In this document: positions 1-64,000 of the stretch, in pieces | How positions within the stretch are numbered: the stretch's first letter is position 1 | Layout of the letters: each line of letters starts with the position of its first letter | NCBI RefSeq assembly: GCF_004765795.1 | Contig: NZ_SBIV01000003.1 | Location: 1 to 64,000, forward strand | DNA length: 64,000 nt | Direction: 5' to 3' | Origin: Halorussus marinus | GTDB lineage: Archaea > Halobacteriota > Halobacteria > Halobacteriales > Haladaptataceae | Notes under the pieces: generated by a model | Seen by the model: the letters and a program-made list of their open reading frames with translations, nothing else | Database searches by the model: none | What the model was told of the DNA's origin: nothing | Position numbers and translations under genes: made by a program

Positions 1-50
1 CTTTGAGCAACCGGTACAACCTCCCCGATGAAGCGGGAGATTTGCGTCAT
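1..50 (-). CDS. IS5-family transposase, N-terminus (runs off window)
   Basis: ATG at 50 gives MTQISRFIGEVVPVAQ, the typical N-terminus of haloarchaeal IS5 transposases; not in ORF track. Confidence 0.75.
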   Translation of the reverse strand, partial: MTQISRFIGEVVPVAQ

Positions 51-128
51 GGTCAACGGAACTCTCCCGCTTCAACTCCTTTGATTTAGCGGCCTACCTC
101 TCTGCCGTATGGCGATTCAACACAGCCT
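1..128 (-). mobile_element. Left end of an IS5-family (ISH9/ISH28-like) insertion sequence
   Basis: Minus strand reads (A)GGCTGTGTTGAAT at ~128-115, resembling haloarchaeal IS5 terminal repeats, followed by a transposase start at 50. Confidence 0.75.
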
Positions 129-482
129 ATACAGCCTGATTGATCCAAGTCCGTTCGAGGGTTTCAGGCTTGAATAGAACACCAGCAAATCGCCATTTGA
201 CAGTTTTCGTAACGACTGCCGTTTCTTTTTCCCTACCTCGCCATATGTGTACGTCTCAAACTCGGGGTCATAGTGTAGCGTGGTGATTCCATCTCGTGTC
301 GTATGCTCAGACGCAGTTGACCCTATTCTACTCGAAAACGAATCGTACGTTGTTTCCTCTGTAGTATCCGCATCTTCGGGAATCGGGATGTAGTCAAAAC
401 GCCCATCGCTGTTTATCGGACTATGGCCACCACCACCAATCTCCCCAGAATCCAGCCCTACTCGAATCAGATATCCTGACAT
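117..482 (-). pseudogene. Nmad3-like (nucleotide modification associated domain 3) protein, truncated by IS5
   Basis: RVGLDSG..GG..SPINSDGRFDYIPIPE, HYDPEF..YTYG, GDLLVFYSSL motifs; ORF ends inside the IS terminus. Confidence 0.65.
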
Positions 483-613
483 TATCGCAACCAGTGTCCC
501 AACGGAGTAAATAGGTTCACCAAACCAGGCTGGCTGCCACCAGAACCAGTCAGGGTCGAGGGCCGTGTGGTTTCGTATCTTCCCTGCTGAGGCTTCGAAT
601 TACTCTGAGGATG

Positions 614-1420
614 TTATTGAGCCGCTGCATGTGTTTCGAGTCCAGCCGCGATACGTTCCATGTATTCCTCGTGGGTGATCTGTGCGCCGCGAAACTGCGG
701 GCTCATGTGTCCGCAGGGAAGGATTGGGACGTCGTGTTCGCGTGTTGCGCGGTGGAGTGTCCCGTGAACTTCGGTGATTGAGGACGGGTCGTCGAGATCA
801 CCGATGGGGTCTGCTTGGAGGTGTGTCTGGACGGCGTCCCAAGCTCGGCTGCCGAAGGTGAAGATCAAGTCGGGGTTGATGTATTCTAATTCGCGGATGA
901 GACAGAGGCGGACTGAGGCATCGAGGGCTGCTTTGGAGGGGCTGTTTTCGCGGTACTTCACCACGTCAGTCATGTAGAAATCATCGAAAAAGGATCCGGA
1001 GAGCAGATACTGCCACCATGGCTCGTCCACATCGATCAACCCGTGTTCTTGGCACTGTTGGATGAACTCCGAGGTAAAGTCTGTGTAGCGTTTCTTCGCT
1101 AACCATCGAGCGCCGAAGCGCTGGTCAACGTGTACCTTTTCTCTGTAGTTATCGGTGTCGAGGTCGGCGTAGGCGTTTGCCTCGAAGACGACGTGCTCTC
1201 CTGGCACGCCGGGGTCAGCGAGTAAGAAGACGTAGGAAGGGTTGTTTTGCTCCCAATCGTGGTAGTAGGCGTAGGTGAGTTTTTCGAGAACCTGTTCGGG
1301 AACATCGACCATGTGGTGGTCATTCAAGCGGTCGCGGACGCGGTCGTAAGCACGTTGCTGAGTCTCTTGGAGATACCTGGATTCGGGATGTTCGATGTGC
1401 TCAACAAACTCTGAATTCAT
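614..1420 (-). CDS. Uracil-DNA glycosylase superfamily protein
   Basis: LADPG motif, YMTDVVKY, LIRELEYINPDLIFTFGSRAW and C-terminal HMSP. Confidence 0.75.
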   Translation of the reverse strand: MNSEFVEHIEHPESRYLQETQQRAYDRVRDRLNDHHMVDVPEQVLEKLTYAYYHDWEQNNPSYVFLLADPGVPGEHVVFEANAYADLDTDNYREKVHVDQRFGARWLAKKRYTDFTSEFIQQCQEHGLIDVDEPWWQYLLSGSFFDDFYMTDVVKYRENSPSKAALDASVRLCLIRELEYINPDLIFTFGSRAWDAVQTHLQADPIGDLDDPSSITEVHGTLHRATREHDVPILPCGHMSPQFRGAQITHEEYMERIAAGLETHAAAQ

Positions 1421-1581
1421 GTTGTAGGGCCATTGAGCTACGTCGGACTTAGTTGTTCCAACGAGGATAGCGACCAGTCGGATTGTTTCCGGGAAGCCCT
1501 CGACATCGGATATTTACGGGAAATGCCGCGAGTTCCTCACACAATCACTGCGGGGATACACGAAGATCTTACTGGCGATTA

Positions 1582-2088
1582 TTACTCGTCGTCGTACTCG
1601 ACGGTGACGATGTGTGGTTCGACGCCTGGTCCGTGTCTGTACTCGTGGATGTCGACCTCTGTTTTCAGATGATGCCGGACGGCGCTCTCCCAGTGTTCAA
1701 GATGGACTTCCCAGCACTCGTCGAGTGCTTCGTCGCTCACGTCTGCGACGTCGTCTACGCCGTCGACGTCCTTCGCGGCCTCGTGAACTTGCCACTGTTC
1801 TGGGTGCGCGGTCTCTTCAGCTGCATCATCCTCGATGAACTGTTCCGGTTCGAGAGTGAGTGGGGCTGTCTTTGGGTTTGGCCAGTAGGTTCCTTCCTGG
1901 TGGACGTGGGTGCTGGCGGTAACGCGACCCTCCAGTGGTCGGTTGAATCGGAGTTTGTGGGTTCGACGAGTGTGGGCGTCGCGTGCGTTGCGTCGCATCG
2001 CGTTGAGGATGTCGTCGGGATCAACGACGAGGATGACGCTATCATCTGTGTCGGTGCTCGTGTCGGTGGAATTCTGTGTTCCCGTCAT
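1582..2088 (-). CDS. Hypothetical acidic protein
   Basis: Open frame with haloarchaeal D/E bias; ATG at 2088 preferred. Confidence 0.6.
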   Translation of the reverse strand: MTGTQNSTDTSTDTDDSVILVVDPDDILNAMRRNARDAHTRRTHKLRFNRPLEGRVTASTHVHQEGTYWPNPKTAPLTLEPEQFIEDDAAEETAHPEQWQVHEAAKDVDGVDDVADVSDEALDECWEVHLEHWESAVRHHLKTEVDIHEYRHGPGVEPHIVTVEYDDE

Positions 2089-2401
2089 GGTCGAACAGCA
2101 CACAATTTCTCACCTGGTTTCGGATAAACCCTGGCCACAATACTCCCTCAGAAGATATTATGCGACCTATTGGCTCTTCTAAAGCCGTTTCACTATGGTG
2201 TAGGAGGTTCGCTGTCACGCGGTTACGAATGTTTCATCGCGGAGTTCTACGAGGGCGAGAATGACCCGAGTGCGAGTGTGGTCGCTAGGGTGCGGTTCGG
2301 AGCCTCGACGTTCCTTGATCGCTGGCTTGCAACTCTCGGGGAGGCTGATGAACTCAACTCACCGGTAGAGAAGCGTCTGTTTCGTGTTGGTGTCGGATGC
2401 A

Positions 2402-2512
2402 GATTTAGAGTCTATGTATGCTGAGCGGTTGTAGAGGCGACTTTGGTCAGAACTCTTCTCAACGAGTACCTTTATTCCGAGGGCGGATTTAGAGTCTATG
2501 TACGCTGAGCGG
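2402..2512 (+). repeat. 27-bp direct repeat pair GATTTAGAGTCTATGTA(T/C)GCTGAGCGG upstream of abiEi
   Basis: Copies at 2402-2428 and 2486-2512, one mismatch. Confidence 0.9.
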
Positions 2513-2514
2513 CT

Positions 2515-3348
2515 ATGGACTCAACAAACGGCGAAGAGACTCAACGAAAGAGCCTGGCGACACGTGAGTCGCAGGCACTGTCACGGCTTGCAAGCGAGAA
2601 CCGGCAGGTCATCACTATTAGTGACATCGCGGATGTCCTCGACATTCCGCGGAAGTCGGCCAAGGACATGGCGTATGCCCTCAAGGAGAAAGGCTGGCTA
2701 GAGCGGATCGCCCACGGGAAGTACCTCATCCTGCCGCTCGCTGCGGGCGAGAACGCCGTGTATACCGAACACGAGTTCGTCATCGCATCAGCACTCGTAG
2801 ACCCGATGTACATCGGGTACTGGAGCGCGCTGAACCATCACGGGCTGACGGAGCAGCTGTCTCGAACGGTGTACATCGTGACGACAGAGCGCGCCCAAGA
2901 GCGGGAAATCCACGGGGTAACGTATCGACCCGTGACCGTCACTGAGCAGAAGTTCTTCGGCTATCACCCGACGGCAGTCGGGTCAAACCAGGTGAACATA
3001 GCGAGCATCGAGAAAACCCTGGTCGATTGCGCCGACCACCCCGAGTTCTGCGGGGGTATCAGCGAGCTTGCGAAGGCGATGCAGAATGCTGTCGACACGC
3101 AATGTTCGTGGGAGCGAGTCGTCGAGTACCTGCGGCGAGTTGGGAACGGTGCCGCAACGAAACGACTCGTGTATCTCGCCGACCAGTTGGATATTTCTCT
3201 GCCAGGGTACGAGGACCTCGTCGAGAACTTCACAACTGGCTACCCACTGCTAGATCCGACGAGAGAAGCGAAGGGTACCCGCGACAGCACGTATCAACTC
3301 CGTCTGAACGTCGCCCCCGAATCGTTCCTCCCGGAGGACTTCTCATGA
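2515..3348 (+). CDS. abiEi: Type IV TA system AbiEi-family antitoxin / transcriptional regulator
   Basis: N-terminal wHTH (LKEKGWLERIAHGKY), YIGYWSALNHHGLTEQ, EKTLVDC; stop overlaps abiEii start (ATGA). Confidence 0.88.
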   Translation: MDSTNGEETQRKSLATRESQALSRLASENRQVITISDIADVLDIPRKSAKDMAYALKEKGWLERIAHGKYLILPLAAGENAVYTEHEFVIASALVDPMYIGYWSALNHHGLTEQLSRTVYIVTTERAQEREIHGVTYRPVTVTEQKFFGYHPTAVGSNQVNIASIEKTLVDCADHPEFCGGISELAKAMQNAVDTQCSWERVVEYLRRVGNGAATKRLVYLADQLDISLPGYEDLVENFTTGYPLLDPTREAKGTRDSTYQLRLNVAPESFLPEDFS

Positions 3349-4151
3349 TCTCTGAAGCGCAACTTCGACGGCAGGCCAGAGAGTTAGATGTTCGCCTCGG
3401 CTACGCGGAGAAGAACTACGTCAATTCGTGGATCCTCTGGGCAATCTACACGAGTTCGTACGGTGACAACCTGCTGTTCAAGGGCGGCACTGCACTCAGC
3501 AAGTTGTACTTCCCGGAGACGTGGCGCTACTCGGAAGACCTCGATTTCGGTGTCGAGGGAGCGTACCAGGGGAGCGAAGCCGAGTTGCAAAGCACATTGG
3601 ACGACGCGACCAGAGCCTCTGGTATCGACTTCGAGGTAACCAAACACCGCGAACTACAGAAAGAAGCGTACCCGACGCACTACGTCGATATCGACATCCA
3701 GTACACCGCTGTGCTCGGTCACAAGAACACAACGAGTCTCGACGTCATGATCGACGAATACGTGGCGTTTGACCCAGTGACTCATCACCACCGCTACGAA
3801 GACGTCCCAGAATTCGAGTTGACCGCGTACAGCTTGGAGGAGATCTTCGCGGAGAAGTTGCGAGCACTCTATCAGCGGTCACAGGCTCGTGACTACTACG
3901 ACCTCTATCGAATGATTACGGAGGCTAACATTGATGATTCGGTTATCATTCCGGCATTCAGGCGGAAGTGCGACCACGACGGGCTAGACATCAACCTTCG
4001 GGACGGGCTTCCTGGAGAGAAACGGGACGAGATTCGTGACGGTTGGCAGAATACGCTTCCTGATTTGGTTGCAGACCTACCCGAGTTCGGCACCGTGTAT
4101 GACACACTCGAAGACTACGTCGATTCGCTAATAGACGAGCAGCAACGCTAG
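3345..4151 (+). CDS. abiEii: AbiEii/AbiGii-family nucleotidyltransferase toxin
   Basis: LLFKGGTALSK, RYSEDLDF, EIFAEKLRAL, ARDYYDL; true start MISEAQ at 3345. Confidence 0.9.
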   Translation: MISEAQLRRQARELDVRLGYAEKNYVNSWILWAIYTSSYGDNLLFKGGTALSKLYFPETWRYSEDLDFGVEGAYQGSEAELQSTLDDATRASGIDFEVTKHRELQKEAYPTHYVDIDIQYTAVLGHKNTTSLDVMIDEYVAFDPVTHHHRYEDVPEFELTAYSLEEIFAEKLRALYQRSQARDYYDLYRMITEANIDDSVIIPAFRRKCDHDGLDINLRDGLPGEKRDEIRDGWQNTLPDLVADLPEFGTVYDTLEDYVDSLIDEQQR

Positions 4152-4221
4152 TTCTGGAAGTGGACAACGGCAGAACCGAGTGCCCGGGTGCGTTGGCTTT
4201 CGGTCACATCGTACCGTTCTG

Positions 4222-4602
4222 CTATGCTATTGCGCCGGTGTCTTCGGCGATAACCATTCCAGCTTCGCAAACAGGGCATTGTTCGTCGACGAGTTCATCG
4301 ATGGTCTTGACTGCGTTCGACTGGCACTCCGGACACGCTTTCTCATCCCTATCCAAGTCTAGGTCCACTTGCGTTTCACAGTGGATGCAGAAGCAGTACG
4401 TGTTGAACCCGGTGCGACGGTCGATCTCTTCCTGTGATGCGTCCTCGCCGATCACTTCTCTCGCTCGCCCCATTTCCCCGGGATGTGGACAGTGGACGCG
4501 TTCGCCGTCATCCGCTACCGCGTACATGTAGTACCCCCAGCCGGACGGCATCTTAAAGTCACAGTCCGGATTCGTACAGTAGAAGTCGAATATCTGGGGC
4601 AT
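4222..4602 (-). CDS. Small multi-CxxC zinc-ribbon protein
   Basis: CTNPDC, CIHC, CPEC, CPVC motifs; acidic. Confidence 0.7.
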   Translation of the reverse strand: MPQIFDFYCTNPDCDFKMPSGWGYYMYAVADDGERVHCPHPGEMGRAREVIGEDASQEEIDRRTGFNTYCFCIHCETQVDLDLDRDEKACPECQSNAVKTIDELVDEQCPVCEAGMVIAEDTGAIA

Positions 4603-4881
4603 CGATGCGGTGCTACACCGGCACGCCGGTAATCAGTTTCCCCAACGCCGAGCCATCTTCAGTTGGACCGTATTCTGCAGAACGCGCACCAGGCTCCCGC
4701 ACTGTGGTCCCCCGTTTGAGGCTGTGCAGTTCACTATTTTGCCAGCACAGAGTGGCACAGTTTCCACGGTGATTGATTTCCAGATTGGCGGGGTTTAATC
4801 CCCTGCTCGGCAAGTGTACGAACTAATTCGTCGAGCAACCCTGGGAACTTTGATACATGTGTTCGATTGCGTTCGATACGG

Positions 4882-5274
4882 ATGTTTGAGATACTGGACG
4901 CGACAGAGGATGATCTCGTTGCCGTACGTGTCGGGGGTGGTACTGCGGACGGATACGAGGAATTCTATTCACTACTCATTGAGCGAACGAAGCAACACGG
5001 GTCAATCCGAGTGTATGAGGAAGTCCCCGACTGGACAGCAACGACGTATCTCACCCATCTGCACGGGGTTCTTCCAGACCTTCGATACGGGCCCAAGTTC
5101 GACATCCGTTCTTACGCGTGCGTCGGAGACTCGTTCTGGGCGAAATTACTCTTTCACCAGTGGCGAGCTATTCGGCCAGTCTGGCCAGTTGCTCCCGACC
5201 AGATGCGATACTTCCAACTAGACAACCGCGACGAGGCCATACAATGGATCCGTAACGTCTCACCCCGCCCGTAG
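4882..5274 (+). CDS. STAS/SEC14 (SpoIIAA-like) domain protein
   Basis: LVAVRVGG..., HGSIRVYEEV, YACVGDSFW, RYFQLDNRDEAIQWI pattern. Confidence 0.7.
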   Translation: MFEILDATEDDLVAVRVGGGTADGYEEFYSLLIERTKQHGSIRVYEEVPDWTATTYLTHLHGVLPDLRYGPKFDIRSYACVGDSFWAKLLFHQWRAIRPVWPVAPDQMRYFQLDNRDEAIQWIRNVSPRP

Positions 5275-5348
5275 CACTACGATTCTCAGCTGTATTATGC
5301 GGATTGTGGAGACGAAGAACAGGTGAGTGAACTGTTCATGACTCTCTA

Positions 5349-6386
5349 TCAATAAGTTGCATCGAGGATGGTGAGGTCGCGTTCCAGCTGCGGCTCGATT
5401 TTTGGGCTTCGACAGTCGATATCGAGCTGTTCATGTTGCCAGTGACGTCCGTCTTTTCCGTTCCAAACACCGTAGATGGTGACCTTCGGGAGTTGAATCA
5501 CTCCGAACAGGATTGCGAGGTAGTAGAGTAGTTCGGCTGCTTGCGTCCACGAGCCCGTTGATTTTCGCGGAATGTCGATAGGGTACTCAACGTGCTGGGC
5601 CGGCACGCCGGCATCGATGCTCCTGTCGATGAATCCGTAATCATTGCTGAACAGCACTGCTTGCTTTCGACTGTTCTGATTGAATTCTTGGTACGCGGAA
5701 ATGATCGCTTCATCACCGGTGTCACACTCGATAATATCGACTGTCCGGTCAGTCCGTAGGCGACGATACTCGTAGAGCCCGAGGAACCCTTCCCGATTGG
5801 AGCCGGCTGGCTGGTTATCGAGCCGAGCGAATTCGTCGCCGAAGGCTTCGGTCAACTCGTGTGTATTGTACTGCTTGAAGTGCCAATCCAGTTCTTCCTT
5901 GACGCCGGTTGCGAGTGCGTATCCATTAGTTGGGCGGCGGTCTCGTTCGTCAGTATCGCCCGTCTCACTATCGAATCCAAGCGCTTCAGGCAGCCGCCAC
6001 GGCATAATATTCGCATCAAGCCCAACGACAACAGGGTCGTTGCCGGCTTCGAGATCTGCATACCCGTACCGCCGAATGAAATCTTGGACGTCGTCGTGGT
6101 TTGCTGGCGTTACGTGGCCGCTTCCGACCGCCGCGCGAGTGTACGTTTCTGCATCTGGCAGGTCATTGAAGGCAGGTTCACCGTACTTCGCTGGAATCGT
6201 GTCACGGTTATCCTGATACGTCATCGTTCCTTGCGTAAACCGTACCGTAGCCCGGCCATCGTCCTCTAAGGTGATCTGAACTAACTCACCGATATCTGTA
6301 CACGGATGCTTCACAGAGACTGATTCGACGCCTTGGTCGTATAGCGCGTTCAACAGCACTACCAATCGCCGACGCTCAATCTCCAT
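5349..6386 (-). CDS. PIN-domain ribonuclease with extra N- and C-terminal regions
   Basis: VVGLDAN, GVKEEL, GDEAII, LFSNDYGF acidic PIN catalytic set. Confidence 0.8.
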   Translation of the reverse strand: MEIERRRLVVLLNALYDQGVESVSVKHPCTDIGELVQITLEDDGRATVRFTQGTMTYQDNRDTIPAKYGEPAFNDLPDAETYTRAAVGSGHVTPANHDDVQDFIRRYGYADLEAGNDPVVVGLDANIMPWRLPEALGFDSETGDTDERDRRPTNGYALATGVKEELDWHFKQYNTHELTEAFGDEFARLDNQPAGSNREGFLGLYEYRRLRTDRTVDIIECDTGDEAIISAYQEFNQNSRKQAVLFSNDYGFIDRSIDAGVPAQHVEYPIDIPRKSTGSWTQAAELLYYLAILFGVIQLPKVTIYGVWNGKDGRHWQHEQLDIDCRSPKIEPQLERDLTILDATY

Positions 6387-6856
6387 TACAGAACCTCCTT
6401 AAAATCGATCAAATCAGTTGCTGTCCGTGGGATTTCGGCATAGTACTGCCCGTAATACCCCCCTGCTTTCCGGTGGAAATAGAAGATGTGGTCGGCGTCA
6501 AACTTGAACCCCGCTTGGAACGCAATCGCGGACATAAACTTTCGACCCGGCGTTACGTCCACAGCAACCGTGTCTTCCTGATCCAGAGCGGCTTCGATAG
6601 TAGATCGATAGAAATCAATGATGCCGGGGAAGTCAGTCTCCTGTTCCAACTCGTGTACTGAGACATCAGCATCTCCGCCATACGCATCGATGATTACCTC
6701 GAACCGGTCAGTAGCCTCGGCAACGTAATCAGCGACGCCGGGATTCGATAGAACCCAGACCTCGTCCGGCACATACCCTTGATCACAGGCAGCAGTCAAC
6801 GGGTTCAGAATCCCCGGCATCGTCGGGGTGCCGTTAGTCATCCAGACGTTAACCAT
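6386..6856 (-). CDS. Stand-alone CARF-domain protein
   Basis: N-terminal strand + GTP (TNGTPT), PDEVWVL, VAVDVTPGRKFMS CARF motif II; stop overlaps PIN start. Confidence 0.72.
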   Translation of the reverse strand: MVNVWMTNGTPTMPGILNPLTAACDQGYVPDEVWVLSNPGVADYVAEATDRFEVIIDAYGGDADVSVHELEQETDFPGIIDFYRSTIEAALDQEDTVAVDVTPGRKFMSAIAFQAGFKFDADHIFYFHRKAGGYYGQYYAEIPRTATDLIDFKEVL

Positions 6857-6983
6857 TAGCCTACGAGAGTCACTCTGGTTTCAATAGTGTTCTCCCACTT
6901 GAGAGGACACTCTTGATTGTTGGTCTCCTCCTCCCTGCTTAGTGTCTCAACGGCTTTTGGTGTTCAACAACCAACGGACGAGC

Positions 6984-7325
6984 ATGTCCTCACATAATAT
7001 CGAACCCGAGTGGACAGTAGAATGGGCGACACCATCACCGAACGGTGACGAATACCTTGACAACTTGGTCTTGAGCCGTGACCAAGCAATCGAATACGGA
7101 GACGAGCTGGTGATGTCGCTTCGAGTGGATGGTAGAATGCTGCGAGAACGAGAACTTGACCCTAGAGAACCATTTATCTGGAAAATCGAGGATGGTGAGC
7201 TATTGACGGAGCAAATATCTCGTAGAGCATTCGAAGAGGTAGCGAAGAGTGACCGAGATGATGCTCTCTACGCACAACAAGTGCTGAGGTCTCGGGCTGA
7301 AAGGAGATTGAACCGGTCACGGTAA
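6984..7325 (+). CDS. Hypothetical protein, possibly AbrB/MazE-like fold
   Basis: Acidic ORF; SLRVDGRMLRERELDPREPFIWKIEDGELL loosely resembles a swapped-hairpin DNA-binding domain. Confidence 0.45.
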   Translation: MSSHNIEPEWTVEWATPSPNGDEYLDNLVLSRDQAIEYGDELVMSLRVDGRMLRERELDPREPFIWKIEDGELLTEQISRRAFEEVAKSDRDDALYAQQVLRSRAERRLNRSR

Positions 7326-7888
7326 TAATCAAGATTAGATAGAAAATAGTACAAATCTCAGCTATTGCCGCCGCCGATACATGATAAAGAAGTGACTGTA
7401 TCTGCCGTTGCGTACAAGAAGAAATAATGGAAAAATCGCGGGACGGCTCCATTCTGGTTAGTCATATTCCGATAATATGGATGAATACAGAACCGAATCG
7501 CCCTACTCCCATACGGTGATTTTTGCAGATCTCTATATTATGGGTGACTGCGTAACCATCTGGTTTCGCGGGTCATCAAGATATAACAGATTGATACTAA
7601 TGTACCCAATATTCCAATTTCAACTTAGTCATCCCTATTGAGCTATGGTGGATGAGAATGCCATCTTCTCTGCTACACGACAGACCGATGAAGGACATTT
7701 GCAGAGCCGAACGACGCAGATGGTATTATGAGTCCTATGTTCCCGCTCTGAATAGATCGGATCGCGTTCAACCCACCGAGGCAACGCTATTAATGTCTCG
7801 CCTTCTTCAGAACTGGACGACCGTTTTGCACCTCAGAGACTTCTTCGTTGGTAGCAGGATCTAGCCGACATAACCCGGAGAAGAGGGA

Positions 7889-8683
7889 TTACAGGAACTC
7901 TTCCAACGCGTGATCCTCATCGCTCTCCTCGGACTCCACTTCTTCAGACTCGAACTCACCGGTGTCTGTCGCAACGGTTCGCTCAAGAGTATCAATACGG
8001 TTACTCAGATCGCTCATCTTCTCTAGCACCTTCTCGAAGTCCGACTGGTGGTCATTCTCGATGTCGAGCACTCCTTTCTGGGCCAAGTGTCGCTCGATAA
8101 CGTCATCGAAGTAGGGGTCCAGGTACTCCTCTTTCATGTAATCTGGATCTTCCCAGCCGCCGAGGGCTGCGATGAATTCGATGTTAACCCCTTCTCTGTA
8201 GAATAGGTGAGTTGCGAAATACCGTCGGAAGTCGTGGAACGTCACTTCGAGGAAATCATCATCACCGGTTTTCTCCGCTGCTCGTTCCCGTGCGTCCACG
8301 ATATCGTTTTGGAGGGTTCCTTTGGATTTCGGATACAGAGGGGACGAAGGCCTGATGTTCTTCCGTTTGCTGTACCGTTCGAGTTCCTCTCGTAACGAGT
8401 TAGGAACCCAGGGTTTTCGCGGCTTCTTACTGTTCTCTTTTCGTGTCTCCTTTCCCCACACGCGCATAAAGGAAATCTCTACCCCAGGGCTTCGGGATTT
8501 CTGAATCTTATTGAGGGTCACCTCAAGTACCTCCTTTTTCCTCAGGGAGCATTCCGCACCGAGCCGGAACGCGATCTCCGCTCGATCACGTGATGCGCAT
8601 TCGACCATCGTCTCGTATTCATGCGGCTCCATGAAGACCCGATAGCCGTCTGAGTTGGAGTGTGGGACCAGCCGCATCCTCAC
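7889..8683 (-). CDS. Tyrosine recombinase (short, catalytic-domain type)
   Basis: R box (SLRKKE), VWGK, HDFRRYFAT, GGWED...EEYL catalytic Tyr; GTG start overlaps upstream stop. Confidence 0.88.
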   Translation of the reverse strand: MRMRLVPHSNSDGYRVFMEPHEYETMVECASRDRAEIAFRLGAECSLRKKEVLEVTLNKIQKSRSPGVEISFMRVWGKETRKENSKKPRKPWVPNSLREELERYSKRKNIRPSSPLYPKSKGTLQNDIVDARERAAEKTGDDDFLEVTFHDFRRYFATHLFYREGVNIEFIAALGGWEDPDYMKEEYLDPYFDDVIERHLAQKGVLDIENDHQSDFEKVLEKMSDLSNRIDTLERTVATDTGEFESEEVESEESDEDHALEEFL

Positions 8684-8886
8684 CGAACCTCTTCCAACTC
8701 CTTGATTCGCTCCAAGTCTTTCGTGAGCGATTCTACCGATGCGTCCTCCCCGTATTCGACGAATGCCGCTATCGCCAATGCTCGAACGAAATCGTTGTTG
8801 CTGTGTTTGATCAACCGTTCGAGTTGCTCCTTGTTTTCCCGCACGTACTCCCTCGGTGGAAGACTGCCGTCCTCGTATTCGGCCAT
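8680..8886 (-). CDS. Small helical protein translationally coupled to the recombinase
   Basis: 68-aa acidic ORF MAEYEDG..., GTGA overlap with recombinase. Confidence 0.65.
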   Translation of the reverse strand: MAEYEDGSLPPREYVRENKEQLERLIKHSNNDFVRALAIAAFVEYGEDASVESLTKDLERIKELEEVR

Positions 8887-8928
8887 ACCCGAAGTAGAAC
8901 AGAGAGGGTAAACTACGCGACGAGGATA

Positions 8929-9626
8929 AAGTGACTTCACCAGAGAAAACTATTTAACGCCTATTCTGAATCCAGTAGGTAGCCCCTCTAGAAACGGAAT
9001 TCGACAGGTGGCTTCTACAATATACCCTGTTGTTTTCCGGGAAACTGTACAGGATCATTTCTGGATTTTGTAGTCCTACCCTTGGCTATATTATTTACAT
9101 ACAGACCTGGGAACCCGTCTTGCAATGGACGATACCAAGCTTGAACGACTACTGAACCAGAAATACGCGCAAGTTGTGCTGAAAGTGTTGCTGGATGCAG
9201 AAGGGGGCAGTTACGCGTTTAGTGCACTTCGAGATGAGGTCAATACGGTTGTTGCAGACGACTCACGGGGGGCTAAGGAAACAGTCCAGGTTGGAGAATA
9301 CTCTCCAGCCTCCTTGAGTTCGATACTTTCGGAGGCAGAGGATGCTGGTGTTGTTACTCGGTTCCTCAATGGAGACGGGGAGAAACGATGGCGACTGTGC
9401 GCTTCAAAGCTGTCCCGGTCCCAGATCGCTAAGCTCAAATCCAGAAACACCGGGGTTCACACGGACACATCAAGTCTCGACCTTCACCACCAGGAGCATA
9501 CCGATTCTACGTTCTCATAGCCGACTGAATAACTTGCTTCAGTAGGGGTTTGATCGTCTCCTCTCCAAGAAACCGGTCACGAATCATCGACCTGTATAAA
9601 AATTTCGCTGGTGAAGTGACTTCACC
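8929..9626. repeat. 20-bp inverted repeat pair flanking the wHTH gene
   Basis: AAGTGACTTCACCAGAGAAA (8929-8948) vs reverse complement of 9603-9622 AAGTCACTTCACCAGCGAAA, 18/20; right copy overlaps palindrome GGTGAAGT-G-ACTTCACC (9610-9626). Confidence 0.8.
9125..9520 (+). CDS. Winged helix-turn-helix DNA-binding protein
   Basis: VLKVLLD..YAFSALRDEV..SPASLSSILSEAEDAGVVTR..KRWRL. Confidence 0.65.
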   Translation: MDDTKLERLLNQKYAQVVLKVLLDAEGGSYAFSALRDEVNTVVADDSRGAKETVQVGEYSPASLSSILSEAEDAGVVTRFLNGDGEKRWRLCASKLSRSQIAKLKSRNTGVHTDTSSLDLHHQEHTDSTFS

Positions 9627-9670
9627 CCCGGTTTGGCGATTATCCCCTGGCCCGAACGCTTGGATGCGTC

Positions 9671-10354
9671 ATGCAAGAACCGAACGACGACCAGGGAACC
9701 ATACTCCGCTGGGAAGACCACATCGTACCGATCCTCGAACATCCGGACATTCACATCCGAGACAAAGCCGTCATAGCAGTCGCATGGGAGTCGCATGCAC
9801 GGACGTCTGAACTCCACCAGCTCAGCTTCGATGACTTGGAAGACAGAGGCGACCACATGGCCATCCTGCTTACTCGTCCAGATGGCCGGGAACGATTACT
9901 CACCCTTTGCGGGTCGATGCCATACCTGAAAAAGTGGGTGCAAGTAGAACATCCAGTAACTGAACTGCTAGCTGGCAACGCTGACCCTGTAGAGGAAGCT
10001 GCCCCAGAGTCGCCAGTCTGGACGCATACCCATTCGAACAAGGAAATCTCTCTGAATCAGTTCCGATTGATCACGAGGCGGGCCTGTAAGCGCGCTGAGG
10101 TCCCGACAGAGTTCACGTTGTACGACATCCGCCGGTCACGAGCGAAACAGCTGGCTGTTCAGCTCGGGCTGAGGGCTCCTGCCCTTCGGGAGCGATTCGG
10201 GTGGGGACCACACAAGCGCAAGGAGTTCGTCAAGACCTTCGAAGAGGACGGTCTCAACGAAGATGTCAGACCGCGGCCTCCCATCCAGTGTCCAGACTGT
10301 GGAGCATGGACTCTGCCAAACCAACGATGTCTCTGGTGCGGAACCGGCTGCTGA
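9671..10354 (+). CDS. SNJ2-integrase-like catalytic domain + Zn ribbon, probably inactive
   Basis: RDKAVIAVAWESHARTSE, PYLKKW..EHP, IRRS, CPDC/CLWC; no N-terminal domain; Phe at the catalytic Tyr position. Confidence 0.75.
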   Translation: MQEPNDDQGTILRWEDHIVPILEHPDIHIRDKAVIAVAWESHARTSELHQLSFDDLEDRGDHMAILLTRPDGRERLLTLCGSMPYLKKWVQVEHPVTELLAGNADPVEEAAPESPVWTHTHSNKEISLNQFRLITRRACKRAEVPTEFTLYDIRRSRAKQLAVQLGLRAPALRERFGWGPHKRKEFVKTFEEDGLNEDVRPRPPIQCPDCGAWTLPNQRCLWCGTGC

Positions 10355-10548
10355 TAACTTACTGGCTGTAGCGAACTGCCGAACTAGCTTCCGGTTGCTT
10401 CGGCCCTTTCGAAACCATACTAATCAGGCACCATCCGTGGTGAAACACTCGCAAGTGAGGTTGCGAGTTTAATGATAAGGGTGGTGTATTGGTGGAGGAC
10501 GGAAGAGCGTATCAAGAGTGAATACGTACCGCCTATTTCACCTGCTGA

Positions 10549-11655
10549 ATGACCCGAATCACACGTGAAGAGGTCACGGGCACTCCTCATCCCGATCCGC
10601 TCTCGATGTTCGATAATGAGGCCGTTGAGCGTATTGCATCTCGCTTCGACATCCCCGCTTCGACTGCTGCCGAGTGGAAGACTGAACTTGGTGATCTCGA
10701 AACGCTGACACAGACACTGGGAGCGAACGCGCCCGACAGCGAACGATACCTCGCCCTTGTTCGTCGGCGAGAGTGGCTTCCTTATGAGCGCGAAGCTGTC
10801 CTTCGCTCTCGGACGGTTCCTGCCCACAGGTGGCTCGGTGACAAGGCAGAGAAATTCTCCGTTGAGAGCGATAGCGGTGGTAAATTAGAAATCCACAACG
10901 AAGAGGAACGATGGCACTACTCAACTAGCATAGGCTCGGGTGGGTCCTCCTCGTTGTACGCTGAGCACCACGAAAACGATCCTGAGAAGCAGGACCGTGT
11001 TGCGTTCCTAAAGCGACTAGAAAGAACAGATTCCATCATCCGGGAGTATACCCGTCGTTATGACTCTGAGTGGATCTCGCTGGCTAGAGAAGAGCAATCG
11101 GTTCGAAGGGAATTGATTTCTCTCTACCGCGATGTCGCAGGGCACCCCCACGAAGAAACCCAGAAGAAAGAGGTGGTCAAGCGACTGAAAGAGAGCTTTC
11201 CATACCTCCGACTTGATAACCGTTTCACGGCCCGTGTCGCCGATTGCTCTCTTTCCTACGCTCGGCGAATTACTTACTCGTCTGAGCGAGGAGCGGAGAG
11301 TCGTCGGGCACCCCCAGCACTCAAGCGGGAGGTCCGTGAGCGTGACGACGGCAAGTGCGTCGTTTGTGGGGAGGAAGGAACAGTCGTTCACCATGTCATC
11401 CCACACGGGCAGGGTGGGCCACATAAGAAAGATAACCTCGCTTTGCTCTGTGATAGGCACCACGAGTACGCTCACGGTCGCGGGAAGGAGCAGGTTGACG
11501 GCTCCTATGATACAGTCGAGTACGATTCACGCGAGGCGTTCTGGAATGACTGGATTGATGCTGACTTCGATGACTACGAACTCTGGCAAGAGAGACGTGG
11601 GAGCGAGCGAGAATCCGCCGACTCCGGGGAACAATCGACGTTTGCGGAATTCTAG
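10549..11655 (+). CDS. HNH endonuclease (C-terminal HNH domain)
   Basis: RERDDGKCVVCG..VHHVIPHGQGG..DNLALLCDRHHEYAH. Confidence 0.85.
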   Translation: MTRITREEVTGTPHPDPLSMFDNEAVERIASRFDIPASTAAEWKTELGDLETLTQTLGANAPDSERYLALVRRREWLPYEREAVLRSRTVPAHRWLGDKAEKFSVESDSGGKLEIHNEEERWHYSTSIGSGGSSSLYAEHHENDPEKQDRVAFLKRLERTDSIIREYTRRYDSEWISLAREEQSVRRELISLYRDVAGHPHEETQKKEVVKRLKESFPYLRLDNRFTARVADCSLSYARRITYSSERGAESRRAPPALKREVRERDDGKCVVCGEEGTVVHHVIPHGQGGPHKKDNLALLCDRHHEYAHGRGKEQVDGSYDTVEYDSREAFWNDWIDADFDDYELWQERRGSERESADSGEQSTFAEF

Positions 11656-11782
11656 CCTTCTTTGGTCTCTTCTCGCCCTCCGATTTACAGATCTGGAGTT
11701 GTCCAGAGCGGTTGCTTCCAGTTTCGATGGGAGACTGTTAGAAGTCGTCGGACGTTCTGGAGAGTAGAGTGACCGACAACGG

Positions 11783-13087
11783 TCACTCGGTCGCTTCGAC
11801 GAACTCCCGAGCGGTATCGATGACTTCCGCGTCGCCACCTAGCGTTTCGATCAAGGGTTCGATGTCTTCGACTGCGTCCAGCAGTTCTGGGTTCTCCTTC
11901 GCCAGTCGGAGTAGTTCTCTCCGCTGCTTGGATTCCTCTTTTTCGAGTTCGTCGACGGCTTCCGGTTCCATCGCCTGGTGACACCAGACGCAGAACGGTT
12001 CATCGCGCGGGGTCTCTTTGTCGCACCGCGGACACGTGATTGGTGTCCGATCTTCTGTTTTCTCCGTCTGCACGTCGAGTCCCTGAAGCTCCGCGTACTG
12101 GTTGTTCTCGTTCTCAGGTCCGAACGCCGCGATGTATCGTCGCGCGTGGTCGGAGGTCGGCTTTCTGCCTTGGCGGTCGTTAATGAACGACTCGTTCGCT
12201 CCCTGTTTGGCGAGCCAGTACGTGTTCGACTTTCTGAAGTTGGTCGGCGTTACGGGCTTGTCGATGCCAGCTCGTGGTCCCGCTTTCTTGAACCGCCCGA
12301 GGAACGTCTGGTAGCTAGCGTTGTCGTACGCGTCGTCCAGGTTGCACCAGAGAAATGCTTCGTCGTCATCTGGTGCGGGGTGCTCGCTGAGCCACTGCTG
12401 CAGGTATGGGACGCTGTTGATCAGCGTGACGGAGTGCTCCCCCTGTTTCCCGTCGAGAATGATCTGTATCCCATGGTCGGCATCGTTGACTTGCCCCATC
12501 CGGACCTCGTGCATTTCTTCCCCTCGGGGTCCGAGCTCGTGGGCGACCGTGATGAGTGCCTTATCACGTTTATTGGTCGTTCCTTCGTTAGCCATCCGTT
12601 TGGCCTCCTTCCAGTCCAGCATGTCCGCCCGACTGGGCGAGGGATCGTAGGAGTTGCTCGTCCCCGTTGGAACCCATGCAAGCGAGTCCGGCACCTCGTC
12701 GTCAGCCATCTTGAGGACTCGCTTCCCGAACACTCGGAGTGCGACCCGGTAGTCCTGGTTGGTCTCTTCGCTGAACTCTGGGGTGTTACGTTCCCGGTTG
12801 ATCCATACGACGACGTCTTCTGCAGCGTCCCGACTTTCGAGCGCGTCCGCGAGTCCACCAACTTGCTCCGCCATGATGACGCAGTGACGGAGGAGCTTGA
12901 GATGCCTGTAGTCGCCGTACTTCGAACTCAGCAGGTCGAGTTGCCGACTAAATTCGAGGAGCGCCTCGGCGTCGTCCTCCGAGATCGACGGTGCGTCCTC
13001 GTCATCAGGCTCCTCGTCAGACAGACCTGAACGTTTCTTGATTCTTTCTTGGAGGTTCTCGATTTGGTCTCTCGTTCCCATCGTCAT
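11783..13087 (-). CDS. Tyrosine integrase, haloarchaeal SNJ2-type, with C-terminal Zn ribbon
   Basis: RDKALI..GPRGEE, GKQG, TPTNFRKS, RQGR..ARRYIA, CPRC/CVWC. Confidence 0.92.
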   Translation of the reverse strand: MTMGTRDQIENLQERIKKRSGLSDEEPDDEDAPSISEDDAEALLEFSRQLDLLSSKYGDYRHLKLLRHCVIMAEQVGGLADALESRDAAEDVVVWINRERNTPEFSEETNQDYRVALRVFGKRVLKMADDEVPDSLAWVPTGTSNSYDPSPSRADMLDWKEAKRMANEGTTNKRDKALITVAHELGPRGEEMHEVRMGQVNDADHGIQIILDGKQGEHSVTLINSVPYLQQWLSEHPAPDDDEAFLWCNLDDAYDNASYQTFLGRFKKAGPRAGIDKPVTPTNFRKSNTYWLAKQGANESFINDRQGRKPTSDHARRYIAAFGPENENNQYAELQGLDVQTEKTEDRTPITCPRCDKETPRDEPFCVWCHQAMEPEAVDELEKEESKQRRELLRLAKENPELLDAVEDIEPLIETLGGDAEVIDTAREFVEATE

Positions 13088-13129
13088 TTATTAATTTGAA
13101 GTGCAGGGCTTTAACGTTCAGCCTTAAAG

Positions 13130-13142
13130 CCGGCCCTTGGCT
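13130..13142 (+). other. att site: copy of the tRNA-Cys 3' end
   Basis: CCGGCCCTTGGCT matches my recollection of the haloarchaeal tRNA-Cys 3' end (TTCAAATCCGGCCCTTGGCT); directly upstream of the integrase and at the GC boundary. Confidence 0.72.
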
Positions 13143-13586
13143 TTCTACGTGAGAACAGCGAGTTTCGGAGCGGAACGTTCGTCGTTCGAAACCGACCCGT
13201 CGCCGAGGTCGATTCCGACGTCCGAGTCGAGTGTACCGAACGGCCCGCGACCGAGACGCGATTGCTGAGCGTTCGCGGTCGAGCTCAGCTCGCTCTCTCG
13301 CCCAGACCGGACTGCAGAGGCGTTCGACGACGGTTCGGAGCCGGCAGTCGATTTGTGTGTCCGCACAATCTCTGAGGAAGGCTACTTCGAGCCGTAAGCG
13401 ACGGGATTCTCGTCTCCGACACCGTCGGCAGTCGAGTCGACGAATAGCGCCATCAGGTGGCTCAGGGGCGTCACGCGACCTTGTGGTGTGTTTCCGTGAA
13501 CCGATCCCCTCGGTATCGATTTCTGTGTATGATATGGATAGAATCCGTGGATAAGATATTTATGGATCATTCGCATGCGTTCTCCT

Positions 13587-14969
13587 ATGACGGCTGGACC
13601 ACCCATCGACGAGTTGCACTACGACGACGCGCCCGACGTGAGCACTGTTCCCGGACCGGAATCCGAAAAACTGCTTCAGAAGCAACGCGACATCGACAGC
13701 AGCGCGGTCGCGTACCCCGAAGATATCCCCGTCGCCCTCGAAGAGGGCAAGGGCGCGACGGTCCGCGACGCGGACGGTAACACGTTCATCGACATGTTCG
13801 CGGGCATCGGCGTGTTGAACGTCGGCCACGCGAACCCATACGTGCTAGAGGCGGTCCACGAGCAGACCGACAAGCTCGTCCACACCGTCGACTTCCCGAC
13901 TGAGGCCCGACTCGAACTCATCGAGAAGCTCGACGAGATCGCCCCCGAGGGCCTCGAAGGGAACAACCGGGTCGTCTTCGGCGGCCCGACCGGCAGCGAC
14001 GCGGTCGAGGCCGCGATCAAGCTCGCGAAGTACAACACGGGCGGCGACGGCCTCGTCGCCTTCCGCGGAGCGTACCACGGTGCGACCAGCGGCGCGATGA
14101 GCCTCACCGGCAACAAGAAGTTCAAAGCGGATTACACGCCGCTGCTCTCGGAGGTCGTCCACGCCCCGTACCCCCATCCGTTCAGACAGGGCAAAGAGCC
14201 CCAGGAGGCGGTCGATCACGCCCTCGAAGAGGTCCGGGCCATCGTCGAGGACCCGTACGGCGGGCTCGCCAACCCCGCGGGCATCTTCGTCGAGCCGATT
14301 CAGGGCGAGGGCGGCGTCATCACGCCACCGGAGGGCTTCCTCAAGGGCCTGCGCGAGATCGCCGACGACAACGACGTGACGCTCGTCTTCGACGAGATCC
14401 AGGCGGGGCTCGGCCGCTCGGGTCAGTGGTGGGCCAGCGAGTGGTACGACGTCACCCCCGACGTGATGACCACCGCCAAGGCGCTCGGCGGCGTGGGCTT
14501 CCCGCTGTCGGCGACGATGTACCACGAGGACCTCGACACTTGGGGGTCGGGCGACCACGCCGGCACCTATCGGGGTCACGTCGTCGCGATGCGCGCGGGC
14601 ACTCGGGCCATCGAGTACATGCAGGACCACGACCTGCTCGCCCACGCTCGCGAACTCGGCGACCACATCCGCCAGCGTCTCCGGGACGTCGGCGAGGAGA
14701 CCGGCGCAATCGGTGAGGTCCGGGGCAAGGGCCTGTTCATCGGCGCGGAGTTCGTCGACGCCGACGGCGCGCCCGACGACGACGCGGTCGCGGCCATCCA
14801 ACAGCGTTGCTACGAGAACGGCGTCCTCGTCTGGAAGGCCGGGCGACACGGCAACGTGCTCCGGCTCCTCCCGCCGCTGGTGCTCACCGAGGCGCTCGCG
14901 GAGACCGCGATGGACGTCGTCGAGCAGGCGATCCGCGACGTCGCCGCCGACGCCAAGAGCGTCGCCTGA
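13587..14969 (+). CDS. Class III PLP aminotransferase, diaminobutyrate-2-oxoglutarate transaminase (EctB/Dat)-like
   Basis: [45 protein letters not shown]. Confidence 0.85.
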
Positions 14970-15010
14970 TCGCGGAGCGAGAGACGACCCACTACCATCC
15001 ACGACGACCT

Positions 15011-15400
15011 ATGACCGACACCGACCGAATCGTGACCGACGACGCACCGCGCAACGACAACCCCTACTCGCAGGGGGTCCGGGCCGGCGACACGCTGTAC
15101 GTCTCTGGCCACGGCCCCGTCGACCCCGAGACCTGCGCGGAGGTCGACGGCGACGTGCAGGCCCAGACCGACCGCGTCCTCGACAACCTCGCGGCGGTCG
15201 TCGAGGAGGCCGGCGGCGACGGGCTCGACGACGTGGTCAAGGTGACCGTCTACCTCACCGACCTCGACGACTACGACCGCGTCAACGACGCCTACGGCGA
15301 GCGGTTCCCCGGCGACCCGCCCGCGAGAGTCTGCGTCGAGGTGTCCCGGCTCCCCGGCGACGTCCGGATCGAACTCGACGCCGTGGCGTATCTGGGCTGA
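15011..15400 (+). CDS. RidA/Rid family enamine-imine deaminase
   Basis: PYSQG, YVSGH, VVKVTVYL, PPARVCV, RIELDAVA. Confidence 0.9.
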   Translation: MTDTDRIVTDDAPRNDNPYSQGVRAGDTLYVSGHGPVDPETCAEVDGDVQAQTDRVLDNLAAVVEEAGGDGLDDVVKVTVYLTDLDDYDRVNDAYGERFPGDPPARVCVEVSRLPGDVRIELDAVAYLG

Positions 15401-15407
15401 CCCCGAC

Positions 15408-16475
15408 TCACTCGCCGTCGGTTTCGCGGGCCACGACGAGCGGGTCGTCGTCGGGGACCGCGAGGTCGAGCAGTGGATCGTTCTCGTAGGCGGTCGCGCC
15501 CTCGTGGCGGCTCAGGACGTAGCCCGGCCGGTCGGTCCGGACGGTCGCCCTGTGCTCGCCGTGCGGGGTGAGGATGTCCGCCACGGGCTCTCCGTCCTCG
15601 ACGACGTCGCCCTCTCGGACGCGGTACCGAACGACTCCGGCGGTGTCGGTGTGGGGGTGGACCGCCCGCTTTCGCGGCGACGGCGTGGGCGCTTCGAGCT
15701 GTGGTTCGGCTCGGGGCGGCTCGTCGACGACCCCGAGCGCCCGCGCCACGTTCTTCAGTCCCTCGACGCCGTAGCGTCTGGCGTCGTCCTCGACGACGTA
15801 TCGCCCGCCGAGCTCGGGCGTGAAGGCCGGAATCCCGGCCTCGTGGACCGCGGCGCCCGACAGCGACCGGTGGAGCCCCTCGGCGACTTCCCGGGACCGC
15901 TCGTACTGGTTCACGACCGGCAGGCCGAACGCCGCGGTCAGGTCGGTTAGCCGGGTCGCGAGCGCGTCGGCTTCGTCCTCGGTTCGGTCTCGCCCGTAGG
16001 TGACCCGCGGCTGGATGACGTACGACGCCGAGCCGACCCACGAGGTGTGCAACGAGACGAGGGCGTCGGCGGTGTCGGCGACGAGATCGAACAGCCGGCG
16101 GTCGATGATCTCCTGGACTCGCGGTGGCCGGGTCGCCTCGGCGTCGGTGGCTGGGAAGTAGCGGTTGGGATCGTCGCCGTGGTAGTACGACGTCCGGCCG
16201 GTCACTCGGAGTCCGGCCGGGTTGGTGTTTGGGACGCAGACGACCCGCCCGGCGAGTCCCTCGGGGTCGAGCCACTCGACGAACTCGTGTGCGACCGCCA
16301 GACTCGTCGTCTCGTCGGCGTGGATCGCACCGACGACCCACAGCGTCGGGCCGGACTCGGCGCCGTCCGCGACGACGATCGGCAGTCGCTCGGCGCCGTC
16401 GGTCGGGAGCTCGGTCGCTTCGACGTACCCGGTCGTGGTCTCGCCTGCACGTACCTCTGCAGTTCCGATCTCCAT
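15408..16475 (-). CDS. Succinylglutamate desuccinylase/aspartoacylase family (M14-type) deacylase, DoeB/EutE-like
   Basis: GAIHADE, NRYFP, SLHT, FTPELGG, C-terminal biotinyl-like domain. Confidence 0.82.
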   Translation of the reverse strand: MEIGTAEVRAGETTTGYVEATELPTDGAERLPIVVADGAESGPTLWVVGAIHADETTSLAVAHEFVEWLDPEGLAGRVVCVPNTNPAGLRVTGRTSYYHGDDPNRYFPATDAEATRPPRVQEIIDRRLFDLVADTADALVSLHTSWVGSASYVIQPRVTYGRDRTEDEADALATRLTDLTAAFGLPVVNQYERSREVAEGLHRSLSGAAVHEAGIPAFTPELGGRYVVEDDARRYGVEGLKNVARALGVVDEPPRAEPQLEAPTPSPRKRAVHPHTDTAGVVRYRVREGDVVEDGEPVADILTPHGEHRATVRTDRPGYVLSRHEGATAYENDPLLDLAVPDDDPLVVARETDGE

Positions 16476-16565
16476 ACCGGCCTTCCGCGCGATGCCGACA
16501 AAACGCGTTCGCCACCGGCAACGCAGTTTCCGCCGTCGAGTCGCTCGGCGACGCGGCGGTCCTCC

Positions 16566-17219
16566 TCAGTCGTTGAGTTCTTCGACGCGCTGGTCGCGGC
16601 GCTCGGCGGCGGCGTCGACCTGTTCGATGAACTCGGTCATCTGGGCTTTCATCTCCGAGCGGATCTCGGTCGGCGAGAACTCCTCGGACTCCGAGAGGAG
16701 CCGGACGAACGCCCACAGCTCCTCGTCGGTGACCTCGCTGAAGTCGCCGAATTCGAGTTTGTCGATGACCTCGTCGACGTCGATCTGGCCGACCGGGTCG
16801 ACGTTGAAGTCGACGGTGACCATCCGGTAGTCAGATCCCGCGAGCTCCTGTTCGGCCTTGTTGACCCCCTGCGAGAGCATGTCCTTGAACGGGGTGTAGT
16901 AGCCCATCGTCCCGAGGTGGAGGAAGGCGAGCAGGTCGATGATGCCCTGCGTGTACGCCTCGCGGGCGTCGTCGTCGGGGTTGAACACCGTCTCGCGGTC
17001 GCGGTCTTCGAGGTGTTCGAACAGGATCGTGAAGTCGAGGATGGAGTTGCGGATGCGGCGTCGGATCCGGTTTCGCTTCTGCTTTTTCGAGTGTTCGGTG
17101 TAGTCGGTCTTGCGCCCGAGCAGGAACTCCCGGTCGCTCGGCGTGAGGATCCCCCTGCCGCGGTCGGGCGAGTACGTGACGCTCGCGTCGGAGTCGGCCT
17201 CGTCGGGACCGTCGGTCAT
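16566..17219 (-). CDS. Uncharacterised haloarchaeal protein, candidate transcription regulator
   Basis: RGILTPSDREFLLG..KKQKRNRIRRRIRNSILDFTILF basic helix; divergent from BCCT gene. Confidence 0.65.
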   Translation of the reverse strand: MTDGPDEADSDASVTYSPDRGRGILTPSDREFLLGRKTDYTEHSKKQKRNRIRRRIRNSILDFTILFEHLEDRDRETVFNPDDDAREAYTQGIIDLLAFLHLGTMGYYTPFKDMLSQGVNKAEQELAGSDYRMVTVDFNVDPVGQIDVDEVIDKLEFGDFSEVTDEELWAFVRLLSESEEFSPTEIRSEMKAQMTEFIEQVDAAAERRDQRVEELND

Positions 17220-17234
17220 ACACAGAATGTGTGT
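17217..17234 (-). promoter_or_regulatory. Candidate operator ACACACATTCTGTGTATG over the regulator start codon
   Basis: 16/18 identical to the site at 19448-19465. Confidence 0.6.
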
Positions 17235-17628
17235 ACGTATTTGATTAAGGGTTACGGTAGTCGGACGATATTTCCGGCTGATTCGGCGAGAGACGGGTCG
17301 AAACCGGGTACGGCGGTGATCGACGGGGCGATGGGGTCGCCGAATAGAGAACGACAGTCGGGTGCATTTCGACCGGGCGCGATCCGAACTGCGCAGACGA
17401 CTGCTCGTGACGCCGAAAAGCGACCGCCGAGTAATCCCGTCGCCGCCCCCGACATTCTCTCCCCCGCCGGCGAATTACCGTTAGGGAAGTAAACGAATAG
17501 CGTATACTAGAGGATTCAATACACATATTCTGTTTCCATTGACCTCAATAAACGTAATGTTTATGCCAATTGTTCACGACGGATGGGGTGTGCGACATCA
17601 GATAGCACGGTGCGCGTGAGGTACCCTC

Positions 17629-17772
17629 ATGAAAGCTAGAGAGTACGGCGCTACGTCCGATCCGACGTGCGAACAGCTCGACGAACGCATCTCCGTGACT
17701 ACCGGAATCGGTCAACCGGGAGCGTCCCCCGAAACCGATTTCCGGTTACGGGAGGTGGTCGCCCGTGAGTAA
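17629..17772 (+). CDS. Possible 47-aa upstream peptide overlapping the BCCT start
   Basis: MKAREYG...EVVARE; stop overlaps the GTG region of BCCT. Confidence 0.3.
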   Translation: MKAREYGATSDPTCEQLDERISVTTGIGQPGASPETDFRLREVVARE

Positions 17773-19408
17773 CGCCGACGACCTCGGGGCCGTCGGCCGG
17801 TTCAGAGAAGAGCTCGACCCGATCGTGTTCCTGTTCGGCGCGGGCCTGACCGTCGGACTCATCGCGCTGTACTTCGTCGACTCCGCGCTCGTCCAGGACG
17901 GGATCGACGCGGCCAACGGCCTGATAAACCAGTATCTCAACTGGGCGTTGCTGATCATCGTGTTCCTCATCGTCCTGTTCTTGCTGTTCCTGATCGTCGG
18001 CCCGTGGGGGAACATCAAGCTCGGCGACGAGTCGCCGGAGTACAGCTTCCTGTCGTTCTTCGCGATGCTGTACTCCGCGGGGTTCGCGGCGGGCGTGGTG
18101 TTCTGGGGTCCGGCCGAGGCGCTGTTCTACTACGACAACCCCTCGCCGCTGTTCGACGTCGCGGGCGGCTCCTCGGAGGCGATGGTGATCGCGGTCCAGC
18201 AGACGATCTTCCACTGGGCGCTCCCCCAGCTCGCGGTCTTCACCATCATGGGGATCGCGATCGGCTACTTCGCGTACAACTACGAGTCGGTTCCGCTCCG
18301 GGTCTCCTCGGCGCTGACCCCGATCCTCGGCAAGGACAACCTCGACGGCGTGGGCGCGAAGATCGTCGACATCATCGCGGTCTTCGCGACCATCGGCGGC
18401 GTCGCGACCTCGCTTGGCTTTATCGGGAGCCAGTTCATCACCGGGCTCGACTACCAGTGGGGCATCGATCTGGGTGACACCGGCGTCATCCTCGTCGTCA
18501 CCGCGATGACGCTTTTGTTCACCATCTCGATGGTGCTCGGGGTCGACAAGGGGATCCGTCGACTCTCGAACTTCAACATGATCATGTTCGTCGCGCTCAT
18601 GGCGGTGGCGTTCGTCGTGGGTCCGTCGGTGTTTCTCGTGTTGCTCGGGACCCAGGCGCTGGGCGGGATGATCACCGATTTCGTCTCGATGAGCCTGTTC
18701 ACCGGCGCGGGCGCGATGGGCGGGGGCGACCCCGCCGCCACCGAGTGGATGAACGCGTGGACGGTCTTCTACTGGGCGTGGGCGCTCTCGTGGTCGCCGT
18801 TCGCGGGCCTGTTCATCGCCCGCATCTCGAAGGGCCGGACCGTCCGGGAGGTCGCGTTCACCGGCATCGGCGCGACGTCGGCCGCGACCATCCCGTGGTT
18901 CACCATCGTCGGCGGGTCGGCCGTCTGGGCCCAGCACAACGGCACCGCCGATATTCTGGGTCCCCTCGGAGAGATCGGCGCCTCGGTCGCGGGCTACGCG
19001 CTGTTCGAGACGTTCCCGTTCGGCTCGGTGCTGATGGTGGTGTTCATGCTGCTGGTGACCACCTTCTTCATCACGTCGGCCGACTCCTCGACGCTCGCGG
19101 TGTCGATGATGACCACCGGCGGGAAGGCCGAGCCCTCGAACATCAACCGCGTGTTCTGGGGCGTCGTCCTCGGGATGTTCGCCGCGATCCTGATGACCCT
19201 CGGCGGGGTCAACGCGCTCCAGGACGCGGTCATCATCACCGGCGCGCCGTTCGCGTTCGTCTGTTTCGCCGCGTTGCTCGGGCTCGTCCGGGAGTTCAGT
19301 TCGAAGTACGGGCGCGTGTTGTTGCAGGAGGAGACGGCGATCGTCGGCTCCTCGGAGTCGACCGACAAATCCGGGACCGCCACGCGGCCGAGCACCGACG
19401 ACGACTGA
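17765..19408 (+). CDS. BCCT-family (betaine/carnitine/choline, also ectoine) transporter
   Basis: MLYSAG, FWGPAE, FHWAL, WTVFYWAWALSWSPFAGLFIARISKGRT; SD GGAGGTGG upstream. Confidence 0.95.
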   Translation: MSNADDLGAVGRFREELDPIVFLFGAGLTVGLIALYFVDSALVQDGIDAANGLINQYLNWALLIIVFLIVLFLLFLIVGPWGNIKLGDESPEYSFLSFFAMLYSAGFAAGVVFWGPAEALFYYDNPSPLFDVAGGSSEAMVIAVQQTIFHWALPQLAVFTIMGIAIGYFAYNYESVPLRVSSALTPILGKDNLDGVGAKIVDIIAVFATIGGVATSLGFIGSQFITGLDYQWGIDLGDTGVILVVTAMTLLFTISMVLGVDKGIRRLSNFNMIMFVALMAVAFVVGPSVFLVLLGTQALGGMITDFVSMSLFTGAGAMGGGDPAATEWMNAWTVFYWAWALSWSPFAGLFIARISKGRTVREVAFTGIGATSAATIPWFTIVGGSAVWAQHNGTADILGPLGEIGASVAGYALFETFPFGSVLMVVFMLLVTTFFITSADSSTLAVSMMTTGGKAEPSNINRVFWGVVLGMFAAILMTLGGVNALQDAVIITGAPFAFVCFAALLGLVREFSSKYGRVLLQEETAIVGSSESTDKSGTATRPSTDDD

Positions 19409-19447
19409 GCCGCGACCCGTCTAATAACAACTTTTAATTGACGACAC

Positions 19448-19465
19448 ATACACTTTCTGTGTATG
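19448..19465 (+). promoter_or_regulatory. Palindromic candidate operator ATACAC-TTTCT-GTGTAT over the aminotransferase start
   Basis: Perfect 6-bp arms, downstream of TATA-like TTTTAAT. Confidence 0.6.
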
Positions 19466-20821
19466 GATAGGGACACCGCGGAACCCGACGCGGACGCGCT
19501 CCCCGGCCCGAACGCCGAGAAGTGGGTGCAGTTCCACGGAGAGCACGCGGCCCCGAGCGAGTACTCCCACGAGTTCGTCTGGGACATCACCGCCGAGGCC
19601 GACGGCCCGTTCGTCACCGACGTCGACGGGAACGTGCTCCTCGATTTCACCTGCCACATCGGGGCCGCGCCGCTGGGGTACAACAACGAGAAGATGCTCG
19701 ACAAGTTCGAGGAGTTCGATCTGGTCGAGCCGATGAAGATCGCCGGCCAGGACATGTACTTCGGGGCGGGTCCCGACCCCGAGTCGTCGTCGCTTCCCGG
19801 TTCGAGCCACCTGATGGCGAGGCTGACGGAGGTGTCGAGCCACTACGACATGGACACGGTCTTCCTGTCGAACTCCGGGGCCGAGGCGGTCGAGAACGCG
19901 ATGAAGATCACCTACGACCGGAACCCGACCGCCAAGTACGGCTTCGCGTTCGCCGACAGCTTCCACGGCCGGACGCTCGGGACCCTCTCGGTCACCCGGT
20001 CGAACGAGGTCTACACCCGCCACTACCCGGAGATCGCCGGCATCCGGACGGTGCCGTTCTGCGACGGCTGTGGCGGCGCCGACTCGTGTGACTGTGGGTT
20101 TTTCACCGGCGAGGGCTCCCAGCTCCGAAACGCCCTCCAGCCCGAGGGCGGCCACCTCAACCCCGACGAGGTCGGATTCGTCGTCGTCGAGCCGATTCAG
20201 GGCGTCGGCGGCTACCGGTTCCCGAGCGAGTCGTTCATGGCGGAGGTCGGTGACGTCTGTGAGACGTACGACATCCCGCTGATCGTCGACGAGATCCAGT
20301 CGGGCGTCGGCCGCACCGGCGAGATGTGGGCCGCCGACCACTACCCCATCGAGCCGGACGTGATCGCGAGCGCCAAGGGGCTCCGGGTCGGCGCGACGAT
20401 CTCGCGCTCGGACGTCTTCCCCGCCGAGTCCAATCGCCTCGGCTCGACGTTCGGCGGCGGCGACATCCTCGCGTCGATGCAGGGCGTGTTCACGCTGGAG
20501 GCGATCGAGGAACACGACCTGCTCGACAACGCGACCGAGCGGGGTCGCCAGGCCACGGAACTGCTCGCCGACGGGTCGCCCGACCACGTCGTCGACGTGC
20601 GGGGCGAAGGACTCATGCTCGCGGTCGAGTTCGACGCCGCCGACCGGCGCGACGCCGTGGTCGAGGAGTCGCTGAAGCGGGGCCTGCTCACCCTCGGCTG
20701 TGGGACCAAGACCATCCGACTGCTCCCGCCGCTCGACGCGACCGAGCGCGAGATCGAGCTCGGCATCGGTATCTTCACCGACGCCGTCGAAGCCGCCGGC
20801 CGCGCGTCGCGGGTCGCGTAG
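19463..20821 (+). CDS. Class III PLP aminotransferase (4-aminobutyrate/ornithine-like)
   Basis: NSGAEAVENAMK, SFHGRT, EPIQGVGG, VDEIQSG, ASAK. Confidence 0.9.
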   Translation: MDRDTAEPDADALPGPNAEKWVQFHGEHAAPSEYSHEFVWDITAEADGPFVTDVDGNVLLDFTCHIGAAPLGYNNEKMLDKFEEFDLVEPMKIAGQDMYFGAGPDPESSSLPGSSHLMARLTEVSSHYDMDTVFLSNSGAEAVENAMKITYDRNPTAKYGFAFADSFHGRTLGTLSVTRSNEVYTRHYPEIAGIRTVPFCDGCGGADSCDCGFFTGEGSQLRNALQPEGGHLNPDEVGFVVVEPIQGVGGYRFPSESFMAEVGDVCETYDIPLIVDEIQSGVGRTGEMWAADHYPIEPDVIASAKGLRVGATISRSDVFPAESNRLGSTFGGGDILASMQGVFTLEAIEEHDLLDNATERGRQATELLADGSPDHVVDVRGEGLMLAVEFDAADRRDAVVEESLKRGLLTLGCGTKTIRLLPPLDATEREIELGIGIFTDAVEAAGRASRVA

Positions 20822-20929
20822 GACCCGGATCACGACGATCGGCGTCCGGCGTCCGAGTGCTCGGACCGAATCGAGCTCGGAGGCGAGACGCCAGACGCGC
20901 CTCGGCGCGGACCGACTCCTCGCCGGACG

Positions 20930-21100
20930 TCAGTCCTCGACCGCGACCCCGTCGAGAGCGTCCAGCCCGTCGAGCGTCTCCGCGAGGTGCTCGGGGCCGC
21001 TACCGGCTATCGCGGCGGCGACGGGGGTTCGGTTCGGATCGGCGGTCTCGACGTCGGCGTGAGTGACGACGTCGTCGGCGTCGGGGGCGCGCTCGGTCAT
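20930..21100 (-). pseudogene. Internally deleted threonine ammonia-lyase (IlvA/EutB-like) remnant, 56 aa
   Basis: VVTHADVETA resembles IlvA N-termini; GSGPEHLAETL resembles the ACT C-terminus TRGPEHVETLL of the ilvA at 60090; ATGA overlap with amidohydrolase. Confidence 0.55.
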
Positions 21101-22377
21101 GCGCCGTCGGTCGCGACCGAGCGGATCGACTCGGTCAACACCTCGACACCGGTCGCGAGGCTCCGCTCGTCGACGTCGAACGTCTCGGTGTGGTGGCTCG
21201 TCGGGTGGTCGGTGCCGACGATGAGGTACGACGCGAGCCCGCCCGCCTCCTGGACGCGCTCCATCAGGAAGGTGGCGTCCTCGCTCGCGCCGAAATCGGC
21301 GGTCGGCACGACGGTGTCGACGCCCTCGACGCCGCGGGCGGCGTCCGCGACGACGTCGACGAGTTCGGGGTCGCTGTCGGCCCGCGGCGACTCGCTGACC
21401 ACCTCGACCGTCGCCTCACAGCCGTGCATCTCGGCGGCGGTCTCGACGGTCTCGGTCAGCCGGCCTTTCGCGTACTCCATCAGCTCGGTGGTCTCCCCGC
21501 GGGCCTCGGCGACGAGGTCGGCGCGCTCGGCGATCACGTTGCTCGCGGTCCCAGACGACGCCTTGCCGACGTTCACCCGGGTCATCCCGTCCTCGTGGCG
21601 CGGGATGGCGTAGGCGTTCTGGATCGCGGTGCCGAGCGCCTGCATCGCGTTGTCGCCGTCCTGTGGGGCCTTTCCGGCGTGGGCGGAGGTCCCCCGGATG
21701 GTCGCGTCGACGTGGCACATCGCCAGCGGGCGCTCGATGCCTGCGACCACCTCGCCGGTCGGGTGGTCGAGGCCGACGTGGACCGCCAAGAAGTAATCGA
21801 GCCCTTCGGCGAACCGGCTCCGGGCCATCGGGTAGCCGCCGCCGGAAGTTTCCTCGGCGGGCTGGAAGAAGACGACCAGCCGACCCGCGAAGTCGCTGTC
21901 TTTGATCGCTTCGAGCGTCGCCAGCCCCCAGGTCATGTGGGCGTCGTGGCCGCAGGCGTGCATCGTCTCGCCGGTCTCCGACCGGAACCCCTCGGCGGCC
22001 GGAGCGTGGTCGTCGGCGCTCGACTCCTCGATGAACAGCCCGTCGATGTCGACCCGAAGGCCCACTGTCGGCCCCTCGCCCCGGTCGAGCACCGCGATCG
22101 CGCCGGTGTTGCCGCCCGCCATCGCGTCGAGGAGCCCGGGGTCCGCGCCCCGGTCGCGCGCGCGCTCGAACCACCGTTCGACGCTGTCGTCGTCGGGCAC
22201 CGCCATCCGGTCGTCGGGGTCGTACGCGTCGGGACCGACGGCGAGCTCGTCGACGCCGATCCGTTCGAGCGCCTCGACCAGCAGGTGGGTGGTGTAGAAC
22301 TCGCGCCACGCCGGCTCCGGATACCGGTGGAACTCGCGTCGGGTCTCGGCCAGTTCGTCTCGAACCGTCTCTGGCAT
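21097..22377 (-). CDS. M20-family amidohydrolase (AbgA-like)
   Basis: RREFHRYPEPAWREF, LRVDIDGL, MHACGHDAH, FQPAEE, GASEDA, HH. Confidence 0.9.
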   Translation of the reverse strand: MPETVRDELAETRREFHRYPEPAWREFYTTHLLVEALERIGVDELAVGPDAYDPDDRMAVPDDDSVERWFERARDRGADPGLLDAMAGGNTGAIAVLDRGEGPTVGLRVDIDGLFIEESSADDHAPAAEGFRSETGETMHACGHDAHMTWGLATLEAIKDSDFAGRLVVFFQPAEETSGGGYPMARSRFAEGLDYFLAVHVGLDHPTGEVVAGIERPLAMCHVDATIRGTSAHAGKAPQDGDNAMQALGTAIQNAYAIPRHEDGMTRVNVGKASSGTASNVIAERADLVAEARGETTELMEYAKGRLTETVETAAEMHGCEATVEVVSESPRADSDPELVDVVADAARGVEGVDTVVPTADFGASEDATFLMERVQEAGGLASYLIVGTDHPTSHHTETFDVDERSLATGVEVLTESIRSVATDGA

Positions 22378-22510
22378 GCGTGGACCTCACACGCTCCAGC
22401 CACTTATTTGTAAACGCTTTCCGTTAATAGTGGCTACACAAAGGATTAAGTCCGCCACTCGCCATGGGTCGAACACTCACAGCGCGTCCGCGAGACGCGA
22501 CCACCCAACC

Positions 22511-23482
22511 ATGAACGAGAAACCCGACGTCGTCGTCCTTCGGGAGGGGACCGAAGGGCTATCGATGGAATCGTACGCCGACGAACTGCGCGACCGACTC
22601 CCCGACCGCACCGTCGCGCTCGCGCGTACGCCGAGCGAGGAGCGCGAACTCGTCGCCGACGCCCGGGTCGTCACCGGCATCACCGTCGACGAGGAGACGC
22701 TCTCGGGAGCCCAACGGCTCGAACTGTTCGCCTGCACGTTCGCGGGCACCGACCACGTCCCGATGGACGCGTTCGCCGACCGCGGGGTCGCGGTCACGAA
22801 CGCCGGCGGCATCCACGCGCCCGGCATCGCCGAGCAGGCGATCGGCAACATGCTCGCGTTCGCGCGCCGGCTCCACGAGGGGTGGCGGCGCAAGCGGAAC
22901 CGCGAGTGGCGCCACTTCCAGTCGAGCGAGTTCACCGACAGCACCGTCACCGTGATCGGGCTCGGCTCCATCGGACAGGCGGTCGTCCAGCGCCTCGACG
23001 GGTTCGAGGTCGACACGATCGGCGTCCGCTACACCCCCTCGAAGGGCGGGCCGACCGACGAGGTCGTCGGCTTCGACGAGGAGGCGATCCACGACGCCCT
23101 CTCGCGCAGCGAGTACGTCGTCGTCGCCTGCCCGCTCAACGACATGACCCGCGGGCTGATCGGCGAGGCCGAACTGGCGACGCTCCCGACCGACGCCGTG
23201 GTGGTCAACGCCGCCCGCGGCCCCATCGTCGACACCGACGCGCTCGTCTCGGCGCTGCGCTCGAACAAGATCCGGGGCGCGGCCCTCGACGTGACCGACC
23301 CCGAGCCCCTGCCCGAGGACCACGCGCTCTGGACCCTCGAAAACTGCCTGATCACGCCCCACACCGGCGGCCACACCCCGCGCCACTGGGAGCGGCTCGC
23401 CGACATCGTCGCCGACAACGTCGAACGGCTCGACTCGGGCGCGGCGCTCGAAAACCAAGTACTTGCGCCCGAGTCCCGTTAG
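22511..23482 (+). CDS. D-2-hydroxyacid dehydrogenase
   Basis: GLGSIG, VNAARG, AALDV..EPL, TPHTGG. Confidence 0.92.
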   Translation: MNEKPDVVVLREGTEGLSMESYADELRDRLPDRTVALARTPSEERELVADARVVTGITVDEETLSGAQRLELFACTFAGTDHVPMDAFADRGVAVTNAGGIHAPGIAEQAIGNMLAFARRLHEGWRRKRNREWRHFQSSEFTDSTVTVIGLGSIGQAVVQRLDGFEVDTIGVRYTPSKGGPTDEVVGFDEEAIHDALSRSEYVVVACPLNDMTRGLIGEAELATLPTDAVVVNAARGPIVDTDALVSALRSNKIRGAALDVTDPEPLPEDHALWTLENCLITPHTGGHTPRHWERLADIVADNVERLDSGAALENQVLAPESR

Positions 23483-23491
23483 CTCGAACAG

Positions 23492-26400
23492 ATGGCCACA
23501 CACGACACCCCGGCCGCCGACGAGCGGCCGGACCGCGACGACGATCCGGCGGCCGACCCGCGGGCCGACTACGACTACGTCGGCGGCGGCGTCGCCGACG
23601 CGGAGCTCGTCGGAGACCTCCGCGACCGGATCGACGGCGAGGTCCGCTTCGATTCGTACTCCCGCCAGCTGTACGCGACCGACGCCAGCGCCTACGAGGT
23701 GACGCCGATCGGCGTCGTCCTCCCGGCCTCGACCGCGGACGTCGCGGCGGTCGTCGAGTACTGCGCCGACCGCGAGATCCCGGTCCTCCCGCGGGGTGGC
23801 GGGACCAGCCTCGCCGGGCAGGCGGTCAACGAGGCGGTCGTGCTCGATTTCACGACCCACATGGGCGAGCTGGTCGAGGTCGACCCCGACGACCGCCGGG
23901 CGCGGATGCAGGCCGGTGCGGTCCTCGCGGAGCTCAACGACGAGCTCGCGCCCCACGGTCTGAAGTTCGCGCCCGACCCCGCCGCGGGCAACCGGAGCAC
24001 CGTCGGCGGTGCGATCGGGAACAACTCGACGGGGGCTCACTCGCTGAAGTACGGCAAGACCGACGCGTACGTCGAGTCGTGCGAGGTCGTCTTGGCGGAC
24101 GGCACCGTGACGACGTTCGGCGAGGTCTCGCTCGACGAACTCCGAGCCCGGGCCGACCCGGCGGCCGAGGACCTCCAAGCCCGCATCTACGCCGAGGTCG
24201 CTCGCATCGTCGACGAGGAAGCCGAGGCGGTTCGGGACGTCTACCCCCAGCTCAAGCGCAACGTCTCGGGGTACAACCTCGATCGATTGATAGCCGAGGC
24301 CGAGGACGGCTCGGTCAACCTCGCGCGCCTGCTCGCCGGGAGCGAGGGCACCCTCGGGATCGTCACCGAGGCGACGGTCTCGCTCGAACCCGTCCCCGAG
24401 ACCAAGGCGGTCGCGCTCCTCACGTACCCCGACCTGCTGGACGCGATGGCCGACGTCGACGACATCGTCCGGGACCACGACCCGGCGGCCGTCGAGGCCA
24501 TCGACGACGTGTTGCTCGATCTGGCCCGAGACACCGAGGAGTTCGCGGACGTGGTCGGGATGCTCCCGTCGGGGACCGAGACCGCGCTACTCGTGGAGTT
24601 CTACGCCGAGGACGACGCCCGCGGCCGCGAGCAGGTCGCGGACCTGCTCGACGACCGCGTGGGCGACCGGGCGTTCGACGCGCTCGAAGCCCACGACGCC
24701 GACGAGCGCGCCCAGCTCTGGAAGCTCCGGAAGTCCGGGATGCCGATCCTGCTCTCTAGGACCTCCGACGCCAAACACATCTCGTTCATCGAGGACACCG
24801 CGGTCCCGACCGAGAACCTCGCCGACTACGTCGCGGAGTTCCAGCGGGTCCTCGAAGACAACGACACGTTCGCGAGCTTCTACGCCCACGCCGGTCCCGG
24901 GTGTATGCACATGCGCCCGCTGGTCGACACCAAGAGCCCGGCGGGAGTCAACCAGATGGAGTCCATCTCGGACGCGGTGACCGACCTCGTCGTAGAGTAC
25001 GGCGGGAGCGTCTCGGGCGAACACGGCGACGGCCGCGCCCGGACCCAGTGGAACCGCAAGCTCTACGGCGACCACGTCTGGGGCGTGTTTCGCGATCTCA
25101 AGACCGCGTTCGACCCCGACTGGCTGCTCAACCCCGGGCAGGTGTGTGGCGACGTCGACATGACCGAGAACCTGCGATTCGACCCCGACTACGAGTTCGA
25201 GGCCGGCTTCGATCCGGCGCTCGACTGGGCCAACGAGAACGGCTTTCAGGGGATGGCCGAACTCTGTCACGGCTGTGGGGGCTGTCGGGGCGAGCAGGAG
25301 ACCACCGGCGGCGTGATGTGTCCGACCTACCGGGCCGCCGACGAGGAGAGCCTCAGCACGCGCGGCCGGGCGAACATGCTCCGGCAGGCGATGAGCGGCG
25401 ACCTCGATCAGGATTCGACCGACACCGAGTTCGTCGCCGAGGTGATGGACCTCTGTATCGGCTGTAAGGGCTGTAAGCGCGACTGTCCGAGCGAGGTCGA
25501 CATGGCGAAGCTCAAAGCCGAGGTCGAACACGCCCACCACGAGGAGCACGGCGCCGACCTCCGCGAGCGCCTCTTCTCGGAGGTCGACCGGCTCAACGCG
25601 GTCGGATCGGCGCTCGCGCCCCTCTCGAACTGGGCCGAGAAGCTCCCGGGGGCCCGCACCCTCCTGGAGAAGACCGTCGGCATCGCCCGCGAGCGCGAGC
25701 TCCCGACGTTCCACCGCGAGAGCTTCGTCGACTGGTTCGAGGCCCGGGGCGGTCCCCGTGTCTCTGCGGCCGACGCGGTCCGGAAGGTCGCGCTGTTCCC
25801 CGACGCGTACACCAACTACAACCATCCCGAGGCCGGGAAGGCGGCGGTCCGCGTCCTCGAAGCCGCGGGGGTCCGGGTCCGGATCCCGGCGGACGTGACC
25901 TCGACCGGGCGGCCGGCCCACTCGAAGGGCTTTCTCGACAAGTCCCGCGAGCGCGCCGCGCAGAACGTCGACGCGCTCGCGCCGAAGGTCGAAGACGGCT
26001 GGGAGGTGGTGCTGGTCGAGCCCTCCGACGCCGTGATGCTCCAGTCGGACTACCTCGACCTGCTGGGCGAGACGACCGACGCCGAGCGGGTGGCGAGAAA
26101 CACCTACGGCGTGCTGGAGTATCTCGACCGGTTCGACCTGACCGACGCGGTCGCGTTCGACGCGCCAGACGAGTCGGTGACCTACCACGGCCACTGCCAC
26201 CAGAAGGCGACCAAGAAAGACCACCACGCCGCCGCGGTGCTCGACGCGGCGGGCTACGAGGTGGACCCGCTGGACTCGGGATGTTGCGGGATGGCCGGGA
26301 GCTTCGGCTACGAGGCCGAACACTACTCGATGAGCAGAGCGATCGGCGAGATCCTGTTCGAGCAGGTCGAGGCCAGCGACGGCGACGTGGTGGTCGCGCC

Positions 26401-26497
26401 CGGCGCGTCGTGTCGGACCCAGCTCGGCGACCGGGATGGCGACGCCCCCGAGCCGCCCCACCCGATCGAGAAGGTCGCCGACGCCGCCGGCCGGTAG
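23492..26497 (+). CDS. FAD-linked oxidase with 4Fe-4S and CCG domains (D-lactate/glycolate dehydrogenase-like)
   Basis: PRGGGTSLAGQ, GSEGTLG, SGEHGDG, CHGCGGC, CIGCKGC, CCGMAGSFG. Confidence 0.92.
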   Translation: MATHDTPAADERPDRDDDPAADPRADYDYVGGGVADAELVGDLRDRIDGEVRFDSYSRQLYATDASAYEVTPIGVVLPASTADVAAVVEYCADREIPVLPRGGGTSLAGQAVNEAVVLDFTTHMGELVEVDPDDRRARMQAGAVLAELNDELAPHGLKFAPDPAAGNRSTVGGAIGNNSTGAHSLKYGKTDAYVESCEVVLADGTVTTFGEVSLDELRARADPAAEDLQARIYAEVARIVDEEAEAVRDVYPQLKRNVSGYNLDRLIAEAEDGSVNLARLLAGSEGTLGIVTEATVSLEPVPETKAVALLTYPDLLDAMADVDDIVRDHDPAAVEAIDDVLLDLARDTEEFADVVGMLPSGTETALLVEFYAEDDARGREQVADLLDDRVGDRAFDALEAHDADERAQLWKLRKSGMPILLSRTSDAKHISFIEDTAVPTENLADYVAEFQRVLEDNDTFASFYAHAGPGCMHMRPLVDTKSPAGVNQMESISDAVTDLVVEYGGSVSGEHGDGRARTQWNRKLYGDHVWGVFRDLKTAFDPDWLLNPGQVCGDVDMTENLRFDPDYEFEAGFDPALDWANENGFQGMAELCHGCGGCRGEQETTGGVMCPTYRAADEESLSTRGRANMLRQAMSGDLDQDSTDTEFVAEVMDLCIGCKGCKRDCPSEVDMAKLKAEVEHAHHEEHGADLRERLFSEVDRLNAVGSALAPLSNWAEKLPGARTLLEKTVGIARERELPTFHRESFVDWFEARGGPRVSAADAVRKVALFPDAYTNYNHPEAGKAAVRVLEAAGVRVRIPADVTSTGRPAHSKGFLDKSRERAAQNVDALAPKVEDGWEVVLVEPSDAVMLQSDYLDLLGETTDAERVARNTYGVLEYLDRFDLTDAVAFDAPDESVTYHGHCHQKATKKDHHAAAVLDAAGYEVDPLDSGCCGMAGSFGYEAEHYSMSRAIGEILFEQVEASDGDVVVAPGASCRTQLGDRDGDAPEPPHPIEKVADAAGR

Positions 26498-26538
26498 GCC
26501 GGGCCCGGCGCCGTCTCGGGGCGGTCCGCGCCCCGCGT

Positions 26539-27717
26539 TCAGGCCGTGAACAGCTCTCGCGGGAACTCCGCGAGCACCTCCGCGCCGCTGGACGTGACCC
26601 GGAAGGTCTCGCTGAGCTCGACGCCGAAGTCGTCGAACCACAGTCCCGGGATCATGTGGAAGGTCATGTTCTCCTCCAGGATCGTCTCGTCGCCCGGCCG
26701 GATGCTGGCGGTGTGCTCGCCCCAGTCCGGCGGGTAGCCCAGCCCCATCGAGTAGCCGATCCGGTCTTCTTTCTCGACGTCGTACTTCGCGATCGTCTCG
26801 CGCCACGCCTTCTCGACGGACTCGGCGGTCACGCCGGGTTCGACCGCGTCGAGCGCGGCGTCGATGCCCTCGACCACGATGTCGGCGGTCTCTTGGACCT
26901 CCGCCGGCGGGTCGCCGACGAACGTCGTCCGCGCGAGCGGCGAGTGGTACCGATGACGACAGCCCGACAGCTCGATGATGACCGGGTCGCCGTCCTCGAA
27001 CTCCCGGTCGGTCCAGGTGAGGTGGGGCGTCCCGGTGTGGTCGCCCGACGGCATCAGGGGCACGATCGAGGGGTAGTCGCCGCCGTACTCGTCGGTGCCG
27101 TCGACGAGCGCCGAGTAGATCGCCTCGGCGGCCTCGTACTCCGGGACGCCCTCGCCGATGGCGTCGAGCCCCGCGGCCATCGCGTTCTCGGAGATGCGGG
27201 CGGCCTGGCGCATGTACTCTAACTCCTGCTCGGATTTCTCGACCCGGGCCCAGTTGACCAACAGCGTGTGGTCCTCGAAGTCGGCCTCCGGGAGGTTCTT
27301 CTGGAGGCGAGTGTAGGACTTGGCGGTGAAGTAGTAGGCGTCCATCTCCAGTCCGACCGTACCGTCGGCGACTCCGAGCGCCTCCAGTTGGTCGGCGAGA
27401 AAGTCCATCGGATGGAGGTCGTACGGCGAGTGAACGTGGTCGTCGCTGTACGCCCGGATGCTGTCCTCGTCGAGCGTCGTGGTCGCCCGAGCGCCGTTGG
27501 CGTCCATCTCCCGGCCCACCCACACCGGTTCGTCGCGGTCCGGGGTCACGATGACCGCCTGATGGACGTAAAACGACCAGCCGTCGTATCCCGTGAGGTA
27601 GTTCATGTTCGCGGGGTCGGAGACGACGAGCGCGTCCAACTCCTCCTCGCGCAGTCGCGTTTTCGTCCGTTCGATTCGGCGTTCGTACTCGCTCTCGTCG
27701 AAGATCACCTGAGACAT
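26539..27717 (-). CDS. doeA: M24-family hydrolase, ectoine hydrolase DoeA/EutD-like
   Basis: DPANMNYLTGYDGWSFYVHQ, PHLTW, GCRHRYHSPLART, GYPPDWGE, TFHM match my recollection of the DoeA/EutD consensus; lacks canonical prolidase metal ligands. Confidence 0.78.
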   Translation of the reverse strand: MSQVIFDESEYERRIERTKTRLREEELDALVVSDPANMNYLTGYDGWSFYVHQAVIVTPDRDEPVWVGREMDANGARATTTLDEDSIRAYSDDHVHSPYDLHPMDFLADQLEALGVADGTVGLEMDAYYFTAKSYTRLQKNLPEADFEDHTLLVNWARVEKSEQELEYMRQAARISENAMAAGLDAIGEGVPEYEAAEAIYSALVDGTDEYGGDYPSIVPLMPSGDHTGTPHLTWTDREFEDGDPVIIELSGCRHRYHSPLARTTFVGDPPAEVQETADIVVEGIDAALDAVEPGVTAESVEKAWRETIAKYDVEKEDRIGYSMGLGYPPDWGEHTASIRPGDETILEENMTFHMIPGLWFDDFGVELSETFRVTSSGAEVLAEFPRELFTA

Positions 27718-27807
27718 GGCAACGCTACTCACTACCCCGTTCGCCGACCGAGAGTATAAGGTTTTTTGTGTACGATAAAATCGGTTACTGTGTATATCTC
27801 GGTCGAG

Positions 27808-28518
27808 TCACTCTCGCAGGCGCGCCAACACCGGGAGCTCCTCGATTCGCTCGGCCGACAGCGCCTCCCAGATGATCCCGACGGGCCGATCGTAGTCGGT
27901 CTCGGTCCGGATCGTCCGGGTCGGGGTCACCACGAGGTCCATCGGCACGTCGTGGGCGTCGACGTCGACGGGTCCGTCGATCACTTGGGCGTCGTGGACC
28001 GTGGTCGCGATCGTGGTCTCCTCGTCGACCAGTCCCAGTTCGCACAGGACCGCGTATTCGAGGTCGCTGTACCCCTCGCCCTTGCCGATCCGGGCGCCGG
28101 CTTCGGTAACCGCGACGCTCCCCGAGACCACCAGATCGATCGCGTCGACCGCGTCGGGACCGACCTGCCGGGCGTGGTCCTCGACGTGCGAGACGGTCGG
28201 CGCGCTGTCGTACGCCTCGGGCGGGATCTCGCCGGGGTCGAGTTCGTAAAAAGGCTTCTCGTCGCGGAGTCGCGGCACGGCCATGTAGACGGTCTTGCCC
28301 GCCCGGAGCGCCCGCCGGCGGACGGGCAACTGGGGCGCGTCGGGGTTGGCTTTCACCGCGTCGGCCGCCCGCCACTTGTCGGTCTCGGCGAGTCGGTCGG
28401 CGGCGTCGGCGGCGCCCGCGACGTTCGGAATCCGGCCGTGGGGCGGAAACGGGAAGCGCGCGATCCCCTCGGCTTCCAGTCGGTCCCAGATGCGCTCGCG
28501 GTACTCCTGTTTGTCCAT
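27808..28518 (-). CDS. 5-formyltetrahydrofolate cyclo-ligase family
   Basis: KANPDAPQ, VSGSVAV..RIGKGEGYSDLE, HDVPMDLVVTP. Confidence 0.88.
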   Translation of the reverse strand: MDKQEYRERIWDRLEAEGIARFPFPPHGRIPNVAGAADAADRLAETDKWRAADAVKANPDAPQLPVRRRALRAGKTVYMAVPRLRDEKPFYELDPGEIPPEAYDSAPTVSHVEDHARQVGPDAVDAIDLVVSGSVAVTEAGARIGKGEGYSDLEYAVLCELGLVDEETTIATTVHDAQVIDGPVDVDAHDVPMDLVVTPTRTIRTETDYDRPVGIIWEALSAERIEELPVLARLRE

Positions 28519-28661
28519 ACTCGCGTTCGGTCCGTGGGCGCCGAAAAGCTCCCGGCTCCGGGCCAAGCGTGATACTTCTCGCTCGCCGGACTAAACCGTT
28601 TGGCCCGCGTCGCTCGCTCGAAAAGTAACCATTAAACGGAGCGCGTCCGTCGGCTTCGAAT

Positions 28662-29468
28662 ATGCAACGACGTTCAGCGACGGTGTACGCCGTCCTCTTT
28701 CTCGTCGTCGCCGCCGGCGCGTACTCGCTCATCGGGACAGCTCAACAGCCCGACATAAGCGTCGAAGGCGACACGTACACGGAAGACCAGACGCTGACCG
28801 TCGGCGACCGCCAGTACACGGTGGCGTCGATCGGTGACGGCGAGGGAACGCTGGCGTGGACGAACGAGTCCGCCCGGTACACAGCGACGTGGGAGAACAA
28901 CACGACGACCCAGTTGGACAACACCACCTATCGGGTGCTCATCCCCAACGAGTCAGACCCGGGCGAGGTGACGCTCCGCCAGCAGTTCAACCTGAGCGAG
29001 AACACCTCGACGGTCACCCAAGACGAGACTCGCTACGTCATCGTCGGTGAGGGCGACAACCGGACGCTCGTCCCGGTCGACGAGTACAAGCGCGATCAGT
29101 TCGGCGAGCCCGACACCCGGACGTTCGCCGAGGGCGAGAGTCTCCAGTACGAGGGCAACGAAACGACCGTCAGCAACATCACGGCCGACGTCGCCACGCT
29201 GGCGTGGACCGGCACGCGGACGAACGAGGTCGGTCTCGCGGAAGGCCGGAACGTCACGCTCGGCCCGACCGGCGACACGCAGAGCTTCGTGCCTCACTTC
29301 CCCGAAGAGGGCGAACTCCTGCTCTCGACCCAGACCGCCGAGTATCAACAGCAACTCGACGCGCAGGCCGACTTCGACGAACGCATCGCCGGGCTGTGGG
29401 GAGTCGTCATCCTCAGCGGCCTCACGGTCGCGTTCCTCGTGATGTTCGCGTTCCTGCCGAACAAGTAA
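28662..29468 (+). CDS. Exported/membrane-anchored glycoprotein, hypothetical
   Basis: N- and C-terminal TM helices, many NxS/T sequons. Confidence 0.75.
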   Translation: MQRRSATVYAVLFLVVAAGAYSLIGTAQQPDISVEGDTYTEDQTLTVGDRQYTVASIGDGEGTLAWTNESARYTATWENNTTTQLDNTTYRVLIPNESDPGEVTLRQQFNLSENTSTVTQDETRYVIVGEGDNRTLVPVDEYKRDQFGEPDTRTFAEGESLQYEGNETTVSNITADVATLAWTGTRTNEVGLAEGRNVTLGPTGDTQSFVPHFPEEGELLLSTQTAEYQQQLDAQADFDERIAGLWGVVILSGLTVAFLVMFAFLPNK

Positions 29469-29480
29469 CGTAATCGCGGC

Positions 29481-29681
29481 CTACTCCTTCGCGACCCACG
29501 CCAGTCCGGCGCCGATACCGATCGCCGACAGCGCGCCGAGCACCTGTCCGACCGCCAGGAGCGCGCCGCCGCCCTTGTGCGCCCACGGCATCCCGACCAG
29601 CGTCGCGATGCCGACGAGCGCGATCAGTACGCCGAAGCCGATGCCGAGGGGTTCGAGTCGGTCCGCTGTCGTCGTCGCCAT
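29481..29681 (-). CDS. Small two-TM membrane protein
   Basis: Hydrophobic ORF following trpS. Confidence 0.65.
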   Translation of the reverse strand: MATTTADRLEPLGIGFGVLIALVGIATLVGMPWAHKGGGALLAVGQVLGALSAIGIGAGLAWVAKE

Positions 29682-29754
29682 ACGTGCGTCCACCCCTTCC
29701 GCCCGGTTAACTGTTACCGAATGCACCCGCTCGACCGGGCGCGGACTCGTCGAC

Positions 29755-31338
29755 TCACGTCCGCGCCCGATCGCTGTCGAGGTCGATGTCCGCCGCCTCC
29801 AACAGCTCTTGGACCTCCGCGCGCTTCTCTTGGTGGTCTGCGAGGAACTCCCGCATCAGCTCGGCGGCCTGCTCCTTGCAGTCGCCACACAGGCGCTCGC
29901 CGTCCACACACTCGTCGTAGACCCGCTTGGCGAACTCGTCGTCGTCGCCCGCGAGCAGGTAGGCGTACAGCTCGTACACCGGACACTCGTCGGCCTGCCC
30001 GCCGAGCTCGCGTTGCTTCTCGGCGGTCTCCCGGCCGCCCGTGGTCGCGGCCTTCACCTTCTCGTAGCCGTCCTCGGGGTCGTCGAGCAGGCTGATGTGG
30101 CTCGCGGGCACCGACGACGACATCTTCCCGCCGGTCAGCCCGGTCATGAACCGGTGGTAGATCGAGGAGGGCGCGACGAAGCCGTAGCCGCCGTGGTCGA
30201 GTTCGACCTCGCGGGCGAGCTCCTCGGCCGCCTCGCGGGAGAGCTCGAACGAATCGACGTGCTCGTCGAACACGCGCTTCTCGCCGTCGACCGCGTCGAT
30301 GAGCGCTTCGAACGCCTCGTCGGTCGCGTTCCGGTCGAGGAACCTGACCCGGGGTCGGAGGGGCTCTTTTCCCGCCTCCCGGAGCTTCGCCGCGACGCGC
30401 TCGCGGGCGTCGTCGGGCGCCATCTCGGCTTCGAGCCAGTCGGCGGCGTCCTCGCACCGGACGGGCTCGTCGGTGTCCTCGGAGAGCGCGCCGTACGCCG
30501 CCGCGAGGTGCTCGCGCTCGTCGGCGTCGGCCTCGAAGCTCGCGTAGGCCTTCGTGACGCCGAAAAACTGCGTCCGGGCCGCGAGGTCCCGCGCGAGCCG
30601 AACGTGGGGGTCCTGGTCGGGACCGACCGGGATGACCGTCGGCTTGGGCTCGTCCAGTTGGGGGTAGAGGATGTCGGCCATCTGGGTCACGACGCTCTGC
30701 ATGTGCGAGACGCTGGTCTCGCCGTCGAAGCCGTAGATGTTCTCCAGCTCGGAGAAGTTGGCGCTCTCGCCGAGTTCGAACCCGAGGTCCTGGAGTTCGC
30801 GGTTGTCCGACTGGCGGTAGAGCTCGCCCTCCTCGGGGTCGAACCCGAGCGCGAGCAGGCTGAGCAGGTAGTCTCGCGCGTGCTCGTCGATCTCGTCCCA
30901 CGTCATCCCGCGGGCGCTGTTGGCTTCGAGGTCGGCGATGAGCGCGTAGGCGTCCCCGCCCTGCTGTTGGTGCCAGATGATTTCGTCGAACACCAGCTTG
31001 TGACCGATGTGGGGGTCGCCGGTCGGCATGAACCCCGAGAGCGCCGCGAAGGGCTCGCCCGTCGCCATCGCCTCGGCCACCTTGCGGTAGTCGCGGTGGC
31101 CGAAGATGACGCCCCGCCGCATCAGGTAGTGGGGATCGGGCACCTCGGCCAGTATCTCGTCGAACGCCTCGATGCCGAAGTCCTCGAACAGCTTCCGGTA
31201 GTCGGCGACGGTCGCCGACCCCCACGGGTCGAGGGTCGTCTCGTCGTCGCCGGCCGCCGTCCCGCCGTCGGGGAGCGGTTCGGCCGCGTCCTCGCCGTCC
31301 GGGTCTCGCCCGCGGTCGCTAGTGGTATCTCGTGTCAT
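29755..31338 (-). CDS. trpS: Tryptophan--tRNA ligase
   Basis: SGFMPTGDPHIGH, PVGPDQDPH, GGKMSSS; start MTRDTT. Confidence 0.95.
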   Translation of the reverse strand: MTRDTTSDRGRDPDGEDAAEPLPDGGTAAGDDETTLDPWGSATVADYRKLFEDFGIEAFDEILAEVPDPHYLMRRGVIFGHRDYRKVAEAMATGEPFAALSGFMPTGDPHIGHKLVFDEIIWHQQQGGDAYALIADLEANSARGMTWDEIDEHARDYLLSLLALGFDPEEGELYRQSDNRELQDLGFELGESANFSELENIYGFDGETSVSHMQSVVTQMADILYPQLDEPKPTVIPVGPDQDPHVRLARDLAARTQFFGVTKAYASFEADADEREHLAAAYGALSEDTDEPVRCEDAADWLEAEMAPDDARERVAAKLREAGKEPLRPRVRFLDRNATDEAFEALIDAVDGEKRVFDEHVDSFELSREAAEELAREVELDHGGYGFVAPSSIYHRFMTGLTGGKMSSSVPASHISLLDDPEDGYEKVKAATTGGRETAEKQRELGGQADECPVYELYAYLLAGDDDEFAKRVYDECVDGERLCGDCKEQAAELMREFLADHQEKRAEVQELLEAADIDLDSDRART

Positions 31339-31346
31339 ATATGATG

Positions 31347-32429
31347 TCACGGTGTCAATCGGCCCACCGAGAGCCAACTCGTTATGCCGTCGTTCGGCCC
31401 TATCAGCGCAAAAATCATTCGCTTCCGGACCCCGTGGGCGAGGCGCACGTCGAGCGCCAGATCGCGGGGCGCGAACGCGTGGTCGTCGGGGAGTACCCGG
31501 ACGAGACACTCCGAGTGGCCCAGATCGTCGACCGACTCGACCTCGGCGTAGGTTCGGAAGTCCGCTCCGAACTTGAAGCCGGTCTTGGGGACGACGCCCC
31601 GTTCGCGGAGCGCCCGGTACACCCGGAGTCGGCGATCGAACCGCTCGCCCTCGACGGCCCGCCCGCGCTCGCGGACGGCCTCGGGACCGCCCTCGACGGC
31701 GAGGACGCCCTCCGTGGCGAGGAACGCGGCCTCGACCAGCGAGAGCTGGAGCGCGCCCGGCACCGAACGGTTCGGGTCCCGGCCGTCGAGGGGCTGACCG
31801 TAGAACCCCAAGTAGTGGAGTCGCTCGGGGGGCTCCCACACCAGCACGCGGTCGTCGAGCAGGTCGGCCGACACGTCCCGGGGCAACTCGACTGTCGAGG
31901 TGCCCCGCAGGTCCGCCCGATCGGTTTCGAGGTACGTGATCTCGCTCTCCTCGTCGACGACCGCGAGCACCGTCGCTCCGAGGTCGGCGGCCGGGACGGC
32001 CGCGCGCTCGCCGACGACCCGGACCCGATACAGCACCTCGTCGTCCCACGGCCCCTTCCCGCGGGGATAGACGACGAAGTCGGACTCGGCTCGCGGGGCC
32101 TCGACCCAGCCCTCGCGGGCCGGCGAGAGGTAAAACCCCCGGTCGCGGAGGTCGGCGTACACCAGAAACCGGGTCGCGATCTCGTCGCCGGCGGCCGCGA
32201 GGAACGCCCGGAACCCCATGCGCTCGCCGTCGGCCCCCGATCGGCCCTCCGCCGCGTCCCGCACGACGCTATCGAGATCTCCCTTGAACAGCAGATACGC
32301 GGCCTCGACCCGCGAGAGCGCGATGTGGTTGCCGGCGTCGAGCGGCCGGCCGTACCCGCTCGAATCGTAGAAGCGCTGGCGGGCGTCCCCGCCGACCACC
32401 ACCTCGCCGTCGCGAAGGCGTCCGTCCAT
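31347..32429 (-). CDS. endA: tRNA-intron endonuclease (homodimeric type)
   Basis: Duplicated LSRVEAAYL/LSLVEAAFL, KTGFKFGADFRTY, LAHGVRK. Confidence 0.95.
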   Translation of the reverse strand: MDGRLRDGEVVVGGDARQRFYDSSGYGRPLDAGNHIALSRVEAAYLLFKGDLDSVVRDAAEGRSGADGERMGFRAFLAAAGDEIATRFLVYADLRDRGFYLSPAREGWVEAPRAESDFVVYPRGKGPWDDEVLYRVRVVGERAAVPAADLGATVLAVVDEESEITYLETDRADLRGTSTVELPRDVSADLLDDRVLVWEPPERLHYLGFYGQPLDGRDPNRSVPGALQLSLVEAAFLATEGVLAVEGGPEAVRERGRAVEGERFDRRLRVYRALRERGVVPKTGFKFGADFRTYAEVESVDDLGHSECLVRVLPDDHAFAPRDLALDVRLAHGVRKRMIFALIGPNDGITSWLSVGRLTP

Positions 32430-32541
32430 GGGCGTCCATCGGATTCCCGGCGTCAAAGGGGCTCCGGTGTCCCCGCGAGGCCGACGGCCTGTCCGCGGGA
32501 AGAGCGCGCTCGCGGCGCTTTCGGTCGGGCGACTCGGGCGG

Positions 32542-33336
32542 CTACTCCCCGTTCCGTGTGGCTCGGCTCGTCGCCGGGGGGCGTTCGCACTCGGCGTCGA
32601 GACACCGCGAGCCGGCCGGATCGCTCGCGTCGTCGGCGCCGTCACCGACTCGGACCCGCGGTAGTCCGCACTCGCAGTCGCCGACTACCTCGCGGTCCGG
32701 GAGTCCGAACGTCGCGTCGCAGTCGGGGTAGCGCTCACAGCCCAGAAACAGGGTTCGCTCGCGCAACACCCGGAGGTCGCCGCCGCAGTCTGGGCAGGCC
32801 CACTCGCGGTCGAACCGGTCGCGCACCGCGTCGTCGAGGCGTTCGCAGTCGCGGTCGACACAGAGTTCGAACCGGTCGCCGCGATCGACCGCCATCTCCG
32901 GCAGGCCACACTCGCAGGTGGTTTCGAGTACGACGGCGTCCCGCGGGAGTCCGTGGTCGACCTCGCAGTCGAGACACGTCACGGCGCCGCGAGCGCGCAC
33001 GAGTCGGCCGTCACACGCCGGACAGCCACCCACCGGTACGCCCGCCGCGGTGGCGTCGTGGCTGGCGCGGTCGCCGTCGCCGTGGGCCTCGACCCGGAGG
33101 CGGTCGCGGTCCTTGACCGCGACGAGCGCGAACTCGCCGTCGGGACCCTGCTCGCGGTGGACCGCGTCCGCGCGGGTGAGCCACGCGACGGGCTGGTAGC
33201 CCGCCGCGTCGTGGACGAGCACGGTGCCGTCGGGCTTGTGGACCACGACGACGCGCCCGCGCTGGCGGCGGGGGTCGTCGTCCGAGCGGTAGATCGTCGT
33301 ACAGTCGCCGGCGTAGACGCGAACTGAGTCGGTCAC
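32542..33336 (-). CDS. NucS N-terminal-like domain + topoisomerase C4 zinc-finger protein
   Basis: HKPDGTVLVHD..YQPVAW, several CxxC, FLGCERYPDC. Confidence 0.75.
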   Translation of the reverse strand: MTDSVRVYAGDCTTIYRSDDDPRRQRGRVVVVHKPDGTVLVHDAAGYQPVAWLTRADAVHREQGPDGEFALVAVKDRDRLRVEAHGDGDRASHDATAAGVPVGGCPACDGRLVRARGAVTCLDCEVDHGLPRDAVVLETTCECGLPEMAVDRGDRFELCVDRDCERLDDAVRDRFDREWACPDCGGDLRVLRERTLFLGCERYPDCDATFGLPDREVVGDCECGLPRVRVGDGADDASDPAGSRCLDAECERPPATSRATRNGE

Positions 33337-33452
33337 AGACGTGGGTGGTCCCGGCCTGTGATTTAAACGTTCGCGCGCCCCGACGCGTCCGGGCCGCCGT
33401 CCCGGTCGCTCGCGACGGGCGTTTTTTATGCCCACAGTGTCATACGGCTGAT

Positions 33453-33626
33453 ATGGTCTCTCGCGACACGAAAGAAACCGCCCTGCTCGTGGCCGGCGGA
33501 GTCGTCGGCTTCCTCGTCGCCACGGCGCTCGGCGCGCCGAGCGCCGTGGCGTGGGGGATCTTGATCGGCGTCGGCGGCGTCGGTCCCACGGTCCGCGACG
33601 AGTGGCGCCGCCGCCAAGACGCCTGA
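33453..33626 (+). CDS. Small membrane protein
   Basis: 57-aa two-TM ORF MVSRDTKETALL downstream of TATA-like TTTTTAT. Confidence 0.55.
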   Translation: MVSRDTKETALLVAGGVVGFLVATALGAPSAVAWGILIGVGGVGPTVRDEWRRRQDA

Positions 33627-33707
33627 CGTTCCCTGTCGGCTCTCGATCCGTCACGGTCGGCGCGACGGCGCAGAAAGCATATTCCGATCGACGCCGTCGG
33701 TCCGACC

Positions 33708-34352
33708 GTGCAACCAACGGCCGTGCTGTTCGACATGGACGGCGTCGTCGTCGACTCCGAGCGCTACTGGGTCGACATCGAAGAGACCCGGATCTACCCA
33801 GCGGTGGTCGAGGGATCGGTCGACGCCGAGGAGACCACCGGGATGAACTTCCGGGAGATCTACGACTACCTCGACGAACACTACGAGACGACCGTCGACA
33901 AGTCGGCGTTCGTCGAACGCTACGAGGAGGCGGCCCGGGACCTCTACGGCGAGCGGGTCGACCTGATGGACGGCTTTCGGGGGCTCGTTTCGGATCTCCG
34001 GGCGGACGACCGCCGGCTCGCGCTCGTCTCGTCGTCGCCGCCCGACTGGATCGATCGCGTCCTCGATCGGTTCGACGTCCGGGCGGCCTTCGACGAGGTG
34101 GTCAGCGCCGAGGAGATCGACGGCCCGAGCAAGCCCGATCCGGGCGTCTACGAGTACGCGGCCGAGCGCGTCGGCGTCGACCCCGTCGACTGCGTCGCGG
34201 TCGAGGACTCGGAGCACGGCGTCCAGTCCGCGAGCGCGGCCGGGATGGCCGTGGTGGGCTACCGCAACCGCTCGGGCGCCGACCTCGACCTCTCGGCGGC
34301 CGACGCGGTGGCCGACTCGCCCGACGACCTCCGGGCGATCCTGTTCGAGTAA
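33708..34352 (+). CDS. HAD-family phosphatase
   Basis: FDMDGVVVDSE, KPDP, AVEDS. Confidence 0.92.
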   Translation: MQPTAVLFDMDGVVVDSERYWVDIEETRIYPAVVEGSVDAEETTGMNFREIYDYLDEHYETTVDKSAFVERYEEAARDLYGERVDLMDGFRGLVSDLRADDRRLALVSSSPPDWIDRVLDRFDVRAAFDEVVSAEEIDGPSKPDPGVYEYAAERVGVDPVDCVAVEDSEHGVQSASAAGMAVVGYRNRSGADLDLSAADAVADSPDDLRAILFE

Positions 34353-34421
34353 TCCGGCCCTCCGGCGCCGCGTCCGCCCAGAGAGAAACGCCTTTGCCCT
34401 CCCCGCCCCGTGAACTCAACG

Positions 34422-36776
34422 ATGGAAGTCGCCGAGGTCGTCCCCGAGTTCGCCGAGGCGTTCCCGTTCGAGGAGTTCAACCGGATGCAACGGGAGGTGT
34501 TGCCCGCGCTCCTCGAAACCGAGGAGAACGTGGTCGCGAGCGCGCCGACCGCGAGCGGTAAGACGGCGCTGGCGGAGCTGGCGATCTGCCGGACGCTGGA
34601 GGCGGGCGGGACCGCGCTGTTCGTTGCGCCGATGCGCGCGCTCACCAACGAAAAAGAGAGCGAGTGGGAGCGTTTCGAGGAACTCGGCTACTCGGTGTAC
34701 GTCGTCACGGGCGAGCGCGACCTCAACCCCCGGCGGGCCGAGCGCGCCGACATCCTCGTGATGACCCCCGAGAAGACCGACTCGGCGACCCGCAAGCACG
34801 ACTCGCGGCGCTACTCGTTCATCCGGGACGTCGACTGCTGTGTCATCGACGAGGTCCACCTGCTCGACTCCGAGAAGCGCGGGAGCGTCCTCGAAGTCAC
34901 CATCTCTCGGCTCCGACGGCTCTGTGACCCGCGGGTGGTCGCGCTCTCGGCGACGATGCCAAACGTCTCGGACGTGGCCGCGTGGCTCGACGCCCCGCCA
35001 GAGGCGACCTTCGAGTTCGGCGACGACTACCGGCCGGTCGAGCTCCACTCGGGCGTCGAGACCTACACCCACGGCGACAACTCCTTTGCCGACAAGTACC
35101 GCCGGCTCTATCGCGCGCTCGACCTCGCCGAACCCCACATCCGGGACGGCGGCCAGTCGCTCGTGTTCGTCTCCTCTCGGCAGGACACGGTGCAGGCCGC
35201 CAAGAAGGCCCGCGACGAGATCGCCGAGCGCGACGTTCCGGTCGGGGCGCGGGGCGACTACGACTTTCACACCGACACCAAGGCGCTCCAGAACGAGACG
35301 CTCCGCAAGTCGGTCCTCGACGGCGTCGCCTTCCACCACGCCGGGCTCTCGAAAAACGACAAGGACCTCGTCGAGGAGTGGTTCAAGCAGGGCAAGATCC
35401 AACTCCTCTTTTCGACGTCGACGCTGGCGTGGGGCGTGAACCTCCCGGCCCGGTGTGTCGTGCTCCGTGACACGAAGCTCCACGACCCGCTCGAAGGCGA
35501 GGTGGACATGAGCCCGCTCGACATCCTCCAGATGCTCGGGCGGGCGGGCCGCCCGGAGTACGACGACGTGGGCTACGGCTGGGTCGTCAGCGACCGCTCG
35601 GAGGCCGACAAGTACCGCCGGCTCCTCCGGGACGGCAAGGAGATCGAGTCGCGGCTCGCGGCGGACCTCGACGCCCACCTCAACGCCGAGATCGCGATGG
35701 GGACCATCAGAGACCTCGGCGACGTGATGGACTGGCTCGAAACGACGTTCTACTACGTCCGCGCCCGGGCCGACCCCGACGCGTACGGCCTCGACGACGT
35801 CCACGAGGGGCTCCGCGAGCGAGTCCGGACCGCGCTCGACGGTCTCGAAGCCCGCGGGTTCGTCGAGGTCGGCGAGGACCTCTCGGTGGCGGCGACGCCG
35901 CTGGGTCGGCTCGCCTCGAAGTTCTATCTCCGGCTCGAGACCGCCGAGGGGTTCCACGACCTCGCGCAGGCCGAGTCGGTCGGGACCGCCGACGTGCTCC
36001 GGACGGTCGCCGACGCCGCGGAGTTCGACAGCGTGAGCGCCCGCCAGTCCGAGCGCGAGGCGGTCGATTCGGTGCTGGTGGGCCGGAAGACCGGCGACCT
36101 CGACCCCGGAACCCGGAAGGTGCTCGCGATCCTCCGATCGTCGATGTCGGGCACCACGCCGACCGAACTCCGGAGCGACGCGTGGGTCATCACCCAGAAC
36201 GCGCTCCGACTGCTGGCGGCGCTGGGCGCCTTCTTCGATCGGTTCGACCGCCCGGCGGCCGCCAACCTCGCGCGCCGGATCGAGGCCCGCATCGACCACG
36301 GGGTCAGCGACGACGCGGTCGGGCTCACCGCCATCGACGGCGTGGGATCGGGCCGAGCGAGCAAGCTCGCCACCGAGGGCATCGCGACGCCCGCCGACGT
36401 GCGCGCGGCGGGCGAAGACGGTCTCGTCGACGCCGGACTCTCGGCCGGCGTGGCGGAGGCCGTCCTCGAAAGCGCCCGCGACTTACCGGCGGTGGACGTC
36501 GAGTGGGGGCCGTTCCCCGACTCGGTCCCCCGCGGCGAGAACGACATGCGGGAAGTGACCGTGCACAACGCGGGCGACGGCGCGCAGGCGGGCGTCCGGG
36601 TCACGGTCAACGGCGTCGAGATGACCGCGACCGAGACGTACCTCGACGCCGAGACGACCGTCCCGGTCGGCGTGTTCGGCGGGACCGACGACGAGATGGA
36701 GTACGAGATCGAGGTCACGTTCCCGGACCTGCCGTTGCTCCCGGTCCGAGACTCCCGGACGGTCCGGGTCGACTAG
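34422..36776 (+). CDS. Ski2/Hel308-like DEAD/DEAH-box helicase
   Basis: APTASGKT, DEVH, LSAT, FHHAGL, QMLGRAGR, HhH. Confidence 0.93.
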   Translation: MEVAEVVPEFAEAFPFEEFNRMQREVLPALLETEENVVASAPTASGKTALAELAICRTLEAGGTALFVAPMRALTNEKESEWERFEELGYSVYVVTGERDLNPRRAERADILVMTPEKTDSATRKHDSRRYSFIRDVDCCVIDEVHLLDSEKRGSVLEVTISRLRRLCDPRVVALSATMPNVSDVAAWLDAPPEATFEFGDDYRPVELHSGVETYTHGDNSFADKYRRLYRALDLAEPHIRDGGQSLVFVSSRQDTVQAAKKARDEIAERDVPVGARGDYDFHTDTKALQNETLRKSVLDGVAFHHAGLSKNDKDLVEEWFKQGKIQLLFSTSTLAWGVNLPARCVVLRDTKLHDPLEGEVDMSPLDILQMLGRAGRPEYDDVGYGWVVSDRSEADKYRRLLRDGKEIESRLAADLDAHLNAEIAMGTIRDLGDVMDWLETTFYYVRARADPDAYGLDDVHEGLRERVRTALDGLEARGFVEVGEDLSVAATPLGRLASKFYLRLETAEGFHDLAQAESVGTADVLRTVADAAEFDSVSARQSEREAVDSVLVGRKTGDLDPGTRKVLAILRSSMSGTTPTELRSDAWVITQNALRLLAALGAFFDRFDRPAAANLARRIEARIDHGVSDDAVGLTAIDGVGSGRASKLATEGIATPADVRAAGEDGLVDAGLSAGVAEAVLESARDLPAVDVEWGPFPDSVPRGENDMREVTVHNAGDGAQAGVRVTVNGVEMTATETYLDAETTVPVGVFGGTDDEMEYEIEVTFPDLPLLPVRDSRTVRVD

Positions 36777-38170
36777 TCGGCGCTCGCGCCGACCCGGTCG
36801 GCCGCCCGGCGCAACATCCCGTTGTTCGTGGTGTAGTAGTAGTAGAGGCCGGCGCCGACCGCGGCCGCGACGTTCGAGAGGGTGACCGCCCAGAAGACCG
36901 CGTGGACGCCGTAATCGAACCAGAGCGCGCCGACCGCCGCGATCGGGAGCCGGACCGCCCAGTACTGCAGGAGTCCGGCGACCATGCTGACTTTCGTCCG
37001 GCGGGCGCCGTTGAAGCCGGCGTTGAACATGTACGTCGCGCCGATGGCCCAGTAGCCAAACACCAGAATCTGGAGGTAGTCGACGCTGAGCGCGAGCCCC
37101 CGGGCGGAGACGTCCGGCACGAAGAGGGTCACCAGAAGCTCCGGGATCGCCCACTGGACGGCCCCCATCGCGGTCAGTCCGACGGCCGCGATGGCGGCTC
37201 CGACCCACGTCGCTCGGCGCGCTCGCAACGGCTGGTCCGCGCCGAGATTCTGGCCGACGACGCTCTGTGCCGCGCCCGAGAGCCCCTGTGCCGGGATGAA
37301 CGCGACGCTGGCTACTCGCGCGCCGACGGTGTAGGCGGCGACTCCCGCGGCGCCGCCGACGACCGAGACGAGGCCGACGATGACGACCCGAACCGACTGG
37401 CTCGCGATCTGCTGGCCGCCCCGCGGGAGCCCGACGTCGAGGATCTCGCGGTACTCCGCCGGATCGAAGCCGATCGACTCGCGGGTGATCGTGTAGCCGT
37501 CTCGGCCGCTCACCAGCAATCCGAGTGCGAGCGCGAACCCGGCGGTGTAGCCGACGGCGGTCGCGATCGCGGCCCCCCGGACGCCCATCGCCGCGAACGG
37601 GCCCCAGCCGAGGATCAAAAACGGGTCCAGTCCGAGGTTGACGACGACCGCGGTCACGTTGACGTACAGCGCCGCTCGCGAGTCGCCCCAGCCGACGAAC
37701 CCGCCCTCGATGGCGTCGCTGGCGGCCATGAACGGGAGCGCCAACATCACGGTCCCGAGATACACCGCCGCCTGGGCGGTCACGTCGGGCCCCGACAGCA
37801 CGAGCGCCATGATCCGGTCGGCGCCGGCGACCACGCCGGCGCCGACCGCCCCGCCGACCGCCAGCGCGAGCGTCAGGCCGTGGAACGCGGCGCGCCGACC
37901 GCCAGTGAGGTCGTCGGCGCCGACCCGCTGGGAGACAAGCACCTGCGTCCCGGTGAACGTGACGATCGTCGCGCTGAACACGAGCGCCATCACCGGAATG
38001 CTCGCGCCGACCGCGGCGACGGCGTCCTCGCCGAGCCGGCCGACCCAGAACGTGTCGACGACGTTCTGGACGACTTGGACGAGGTTCTGGACGACCAGCG
38101 GGGCCGCGAGCACCAGCAGGGCTCGGACGAGCGATCCGTCGGTTATTTCATCTCGGGAAACGTCGAACAT
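36773..38170 (-). CDS. MATE-family efflux transporter
   Basis: VDTFWVGRLG, GDSR, NLGLDP..GVRGAAIAT, GQNLGA. Confidence 0.92.
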   Translation of the reverse strand: MFDVSRDEITDGSLVRALLVLAAPLVVQNLVQVVQNVVDTFWVGRLGEDAVAAVGASIPVMALVFSATIVTFTGTQVLVSQRVGADDLTGGRRAAFHGLTLALAVGGAVGAGVVAGADRIMALVLSGPDVTAQAAVYLGTVMLALPFMAASDAIEGGFVGWGDSRAALYVNVTAVVVNLGLDPFLILGWGPFAAMGVRGAAIATAVGYTAGFALALGLLVSGRDGYTITRESIGFDPAEYREILDVGLPRGGQQIASQSVRVVIVGLVSVVGGAAGVAAYTVGARVASVAFIPAQGLSGAAQSVVGQNLGADQPLRARRATWVGAAIAAVGLTAMGAVQWAIPELLVTLFVPDVSARGLALSVDYLQILVFGYWAIGATYMFNAGFNGARRTKVSMVAGLLQYWAVRLPIAAVGALWFDYGVHAVFWAVTLSNVAAAVGAGLYYYYTTNNGMLRRAADRVGASAD

Positions 38171-38339
38171 CGTTTATTGTAGTTATCCAACGAGAAAAAC
38201 GCCGGTGTTAGGTATAGGGTTTTCGAAACTTGTCGTCGTGTAACAATGTTCAGGGCCCGGCGGTCGTCGGTGTCGGCGCCCCCGCTCGTCGTCGCTCTCG
38301 GTCAGACCGCATATAAGTCTGTCCCGCCTTACTCCACTC

Positions 38340-38972
38340 ATGCTCGGAGCAGAACGCCGTGCGGTCTCGGTCCGCGCCTCGGAACTCGCCGAACTCACGC
38401 CCGGTCGCACCGGGAACCTGAGCGTCCGTCGCGAGGACCGCTTTGCCGTCACGCCCACGGGTGTCGCCTACGACCGGATCGACGCCGGCGACGTGCCGGT
38501 CGTCGACTTCGAGGGCGACCGGATCGCCGGCGAACTCGCGCCGTCCTCGGAGACGCCGATGCACACCGCGATCTACCGGGAGTTCGGGCCGGGCGCGATC
38601 GTCCATACTCACTCGCCGTGGTCCTCGACGCTCGCGATCCTCCACGAACCGATCCCGCCCGTCCACTACATGCTCGCGCTCGCGGGGACCACCGTCCCGG
38701 TCGCCGACTACGCCACCTACGGCACGCCGGCGCTCGCCGCGAACGCGGTCGAGGCGATGGAGGCGGCCGACGCCGAGGCGTGTCTGCTCGCCAACCACGG
38801 CTTGCTCGCGACCGGCGACGATCTGGACGCCGCGCTCGAAACCGCGGTCAACGTCGAGTACACCGCCCGCATCTACTGTCAGGCGAAGGCGATCGGCGAC
38901 CCCGTCGAACTGAGTCCCGACGAGATGGGCGCGGTCGCCGAGAAGTTCGAGGGGTACGGCCAGGAGGAGTGA
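38340..38972 (+). CDS. Class II aldolase/adducin (FucA-like)
   Basis: GNLSVR, PSSETPMH, HTHS, LLANHG. Confidence 0.9.
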   Translation: MLGAERRAVSVRASELAELTPGRTGNLSVRREDRFAVTPTGVAYDRIDAGDVPVVDFEGDRIAGELAPSSETPMHTAIYREFGPGAIVHTHSPWSSTLAILHEPIPPVHYMLALAGTTVPVADYATYGTPALAANAVEAMEAADAEACLLANHGLLATGDDLDAALETAVNVEYTARIYCQAKAIGDPVELSPDEMGAVAEKFEGYGQEE

Positions 38973-38980
38973 GTCGGCGC

Positions 38981-39307
38981 TCAGTGATCGGCGTTCTCCG
39001 CGCCCGCGCTCTCGCGGTCGCGGTCGGGGTCGGGGGCGGGTTCGCGGCGCCGGCGTTTGGTTTCGCGTCGGCTCGACCGACCCATCTTGTAGGCCGTGTA
39101 CAGCAGGTAGACTCCGGACAGGCCGACCAGAACGTAGACGAAGTACTCGACGGTCTCGGCCGGGCCGGGCCTGAAGATGGGCTCGAGCCCCAGCGCGACC
39201 ACGTTGATCGGATCGCCGGTCAGCCCCGTGAGCCCGAGGATGCCCCACGTCACCGCGCCGAGGATCGCGAACAGCATGGCGAGCCAGTCGAGACCGTTAG
39301 TGTGCAT
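38981..39307 (-). CDS. DUF378-like membrane protein
   Basis: LDWLAM..ILGAVTWGILG..VYVLVGLSGVY. Confidence 0.7.
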   Translation of the reverse strand: MHTNGLDWLAMLFAILGAVTWGILGLTGLTGDPINVVALGLEPIFRPGPAETVEYFVYVLVGLSGVYLLYTAYKMGRSSRRETKRRRREPAPDPDRDRESAGAENADH

Positions 39308-39531
39308 GCCGAACGATAGGCGCCCGACGTGCTTTGTTATTCGTCCCTTAGCGTTCGAGAATCACGGAGTACTCCGTTTCACGCTCGTTCCGCCGCCGTC
39401 GATCGACCCCAACGCACGTCGTCGCAGGCTCGCCTCACGGATCGGCCGTTTCGGGCCCGGACGTTCGACGAACGTCCAGTCCGGCGCCGAATACCCCACC
39501 CTTTTGACGACCGCGGCCCAACGTGGTTCCA

Positions 39532-40500
39532 ATGAGCCGCCGCCGGAAACCCGACTGGCTGAAGACACAGCCGCCCGCCGGGCGGGAGTTCACTGGGATC
39601 AAACAGACGCTCCGGGACCACGACCTCCACACCGTCTGTGAGGAGGCAAACTGCCCGAACCTCGGTGAGTGCTGGTCGGGCCGAAGCCGCGGGTCGCAGA
39701 ACGCCGAGGGCGGGAACTCCGATTCGGGCGGGACGGCGACGTTCATGCTGATGGGCGATCAGTGTACCCGCAACTGCGGCTTCTGCGACGTCGACACCGG
39801 CGGGGGCCAGCCGCTGGACCCCGACGAGCCCGCGAACGTGGCGAGCGCGGTGGCCGAGATCGGGCTCGACTACGTCGTGCTCACGTCGGTCGACCGCGAC
39901 GACCTCGAAGGGCAGGGGGCGGCCCACTTCGCCGAGACCATCCGGGAGATCAAGCGCCGGGACCCCTCGATCCTCGTGGAGGTGCTCATCCCGGACTTCC
40001 AGGGTGACGAACGGCTGATCCGAAAGATCATCGACGCCGAACCCGACGTGCTCGCTCACAACGTCGAGACGGTCGAGCGCCTCCAGCGCCCCGTCAGGGA
40101 TCCCCGTGCGGGCTACGACCAGAGCCTCGGCGTGCTCGAACAGGCCGAGCGGGAGTCGGACGTCTACACCAAGACCAGCATCATGCTCGGGGTCGGCGAG
40201 TACGACCACGAGGTGTACCAGACGCTGAGCGACCTCCGGGAGATCGACGTCGACATCGTGACCCTCGGTCAGTACCTCCAGCCCTCCCGAGACCACCTCG
40301 ACGTCTCGGCGTACGTCCACCCTTCGAAGTTCGAGACGTGGCGGCGGGTCGCCGAGGACGAACTCGACTTCCTCTACTGTGCCAGCGGGCCGATGGTCCG
40401 GTCGTCGTACAAGGCGGGCGAGCTGTTCGTCGACGCCCTGCTCCGGGACGGGAAGACCGTCGAACAGGCGCGCCGCGAGGCCCGCCGAGCCTCCGTCTGA
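39532..40500 (+). CDS. lipA: Lipoyl synthase
   Basis: CEEANCPNLGECW, CTRNCGFC, GPMVRSSY. Confidence 0.97.
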   Translation: MSRRRKPDWLKTQPPAGREFTGIKQTLRDHDLHTVCEEANCPNLGECWSGRSRGSQNAEGGNSDSGGTATFMLMGDQCTRNCGFCDVDTGGGQPLDPDEPANVASAVAEIGLDYVVLTSVDRDDLEGQGAAHFAETIREIKRRDPSILVEVLIPDFQGDERLIRKIIDAEPDVLAHNVETVERLQRPVRDPRAGYDQSLGVLEQAERESDVYTKTSIMLGVGEYDHEVYQTLSDLREIDVDIVTLGQYLQPSRDHLDVSAYVHPSKFETWRRVAEDELDFLYCASGPMVRSSYKAGELFVDALLRDGKTVEQARREARRASV

Positions 40501-40802
40501 GCGAGCGACGAAGCGACCCATCGGGGAGATCGAGACCCGCAGTGTCCCGAAGCGACCGAATACCTTGGTGTTCCGAGCGCCTCTCGAAGTTGGCGCAATT
40601 TTTGCCGTTTGTCCACCCAGTCCGGAGATACGCGGGTATACGTCTGACGAACGTCTACCATACTCGAAGAAAACTTAGAAACGAACGATTACTCGGCGGA
40701 GAATCGGAACTCCGGGTGGAAAGTGACGGGAGAACCATACTTATGGAAAGTTAGTTACGAAAACCCTATAATGCGTGCGGATGACCTATTGAATATGTCA
40801 GG

Positions 40803-41924
40803 ATGGGTTCGACCGTGAGCGTCGTACATCGAGACCCCCAGGACCGCGTACAGGTACTGGACGAGGACGGCAACGTCGTCGAGGGCGCGGAGGTCCCCGA
40901 CCTCTCCGACGACCGGATGGTAGAGATGTACCAGCAGATGCGGCTGGCCCGTCACTTCGACGAGCGGGCGGTCAGCCTCCAGCGCCAGGGCCGGATGGGG
41001 ACGTACCCGCCGCTGTCGGGCCAGGAGGGCGCACAGATCGGTAGCGCCCACGCGCTCGACGACGGCGACTGGCTGTTCCCGAGCTACCGCGAGCACGGCG
41101 CGGCGCTGGTTCGGGGGCTGTCGCTGAAACAGACCCTGCTGTACTGGATGGGCCACGAACAGGGCAACGCCGTCCCCGACGACGCCAACATCTTCACGGT
41201 CGCGGTTCCCATCGCGACCCAGATCCCCCACGCGACGGGGGCGTCGTGGGCCTCGAAGCTCAAGGGCGACGACAACGCCTTCCTCTGTTACTTCGGCGAC
41301 GGCGCCACCTCCGAGGGCGACTTCCACGAGGGACTGAACTTCGCGGGCGTGTTCGACACGCCGTCGGTGTTCTTCTGTAACAACAATCAGTGGGCGATCT
41401 CGGTGCCCCGCGAGCGCCAGACCGCCAGCGAGACCATCGCCCAGAAGGCCCAGGCGTACGGCTTCGAGGGCGTGCAGGTCGACGGGATGGACCCCCTCGC
41501 GGTGTACAAGGTGACCAGAGACGCCGTCGAGAAGGCCAAAGACCCCGGCGACGACGAGCAACGGCCGACGCTGATCGAGGCGGTCCAGTACCGCTTTGGC
41601 GCCCACACCACCGCCGACGACCCGTCGGTGTATCGCGACGACGACGAGGTCGAGCGCTGGAAGCAGAAAGACCCGATCCCCCGGCTGGAGTCGTTCCTGC
41701 GCGATCGGGGCGCGCTCGACGACGAGAAGATCGAGACCATCGAACGGGAGAACGAACAACGGGTCGCCGACGCCATCGACGCCGCCGAGGCGGTCGAACG
41801 CCCCGACCCCGAGGAGATGTTCGCCCACGTCTACGAGGGGATGCCCGGACGGCTCCAGGAACAGCTGGAGTGGTTCGACCGCGTCCGCGAACAGTACGGC
41901 GACGACGCGCTGCTGGAGGACTAA
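40803..41924 (+). CDS. pdhA: 2-oxoacid dehydrogenase E1 alpha
   Basis: [20 protein letters not shown] motif, HTTADDP. Confidence 0.95.
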
Positions 41925-41926
41925 CT

Positions 41927-42928
41927 ATGAGCCAGCCAGACTCAGAGCAAGCGACCGAGAACCTCACGCTGGTGCAGGCGGTTCGAGACGGCCTGCACAC
42001 CGAGATGGAGCGGGACGAAGACGTGCTCGTGATGGGCGAGGACGTCGGCAAGAACGGCGGCGTGTTCCGGGCCACCGAGGGCCTCTACGACGAGTTCGGC
42101 GACGATCGCGTGATCGACACGCCGCTCGCCGAATCGGGCATCGTGGGCACCGCGGTCGGGATGGCCGCCTACGGCCTGAAGCCCGTGCCCGAGATCCAGT
42201 TTCTCGGATTCATCTACCCCGCGTTCGACCAGATCGTGAGCCACGTCGCGCGCCTGCGCACCCGGAGCCGCGGACGGTTCACCTGTCCGATGGTGATCCG
42301 TGCGCCCTACGGCGGCGGGATCCGGGCGCCCGAGCACCACTCCGAGTCGACGGAGGCGTTTTTCGCCCACCAGCCCGGACTGAAGGTGGTCATCCCGAGC
42401 ACGCCCTACGACACCAAGGGCCTGCTCGCGTCGGCCATCCGGGACCCCGATCCGGTGATGTTCCTCGAACCGAAGCTCATCTACCGGGCGTTCCGGGGCG
42501 ACGTGCCGACCGACTCCTACGAGGTGCCGATCGGCGAAGCCGCGGTCCGCCGGGAGGGATCGGACGTCTCGGTGTTTACGTGGGGCGCGATGACCCGGCC
42601 GACGCTCGAAGCCGCCGAGCAACTCGAGGGCGAGATCGACGTCGAGGTCGTCGACCTCCGGACGATCTCGCCGCTCGACGAGGAGACCATCGTCGAATCG
42701 TTCAAGAAGACCGGGCGGGCCGCGGTGGTCCACGAGGCGCCGAAGTCGGGCGGTCTCGGCGGCGAGATCGCCTCGATTATCCAGGAGGAGGCGCTGTTGT
42801 ATCAGGAGGCGCCGGTCGAGCGCATCACCGGCTTCGACACGCCGTTCCCGCTGTACGCGCTCGAAGACTACTACCTGCCGGAGCCGGCCCGGATCAAGGA
42901 AGGCATCCGCGACGCGGTGAGCTTCTAA
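41927..42928 (+). CDS. pdhB: 2-oxoacid dehydrogenase E1 beta
   Basis: GEDVGKNGGVFR, DTPLAESGI, EHHSE; start MSQPDS. Confidence 0.95.
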   Translation: MSQPDSEQATENLTLVQAVRDGLHTEMERDEDVLVMGEDVGKNGGVFRATEGLYDEFGDDRVIDTPLAESGIVGTAVGMAAYGLKPVPEIQFLGFIYPAFDQIVSHVARLRTRSRGRFTCPMVIRAPYGGGIRAPEHHSESTEAFFAHQPGLKVVIPSTPYDTKGLLASAIRDPDPVMFLEPKLIYRAFRGDVPTDSYEVPIGEAAVRREGSDVSVFTWGAMTRPTLEAAEQLEGEIDVEVVDLRTISPLDEETIVESFKKTGRAAVVHEAPKSGGLGGEIASIIQEEALLYQEAPVERITGFDTPFPLYALEDYYLPEPARIKEGIRDAVSF

Positions 42929-42929
42929 C

Positions 42930-44474
42930 ATGGTACGCGAATTCAAACTTCCCGACGTCGGCGAAGGCGTCAGCGAGGGCGAGATCGTCACCTGGCTGGT
43001 CGAGGAGGGCGACCCGGTCTCGGAGGACCAGCCGGTCGCCGAGGTCGAGACCGACAAGGCGATCGTCGAAGTCCCCTCGCCGGTGAACGGCACGGTGCGG
43101 GAGATCATCCCCGGGGAGGGGGAGGTCGTCCCGGTCGGCGACGTCATCATCACCTTCGACGTGGAGGGCGAACCGGTCGAAGACCAGACCGAGGGCGAAG
43201 CGAAGCGCGCCGGCGAAGCCGACTCCGAGGCCGACGCCGAACCGACGGCCCCGGACGCCGGCGACTCCGAGGAGGTCTCGACCGGCGAGGGACGGGTGTT
43301 CGCCGCCCCGAGCGCCCGCCGACTCGCCCGCGAGCTCGGCGTCGACATCGCCGCGGTCGAGGGCTCGGGCCCGAGCGGTCGCGTGACCGACCGGGACGTG
43401 CGCGCCGCCGCCGAACCGGGCGAGAGCTCCGACACTTCAGACGACGGCGCCGACGAGCGCGACGAGGCGCTCGCGGCGGCCGAGGAGCCGGTCGGCGACG
43501 ACGTCGCGGCGACCCGCGAACAGGGCGCTCAGCCCACGACCGAGGACTTCTCGGCGCCCGCCGAGTCGGCCGACCGCGACCGGACGCTGGCCGCCCCCGC
43601 GACGCGGCGGATCGCCGACGAGCGGGGCGTCGACCTGAACGCGGTCCCCGCGACCGAACAGCGCGACGGCGAGGCGTTCGTCACCGAACAGGCCGTCCGG
43701 GAGTACGCCGAGGCCCAACAGCGCGCCCAGCGCGCCGACGCCGCGGGATCGGCCGGCGCCGGCGCCGAGTCGGGCGAGCGGGTCGAGCGCGTCCAGTACA
43801 AGGGCGTCCGCAAGACCATCGGCGAGGCGATGTCGAATTCGAAGTTCACCGCGCCCCACGTCACCCACCACGACACCGCGGTGGTCGACGAGCTGGTCGC
43901 GACCCGCGAGCGGCTCAAGCCCAGAGCCGACGAGCAGGGCATCCGGCTGACCTACATGCCGTTCGTGATGAAGGCGGTCGTCGCGGCGCTCAAGCGCCAC
44001 CCCAAGCTCAACGCCGAACTCGACGAGGAAGCCGGCGAGATCCTGCGCAAGAACTACTACAACGTCGGGGTCGCGACCGCGACCGACGCCGGCCTGATGG
44101 TGCCGGTCGTCGAGAACGTCGACGGGAAGGGCCTGCTCCAGATATCGAGCGAGGTCAACGAACTGGTCCAGAAGGCCCGGGACCGCTCGATCGCCCGCGA
44201 GGAGCTACAGGGCTCGACGTTCACCGTCACCAACTTCGGCGCCATCGGCGGCGAGTACGCCACGCCCATCCTCAACCACCCCGAAGTGGGGATCCTCGGC
44301 ATCGGCGAGCTGAAACAGCGGCCCGTCGTGGAAGACGGCGAGGTCGTGGCGAAGCACACCCTCCCCATTTCGCTGACCATCGACCACCGGATCGTCGACG
44401 GCGCCGACGCCGCGGCGTTCGCCAACACGTTCATGGAGTACGTCGAGAATCCCGAACTCCTCTTGCTGGAGTAG
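42930..44474 (+). CDS. pdhC: Dihydrolipoamide acyltransferase E2
   Basis: Lipoyl ETDKA, E3-binding domains, DHRIVDG. Confidence 0.95.
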   Translation: MVREFKLPDVGEGVSEGEIVTWLVEEGDPVSEDQPVAEVETDKAIVEVPSPVNGTVREIIPGEGEVVPVGDVIITFDVEGEPVEDQTEGEAKRAGEADSEADAEPTAPDAGDSEEVSTGEGRVFAAPSARRLARELGVDIAAVEGSGPSGRVTDRDVRAAAEPGESSDTSDDGADERDEALAAAEEPVGDDVAATREQGAQPTTEDFSAPAESADRDRTLAAPATRRIADERGVDLNAVPATEQRDGEAFVTEQAVREYAEAQQRAQRADAAGSAGAGAESGERVERVQYKGVRKTIGEAMSNSKFTAPHVTHHDTAVVDELVATRERLKPRADEQGIRLTYMPFVMKAVVAALKRHPKLNAELDEEAGEILRKNYYNVGVATATDAGLMVPVVENVDGKGLLQISSEVNELVQKARDRSIAREELQGSTFTVTNFGAIGGEYATPILNHPEVGILGIGELKQRPVVEDGEVVAKHTLPISLTIDHRIVDGADAAAFANTFMEYVENPELLLLE

Positions 44475-44615
44475 GTCGGGATCGCCCGTCTCCGCCCCAC
44501 CGCGGTCGTCCGGCGAGCACGGAGCGGCCGAGCGCGCACGCTCCGTTCGCGACCCGCGTTCGGGACGCGTCTCGACCACACTGTTATGGCGCAGTCCGCC
44601 AAAGGGATACGGGAG

Positions 44616-44882
44616 ATGGGAGACACAGACGCCGACCGCGAACGCGAGCCCGAAAGCGCGAACCCGCCCGGTTCGTGTCACCGTCGCGGGTGTGACAACC
44701 CGCCGGAGTTCGTCGTCCTCGAACGCTACCAAGAGGAGACCGGCCACGGCACCGTCGAGGCGCGAGCCTTCCTGTGTCGAGCACACACCGCCGAGGAGAG
44801 CCCCGCGAACCTCGACGCCGCCGCCGGGGACTACGTGTTTCGCGTCGAGCCGGTCTCTCGCCCGGACGACGACGCCGCGTGA
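44616..44882 (+). CDS. Small Cys/His protein downstream of E2
   Basis: CHRRGC...LCRAH; acidic. Confidence 0.65.
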   Translation: MGDTDADREREPESANPPGSCHRRGCDNPPEFVVLERYQEETGHGTVEARAFLCRAHTAEESPANLDAAAGDYVFRVEPVSRPDDDAA

Positions 44883-44990
44883 CCGTCGGGTGAGCGTGAT
44901 CGAGGAGCCGACCGACACCGCGACGGGCGACGCTCCCGTCGGCGGGGCGACTGAGAAAGTACTTTAGGTCGCCTCCCGCCACTGGCAAAT

Positions 44991-46208
44991 ATGACCGGAG
45001 TCACGCTGACCGACGTCGAGGCCGCCCGCGAGCGCTTCGACGAGTCGGTCGTCCAGCGCACCCCGATCGAACGGAGCCGGTCGCTGAGCGAGATGACCGG
45101 CGCCGAGGTCGAGCTCAAGATGGAGCACCTCCAGCGCACCGGCTCGTTCAAGACCCGGGGGGCCTCGAACAAGATCAAACAGGTCGTCGAGGCCGGCGAC
45201 GCCGCCCGGGTCGTGGCCGCGAGCGCGGGCAACCACGCCCAAGGGGTCGCGCTGGCCGCGACCACCGCCGGCGTCGACGCGACGATCGTGATGCCCGAGA
45301 ACGCCCCGCAGGCGAAGGTCGATGCCACCCGCGAGTACGGCGCGACCGTCGAGCTCCGGGGCCGGGACTTTCAGGGCGCGATGGAGTACGCCGAGTCGCT
45401 GACCGAGGCCGACGACACCGCGTTCGTCCACGCCTACGACGACCCCGCCATCGTCGCCGGACAGGGGACCATCGGCCTCGAAATCCACGAGCAACTGCCC
45501 GACGTCGACACCGTCGTCGTCCCGATCGGCGGAGGCGGGCTGATCGGCGGCGCCAGCGCCGCGCTGGCCGAACTCGACCCGGAGATCCGCGTGGTGGGCG
45601 TCCAGGCCGAGCAGGCCGCGACCGTGCCCGAGAGCCTCGATAAGGGGATTCCGGCCTCGATCGACTCGCCGAAGACGATCGCCGACGGCATCGCCACCGG
45701 CGGCATCTCGGAGCTGACGCTCGGACTCATCGACGACCACGTCGACGAGGTGGTGACCGTCAGCGACGACGAGATCGCTCGCGCGGAGCTCGTGTTGCTC
45801 GAACGCGCCAAGCAACTGGTCGAGGCCGCGGGAGCGTCGTCGGTCGCGGCGCTGCTCTCGTCCGACCTCGACGTCGCGGACGAGACCGTGGTCCCGGTGT
45901 TGTCGGGGGGCAACATCGACATGTCGATGCTCCAGACGGTGCTCACACAGGCGCTGACCGAGCGCAGTCAGCTGGTCCGGCTCCGGATCCGGATCGAGGA
46001 CCAGCCCGGCGAGATGACCACCCTGTCGGGGCTGATCGGCGACACCGGCGCGAACATCCGGACCGTCCGCCACGACCGGGCGGTCGACGACCTCCGGGTC
46101 GGCGAGGCGTACCTCGTCTTTCAGGTCGTCACCAACGGGGCCGGCCACGCCCGGACCATCGCCGAGTCGGTCCGCGAGGCGGGCTACGAAGTCGAGCGCG
46201 TGGCGTAA
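44991..46208 (+). CDS. ilvA: Threonine ammonia-lyase with ACT domain
   Basis: QRTGSFKTRG, SAGNHAQG, GGGGL, SGGN. Confidence 0.93.
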   Translation: MTGVTLTDVEAARERFDESVVQRTPIERSRSLSEMTGAEVELKMEHLQRTGSFKTRGASNKIKQVVEAGDAARVVAASAGNHAQGVALAATTAGVDATIVMPENAPQAKVDATREYGATVELRGRDFQGAMEYAESLTEADDTAFVHAYDDPAIVAGQGTIGLEIHEQLPDVDTVVVPIGGGGLIGGASAALAELDPEIRVVGVQAEQAATVPESLDKGIPASIDSPKTIADGIATGGISELTLGLIDDHVDEVVTVSDDEIARAELVLLERAKQLVEAAGASSVAALLSSDLDVADETVVPVLSGGNIDMSMLQTVLTQALTERSQLVRLRIRIEDQPGEMTTLSGLIGDTGANIRTVRHDRAVDDLRVGEAYLVFQVVTNGAGHARTIAESVREAGYEVERVA

Positions 46209-46381
46209 GCGACCCGCCGCGACCCCCGGTAGTTACGGGCGCGTCACCCGGCAACCCCGATGCCGTCTGGCGACGTTCGCGTCCGCGAGCGCTTATGGTG
46301 TCGGCGCGAGTACGTCCGGTCGAAGAGCGACGCGTCGCTCGGCTCCGAGAAGTCGAGCCGGCGCGTCCCGGAGATTTACCC

Positions 46382-47038
46382 ATGGAACACGACAAAGCGG
46401 CCTACGCGGACGACGTCTCCTACGACGAATCGCTCGACGAACTCCCCACCGACGACGAACTCGAAACGGCGGTCTCGAACCTCGAAGACCGCGGCTTCGG
46501 GGTCGTCGTGGTCGACACCGCCGAGGACGCACTGGCGGAGCTCAAATCCCGAATCCCCGAGGGCGCCTCGGTGATGAACGGTCACTCCACGACGCTCGAG
46601 GAGATCGGGTTCGACGACTACCTGATGGACGGCGACCACAACTGGCAGAACCTCCACGCGGAGGTCTTCGACATCGACGACGACACCGAGCGCGCCGCCG
46701 CGCGCCGCGAGGCCCAGACGGCCGACTACTTCCTCGGCGGCGTCAACGCCGTCGCCCAGTCGGGCGAACTCGTCGCGGCCGACGCCTCGGGAAGCCGGAT
46801 CGGCGCCTACCCGTTCGCGGCTGCCAACCTCCTGCTGGTCACCGGCGCGAACAAGGTCGTCGACGACCTCGACGCCGCGCTCGACCGCCTCGAGAACGTC
46901 GCCTACCCCCTCGAAGACGCCCGCGCCGAGGACGTGTACGGCGCGCCGAGCGCGATCGCCAAACAGCTCATCTACCGCTACGAGAACGACGACGACCGGA
47001 CGACGGTCGTGCTCGTCCGCGAGTCTCTGGGCTACTGA
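46382..47038 (+). CDS. LUD-domain (lactate utilisation) protein
   Basis: GHSTTL, DYFLGGVNA, DASGSR, GANKVV. Confidence 0.8.
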   Translation: MEHDKAAYADDVSYDESLDELPTDDELETAVSNLEDRGFGVVVVDTAEDALAELKSRIPEGASVMNGHSTTLEEIGFDDYLMDGDHNWQNLHAEVFDIDDDTERAAARREAQTADYFLGGVNAVAQSGELVAADASGSRIGAYPFAAANLLLVTGANKVVDDLDAALDRLENVAYPLEDARAEDVYGAPSAIAKQLIYRYENDDDRTTVVLVRESLGY

Positions 47039-47134
47039 GTCGGCGGGGCCGGGCCGGCCGTTCGCGGCCGACCGCCCACTCGCCGTCGCAAAACCCGCCT
47101 GATTTTTCACCGGGTAGCCCGATTTACCGACCAC

Positions 47135-48559
47135 ATGGTCGTCGGAGACATCTCTACGGGCACGGACGTGTTAGTAATCGGCGCGGGACCGGGCGGCTAC
47201 GTCGCCGCGATCCGGGCGGGCCAGCTCGACCTCGACGTGACGCTGGTCGAGAAAGACGCCTACGGCGGGACCTGTCTCAACTACGGCTGTATCCCGTCGA
47301 AGGCGATGATCACGGCCTCGGATCTGGCCCACGAGGCCGGCCACGCCGAGGAGATGGGAATCTACGCAGACCCCGAGGTCGAGATGGGCGAGATGGTCGG
47401 GTGGAAAGACGGCGTGGTCGACCAGCTCACCGGCGGCGTCGAGAAGCTCTGTAAGGCCAACGGCGTCGAGCTGATGGAGGGTCGCGCGGAGTTCGCCGGC
47501 GAGAACTCCGCGCGCGTCGTCCACGGCGGCGACGGGCAGGGCGCCGAGACCGTCGAGTTCGAACACGCCATCGTTTCGACTGGAAGTCGCCCCATTGAGG
47601 TGCCGGGCTTCGACTTCGGCGACGAGCCGGTCCTCGACTCCCGGCAGGCGCTGGCGCTCGCGGAGGTGCCCGAAAGCCTGGTCATCGTCGGCGCGGGCTA
47701 CATCGGGATGGAGCTGGCGGGCGTGTTCGCCAAGCTCGGGACCGACGTGACCGTCGTCGAGATGCTCGACTCGGTGCTACCGGCCTACGAGGACGACCTC
47801 GCGCGCCCGGTCAAGAAGAACGCCGAGTCGCTTGGCGTCGACTTTCACTTCGGCGAGGCCGCCAGCGGCTGGGAGGAGGCCGGCGACGGGATCACCGTCG
47901 CGACCGAAGACGAGGACGGCGAGGTCTCGGAGTTCGGCGCCGAAAAGGTCCTCGTGGCGGTCGGCCGCGACCCCGTCACCGACACCCTCGAACTGTCGAA
48001 CGCGGGGGTCGAGACGACCGACGCCGGATTCATCGAGACCGACGACCGCGCCCGGTCGAACGTCGAGCACGTCTTCGCGGTCGGCGACGTTGCGGGCGAG
48101 CCGATGCTGGCCCACAAGGCGAGCAAGGAGGGGCAGGTCGCCGCCGAGGTCATCGCGGGCGAGCCCGCGGCCCTCGACTATCAGGCGGTTCCCGCCGCGG
48201 TGTTCACCGACCCCGAAATCGCCACCGTGGGCCTGACCGAGGCCGAGGCCGACGAGGAGGGCTTCGAGCCGACGGTCGGACAGTTCCCGTTCAACGCCTC
48301 GGGACGAGCGCTCACCACCGGCCACGCCGAGGGGTTCGTCCGGGTCGTCGCCGACGAGCCAAGCGGCTTCCTGCTGGGCGCACAGATCGTCGGGCCGGAG
48401 GCCTCCGAACTGATCGCCGAACTCGGATTCGCCATCGAGATGGGCGCGACGCTCGAGGACGTCGCCTCGACCATCCACACCCACCCGACCCTCTCGGAGG
48501 CCGTGATGGAGGCCGCCGAGAACGCGCTCGACCACGCGATCCACACGCTGAACCGGTAG
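47135..48559 (+). CDS. lpdA: Dihydrolipoyl dehydrogenase E3
   Basis: GAGPGG, GGTCLNYGCIPSK, HTHPTLSE. Confidence 0.97.
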   Translation: MVVGDISTGTDVLVIGAGPGGYVAAIRAGQLDLDVTLVEKDAYGGTCLNYGCIPSKAMITASDLAHEAGHAEEMGIYADPEVEMGEMVGWKDGVVDQLTGGVEKLCKANGVELMEGRAEFAGENSARVVHGGDGQGAETVEFEHAIVSTGSRPIEVPGFDFGDEPVLDSRQALALAEVPESLVIVGAGYIGMELAGVFAKLGTDVTVVEMLDSVLPAYEDDLARPVKKNAESLGVDFHFGEAASGWEEAGDGITVATEDEDGEVSEFGAEKVLVAVGRDPVTDTLELSNAGVETTDAGFIETDDRARSNVEHVFAVGDVAGEPMLAHKASKEGQVAAEVIAGEPAALDYQAVPAAVFTDPEIATVGLTEAEADEEGFEPTVGQFPFNASGRALTTGHAEGFVRVVADEPSGFLLGAQIVGPEASELIAELGFAIEMGATLEDVASTIHTHPTLSEAVMEAAENALDHAIHTLNR

Positions 48560-48698
48560 GAGCCGCCCGCCGACTCCGCGGATTTTCCCCCGACCGTCCG
48601 GAGACCGAGAGACGACTCGCCGCCCCGGAGCCGTCGGGGCTCTCGAACGCTGTCAGACCCGACGGCCTTTTGTCCTCAACAGCGAAACACACCGCCAC

Positions 48699-49505
48699 AT
48701 GCAAGCAGTCACGCTCGGTCCGTCCGGGACCTACTCCCACCGGGCCGCCAGCGCGGTGGCCGACGACGTCGAGTTCCGGGAGTCGGTCACCGCCATCGTC
48801 GAAGCGGTCGCCGACGAGTCGTTCGAGCGCGGGGTCGTCCCCATCGAGAACAGCATCGAGGGAAGCGTGACCGAGACGCTCGACGCGCTGGCCGACCGCG
48901 AGGTCTCGGTCGTTCGGGAGGTCGTCACCCCGATCCGCCACGCCCTGCTCGCCCAGAGCGGGAACTTCTCGACGATCGCCAGCCACTCGCAGGCGCTCGC
49001 TCAGTGTCGGTCGTACCTCGAATCCGAGTACCCCGACGCCGACCTCGAAGCGGTCGCCAGCACCGCCCGCGGGGTCGAGCGCGCCCGCGAGGACCCGACG
49101 GTCGCGGGCATCGGCCACCCCGACAACGCGGGCGAGGACCTGGAAATCGTCGCCGAGGGGATTCAGGACCGGACGTCGAACGCGACCCGCTTTTTCGTCA
49201 TCGCGCCCACGAGCCACCGGTCCGAGGCCGGCGGGAAGTCCTCGCTGGTCGTGTATCCGAACGCCAACTACCCCGGCCTGCTGCTCGAACTGCTCGAACC
49301 GTTCGCCGACCGGGACATCAACCTCACGCGGGTCGAGTCCCGGCCGAGCGGCGAGCGCCTGGGCGACTACGTGTTCCACCTCGACTTCGCGGCGGGCCTC
49401 TACGAGGAGCGCTCGCAGGCCGCCATCGCGGCGCTCGAAGACATCGCCGAGAACGGCTGGGTCCGGCGGCTCGGCTCGTACGACACCGAGCACGTCCTCT
49501 ACTGA
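48699..49505 (+). CDS. pheA: Prephenate dehydratase
   Basis: LGPSGTYS, PIENSIEG, SHSQALAQC, NATRF, ESRPS. Confidence 0.95.
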   Translation: MQAVTLGPSGTYSHRAASAVADDVEFRESVTAIVEAVADESFERGVVPIENSIEGSVTETLDALADREVSVVREVVTPIRHALLAQSGNFSTIASHSQALAQCRSYLESEYPDADLEAVASTARGVERAREDPTVAGIGHPDNAGEDLEIVAEGIQDRTSNATRFFVIAPTSHRSEAGGKSSLVVYPNANYPGLLLELLEPFADRDINLTRVESRPSGERLGDYVFHLDFAAGLYEERSQAAIAALEDIAENGWVRRLGSYDTEHVLY

Positions 49506-49572
49506 CCCGAACGAATTTTTAAGGCCGGGCGCGCCGAACCTCCGCCGGGCGGGAACGCCCGTGGGGGATACT

Positions 49573-50016
49573 ATGACAAAACGACGGAATCCGTTCGAAG
49601 AGCTCGAAGAGCTGATAGACCGAATGTCCCGGCAGTTCGAACAGCCGATGGGCGAGTCGGACTGGCAGTCGACGCTCGGCGACGGCGAGGTCTCGGTCGA
49701 CGTCGCCGACCGGGACGACGAGTACGTCGCGACCGCCGACCTGCCGGGGTTCGCCGAGGACGACATCGAGGTGACGATCCGGGACGACGTGCTCCGGATC
49801 GAGGCCGAACACGAGGAGTCGACCGCGGCCGACGAAGACACCGACGAGGGCCGATACATCCGCCGGGAGCGTCGCCACCAGTCGGCGAGCCGTTCGGTGA
49901 CCCTTCCCGAACCCGTCGAGGCCGCGAGCGCCACCGCGCGATACCACAACGGCGTGCTGACGGTCACGCTCCCGAAGGCCGGCGATCAGGACTCGCACCG
50001 AATCGACATCTCGTAA
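49573..50016 (+). CDS. Hsp20/alpha-crystallin small heat-shock protein
   Basis: ADLPGF, YIRRER, ARYHNGVLTVTLPK. Confidence 0.93.
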   Translation: MTKRRNPFEELEELIDRMSRQFEQPMGESDWQSTLGDGEVSVDVADRDDEYVATADLPGFAEDDIEVTIRDDVLRIEAEHEESTAADEDTDEGRYIRRERRHQSASRSVTLPEPVEAASATARYHNGVLTVTLPKAGDQDSHRIDIS

Positions 50017-50054
50017 GCACAAGCTCCTTGCCCGCTCGCCGTCAATCCCGAGCC

Positions 50055-50507
50055 ATGACGCTCGAAACCGGCGCGGACGCGCCGACGGTCGAAGCGACGA
50101 ACCAGCGCGGCGAGACCGTCGCGCTCGATTTCGAGGAACCGACGGTGGTGTACTTCTATCCGCGCGACGACACGCCCGGCTGTACGACCGAGGCCGAGCA
50201 GTTCGACGCCGAACTGGAGAGCTATCACGACGCCGGCGTCTCGGTGTTCGGCGTCTCGACCGACGACGTCGAGAGCCACGAGGCGTTCGCCGAGAAGTAC
50301 GAGATCCGGTTCGATCTGCTCGCCGACCCCGAGCGCGAACTCGCCGAGGCGTTCGACGTCGACACCTCGCGGGGTGCGGCGGCCAGAACCACCTTCGTCC
50401 TCGCCGACGGGGAGGTCAAGGCGGTCTACGACGGCGTCGACCCCGACGGCCACGCCCGCGACGTGCTGAGCGACATGCTCGACGACGACCTCGTCGCGCT
50501 CGAATAG
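50055..50507 (+). CDS. Peroxiredoxin (BCP-type)
   Basis: YFYPRDDTPGCTTE. Confidence 0.92.
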   Translation: MTLETGADAPTVEATNQRGETVALDFEEPTVVYFYPRDDTPGCTTEAEQFDAELESYHDAGVSVFGVSTDDVESHEAFAEKYEIRFDLLADPERELAEAFDVDTSRGAAARTTFVLADGEVKAVYDGVDPDGHARDVLSDMLDDDLVALE

Positions 50508-50550
50508 CTCGCGCCGACAGCGTTTTTCGCCCCCGCGTCGAGGCTCGCCC

Positions 50551-51048
50551 ATGCAGGATGCGAGCGACGCCGCCTCGGCCGCCGACGCCGCGCCGGTCTC
50601 GCCGGTCCGGGCCCGACTCGTCGCCGGCGTCCAGTGGGCGGTGACGGGATTTTACGTCTTCGCGCTCGCGTTCCTCGGCGTCGGGTGGTACCTGACCGCG
50701 ACCGGGCGGGCGTTCGCCCTCTCGGCGCGGTGGGAGCTTCTCGCGGTCCTGCTCGGGGCGTTTCTCGCGGGATACGGCTGGGTCGCGGTCCGGTCACCGG
50801 CCGGCCGAGCGCCGCGCGCTCACGGCCGGCGCGTCGAGGTGACGCTGTTGTTGCTCGTGCTCGGCTTTCTGGTGCCGTTCGGCGCGCTCGCGGTCCTCGA
50901 TCTGCTCGGAACCTCGATGCTCGCGCTCCCGTTTTTCGCGGTGCCCGGCGCGTCCTACGCGCTGACGCTCGCGATCTCGTACGGCGTCGTCTACGGGCTC
51001 GACGCCCGGCCGTTGCTCGGGCGCGAGCCCGCACAGCTACAGGAGTGA
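50551..51048 (+). CDS. Hypothetical four-TM membrane protein
   Basis: Hydrophobic ORF with halophile codon usage. Confidence 0.6.
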   Translation: MQDASDAASAADAAPVSPVRARLVAGVQWAVTGFYVFALAFLGVGWYLTATGRAFALSARWELLAVLLGAFLAGYGWVAVRSPAGRAPRAHGRRVEVTLLLLVLGFLVPFGALAVLDLLGTSMLALPFFAVPGASYALTLAISYGVVYGLDARPLLGREPAQLQE

Positions 51049-51504
51049 CGCGATCTCGCGGGCGGTCTCGTCGATTCGGTCGCGCCAGCCCTCGGGGCGG
51101 TCGCCCCCGCGCTTCGGGGGTTCGATCGGGAGGGCGACCGGACGATACGAGACGCGCTCGACCGACTCCGCGGCGGTCTCGCCCACGAACTCCGCGACCT
51201 CGCGCTTCGAGGACACCCCGCCAGACGCGAGATCGTAGTAGCCCGAAAAGAGCTGGATCACCGCGACGTCGTCGTACGCGTCGAGTTCGCCGTCCTCGGC
51301 GTAGTAAAACAGCTTCGCCGTGTTGTTCACAGGGTCGGCCCTTCGCCACTCCACCTCGACCGCCGCGAACCGGGTCGCGTCCCGGCCCGCGACGTCGACG
51401 GGGGTCCGCCGGAGGTAGCGCTCGGTCTCCCAGTCGAGCGAGGGGCGGCGCTGTTCGAGGCCGTCTCGGAGCCGGTCGCGAACCGCGTCTGCGAACGCGC
51501 CCAC
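51037..51504 (-). CDS. Small restriction-endonuclease-fold (PD-D/ExK-like) protein
   Basis: TE..PVDVAG..AVEVE..NTAK; GTG start 27 nt after leuS stop. Confidence 0.55.
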   Translation of the reverse strand: MGAFADAVRDRLRDGLEQRRPSLDWETERYLRRTPVDVAGRDATRFAAVEVEWRRADPVNNTAKLFYYAEDGELDAYDDVAVIQLFSGYYDLASGGVSSKREVAEFVGETAAESVERVSYRPVALPIEPPKRGGDRPEGWRDRIDETAREIASLL

Positions 51505-51530
51505 GAGCTGGCCCAGACGCCGGGGCCACT

Positions 51531-54191
51531 TCAGTTCTCGTGAACGTGGATCGCGGGTCGGCCGGGCTCGGCCTTGCTCGCGAGGTCGTCGTCGGCCTCC
51601 TCGGCGGCGAGCACCCGGACCGGCGCGTCGAACTCCGACTCGACGAGCCACGCGGCCCGTTCGAGGGTCGCACGCTCGCGGTCGGGCGCGAGCGCCTCCG
51701 GGAGCGCGGGCGCCGCGGCGGCGAGGTCCTTCGCGTAGTCGGCGGCGGCTTCGCCGCGCTCGCGGAGGTCCCCGTCGCTCATCACCGCGCCGACCACGTC
51801 GCCGTCGGCGTCGCGGGCGAGTTCGAGCGCATCGTGCATCCACTCGGGCGCGGTGACCACGTCGATGGCGGTCGGCTCCTCGATGCCGGCGACCTCGACG
51901 ATGTCCCGGACGTCCTCGCGGGTCCGCTCGACCAGCCGGACCGCCTGCTCGTGGTCGTTCACGTCGCGGTCGGGGGTCGGCCAGTCGGCCTCGGCGACGA
52001 AGCCCTCCCCGTCCAGCGCCGTCCAGCACTCCTCGCAGACGTGGGGCGCGACGGGCGCGAGGAGCTTCACGGCGACCTCGACGCCCCGGGCGACGACGCC
52101 GGGGTCGACCGCGTCGCGGTCGCGGTACCGCACCAGAAGCGACACCATCTCGTCGATCGCCTGGACCGCCCGGTTGAACTCCATCTCCTCGAAGCGGTCG
52201 GTGGCCGCCTCGACCGTGGCGGCGACCTCGCGGGCGACGTACTCGGCGGCCGGGTCGTCGGGGTCGTCGGCCGCGGCGTCCGGATCGACTTCGCGGGCCA
52301 TCTCGAGCAGTCGCTTCAGGAACGAGTTAGACGACCGGACGCCCTCCTCGCTCCACGGGAAGTCCTTGTCGGGGCGGGCCGCCCGGAGGACGAACAGCCG
52401 GGCGGTGTCGGCGCCGTACTCGGAGACGATGCGCTCGGGCGAGACCCCGTTTCCTCTCGACTTCGACATCTTCGCGCCGTCCTCGCCAAGCACCATCCCC
52501 TGCGTGGTGAGCGACTCGAACGGCTCGCGGTGGTCGAGCAGGTCCAGGTCCGCGAACGCCTTCGTGACGAACCGCGAGTACAGCAGGTGCATCACGGCGT
52601 GCTCGACGCCGCCGACGTACTCGTCGACCGGCATCCAGTCGTTCGCGCGCTCGACGTCGAACGGGGCGTCGTCGAGATCCGGCGAGGTGAACCGCAGGAA
52701 GTACCACGACGAGTCGACGAAGGTGTCCATCGTGTCGGTCTCCCGGACGGCGGGGCCGCCACACTCGGGACACTCCGTGTGCTTCCACTCCTCGGCCGCG
52801 TCGAGGGGGTTGCCGGTGGTGTGGACGAACTCCGGGAGCTCGACCGGGAGCCGGTCGTCGGGGACCGAGACGGGCCCACACTCCTCGCAGTGGACGATCG
52901 GAATCGGCGTCCCCCAGTAGCGCTGGCGCGAGATGCCCCAGTCCCGAAGCTGGTACTGGACCGCCGAGTCGGCGCCGTCGACCTCCTCGGTCAGCCGCTC
53001 GCGGGCCGGCTCGCTCGACAGGCCGTCGTACTCCCCGGAGTTGACGAGGACGCCGTCCTCGGTGTAGGGCGCCGCCTCGATGTCGACGTCCTCGGTATCC
53101 GCGCCGTCCTCGGGGGCGATCACCTGCCGGATCGGCAGGTCGTGGGACTGGGCGAACGCGTGGTCGCGCTCGTCGTGGCCGGGGACCGCCATCAGCGCGC
53201 CGGTGCCGATGTCCGAGAGCACGAAGTCGGCGACGAAGACGGGTAGCTCCTCGCCCGTGACGGGGTTGCGGGCGGTCATGTCGGTCGCGACGCCCTGGGG
53301 CTCGTCGCCGTCCGGGTCGGCGACGTGCTCGACGAAGTGGGCCACCTCGTCGTCGCGCTCGGCGGCCGCCTCCGCGAGCGGGTGGTCGGGCGCGAGCGCG
53401 AAGAACGTCGCGCCGTGGATCGTATCGAGCCGGGTGGTGAACGCCCGGACGGTCTCGGTCGCGTCGGGCGTCTCGACGTCGAAGGGCACCTCCGCGCCCT
53501 CGGTCCGGCCGATCCAGTTGCGCTGCATGTCCCGGACGTTGGTGGGCCACCCGTCCAACTCGTCGATGTCCTCGAGCAGTTCGTCGGCGTACTCGGTCGT
53601 GCGGAAGAACCACTGGTCGAGGTCCCGCTCCTCGACCGGCGTGTCACACCGCCAGCAGAGTTCGGCCTCGCCCTCGACCTGCTCGTCGGCCAGCACCGTC
53701 TCGCAGGACGGACACCAGTTGACCGTCGCGGCCTGGCGCTCGACCAGCCCCGCCTCGCGGAACCGGTTGAAGATCCACTGGTTCCACCGATAGTAGTCGG
53801 GATCGCAGGTGGTCACCTCCCGGTCCCAGTCGTAGCCGAACCCGAGCGCCTCGAACTGCTCGCGCATCTGTTCGATGCACCGCTCGGTCCACTCTCGGGG
53901 GTTCGTGTCCCGTTCGTTGGCGGCGTTCTCGGCCGGCAGTCCGAACGAGTCCCACCCCATCGGGTGGAGCACCTCGTCGCCGTCCATCCGGCGGTATCGG
54001 GCGAGAGCGTCGGTAATCGCGTAGTTCCGGACGTGGCCCATGTGGAGCTGGCCGGACGTGTAGGGGAACATCGCCAGCACGTACGCCGGGTCCTCGGCGT
54101 CGTCTGGCACCCGGAACACGTCGGCCTCGTCCCACTGGTCCTGCCAGCGTCGCTCTATCTCTCGGTGGTCGTAGCCGTTTTGGCGTCCCAT
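51531..54191 (-). CDS. leuS: Leucine--tRNA ligase
   Basis: MFPYTSGQLHMGH, DWGISRQRYWG, KMSKS. Confidence 0.97.
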   Translation of the reverse strand: MGRQNGYDHREIERRWQDQWDEADVFRVPDDAEDPAYVLAMFPYTSGQLHMGHVRNYAITDALARYRRMDGDEVLHPMGWDSFGLPAENAANERDTNPREWTERCIEQMREQFEALGFGYDWDREVTTCDPDYYRWNQWIFNRFREAGLVERQAATVNWCPSCETVLADEQVEGEAELCWRCDTPVEERDLDQWFFRTTEYADELLEDIDELDGWPTNVRDMQRNWIGRTEGAEVPFDVETPDATETVRAFTTRLDTIHGATFFALAPDHPLAEAAAERDDEVAHFVEHVADPDGDEPQGVATDMTARNPVTGEELPVFVADFVLSDIGTGALMAVPGHDERDHAFAQSHDLPIRQVIAPEDGADTEDVDIEAAPYTEDGVLVNSGEYDGLSSEPARERLTEEVDGADSAVQYQLRDWGISRQRYWGTPIPIVHCEECGPVSVPDDRLPVELPEFVHTTGNPLDAAEEWKHTECPECGGPAVRETDTMDTFVDSSWYFLRFTSPDLDDAPFDVERANDWMPVDEYVGGVEHAVMHLLYSRFVTKAFADLDLLDHREPFESLTTQGMVLGEDGAKMSKSRGNGVSPERIVSEYGADTARLFVLRAARPDKDFPWSEEGVRSSNSFLKRLLEMAREVDPDAAADDPDDPAAEYVAREVAATVEAATDRFEEMEFNRAVQAIDEMVSLLVRYRDRDAVDPGVVARGVEVAVKLLAPVAPHVCEECWTALDGEGFVAEADWPTPDRDVNDHEQAVRLVERTREDVRDIVEVAGIEEPTAIDVVTAPEWMHDALELARDADGDVVGAVMSDGDLRERGEAAADYAKDLAAAAPALPEALAPDRERATLERAAWLVESEFDAPVRVLAAEEADDDLASKAEPGRPAIHVHEN

Positions 54192-54579
54192 ACGTATCTC
54201 TTGGGCGAGCGTACGAAGTCGAGGGCCAAAGGTCTTTCAATACGGCAGTTCGGGGCGCCGACCGCGCTCGCCGCGTCGAGATCGGTCCGGCTCCCGGCGG
54301 GTCTGGCGACCGCGAGCCCGGCGCAGATTTGAGCTTAGCGGGCGGGACGCCGACGGGCGCGCCCACGGGGTCGAACACCCCCTCGGAGTCGGCCCGCCGC
54401 CCGTCTCGGTGGGCACTTGTCGCGCGCCCTCGGGCGGTAAGATTTCGCTTCCCCGTCGATAGGGGCCGTTTACGCCGTCGGCTCTCGACGGTAGGAGCCG
54501 CCTGCGGCCGGCGGAGTCGGCCGATCGTCCGCGACAGCCGATTCATAACAAAGACATTACACGAAGTGGTCCCCACGCA

Positions 54580-55863
54580 ATGAGAGCAAACAGACACGAG
54601 GAAGGACCGAGCGTCGTGGTTCCCGCCATCGACGTCCCGAGCAGTACCGCCTGCGTCAGGGCGCTCGGTCGGGAAGGCGTCCGGACGATCGCGGTCTCGG
54701 AGCGCGAGGACCCGCCGGCGTTCCGGTCGCGGTACGTCGACGAGACGGTCTCGGCCCCCGACCCGACCGAGGACCTCTCGGCGTACGCCCGGCGACTGCT
54801 GGGGCTCGCCGAGCGCGAGGACGTGTGCACGGTGATCCCGCTCCGCGAGCCCGACGTCTACGCGCTGGCGGCCCACCGGTCGGCGTTTGCCGACCACGTC
54901 GGGACGCCGTGGCCGTCGCTCGACACCCTCCGCGGGGCCCAAGACCGCGTCGAACTGTTCGCGGCCGCCGAGCGGGCGGGCGTCCCCGCGCCCGAGACTC
55001 GACGGTTCGACGACTGGACGACGTGGGACGAGGAGGTCATCGTCAAGGCGCGCTACACCCTGCCGACCGCCGAGTACGTCGGCCCGGAGTCGGCCGCCGA
55101 GTACCGCCACGGCACGACGAGGTACGTCGAGCCGGGCGGCAAGCCCGACCGCGACTCGATCGTCGCCGAGATGGGTCACGTTCCGATCGTCCAGGAGTAC
55201 GTGCCTGGAAACGACGAGTACGGCTTCTTCGCGCTCTACGACGAGGGCGAGGCGCTCGCGACGTTCCAGCACCGCCAGCTCCGGGGCTACAAGTACTGCG
55301 GCGGCCCGAGCGCCTACCGCGAGTCGGTCGACATCCCCGCGCTCGAAGCGGCGGGTCTGCGACTGCTCGACGAGCTCGACTGGCACGGGCTCGCGATGGT
55401 CGAGTTCCTGCACGACGACGAGACCGGCGAGTTCGAGCTGATGGAGGTGAACCCGCGGTTCTGGTCGTCGCTGCCGTTCACGGTGCAGGCCGGCGTCGAC
55501 TTCCCGAACCTCTACCGAGCGATGGCGGCGGGCGAGCGCCCGGCGACCGACCCCGACTACGAGGTCGGCGTCGCGGGCCACCTGCTCCGGGGGGAACTGC
55601 TCCACCTCCACAGCGTCCTCTTCGAGGACTACCCGGTGGTCGAACGCCCCTCGGTCGCCGGGACCGCGGCGGCGACGGTCGCCTCGGTCGTTCGCCACCC
55701 CCAGTTCGACTACCTCAGCGCCGACGACGTCGGCCCGTTCCTCCGGGACGTCGCCGGCCTCTTCGAGGCCGCGATCGACGAGCGCGAACAACAGACGCCC
55801 GTCGGTTCGGGGAATGCGACGCGGGCGGCGACGACGCTGGTGAACCTGCTTCGCCGCGGGTGA
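54580..55863 (+). CDS. ATP-grasp carboxylate-amine ligase
   Basis: VIVK, IVQEYVPG, MVEF, LMEVNPRFW. Confidence 0.85.
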   Translation: MRANRHEEGPSVVVPAIDVPSSTACVRALGREGVRTIAVSEREDPPAFRSRYVDETVSAPDPTEDLSAYARRLLGLAEREDVCTVIPLREPDVYALAAHRSAFADHVGTPWPSLDTLRGAQDRVELFAAAERAGVPAPETRRFDDWTTWDEEVIVKARYTLPTAEYVGPESAAEYRHGTTRYVEPGGKPDRDSIVAEMGHVPIVQEYVPGNDEYGFFALYDEGEALATFQHRQLRGYKYCGGPSAYRESVDIPALEAAGLRLLDELDWHGLAMVEFLHDDETGEFELMEVNPRFWSSLPFTVQAGVDFPNLYRAMAAGERPATDPDYEVGVAGHLLRGELLHLHSVLFEDYPVVERPSVAGTAAATVASVVRHPQFDYLSADDVGPFLRDVAGLFEAAIDEREQQTPVGSGNATRAATTLVNLLRRG

Positions 55864-55979
55864 TCGAACCGCCGAAAACGCGTCTCTGTGCAGTCGTCGA
55901 TACGCGCCGTATGAGAAGGGGAGTGCGGACGCGCGGCGCCGACCGAGCGCCTCCCCGGCGGGCGGTCGCGGTAGCCCGA

Positions 55980-56975
55980 CTACTCGACGTCCGAGCCGAT
56001 GAGATCGAAGGGGTAGCCGTTGTCGTTCTCGTCGGCGTGCTCGTAGACGACGTGGGCCGCGGCCACGTCCTGAATCGCGAGCCCGGTGCTGTCGAACACC
56101 GTGATACCGTCGTCGTCCGTGCGCCCCTCGATGTCGCCGACGACGATGTCGCCGACCTCGCCGTAGATGTCGTCGTCGCTCAGCACGCCCTCGTGGTACG
56201 GGACGTTGATCTCGCCCGAGTGGGTGGTCTGGGCGTGGTCGTCGATGACGAGCTTCGCGTCGAGCAGGATCTCGTCGGCGAGCTCGTGTTTGCCCTCGGC
56301 GTCGGCGCCCATGGCGTTGACGTGGGTGTGCTCGCCGATGGCCTCCCGGGAGACGACGGGGTCCTCGACGGGCGTGACCGTCGAGAGCACGTCACACTGG
56401 GCGGCCTCCTCGATCGAGCCGGCCCGCACGTCGAAGTCGTCGTCGAAGTAGTCGATGAACTTCGCGACCCGCTCCTCGTCGAGGTCGCTCACGACGACCT
56501 CCTCGATGGGTCGGATCGCCGCGACGGCCTCCAGTTGGGTGTACGACTGGACGCCCGCCCCGACGATGCCCATCGTGGTGGCGTCCTCGACCGCGAGGTA
56601 GTCGGTCGCGACAGCGGCGGCCGCGCCCGTCCGCTTCATCGTGAGTTCGGTCCCGTCCATGATCGCCAGCGGGAACGCGGTCTCGGGGTTCGAGTACACC
56701 ATCGTCCCCATCACGGTCGGGAGGTCGAACTCGTCGGGGTTGTCGGGGTGGACGTTGACCCACTTGATGCCGGCGGCGTCCCAGTCGTCGGCCTCCAGAT
56801 AGGCGGGCATCGACCGGAAGTCGCCGTTGTACTGGGGCAGGTCGATGTACGACTTGGCGGGCATCTGGGCGTCGCCGCGGGCGTACGCCGCGAAGGCGTC
56901 CTCGACCGCCCGGATCACGTCGTCCATCTTCGTGTTCTCGTCGACGGCGTCCTGATTGAGCAGGAGCGTGTCCAT
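55980..56975 (-). CDS. Ornithine cyclodeaminase/mu-crystallin family (archaeal alanine dehydrogenase-like)
   Basis: GDFRSMPA, GIKWVNVHP, RTGAA, GAGVQ, FDSTGLAIQD. Confidence 0.9.
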   Translation of the reverse strand: MDTLLLNQDAVDENTKMDDVIRAVEDAFAAYARGDAQMPAKSYIDLPQYNGDFRSMPAYLEADDWDAAGIKWVNVHPDNPDEFDLPTVMGTMVYSNPETAFPLAIMDGTELTMKRTGAAAAVATDYLAVEDATTMGIVGAGVQSYTQLEAVAAIRPIEEVVVSDLDEERVAKFIDYFDDDFDVRAGSIEEAAQCDVLSTVTPVEDPVVSREAIGEHTHVNAMGADAEGKHELADEILLDAKLVIDDHAQTTHSGEINVPYHEGVLSDDDIYGEVGDIVVGDIEGRTDDDGITVFDSTGLAIQDVAAAHVVYEHADENDNGYPFDLIGSDVE

Positions 56976-57241
56976 ACGTGGCTGGTCCGCCTGCGACCAC
57001 TATAATCTACCTAAAACTCGGCGAATCGCGCAATTTTGGTCGGGCTCTCGGACCGAACGGTCGGCGAGGCTCCTCGGAGCCGACGAAATCGAAAAGTCGA
57101 ACGCGGTCGGGACCGCCGTCGACCGGCGGTCGGGACCGAAGCCAGGCAGTCGCAGTCGCGGGCTGTGCGGTGGCGGTCGCCCGGTCGGTGTCTCACCGCG
57201 AACGGTACTCGGCGGACAGAGAAGTTCGGTTACTACCGAAC

Positions 57242-58888
<1,647 letters not shown>

Positions 58889-59173
58889 GGTTCACCTCGT
58901 AGTATGATTGTGATTCTATATAAATGTTTACTTTCTCGCCACGGGTTCCCACGCCCCGAAGTCACACGATACTCGCCGATTTCGCCGGAAGGTGCCCGGA
59001 CGGACCCGATTATCTGGGAACAGTTACCACGAAAACGTCGACGCGCCGACCCCTGTCAGCGCATCTTTATATACACATTCTCCGTCGCTCGGGTGCCGTC
59101 CCGCCACCGCGCGGCGGCCGAAGCGGACTCGGGTCGGTCGGTCGGTCACACGCGGCGCTCACAGCGTCGCGGT

Positions 59174-59205
59174 CGGAGAAAACGCCGGGACTGGGATTTG
59201 AACCC
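59174..59205 (-). repeat. Duplicate of the tRNA-Ser 3' end plus trailer
   Basis: CGCCGGGACTGGGATTTGAACCC at 59183-59205 is identical to 59348-59370; flanking GGAGAAA is also shared. Confidence 0.9.
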
Positions 59206-59347
59206 GGAGCCAGACAGTCCTCCTCGGCTCACTTCGTTCGCCTGCGGTGGCTGTGACTGGCAGGGGTTCGAATCCCGCGCCGATACCGACTACCGCTCTC
59301 TGGGTTCGCGAGCAGACGAACTGCTCGCGGTGTCGGTCGCGGAGAAA

Positions 59348-59429
59348 CGCCGGGACTGGGATTTGAACCCAGAACCCCGTAAGGGGACACGCTTTCCAGG
59401 CGTGCGCTTTGCCATTCGGCCATCCCGGC
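59348..59429 (-). tRNA. tRNA-Ser(GGA)
   Basis: GCCGGGA acceptor stem, CACGC-CTGGAAA-GCGTG anticodon arm, long variable arm, GGTTCAAATCC T-loop. Confidence 0.96.
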
Positions 59430-59470
59430 CCGTCCGTTCGTAGTCGGGTCCGGCGTTTAAATCTTCCTTT

Positions 59471-59662
59471 CTACCCGACGAGGCGGGGTTCGGCGACGTA
59501 CGAGAGGCCGGTCGCGCCCGCCCCGACCGCGACTGCGACGCCGAACTTCACCGCGAGCGCGTAGCGGTAGCCGGTCCAGAGTTCGTACCCCTGAAGGGCG
59601 ACCAGAAACGCGAACACGCCCACGACGCCCCACAGGAGGCTGGCTTTCGTGCGCGGTCGCAC
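59471..59662 (-). CDS. Small two-TM membrane protein
   Basis: Directly follows ridA in the same orientation. Confidence 0.65.
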   Translation of the reverse strand: MRPRTKASLLWGVVGVFAFLVALQGYELWTGYRYALAVKFGVAVAVGAGATGLSYVAEPRLVG

Positions 59663-59663
59663 G

Positions 59664-60044
59664 TCACTCGGCGCTGGCGATGGCCTCGATCTCGACGCCG
59701 ACGCCCTTCGGGAGCTCGCCCACCTCGACCGCGCTCCGGGCCGGCGGGTTGTCCTGGAAGTACTCCTTGTAGGCGTCGTTCATCTCGTCGAAGTCGTCGA
59801 TGTCGCCGAGGAACACCGTCACCTTCAGCACGTCCTGCATCGTCAGCCCCTCCTCTTCGAGGATGGCCTTGACGTTCTCGAGGCTCTGGCGGGTCTGGAC
59901 CGCGACGTCCTCGTCGTCGAGCAGGTCGCCGTCCGGCGTCAGCGGGATCTGACCCGCGGTGAACACGAGGCCGCCGTTCGTCGTCGCCTGACTGTACGCC
60001 CCGACCGCCTCGGGTGCGTCGTTGGTGCTGATGATTCGCTTCAT
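59664..60044 (-). CDS. ridA: RidA family deaminase
   Basis: GAYSQA, TAGQIP, VLKVTVFL, PPARSAV, VEIEAIA. Confidence 0.93.
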   Translation of the reverse strand: MKRIISTNDAPEAVGAYSQATTNGGLVFTAGQIPLTPDGDLLDDEDVAVQTRQSLENVKAILEEEGLTMQDVLKVTVFLGDIDDFDEMNDAYKEYFQDNPPARSAVEVGELPKGVGVEIEAIASAE

Positions 60045-60089
60045 ACCCTGTTGGTTCGCGCCCCGTAACTTAAAGTTGGGCAAGCCAGC

Positions 60090-61301
60090 CTACGCCAGCA
60101 CCTCGACGTCGAAGCCCTCCTCGCGGAGCGCCGCCAGCAGCGTCTCGACGTGTTCGGGCCCCCGCGTTTCGAGGTCGAGTTCGACCTCCGCGGCGTTCAT
60201 CGCGATGTCCCGGGAGGTCCGGTCGTGCTGGATGCCGTAGATGTTGGCCCGCTCGCCCGAGATGACGTCGAGCAGGTCGTCGAGCGCGCCCGGCCGGTCT
60301 TTCAGCACGGTCCGGAGCTTGACGTACCGGCCGGTCTCGACCAGCCCGCGCATGATGACCGTCGTGAGCGTGTTCATGTCGATGTTGCCCCCACAGAGCG
60401 CCGGGACGATCACCTCCCCGTCGTCGTAGTCGAACGCCTCCGACAACAGCGCGGCCAGCGCGACCGCGCCCGCGCCCTCGACCAGCGTCTTCGCGCGTTC
60501 GAGGAGATAGGTCAGCGCGACCGCAATCTCCGAGTCCGAGACCGTCACGACCTCGTCGACGCGCTCGCGGATGACCTCGAACGTCTTCTCGCCCACGCTC
60601 CGGGTGGCGATGCCGTCCGCGATGGTGTCGACCGACTCGAGGGTGTGGACCTCGCCCTTCCGGAGCGACTGGGCCGCGCTGGACGCGCCCGCCGCCTGCA
60701 CGCCGATCACGCGGGCGTCGGGTCGCTGTGCCTTGACCGCGGTCGCGATGCCCGCGATCAGGCCGCCGCCGCCGATCGGAACCACCACGGTGTCGAGGTC
60801 GGGCGCGTCCTCGACGATCTCGAGACCGATGGTCCCCTGTCCGGCCATCACCATCTCGTCGTCGAACGCGTGGACGTACGTCCGGCCCTCCTCGGTCTCG
60901 ATCTCGTGGGCCTTTTCCTGTGCGTCGTTGTAGTCGTCGCCGTGGAGCAGGACGGTCGCGCCGTAGTCGCGGGTCGCCTTCACCTTCGATATCGGAGCGT
61001 TTTCGGGCATCACGATCTTCGCGTCGACCCCGCTCTTGGTCGCGGCCAGCGCGACCCCTTGGGCGTGGTTGCCCGCGCTCGCGGTCACCACGCCCGCCGC
61101 TCGCTCGTCGTCGGACAGCGTCGCGATTCGGTTGGTCGCGCCCCGGATCTTGAACGAACCCGTACGCTGGAAGGTCTCCAGTTTCAGGTGGACCTCCGCG
61201 CCCGTCATCTCCGAGAACGTGTGCGAGTAGTCCAGCGGGGTCCGTCGGGCGGTTTCGGCCACCCGGTCGCGCGCGTCCCGAACGTCGGCGAGTTCCAGCA
61301 T
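60090..61301 (-). CDS. ilvA: Threonine ammonia-lyase with ACT domain
   Basis: QRTGSFKIRG, SAGNHAQG, GGGGL, CGGN. Confidence 0.95.
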   Translation of the reverse strand: MLELADVRDARDRVAETARRTPLDYSHTFSEMTGAEVHLKLETFQRTGSFKIRGATNRIATLSDDERAAGVVTASAGNHAQGVALAATKSGVDAKIVMPENAPISKVKATRDYGATVLLHGDDYNDAQEKAHEIETEEGRTYVHAFDDEMVMAGQGTIGLEIVEDAPDLDTVVVPIGGGGLIAGIATAVKAQRPDARVIGVQAAGASSAAQSLRKGEVHTLESVDTIADGIATRSVGEKTFEVIRERVDEVVTVSDSEIAVALTYLLERAKTLVEGAGAVALAALLSEAFDYDDGEVIVPALCGGNIDMNTLTTVIMRGLVETGRYVKLRTVLKDRPGALDDLLDVISGERANIYGIQHDRTSRDIAMNAAEVELDLETRGPEHVETLLAALREEGFDVEVLA

Positions 61302-61623
61302 ACCAGCGGGTACTCCGGGCGCGTCTTTAGCACTTTATACTGACCGCTGTTCGGCGCGGTTTCGAAGGGGGGAATGTGAGGATTCGGGCGCGAAGCGTGT
61401 GACGCGCATATAGAGAGTGTCACTACAAGGACTTAAAGCCCCGGGTGGTGGAGTGAAAGTAAAAACGCAAGAAGGCGTCGGGTCTAAATCTCCGTCAGAC
61501 GGACGACGTACGCCCGTATGACTGAATTGTGATACTCTTCGCCCGGTCGTCCCGCCCGCGCCGAACGGGCAATCCCGGCCGGCTTCCCGTGGACTGAAAA
61601 CGCTCTCACCCCTCCCGAGACGT

Positions 61624-63003
61624 GTGACCGACGGACTCCGCGCTCGCCTGTTTGCGGTCTGGCGGCGCGTCCTCTCGCTGTCGTGGCCGGTGATGGCCGA
61701 GCAGGTCCTCCGCACCCTGATGCGGACCACCGACATCGTCGTGACCGGGCTGTTCTCGCCCGCCGCAGTCGCGGCCATCGGGCTCGCGGACCTCTACGCT
61801 CGGCTCCCGCTCCGGATCGGGCTGGGGCTCGGCGGGGGTGCCATCGCGCTGTCGAGTCAGGACACGGGGAGCGACGCCACCGCCAACCGCGACGAGGCGG
61901 TCACGCAGGCCGTCCTCGTCGGCGCGCTCTCGGGGGTGCCGTTCGTGGTGTTCGGGCTCCTGTTTGGCGAGGCCGCCATCGGGGTACTCGGCGCGCCCGC
62001 CGGCGTCGCCGCGATGGGCGGCACCTACCTCGGGATCATCTTCGCCACCGCGCCGGCCCGCCACGTCGCGCTCGTCGCGGCCCGCTCGCTACAGGGCACC
62101 GGCGACACCCGGACGCCGATGTACGTCAACGTCGTCTCGAACCTCCTCAACATCGGCGGCACGGTCGCGCTCGGCCTCGGTCTCGGCCCGTTTCCGCGCT
62201 GGGAGATCGTCGGCGTCGGGGTCGCGACCGCCTTCGGCAACGTGTTCACCGCGCTCGCGCTGGTGGCGGCCATCCGGTGGGATCTGACCGAGGCGTCGTT
62301 CGCCCGCCCGACCGACGCCGTCATCGCCCGCCAACTGTTGGCCGTGAGCGCCCCGCGCATCGCGGAGGGGCTCGCGGCCACCGTCGCGGAGTTCCCGTTC
62401 AACTCGATCCTGCTCGGGTTCGGCACCGAGGTCAACGCCGCCTACCAGATCGGCCGCCGGATGTACCAGCAGGTCACCGGGCCGCTCTCGCGGGGATACA
62501 GCGTCGCCTCCAGCGTCGTCGTCGGGCAGGCGCTCGGCGAGGGCGACCCCGTCCGCGCCCGGTTCGAGGGGTGGGCGACGGGCGCGCTCGCCCTGGTTTC
62601 GGTCGGCGCCATCGGCGTCGCGCTCGTCTTCGGCGCGGACCGGCTGGTCGAGTTGTTTACCGACGACGCCGCGACCCTCGAGTACGCCGCTGACTTCGCG
62701 CGAGTGTACGGCCTCTCGGCGCCGTTCCTCGCGGTGTTCGTCGTTCTCTCGGGGGCGTTACAGGGCGGTAGCGACACACGGACCCCGTTCGTCGCCCGGA
62801 CCACGGGGATGTTCGGGTTCATGGTCGGCTTCTCGTGGCTGGTCGGGGTCGTCCTCGACTACGGCGTCGCGGGCGCGTACGCCGGCATCTTCCTCTACTA
62901 CGTCTGGTCGTTGCTCGTCGTCGGCGCCGGCTTCCGGTGGGGCGGCTGGGCGGCACGGGCGGCCGACATGATGGAAGAGCGCGGGAGCGTCGAGGAGGCC
63001 TGA
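61624..63003 (+). CDS. MATE-family efflux transporter
   Basis: GTGDTRTPM, GQALG, GSDTRTP, about 12 TM segments. Confidence 0.92.
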   Translation: MTDGLRARLFAVWRRVLSLSWPVMAEQVLRTLMRTTDIVVTGLFSPAAVAAIGLADLYARLPLRIGLGLGGGAIALSSQDTGSDATANRDEAVTQAVLVGALSGVPFVVFGLLFGEAAIGVLGAPAGVAAMGGTYLGIIFATAPARHVALVAARSLQGTGDTRTPMYVNVVSNLLNIGGTVALGLGLGPFPRWEIVGVGVATAFGNVFTALALVAAIRWDLTEASFARPTDAVIARQLLAVSAPRIAEGLAATVAEFPFNSILLGFGTEVNAAYQIGRRMYQQVTGPLSRGYSVASSVVVGQALGEGDPVRARFEGWATGALALVSVGAIGVALVFGADRLVELFTDDAATLEYAADFARVYGLSAPFLAVFVVLSGALQGGSDTRTPFVARTTGMFGFMVGFSWLVGVVLDYGVAGAYAGIFLYYVWSLLVVGAGFRWGGWAARAADMMEERGSVEEA

Positions 63004-63025
63004 CGGCCGAAAATAGCGTCGCCGA

Positions 63026-64000
63026 TTACCGGTCTTCGATCGGGACCCACTCGGCGTCCTTCGCGCCGACGTACTTCGCGCGCGGCCGGATCAGCCGATT
63101 GTCGTCGTACTGTTCGAGGACGTGAGCGACCCACCCGCCGGATCGGGACATCGCGAAGATGGGAGTGTAGAGGTCGATCGGGATGCCCATCTGGTAGTAC
63201 GTCGAGGCCGAGTAGAAGTCGACGTTGGGCGCGATTCCCTTCTCCTCGCGCATGTACTCCTCGATGGCGACCGACATCTCGTACCACTTCGTGTCGCCGG
63301 CGGCCTCGCCGAGCTCCTCGCTCTTCTCGCCGAGGATCTTCGCCCGGGGGTCTTTGACGTTGTAGACGCGGTGGCCGAACCCGGCGACCCGTCGGCCCTC
63401 CTCGAGCGCCGTCCGGACCCAGTCGGTCGGCTCCATGTCGCTGTCGTCGATCTCTTCGAGCATCCGCATCACGTTGGCGTTCGCGCCGCCGTGGAGCGGC
63501 CCGGCGAGGGTGCCGACCGCGCTCGTGATCGCGCTGTGGACGTCAGAGAGCGTCGAAGCGGTGACCATCCCGGAGAACGTCGAGGCGTTCAGGCCGTGGT
63601 CGGCGTGGAGGACCAGCGCCATGTCGAACGTCTCGGCCAGCACCTCGTCGGGCTCCTCGTCGTTGAGCATGTAGAGGAAGTTCTCGGCGTGATCGAGGTC
63701 TTCGCGGGGCGCGACGGGGTCGTTGCCGTTCCGGAGGCGCTTGAACGCCGCGACGGCGGTCGGGAGCTTCGCGGTGATGCGCCGGCCCTTCCGGAGGTTG
63801 ACCTCCCGGTCGGTGGGGTCGGCCGACGAGTCGTCGGGGTCGTGGGCCGACAGCATCGAGGCCACGGTCCGGACGGCCGCCATCGGCTCCTCGTCGGCGG
63901 CCGCGAGCTTCCGGACCGTATCCAGAACGTCCTCGTCGAGTTCGCGCTCGGCCGCCATCGACTCGGAGAACGCCGCGAGCTCCGCTGTGTCGGGGAGTTC
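63026..64000 (-). CDS. citZ: Citrate synthase (5' end outside window)
   Basis: HADHGLNAST, GPLHGGAN, GFGHRVY, PNVDFY; frame open to window edge. Confidence 0.95.
   Translation of the reverse strand, partial: ELPDTAELAAFSESMAAERELDEDVLDTVRKLAAADEEPMAAVRTVASMLSAHDPDDSSADPTDREVNLRKGRRITAKLPTAVAAFKRLRNGNDPVAPREDLDHAENFLYMLNDEEPDEVLAETFDMALVLHADHGLNASTFSGMVTASTLSDVHSAITSAVGTLAGPLHGGANANVMRMLEEIDDSDMEPTDWVRTALEEGRRVAGFGHRVYNVKDPRAKILGEKSEELGEAAGDTKWYEMSVAIEEYMREEKGIAPNVDFYSASTYYQMGIPIDLYTPIFAMSRSGGWVAHVLEQYDDNRLIRPRAKYVGAKDAEWVPIEDR

What the first reader, a model, noticed from the sequence alone, without database searches (positions are those of the whole stretch)
13587..27717. Candidate archaeal ectoine/hydroxyectoine catabolic system
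Seen: one 14-kb cluster encodes a BCCT transporter, an M24 hydrolase with GYDGWSFYVHQ/PHLTW/YPPDWGE motifs, an aspartoacylase-type deacylase, a DABA-type class III aminotransferase, a second aminotransferase, RidA and an IlvA-like remnant. Established: bacterial ectoine degradation uses DoeA/EutD (ring opening), DoeB/EutE (N-acetyl-DABA deacetylase) and a DABA transaminase, with EutB (threonine dehydratase-like) for hydroxyectoine. Inference: this haloarchaeon, of a group that mainly balances salt with KCl, scavenges bacterial ectoines as C/N source. It would use an EctB/Dat-type transaminase and a BCCT importer instead of DoeD and TRAP/ABC systems. No ectA/ectC is seen, so it is not biosynthetic. 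The pathway is characterised in bacteria; I know of no characterised archaeal version.
Basis: partly seen in the sequence, partly recalled or inferred. Interest (0 to 1): 0.82.

Follow-up and report, generated by a model that had tools for sequence, protein, structure and literature searches.

The report
Haloarchaeal ectoine-breakdown regulon, new regulator
This salt-loving archaeon carries a gene cluster, found in about a third of haloarchaea and already published as an untested prediction, that likely lets it eat the protective solute ectoine made by bacteria; what we add is a shared palindromic DNA box at its promoters and an unknown-fold protein predicted to be its switch.

Summary
The cluster is real. 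The M24 gene is a DoeA/EutD-like, metal-free hydrolase: 389 bits to H. elongata DoeA against 104 to prolidase and 69 to creatinase, but below the DoeA cut-off and outside the proteobacterial DoeA clade. It occurs in 100 of 301 Halobacteria genomes, including Haloferax volcanii. The ectoine reading is not new: PMC13188858 (2026) lists the same cluster as putative, and this scan noted it before in Haloferax. The ilvA remnant is a real in-frame deletion of a threonine ammonia-lyase, not EutB. Not found in the papers searched: a palindromic box (TACACA-N5-TGTGTA) at five of six promoter regions, and a DUF8102 gene present in 95 of 100 cluster-bearing genomes and 0 of 201 others, predicted dimeric and probably the regulator. 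Against that, boxes persist in some genomes lacking the gene. Substrate, pathway and regulator are untested.

The parts
13513..13551 (+). Two tandem palindromic boxes (22 bp apart) upstream of the putative TATA box of AT1; candidate operator
   Evidence: PWM 11.7 bits at 13513 plus a weak partner; one of 6 paired sites in the genome
13587..14969 (+). AT1, class III PLP aminotransferase, Dat-like; likely DABA 4-aminotransferase
   Evidence: TIGR00709 353.9 bits (cut-off 401.6), ectB 304 (552); PLP Lys298 motif; nearest named non-orthologues ~40% DABA transaminases; best PDB hit 7vno
15011..15400 (+). RidA-family imine/enamine deaminase
   Evidence: TIGR00004 131.9 bits, over cut-off 106.25; 16 of 40 wide loci
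15408..16475 (-). AstE/AspA-type deacylase; lineage-specific add-on, not a DoeB orthologue; possible second deacylase
   Evidence: PF24827; HADE/NRYF/SLHT motifs; TIGR02994 50.6 vs 402.7; 2 of 40 wide loci, both same genus; 0 of 20 loci that show both DUF8102 and RidA
16566..17219 (-). DUF8102 (PF26404) protein; candidate dimeric transcription regulator of the cluster
   Evidence: Atlas score 0.96 to PF26404 clusters; in 95 of 100 M24-positive and 0 of 201 M24-negative genomes; homodimer score 0.86 vs best control 0.00; no clear fold match
17219..17235 (-). Palindromic box ending on the DUF8102 start codon (autoregulation-type position)
   Evidence: 20.9 bits, the highest-scoring site in the 3.76-Mb genome
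17490..17536 (+). Two boxes upstream of the BCCT gene
   Evidence: 14.9 bits at 17490 and 17.1 bits at 17520
17765..19408 (+). BCCT-family transporter, the only one found in this genome; likely importer
   Evidence: PF02028 486 bits; single BCCT tblastn hit; 27 of 40 wide loci
19447..19463 (+). Box ending on the AT2 start codon
   Evidence: 15.5 bits; AT2 promoters were not used for training, 26 of 27 score at least 9 bits
19463..20821 (+). AT2, second class III aminotransferase (PRK05769/ornithine omega-aminotransferase-like)
   Evidence: PLP Lys305 motif; 30 of 40 wide loci
20930..21100 (-). ilvA remnant: in-frame internal deletion of about 360 codons of an ACT-domain threonine ammonia-lyase
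   Evidence: junction bridged by a contig of run X1; full gene in relatives passes TIGR01127 and fails the EutB model
21097..22377 (-). M20 (AbgA/AbgB-like) amidohydrolase; best candidate N-acetyl-DABA deacetylase
   Evidence: TIGR01891 248 bits over cut-off; DoeB2 model 89.6 vs 550; 73 of 80 loci; 32 of 40 wide loci
22411..22427 (.). Box in the divergent M20/D2HDH promoter region
   Evidence: 13.1 bits; held-out M20 promoters 32 of 34 score at least 9 bits
22511..23482 (+). D-2-hydroxyacid dehydrogenase (2-oxoacid reductase), the gene most tightly linked to the M24 gene
   Evidence: best PDB hit 5mh5, D-2-hydroxyacid dehydrogenase; 73 of 80 and 35 of 40 loci
23492..26497 (+). FAD/Fe-S oxidoreductase (YdiJ/GlcD-GlpC-like), optional member
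   Evidence: NF049975 552 vs cut-off 1350; 13 of 40 wide loci
26539..27717 (-). DoeA/EutD-like M24 hydrolase (392 aa); likely ring-opening enzyme
   Evidence: TIGR02993 463 vs cut-off 613; PDB 6twk DoeA 389 bits; prolidase metal ligands absent; trees
27756..27794 (-). Two tandem boxes upstream of and overlapping the putative BRE/TATA of the M24 gene
   Evidence: 14.0 bits at 27778; pair score 15.9 at 22-bp spacing; conserved in relatives

Best explanation
This conserved haloarchaeal gene cluster, whose promoters share one palindromic box, likely imports and breaks down ectoine: the BCCT carrier would take it up, the DoeA-like M24 enzyme would open the ring to N-acetyl-diaminobutyrate, the M20 amidohydrolase (not the AspA-type gene) would remove the acetyl group, the Dat-like aminotransferase and an aldehyde oxidase encoded elsewhere would carry diaminobutyrate on to aspartate, and the DUF8102 dimer probably represses these promoters until substrate appears.
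Shown here: gene content, families, conservation, the ilvA deletion, the box, and DUF8102 co-occurrence.
Inferred: every enzymatic step and the regulator-box link.
Relatives fill the aldehyde step with an aldehyde:ferredoxin oxidoreductase (AOR) or an aldehyde dehydrogenase, and many add gdhB to recycle glutamate; here the AOR orthologue lies on contig C2.
D2HDH and AT2 are core but have no place in the bacterial Doe pathway. The most economical reading (about 40% likely if ectoine is the substrate) is a side route through 4-amino-2-oxobutyrate. In relatives IlvA plus RidA would turn 3-hydroxy-DABA (from hydroxyectoine) into this 2-oxo acid, where bacteria use EutB plus the reductase EutC. D2HDH would reduce it, an aminotransferase and the aldehyde oxidase would give malate, and the FAD enzyme oxaloacetate. 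The gamma-acetyl isomer could enter the same route. With ilvA deleted, this strain would be a natural mutant poor at using hydroxyectoine, unless housekeeping IlvA stands in.
For: M24 identity and family:
- 48% to R. lentis DoeA and 55% to the Priestia M24 that sits beside eutB and a cyclodeaminase.
- PDB best hit DoeA at 389 bits, against prolidase 104 and creatinase 69.
- Residues matching H. elongata Y52, H238, E255, R326 and Y329 are kept (alignment; their catalytic role is recalled from Mais 2020, not read).
- All five prolidase metal ligands are replaced as in DoeA.
- Quick trees group it with proteobacterial DoeA and the Priestia enzyme (SH-aLRT 95), apart from DoeA_2-like rows and prolidases. 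The methylotroph DoeA, 42% identical to H. elongata DoeA, is shown to hydrolyse ectoine (PMC7192451), so the haloarchaeal clade is roughly bracketed by proven enzymes.
M20 as deacetylase: DoeB2 of methylotrophs scores M20 proteins; M20 genes flank DoeA-like genes in Priestia and Shinella.
Conservation: M24 in 100 of 301 Halobacteria genomes; no match in the non-Halobacteria families of a 201-genome phylum sample. Core of M24, M20, AT1, AT2 and D2HDH is kept even in minimal clusters.
Box: trained on M24, AT1 and DUF8102 promoters of other genomes, it finds held-out AT2 (26 of 27) and M20 (32 of 34) promoters. Five of 6 intergenic regions here score at least 11 bits; 0 of 2000 column-permuted matrices do so.
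DUF8102: 95 of 100 versus 0 of 201 genomes (kin are not independent). Distant paralogues carry a different palindrome of the same geometry ending on their own ATG (clear in L174 and L181, imperfect in L169, L170, L176, of 17 loci examined). Homodimer score 0.86, best control 0.00, runs agree in at least 81% of contacts, pLDDT at least 72; this mark was reached by 20 of 30 solved pairs and 1 of 23 single chains.
Against: - The M24 fails both ectoine-hydrolase cut-offs (463 < 613; 243 < 575) and lies outside the clade of annotated proteobacterial DoeA.
- The conserved pocket residues are shared by most of the 68 DoeA-like rows, including proteins in non-eut contexts in Rhizobium and Agrobacterium, so they mark the chemistry, not the substrate.
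- No downstream enzyme is an orthologue of DoeB, DoeB2, DoeC, DoeD, EutB or EutC by model score. The M20 is only 25% identical to the Priestia M20.
- The best PDB hit of both aminotransferases is the same Pyrococcus-type enzyme 7vno, recalled as an ornithine omega-aminotransferase; the FAD enzyme resembles a D-2-hydroxyglutarate dehydrogenase. Both fit a five-carbon substrate equally well.
- In the 5 M24-positive genomes without a DUF8102 hit, boxes largely persist: G252 has three at 16-17 bits (180 contigs), G042 one at 18, G146 one at 14, G236 three at 12-13; only G087 is decayed (9-11). This does not support DUF8102 as the only binder.
- DUF8102 shows no recognisable DNA-binding fold.
- No experiment on archaeal ectoine use was found.
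Confidence: 0.66

Rival explanations
1. Same chemistry, different solute. The cluster degrades another cyclic amidine or N-acylated diamino acid (for example an ornithine- or lysine-backbone analogue), passing through a 2-hydroxy acid such as D-2-hydroxyglutarate.
For: The haloarchaeal M24 clade is separate from proven proteobacterial DoeA. The DoeA-like family has hundreds of 50% clusters of unknown function (584 at E <= 1e-30). AT2 is PRK05769-like and the FAD enzyme is YdiJ-like. D2HDH and AT2 are core yet unexplained by the canonical pathway.
Against: The nearest bacterial relative (55%, Priestia) sits beside an annotated eutB and a cyclodeaminase. AT1 is Dat-like. Ectoine is the abundant bacterial solute of these habitats (PMC13595746 passages). 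A five-carbon 5-amino-2-oxo acid would cyclise rather than be a D2HDH substrate (general chemistry, recalled).
Confidence: 0.22
2. One reading: a straight copy of the bacterial Doe/Eut pathway, with the AspA-type gene as DoeB and the IlvA-like gene as EutB, giving use of both ectoine and hydroxyectoine in this strain.
For: The AspA gene has intact zinc-site motifs, is in the same fold family as EutE, and may be co-transcribed from the boxed DUF8102 promoter. A second deacylase slot is filled by a second M20 in 9 of 40 loci and by AspA in 2.
Against: AspA is absent from 38 of 40 wide loci, 22% identical to DoeB, and outscored by three other genes of this genome. ilvA is deleted here and fails the EutB model in relatives.
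Confidence: 0.05
3. The cluster in this strain is decaying and no longer works, whatever it does in relatives.
For: ilvA is deleted; gdhB, AOR and IclR are missing from the cluster compared with H. volcanii; the cluster abuts a low-GC integrated element.
Against: All core genes are full length without stops. Boxes are intact and top-ranked in the genome. ilvA is also missing or truncated in 4-5 of 57 other loci and in minimal clusters. AOR and GdhB orthologues (77%) exist elsewhere in the genome.
Confidence: 0.05
4. The M24 protein is an Xaa-Pro peptidase or creatinase in a general amino-acid or peptide scavenging cluster.
For: Public annotations call orthologues 'Xaa-Pro aminopeptidase' or 'creatinase'.
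Against: All five metal ligands are missing; prolidases form a separate clade (99); creatinase scores 69 bits against 389 for DoeA. No creatinase row was in the trees.
Confidence: 0.02

Closest known systems
Putative ectoine catabolism region of Halobacteria (Boas Lichty et al. 2026, PMC13188858, Figs S10-S11; Haloprofundus halobius, Halomarina pelagica)
   Same: Same cluster. Of the 13 genes listed from eutD to IclR for H. halobius, 9 are intact here in the same order (M24, FAD oxidoreductase, D2HDH, amidohydrolase, AT2, BCCT, hypothetical, ridA, atf) and ilvA is a remnant. Also untested.
   Different: Here ilvA is deleted, gdhB, AOR and IclR are absent from the cluster, and an AspA-type gene is inserted. 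In the text read (main-text term search, supplement 1 part 2 of 3; figure images not seen) the paper assigns no deacetylase, no role to D2HDH or RidA, no operator and no role to the hypothetical gene.
Doe/Eut pathway of Halomonas elongata, Ruegeria pomeroyi and Sinorhizobium meliloti (DoeA/EutD, DoeB/EutE, DoeD/Atf, DoeC/Ssd, EutABC, EnuR, TRAP/ABC importers)
   Same: DoeA-like ring-opening enzyme at about 48% identity; the same logic of deacetylase, transaminase and aldehyde oxidation.
   Different: No orthologue of EutE, DoeD, DoeC, EutA, EutB, EutC, EnuR or AsnC in the cluster. It has a BCCT importer, M20, a Dat-like aminotransferase, AOR or ALDH, IlvA with RidA, extra core D2HDH and AT2, and DUF8102 as candidate regulator.
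doeBDAC of Methylomicrobium alcaliphilum 20Z (DoeA_2 NF038259, DoeB2 NF038260; PMC7192451)
   Same: Proven ectoine hydrolysis by a divergent DoeA; the deacetylase model matches M20 proteins.
   Different: Both haloarchaeal proteins fall far below these cut-offs (243/575 and 89.6/550); it is an ectoine producer's recycling operon without an importer.
Putative Bacillota clusters (pucR-eutB-eutD-eutC ... abgB/M20-hom-aldh; Priestia plasmid)
   Same: Nearest M24 by identity (55%); M20 instead of EutE; untested.
   Different: Keeps an annotated EutB and a cyclodeaminase, has a PucR regulator, and lacks D2HDH.

Membership tests
Ectoine hydrolase DoeA/EutD (TIGR02993) | Score over the curated cut-off of 613 bits | tested here: not met
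   463.1 bits; none of the 12 matching genomes in a 201-genome phylum sample passes
Ectoine hydrolase DoeA/EutD (TIGR02993) | Metal-free M24 fold with the DoeA pocket (H. elongata Y52, H238, E255, R326, Y329; roles recalled) | tested here: met
   Y50, H232, E249, R319, Y322; also shared by DoeA-like proteins outside eut operons, so not diagnostic of substrate
Ectoine hydrolase DoeA/EutD (TIGR02993) | Nested within the clade of annotated proteobacterial DoeA | tested here: not met
   Sister-level position inside the DoeA-like family, outside the 98-99-supported DoeA clade; quick trees, SH-aLRT only
Ectoine hydrolase DoeA/EutD (TIGR02993) | Hydrolyses ectoine to N-acetyl-DABA | not testable with these tools
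   needs an enzyme assay
Ectoine hydrolase DoeA_2 (NF038259) | Score over 575 bits | tested here: not met
   243.3 bits
Xaa-Pro peptidases (prolidase/aminopeptidase P) | Five metal ligands D, D, H, E, E | tested here: not met
   E, P, Y, I, S at those columns, aligned against the genome's own peptidases
Creatinase | Closer to creatine amidinohydrolases than to DoeA | tested here: not met
   69 vs 389 bits; no creatinase row in the trees
DoeB/EutE deacetylase (TIGR02994), for 15408-16475 | Score over 402.7 bits and constant linkage to doeA | tested here: not met
   50.6 bits; 2 of 40 wide loci
DoeB2 (NF038260), for 21097-22377 | Score over 550 bits | tested here: not met
   89.6 bits
M20 amidohydrolase (TIGR01891), for 21097-22377 | Score over 153.75 bits and metal-site motifs | tested here: met
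   248.2 bits; DxD, CGH, EE, H and HH motifs present
EutB hydroxyectoine dehydratase (TIGR02991) | Score over 413 bits; intact gene | tested here: not met
   Relative's full gene scores 256.5 but passes TIGR01127 (396.8 vs 378.75); deleted here
DABA transaminase Dat/EctB, for AT1 | Score over cut-off (TIGR00709 401.6; TIGR02407 552.2) | tested here: not met
   353.9 and 304.4 bits; works-like claim only
Ectoine biosynthesis (ectABC) | ectC and ectA present | tested here: inconclusive
   No match in the genome; the ectC search had no ringing control
Putative halobacterial ectoine catabolism region (PMC13188858 Fig. S11) | eutD-like M24 with amidohydrolase, two aminotransferases, BCCT, D2HDH and ridA in conserved order | tested here: met
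Known archaeal DNA-binding regulators (HTH, RHH, Lrp and others), for DUF8102 | Recognisable DNA-binding fold | tested here: inconclusive
   Model pLDDT 75; Foldseek no match at E <= 0.001; VIA-align best Z 4.9

The most novel reading that the evidence does not exclude
DUF8102 is an undescribed family of dimeric archaeal transcription factors with no known fold, each binding a palindrome that ends on its own start codon. This member runs an ectoine regulon in a third of haloarchaea. The pathway differs from the bacterial one: IlvA plus RidA replace EutB plus EutC, and a 2-hydroxyacid dehydrogenase and second aminotransferase funnel (hydroxy)ectoine through 4-amino-2-oxobutyrate to malate or oxaloacetate.
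Probability: 0.27. Interest if true: 0.72.

Novelty: new variant of a known kind. Interest (0 to 1): 0.42.

Why it matters
Until 2026, ectoine consumers were thought to be only Proteobacteria (PMC5924519). If the cluster works as predicted, a third of haloarchaeal species recycle the main bacterial osmolyte of salterns and saline soils, a cross-domain carbon and nitrogen link, using mostly non-orthologous enzymes. The cluster itself is already in print as a prediction, which limits surprise. What this analysis adds is a testable plan in a model organism. H. volcanii DS2 carries the complete cluster on pHV3 (HVO_RS01240-01300); the deacetylase candidate, operator and regulator are named; and natural ilvA-less strains exist. 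A working box and regulator would define a new archaeal regulator family and might give an ectoine-inducible promoter for haloarchaeal genetics.

Tried and rejected
- Mais et al. 2020 (EutD structure) is not held and two searches for its residues found nothing useful, so the catalytic roles are recalled.
- No paper held the six guessed HVO_B02xx locus tags, 'DUF8102' or 'PF26404', or 'growth on ectoine' with haloarchaea. PMC8305020 has no mention of ectoine in its main text. One search found 0 papers.
- tblastn with the genome's own PALP proteins did not detect the ilvA remnant; it showed up only against cluster IlvAs of relatives.
- The +/-10-kb loci cannot reach the AspA position in a window-like gene order, so their count (1-2 of 80) was not used alone. 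40 one-sided 20-kb loci were fetched instead; genes upstream of M24 can be missed there.
- AOR promoter hits (7 of 9) were dropped as held-out evidence because AOR shares its intergenic region with AT1. Negative rows such as gdhB and FADox are weak controls because their upstream DNA is coding.
- The test of box loss in DUF8102-less genomes was mixed to negative.
- The first DUF8102 model (pLDDT 55) was not searched; the second gave no fold match.
- The careful tree did not finish; quick trees were used. No true DoeA_2 member or creatinase was available as a row; P0236 (459 of 575 bits) stood in.
- No RNA holder was listed.
- The ectC positive control was not searched because the record was too large.
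- Other high-scoring boxes elsewhere in the genome showed no obvious regulon gene.

Full report
OBSERVATION. The window belongs to a haloarchaeon whose closest named relatives are Halorussus species (M24 protein 92% and 90% identical). Between 13587 and 27717 lie ten intact genes and one remnant: AT1 (13587-14969+), RidA (15011-15400+), an AstE/AspA-type deacylase (15408-16475-), a 217-aa DUF8102 protein (16566-17219-), a BCCT carrier (17765-19408+), AT2 (19463-20821+), the ilvA remnant (20930-21100-), an M20 amidohydrolase (21097-22377-), a D-2-hydroxyacid dehydrogenase (D2HDH, 22511-23482+), a FAD/Fe-S oxidoreductase (23492-26497+) and the M24 hydrolase (26539-27717-). The ilvA remnant is the first ~20 and last ~36 codons of the cluster's ~420-aa IlvA fused in frame. 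A 491-bp contig of run X1 crosses the junction without gaps, so it exists as DNA; X1 could be the source sample.

THE KEY ENZYME. The M24 protein matches H. elongata DoeA (PDB 6twk) at 389 bits, prolidases at 104 or less and creatinase at 69. Against the genome's own peptidases, the five metal-ligand columns read E, P, Y, I, S, the same kind of change as in DoeA. Residues at H. elongata Y52, H238, E255, R326 and Y329 are kept (alignment). That these are pocket and catalytic residues is recalled from Mais et al. 2020, which was not held. Against orthology: it scores 463 of 613 bits on the DoeA model and 243 of 575 on DoeA_2. Quick trees (71 and 36 rows, SH-aLRT only) put the haloarchaeal clade inside the DoeA-like family (99), grouped with proteobacterial DoeA and the Priestia enzyme (95), but outside the annotated DoeA clade. 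The same pocket residues occur in DoeA-like proteins of unrelated contexts. It therefore works like DoeA chemically; the substrate is an inference from context and from rough bracketing by the proven methylotroph enzyme (PMC7192451, passages and section 15), for which only a stand-in row (P0236, 459 of 575 bits) was available.

CONSERVATION. The gene is in 100 of 301 Halobacteria genomes (33 of 80 genera). In a 201-genome phylum sample the 12 matches are all in halobacterial families. In 80 loci of +/-10 kb (at least 45% identity): D2HDH 73, M20 73, ilvA 68, AT2 57, gdhB 47, BCCT 45, AT1 36, FAD enzyme 35, DUF8102 30, RidA 27, AOR 16, ALDH 10, AspA 1. Because that flank truncates the cluster, 40 one-sided loci of up to 20 kb were read: D2HDH 35, M20 32, AT2 30, ilvA 28, BCCT 27, AT1 26, DUF8102 25, RidA 16, gdhB 14, FAD enzyme 13, AOR 8, IclR 5, AspA 2 (both same-genus genomes). 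A second M20 occupies a slot beside DUF8102 in 9 of the 40. Minimal clusters keep M24, M20, AT1, AT2 and D2HDH. So AspA is an add-on (22% to DoeB; fourth-best DoeB-model hit in its own genome), and M20 is the conserved deacetylase candidate. M20 genes also flank DoeA-like genes in Priestia and Shinella. The cluster IlvA passes TIGR01127 and fails the EutB model. H. volcanii DS2 has the full 13-gene version on pHV3. In this genome the AOR orthologue (77%) lies at C2:403152-404804 and GdhB orthologues (76-78%) on C8 and C9. No ectA or ectC was found, without a positive control for ectC.

REGULATION. Upstream regions share a palindrome, consensus TACACAGAATCTGTGTA. A matrix trained only on M24, AT1 and DUF8102 promoters of other genomes scores at least 9 bits in 26 of 27 AT2 and 32 of 34 M20 promoters, gene types it never saw (the two locus sets share some genomes). 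In this genome 103 sites reach 9 bits in 3.76 Mb; seven of the top 24, including the best two, lie in the cluster (13513, 17219, 17490, 17520, 19447, 22411, 27778). Five of six intergenic regions have a site of at least 11 bits, which 0 of 2000 column-permuted matrices reproduce; the sixth is upstream of AspA. Boxes end on the start codons of DUF8102 and AT2 and abut or overlap the putative BRE/TATA of M24 and AT1, positions typical of repression (inference). The DUF8102 orthologue is in 95 of the 100 M24-positive and none of the 201 M24-negative genomes, even when unlinked; kin are not independent. Distant paralogues carry another palindrome of the same geometry ending on their own ATG (clear in 2 and imperfect in at least 3 of 17 loci). 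The protein has a basic helix with invariant arginines and is predicted to dimerise (0.86 against 0.00 for the best control; contacts agree at least 81%; pLDDT at least 72; mark reached by 20 of 30 solved pairs and 1 of 23 single chains). Against: no known fold was matched, and boxes largely persist in the five genomes lacking a DUF8102 hit. I put DUF8102 as the binder at about 60%.

MECHANISM. Most likely (0.66), and inferred throughout: BCCT import; M24 ring opening to N-acetyl-DABA; M20 deacetylation to DABA and acetate; AT1 transamination to aspartate semialdehyde; AOR or ALDH oxidation to aspartate; GdhB releasing ammonia. D2HDH and AT2 point to a second route through a 2-oxo/2-hydroxy acid. 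In relatives IlvA plus RidA would convert 3-hydroxy-DABA to 4-amino-2-oxobutyrate; D2HDH, an aminotransferase, the aldehyde oxidase and the FAD enzyme would lead to malate and oxaloacetate. The gamma-acetyl isomer, which H. elongata DoeA makes at 1:2 and DoeB does not take (PMC5924519 section 8.4), could explain both this route and the recurring second deacylase. The main rival is a different amidine or acyl-diamine substrate (0.22).

PRIOR KNOWLEDGE. PMC13188858 (abstract and passages, section 8, supplement 1 part 2 of 3; figure images not seen) reports over 100 archaeal EutD hits, a 92-taxon tree and gene tables of this cluster, and calls it provisional. PMC13595746 (passages) assigns doe genes in a salt lake partly to Halobacteriota. 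PMC5924519 (passages) still restricted consumers to Proteobacteria. PMC3102087 (passages) discusses haloarchaeal BCCTs only for betaine. An earlier agent reached the same overall verdict on a Haloferax window, seen after I had found the paper. No experimental archaeal study, and no mention of DUF8102 or the operator, appeared; subscription journals and most supplements are outside that search.

VERDICT. A real, widespread, untested variant of a known pathway, already predicted in print. The added value is the corrected core, the operator and the candidate regulator, all directly testable in H. volcanii. Interest 0.42.

Noticed in passing
window 1-13100: Low-GC (50-57%) stretch abutting the cluster, with tyrosine-recombinase genes (9671-10354, 11783-13087), an HNH-domain gene (10549-11655) and, by eye only, an AbiEi-like ORF (2515-3348); looks like an integrated mobile element.
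   Followed up: no
L174, L181 (also L169, L170, L176, L182), about 20 bases before the DUF8102 start: Distant DUF8102 paralogues have their own palindrome (ATAATC-N7-GATTAT type) ending on the start codon, suggesting a family of self-regulating DNA-binding proteins.
   Followed up: partly
G000:C2:403152-404822: Stand-alone AOR, 77% identical to the cluster AOR of H. volcanii, with a weak 9.3-bit box just before its start; may be a displaced regulon member.
   Followed up: partly
window 55980-61301: Cyclodeaminase-family gene (36% to R. lentis EutC), thermosome-like gene, tRNA-Ser, a Rid gene and an intact ilvA (48% to the cluster IlvA of H. volcanii); the housekeeping ilvA-rid pair could partly stand in for the deleted copy.
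   Followed up: no
L142 (G103:C12), L143 (G325:C33): Second, divergent DoeA-like genes (54-59%) in some haloarchaea form their own branch with P0126; one lies near a BCCT gene and may serve another substrate.
   Followed up: no
L149:3648-8347 (Shinella plasmid): PLP-aminotransferase-family (probably MocR-type regulator) gene, eutA, DoeA-like M24 and an M20 amidohydrolase in a row: a bacterial case of M20 in the EutE position.
   Followed up: no
L112, L118, L120, L122-L125, L127, L130: A second M20 paralogue (59-63% to the H. volcanii M20) sits next to DUF8102, where Halorussus has AspA; repeated recruitment of a second deacylase.
   Followed up: partly
L190 (G081:C3:246000-262000): An aldehyde dehydrogenase flanked by boxes (20 bits upstream, 12 downstream) next to DUF8102, suggesting ALDH and AOR are interchangeable regulon members.
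   Followed up: no
L077/L078; G059:C3: Apparently identical duplicate copies of the cluster within one assembly; true duplication or assembly overlap.
   Followed up: no
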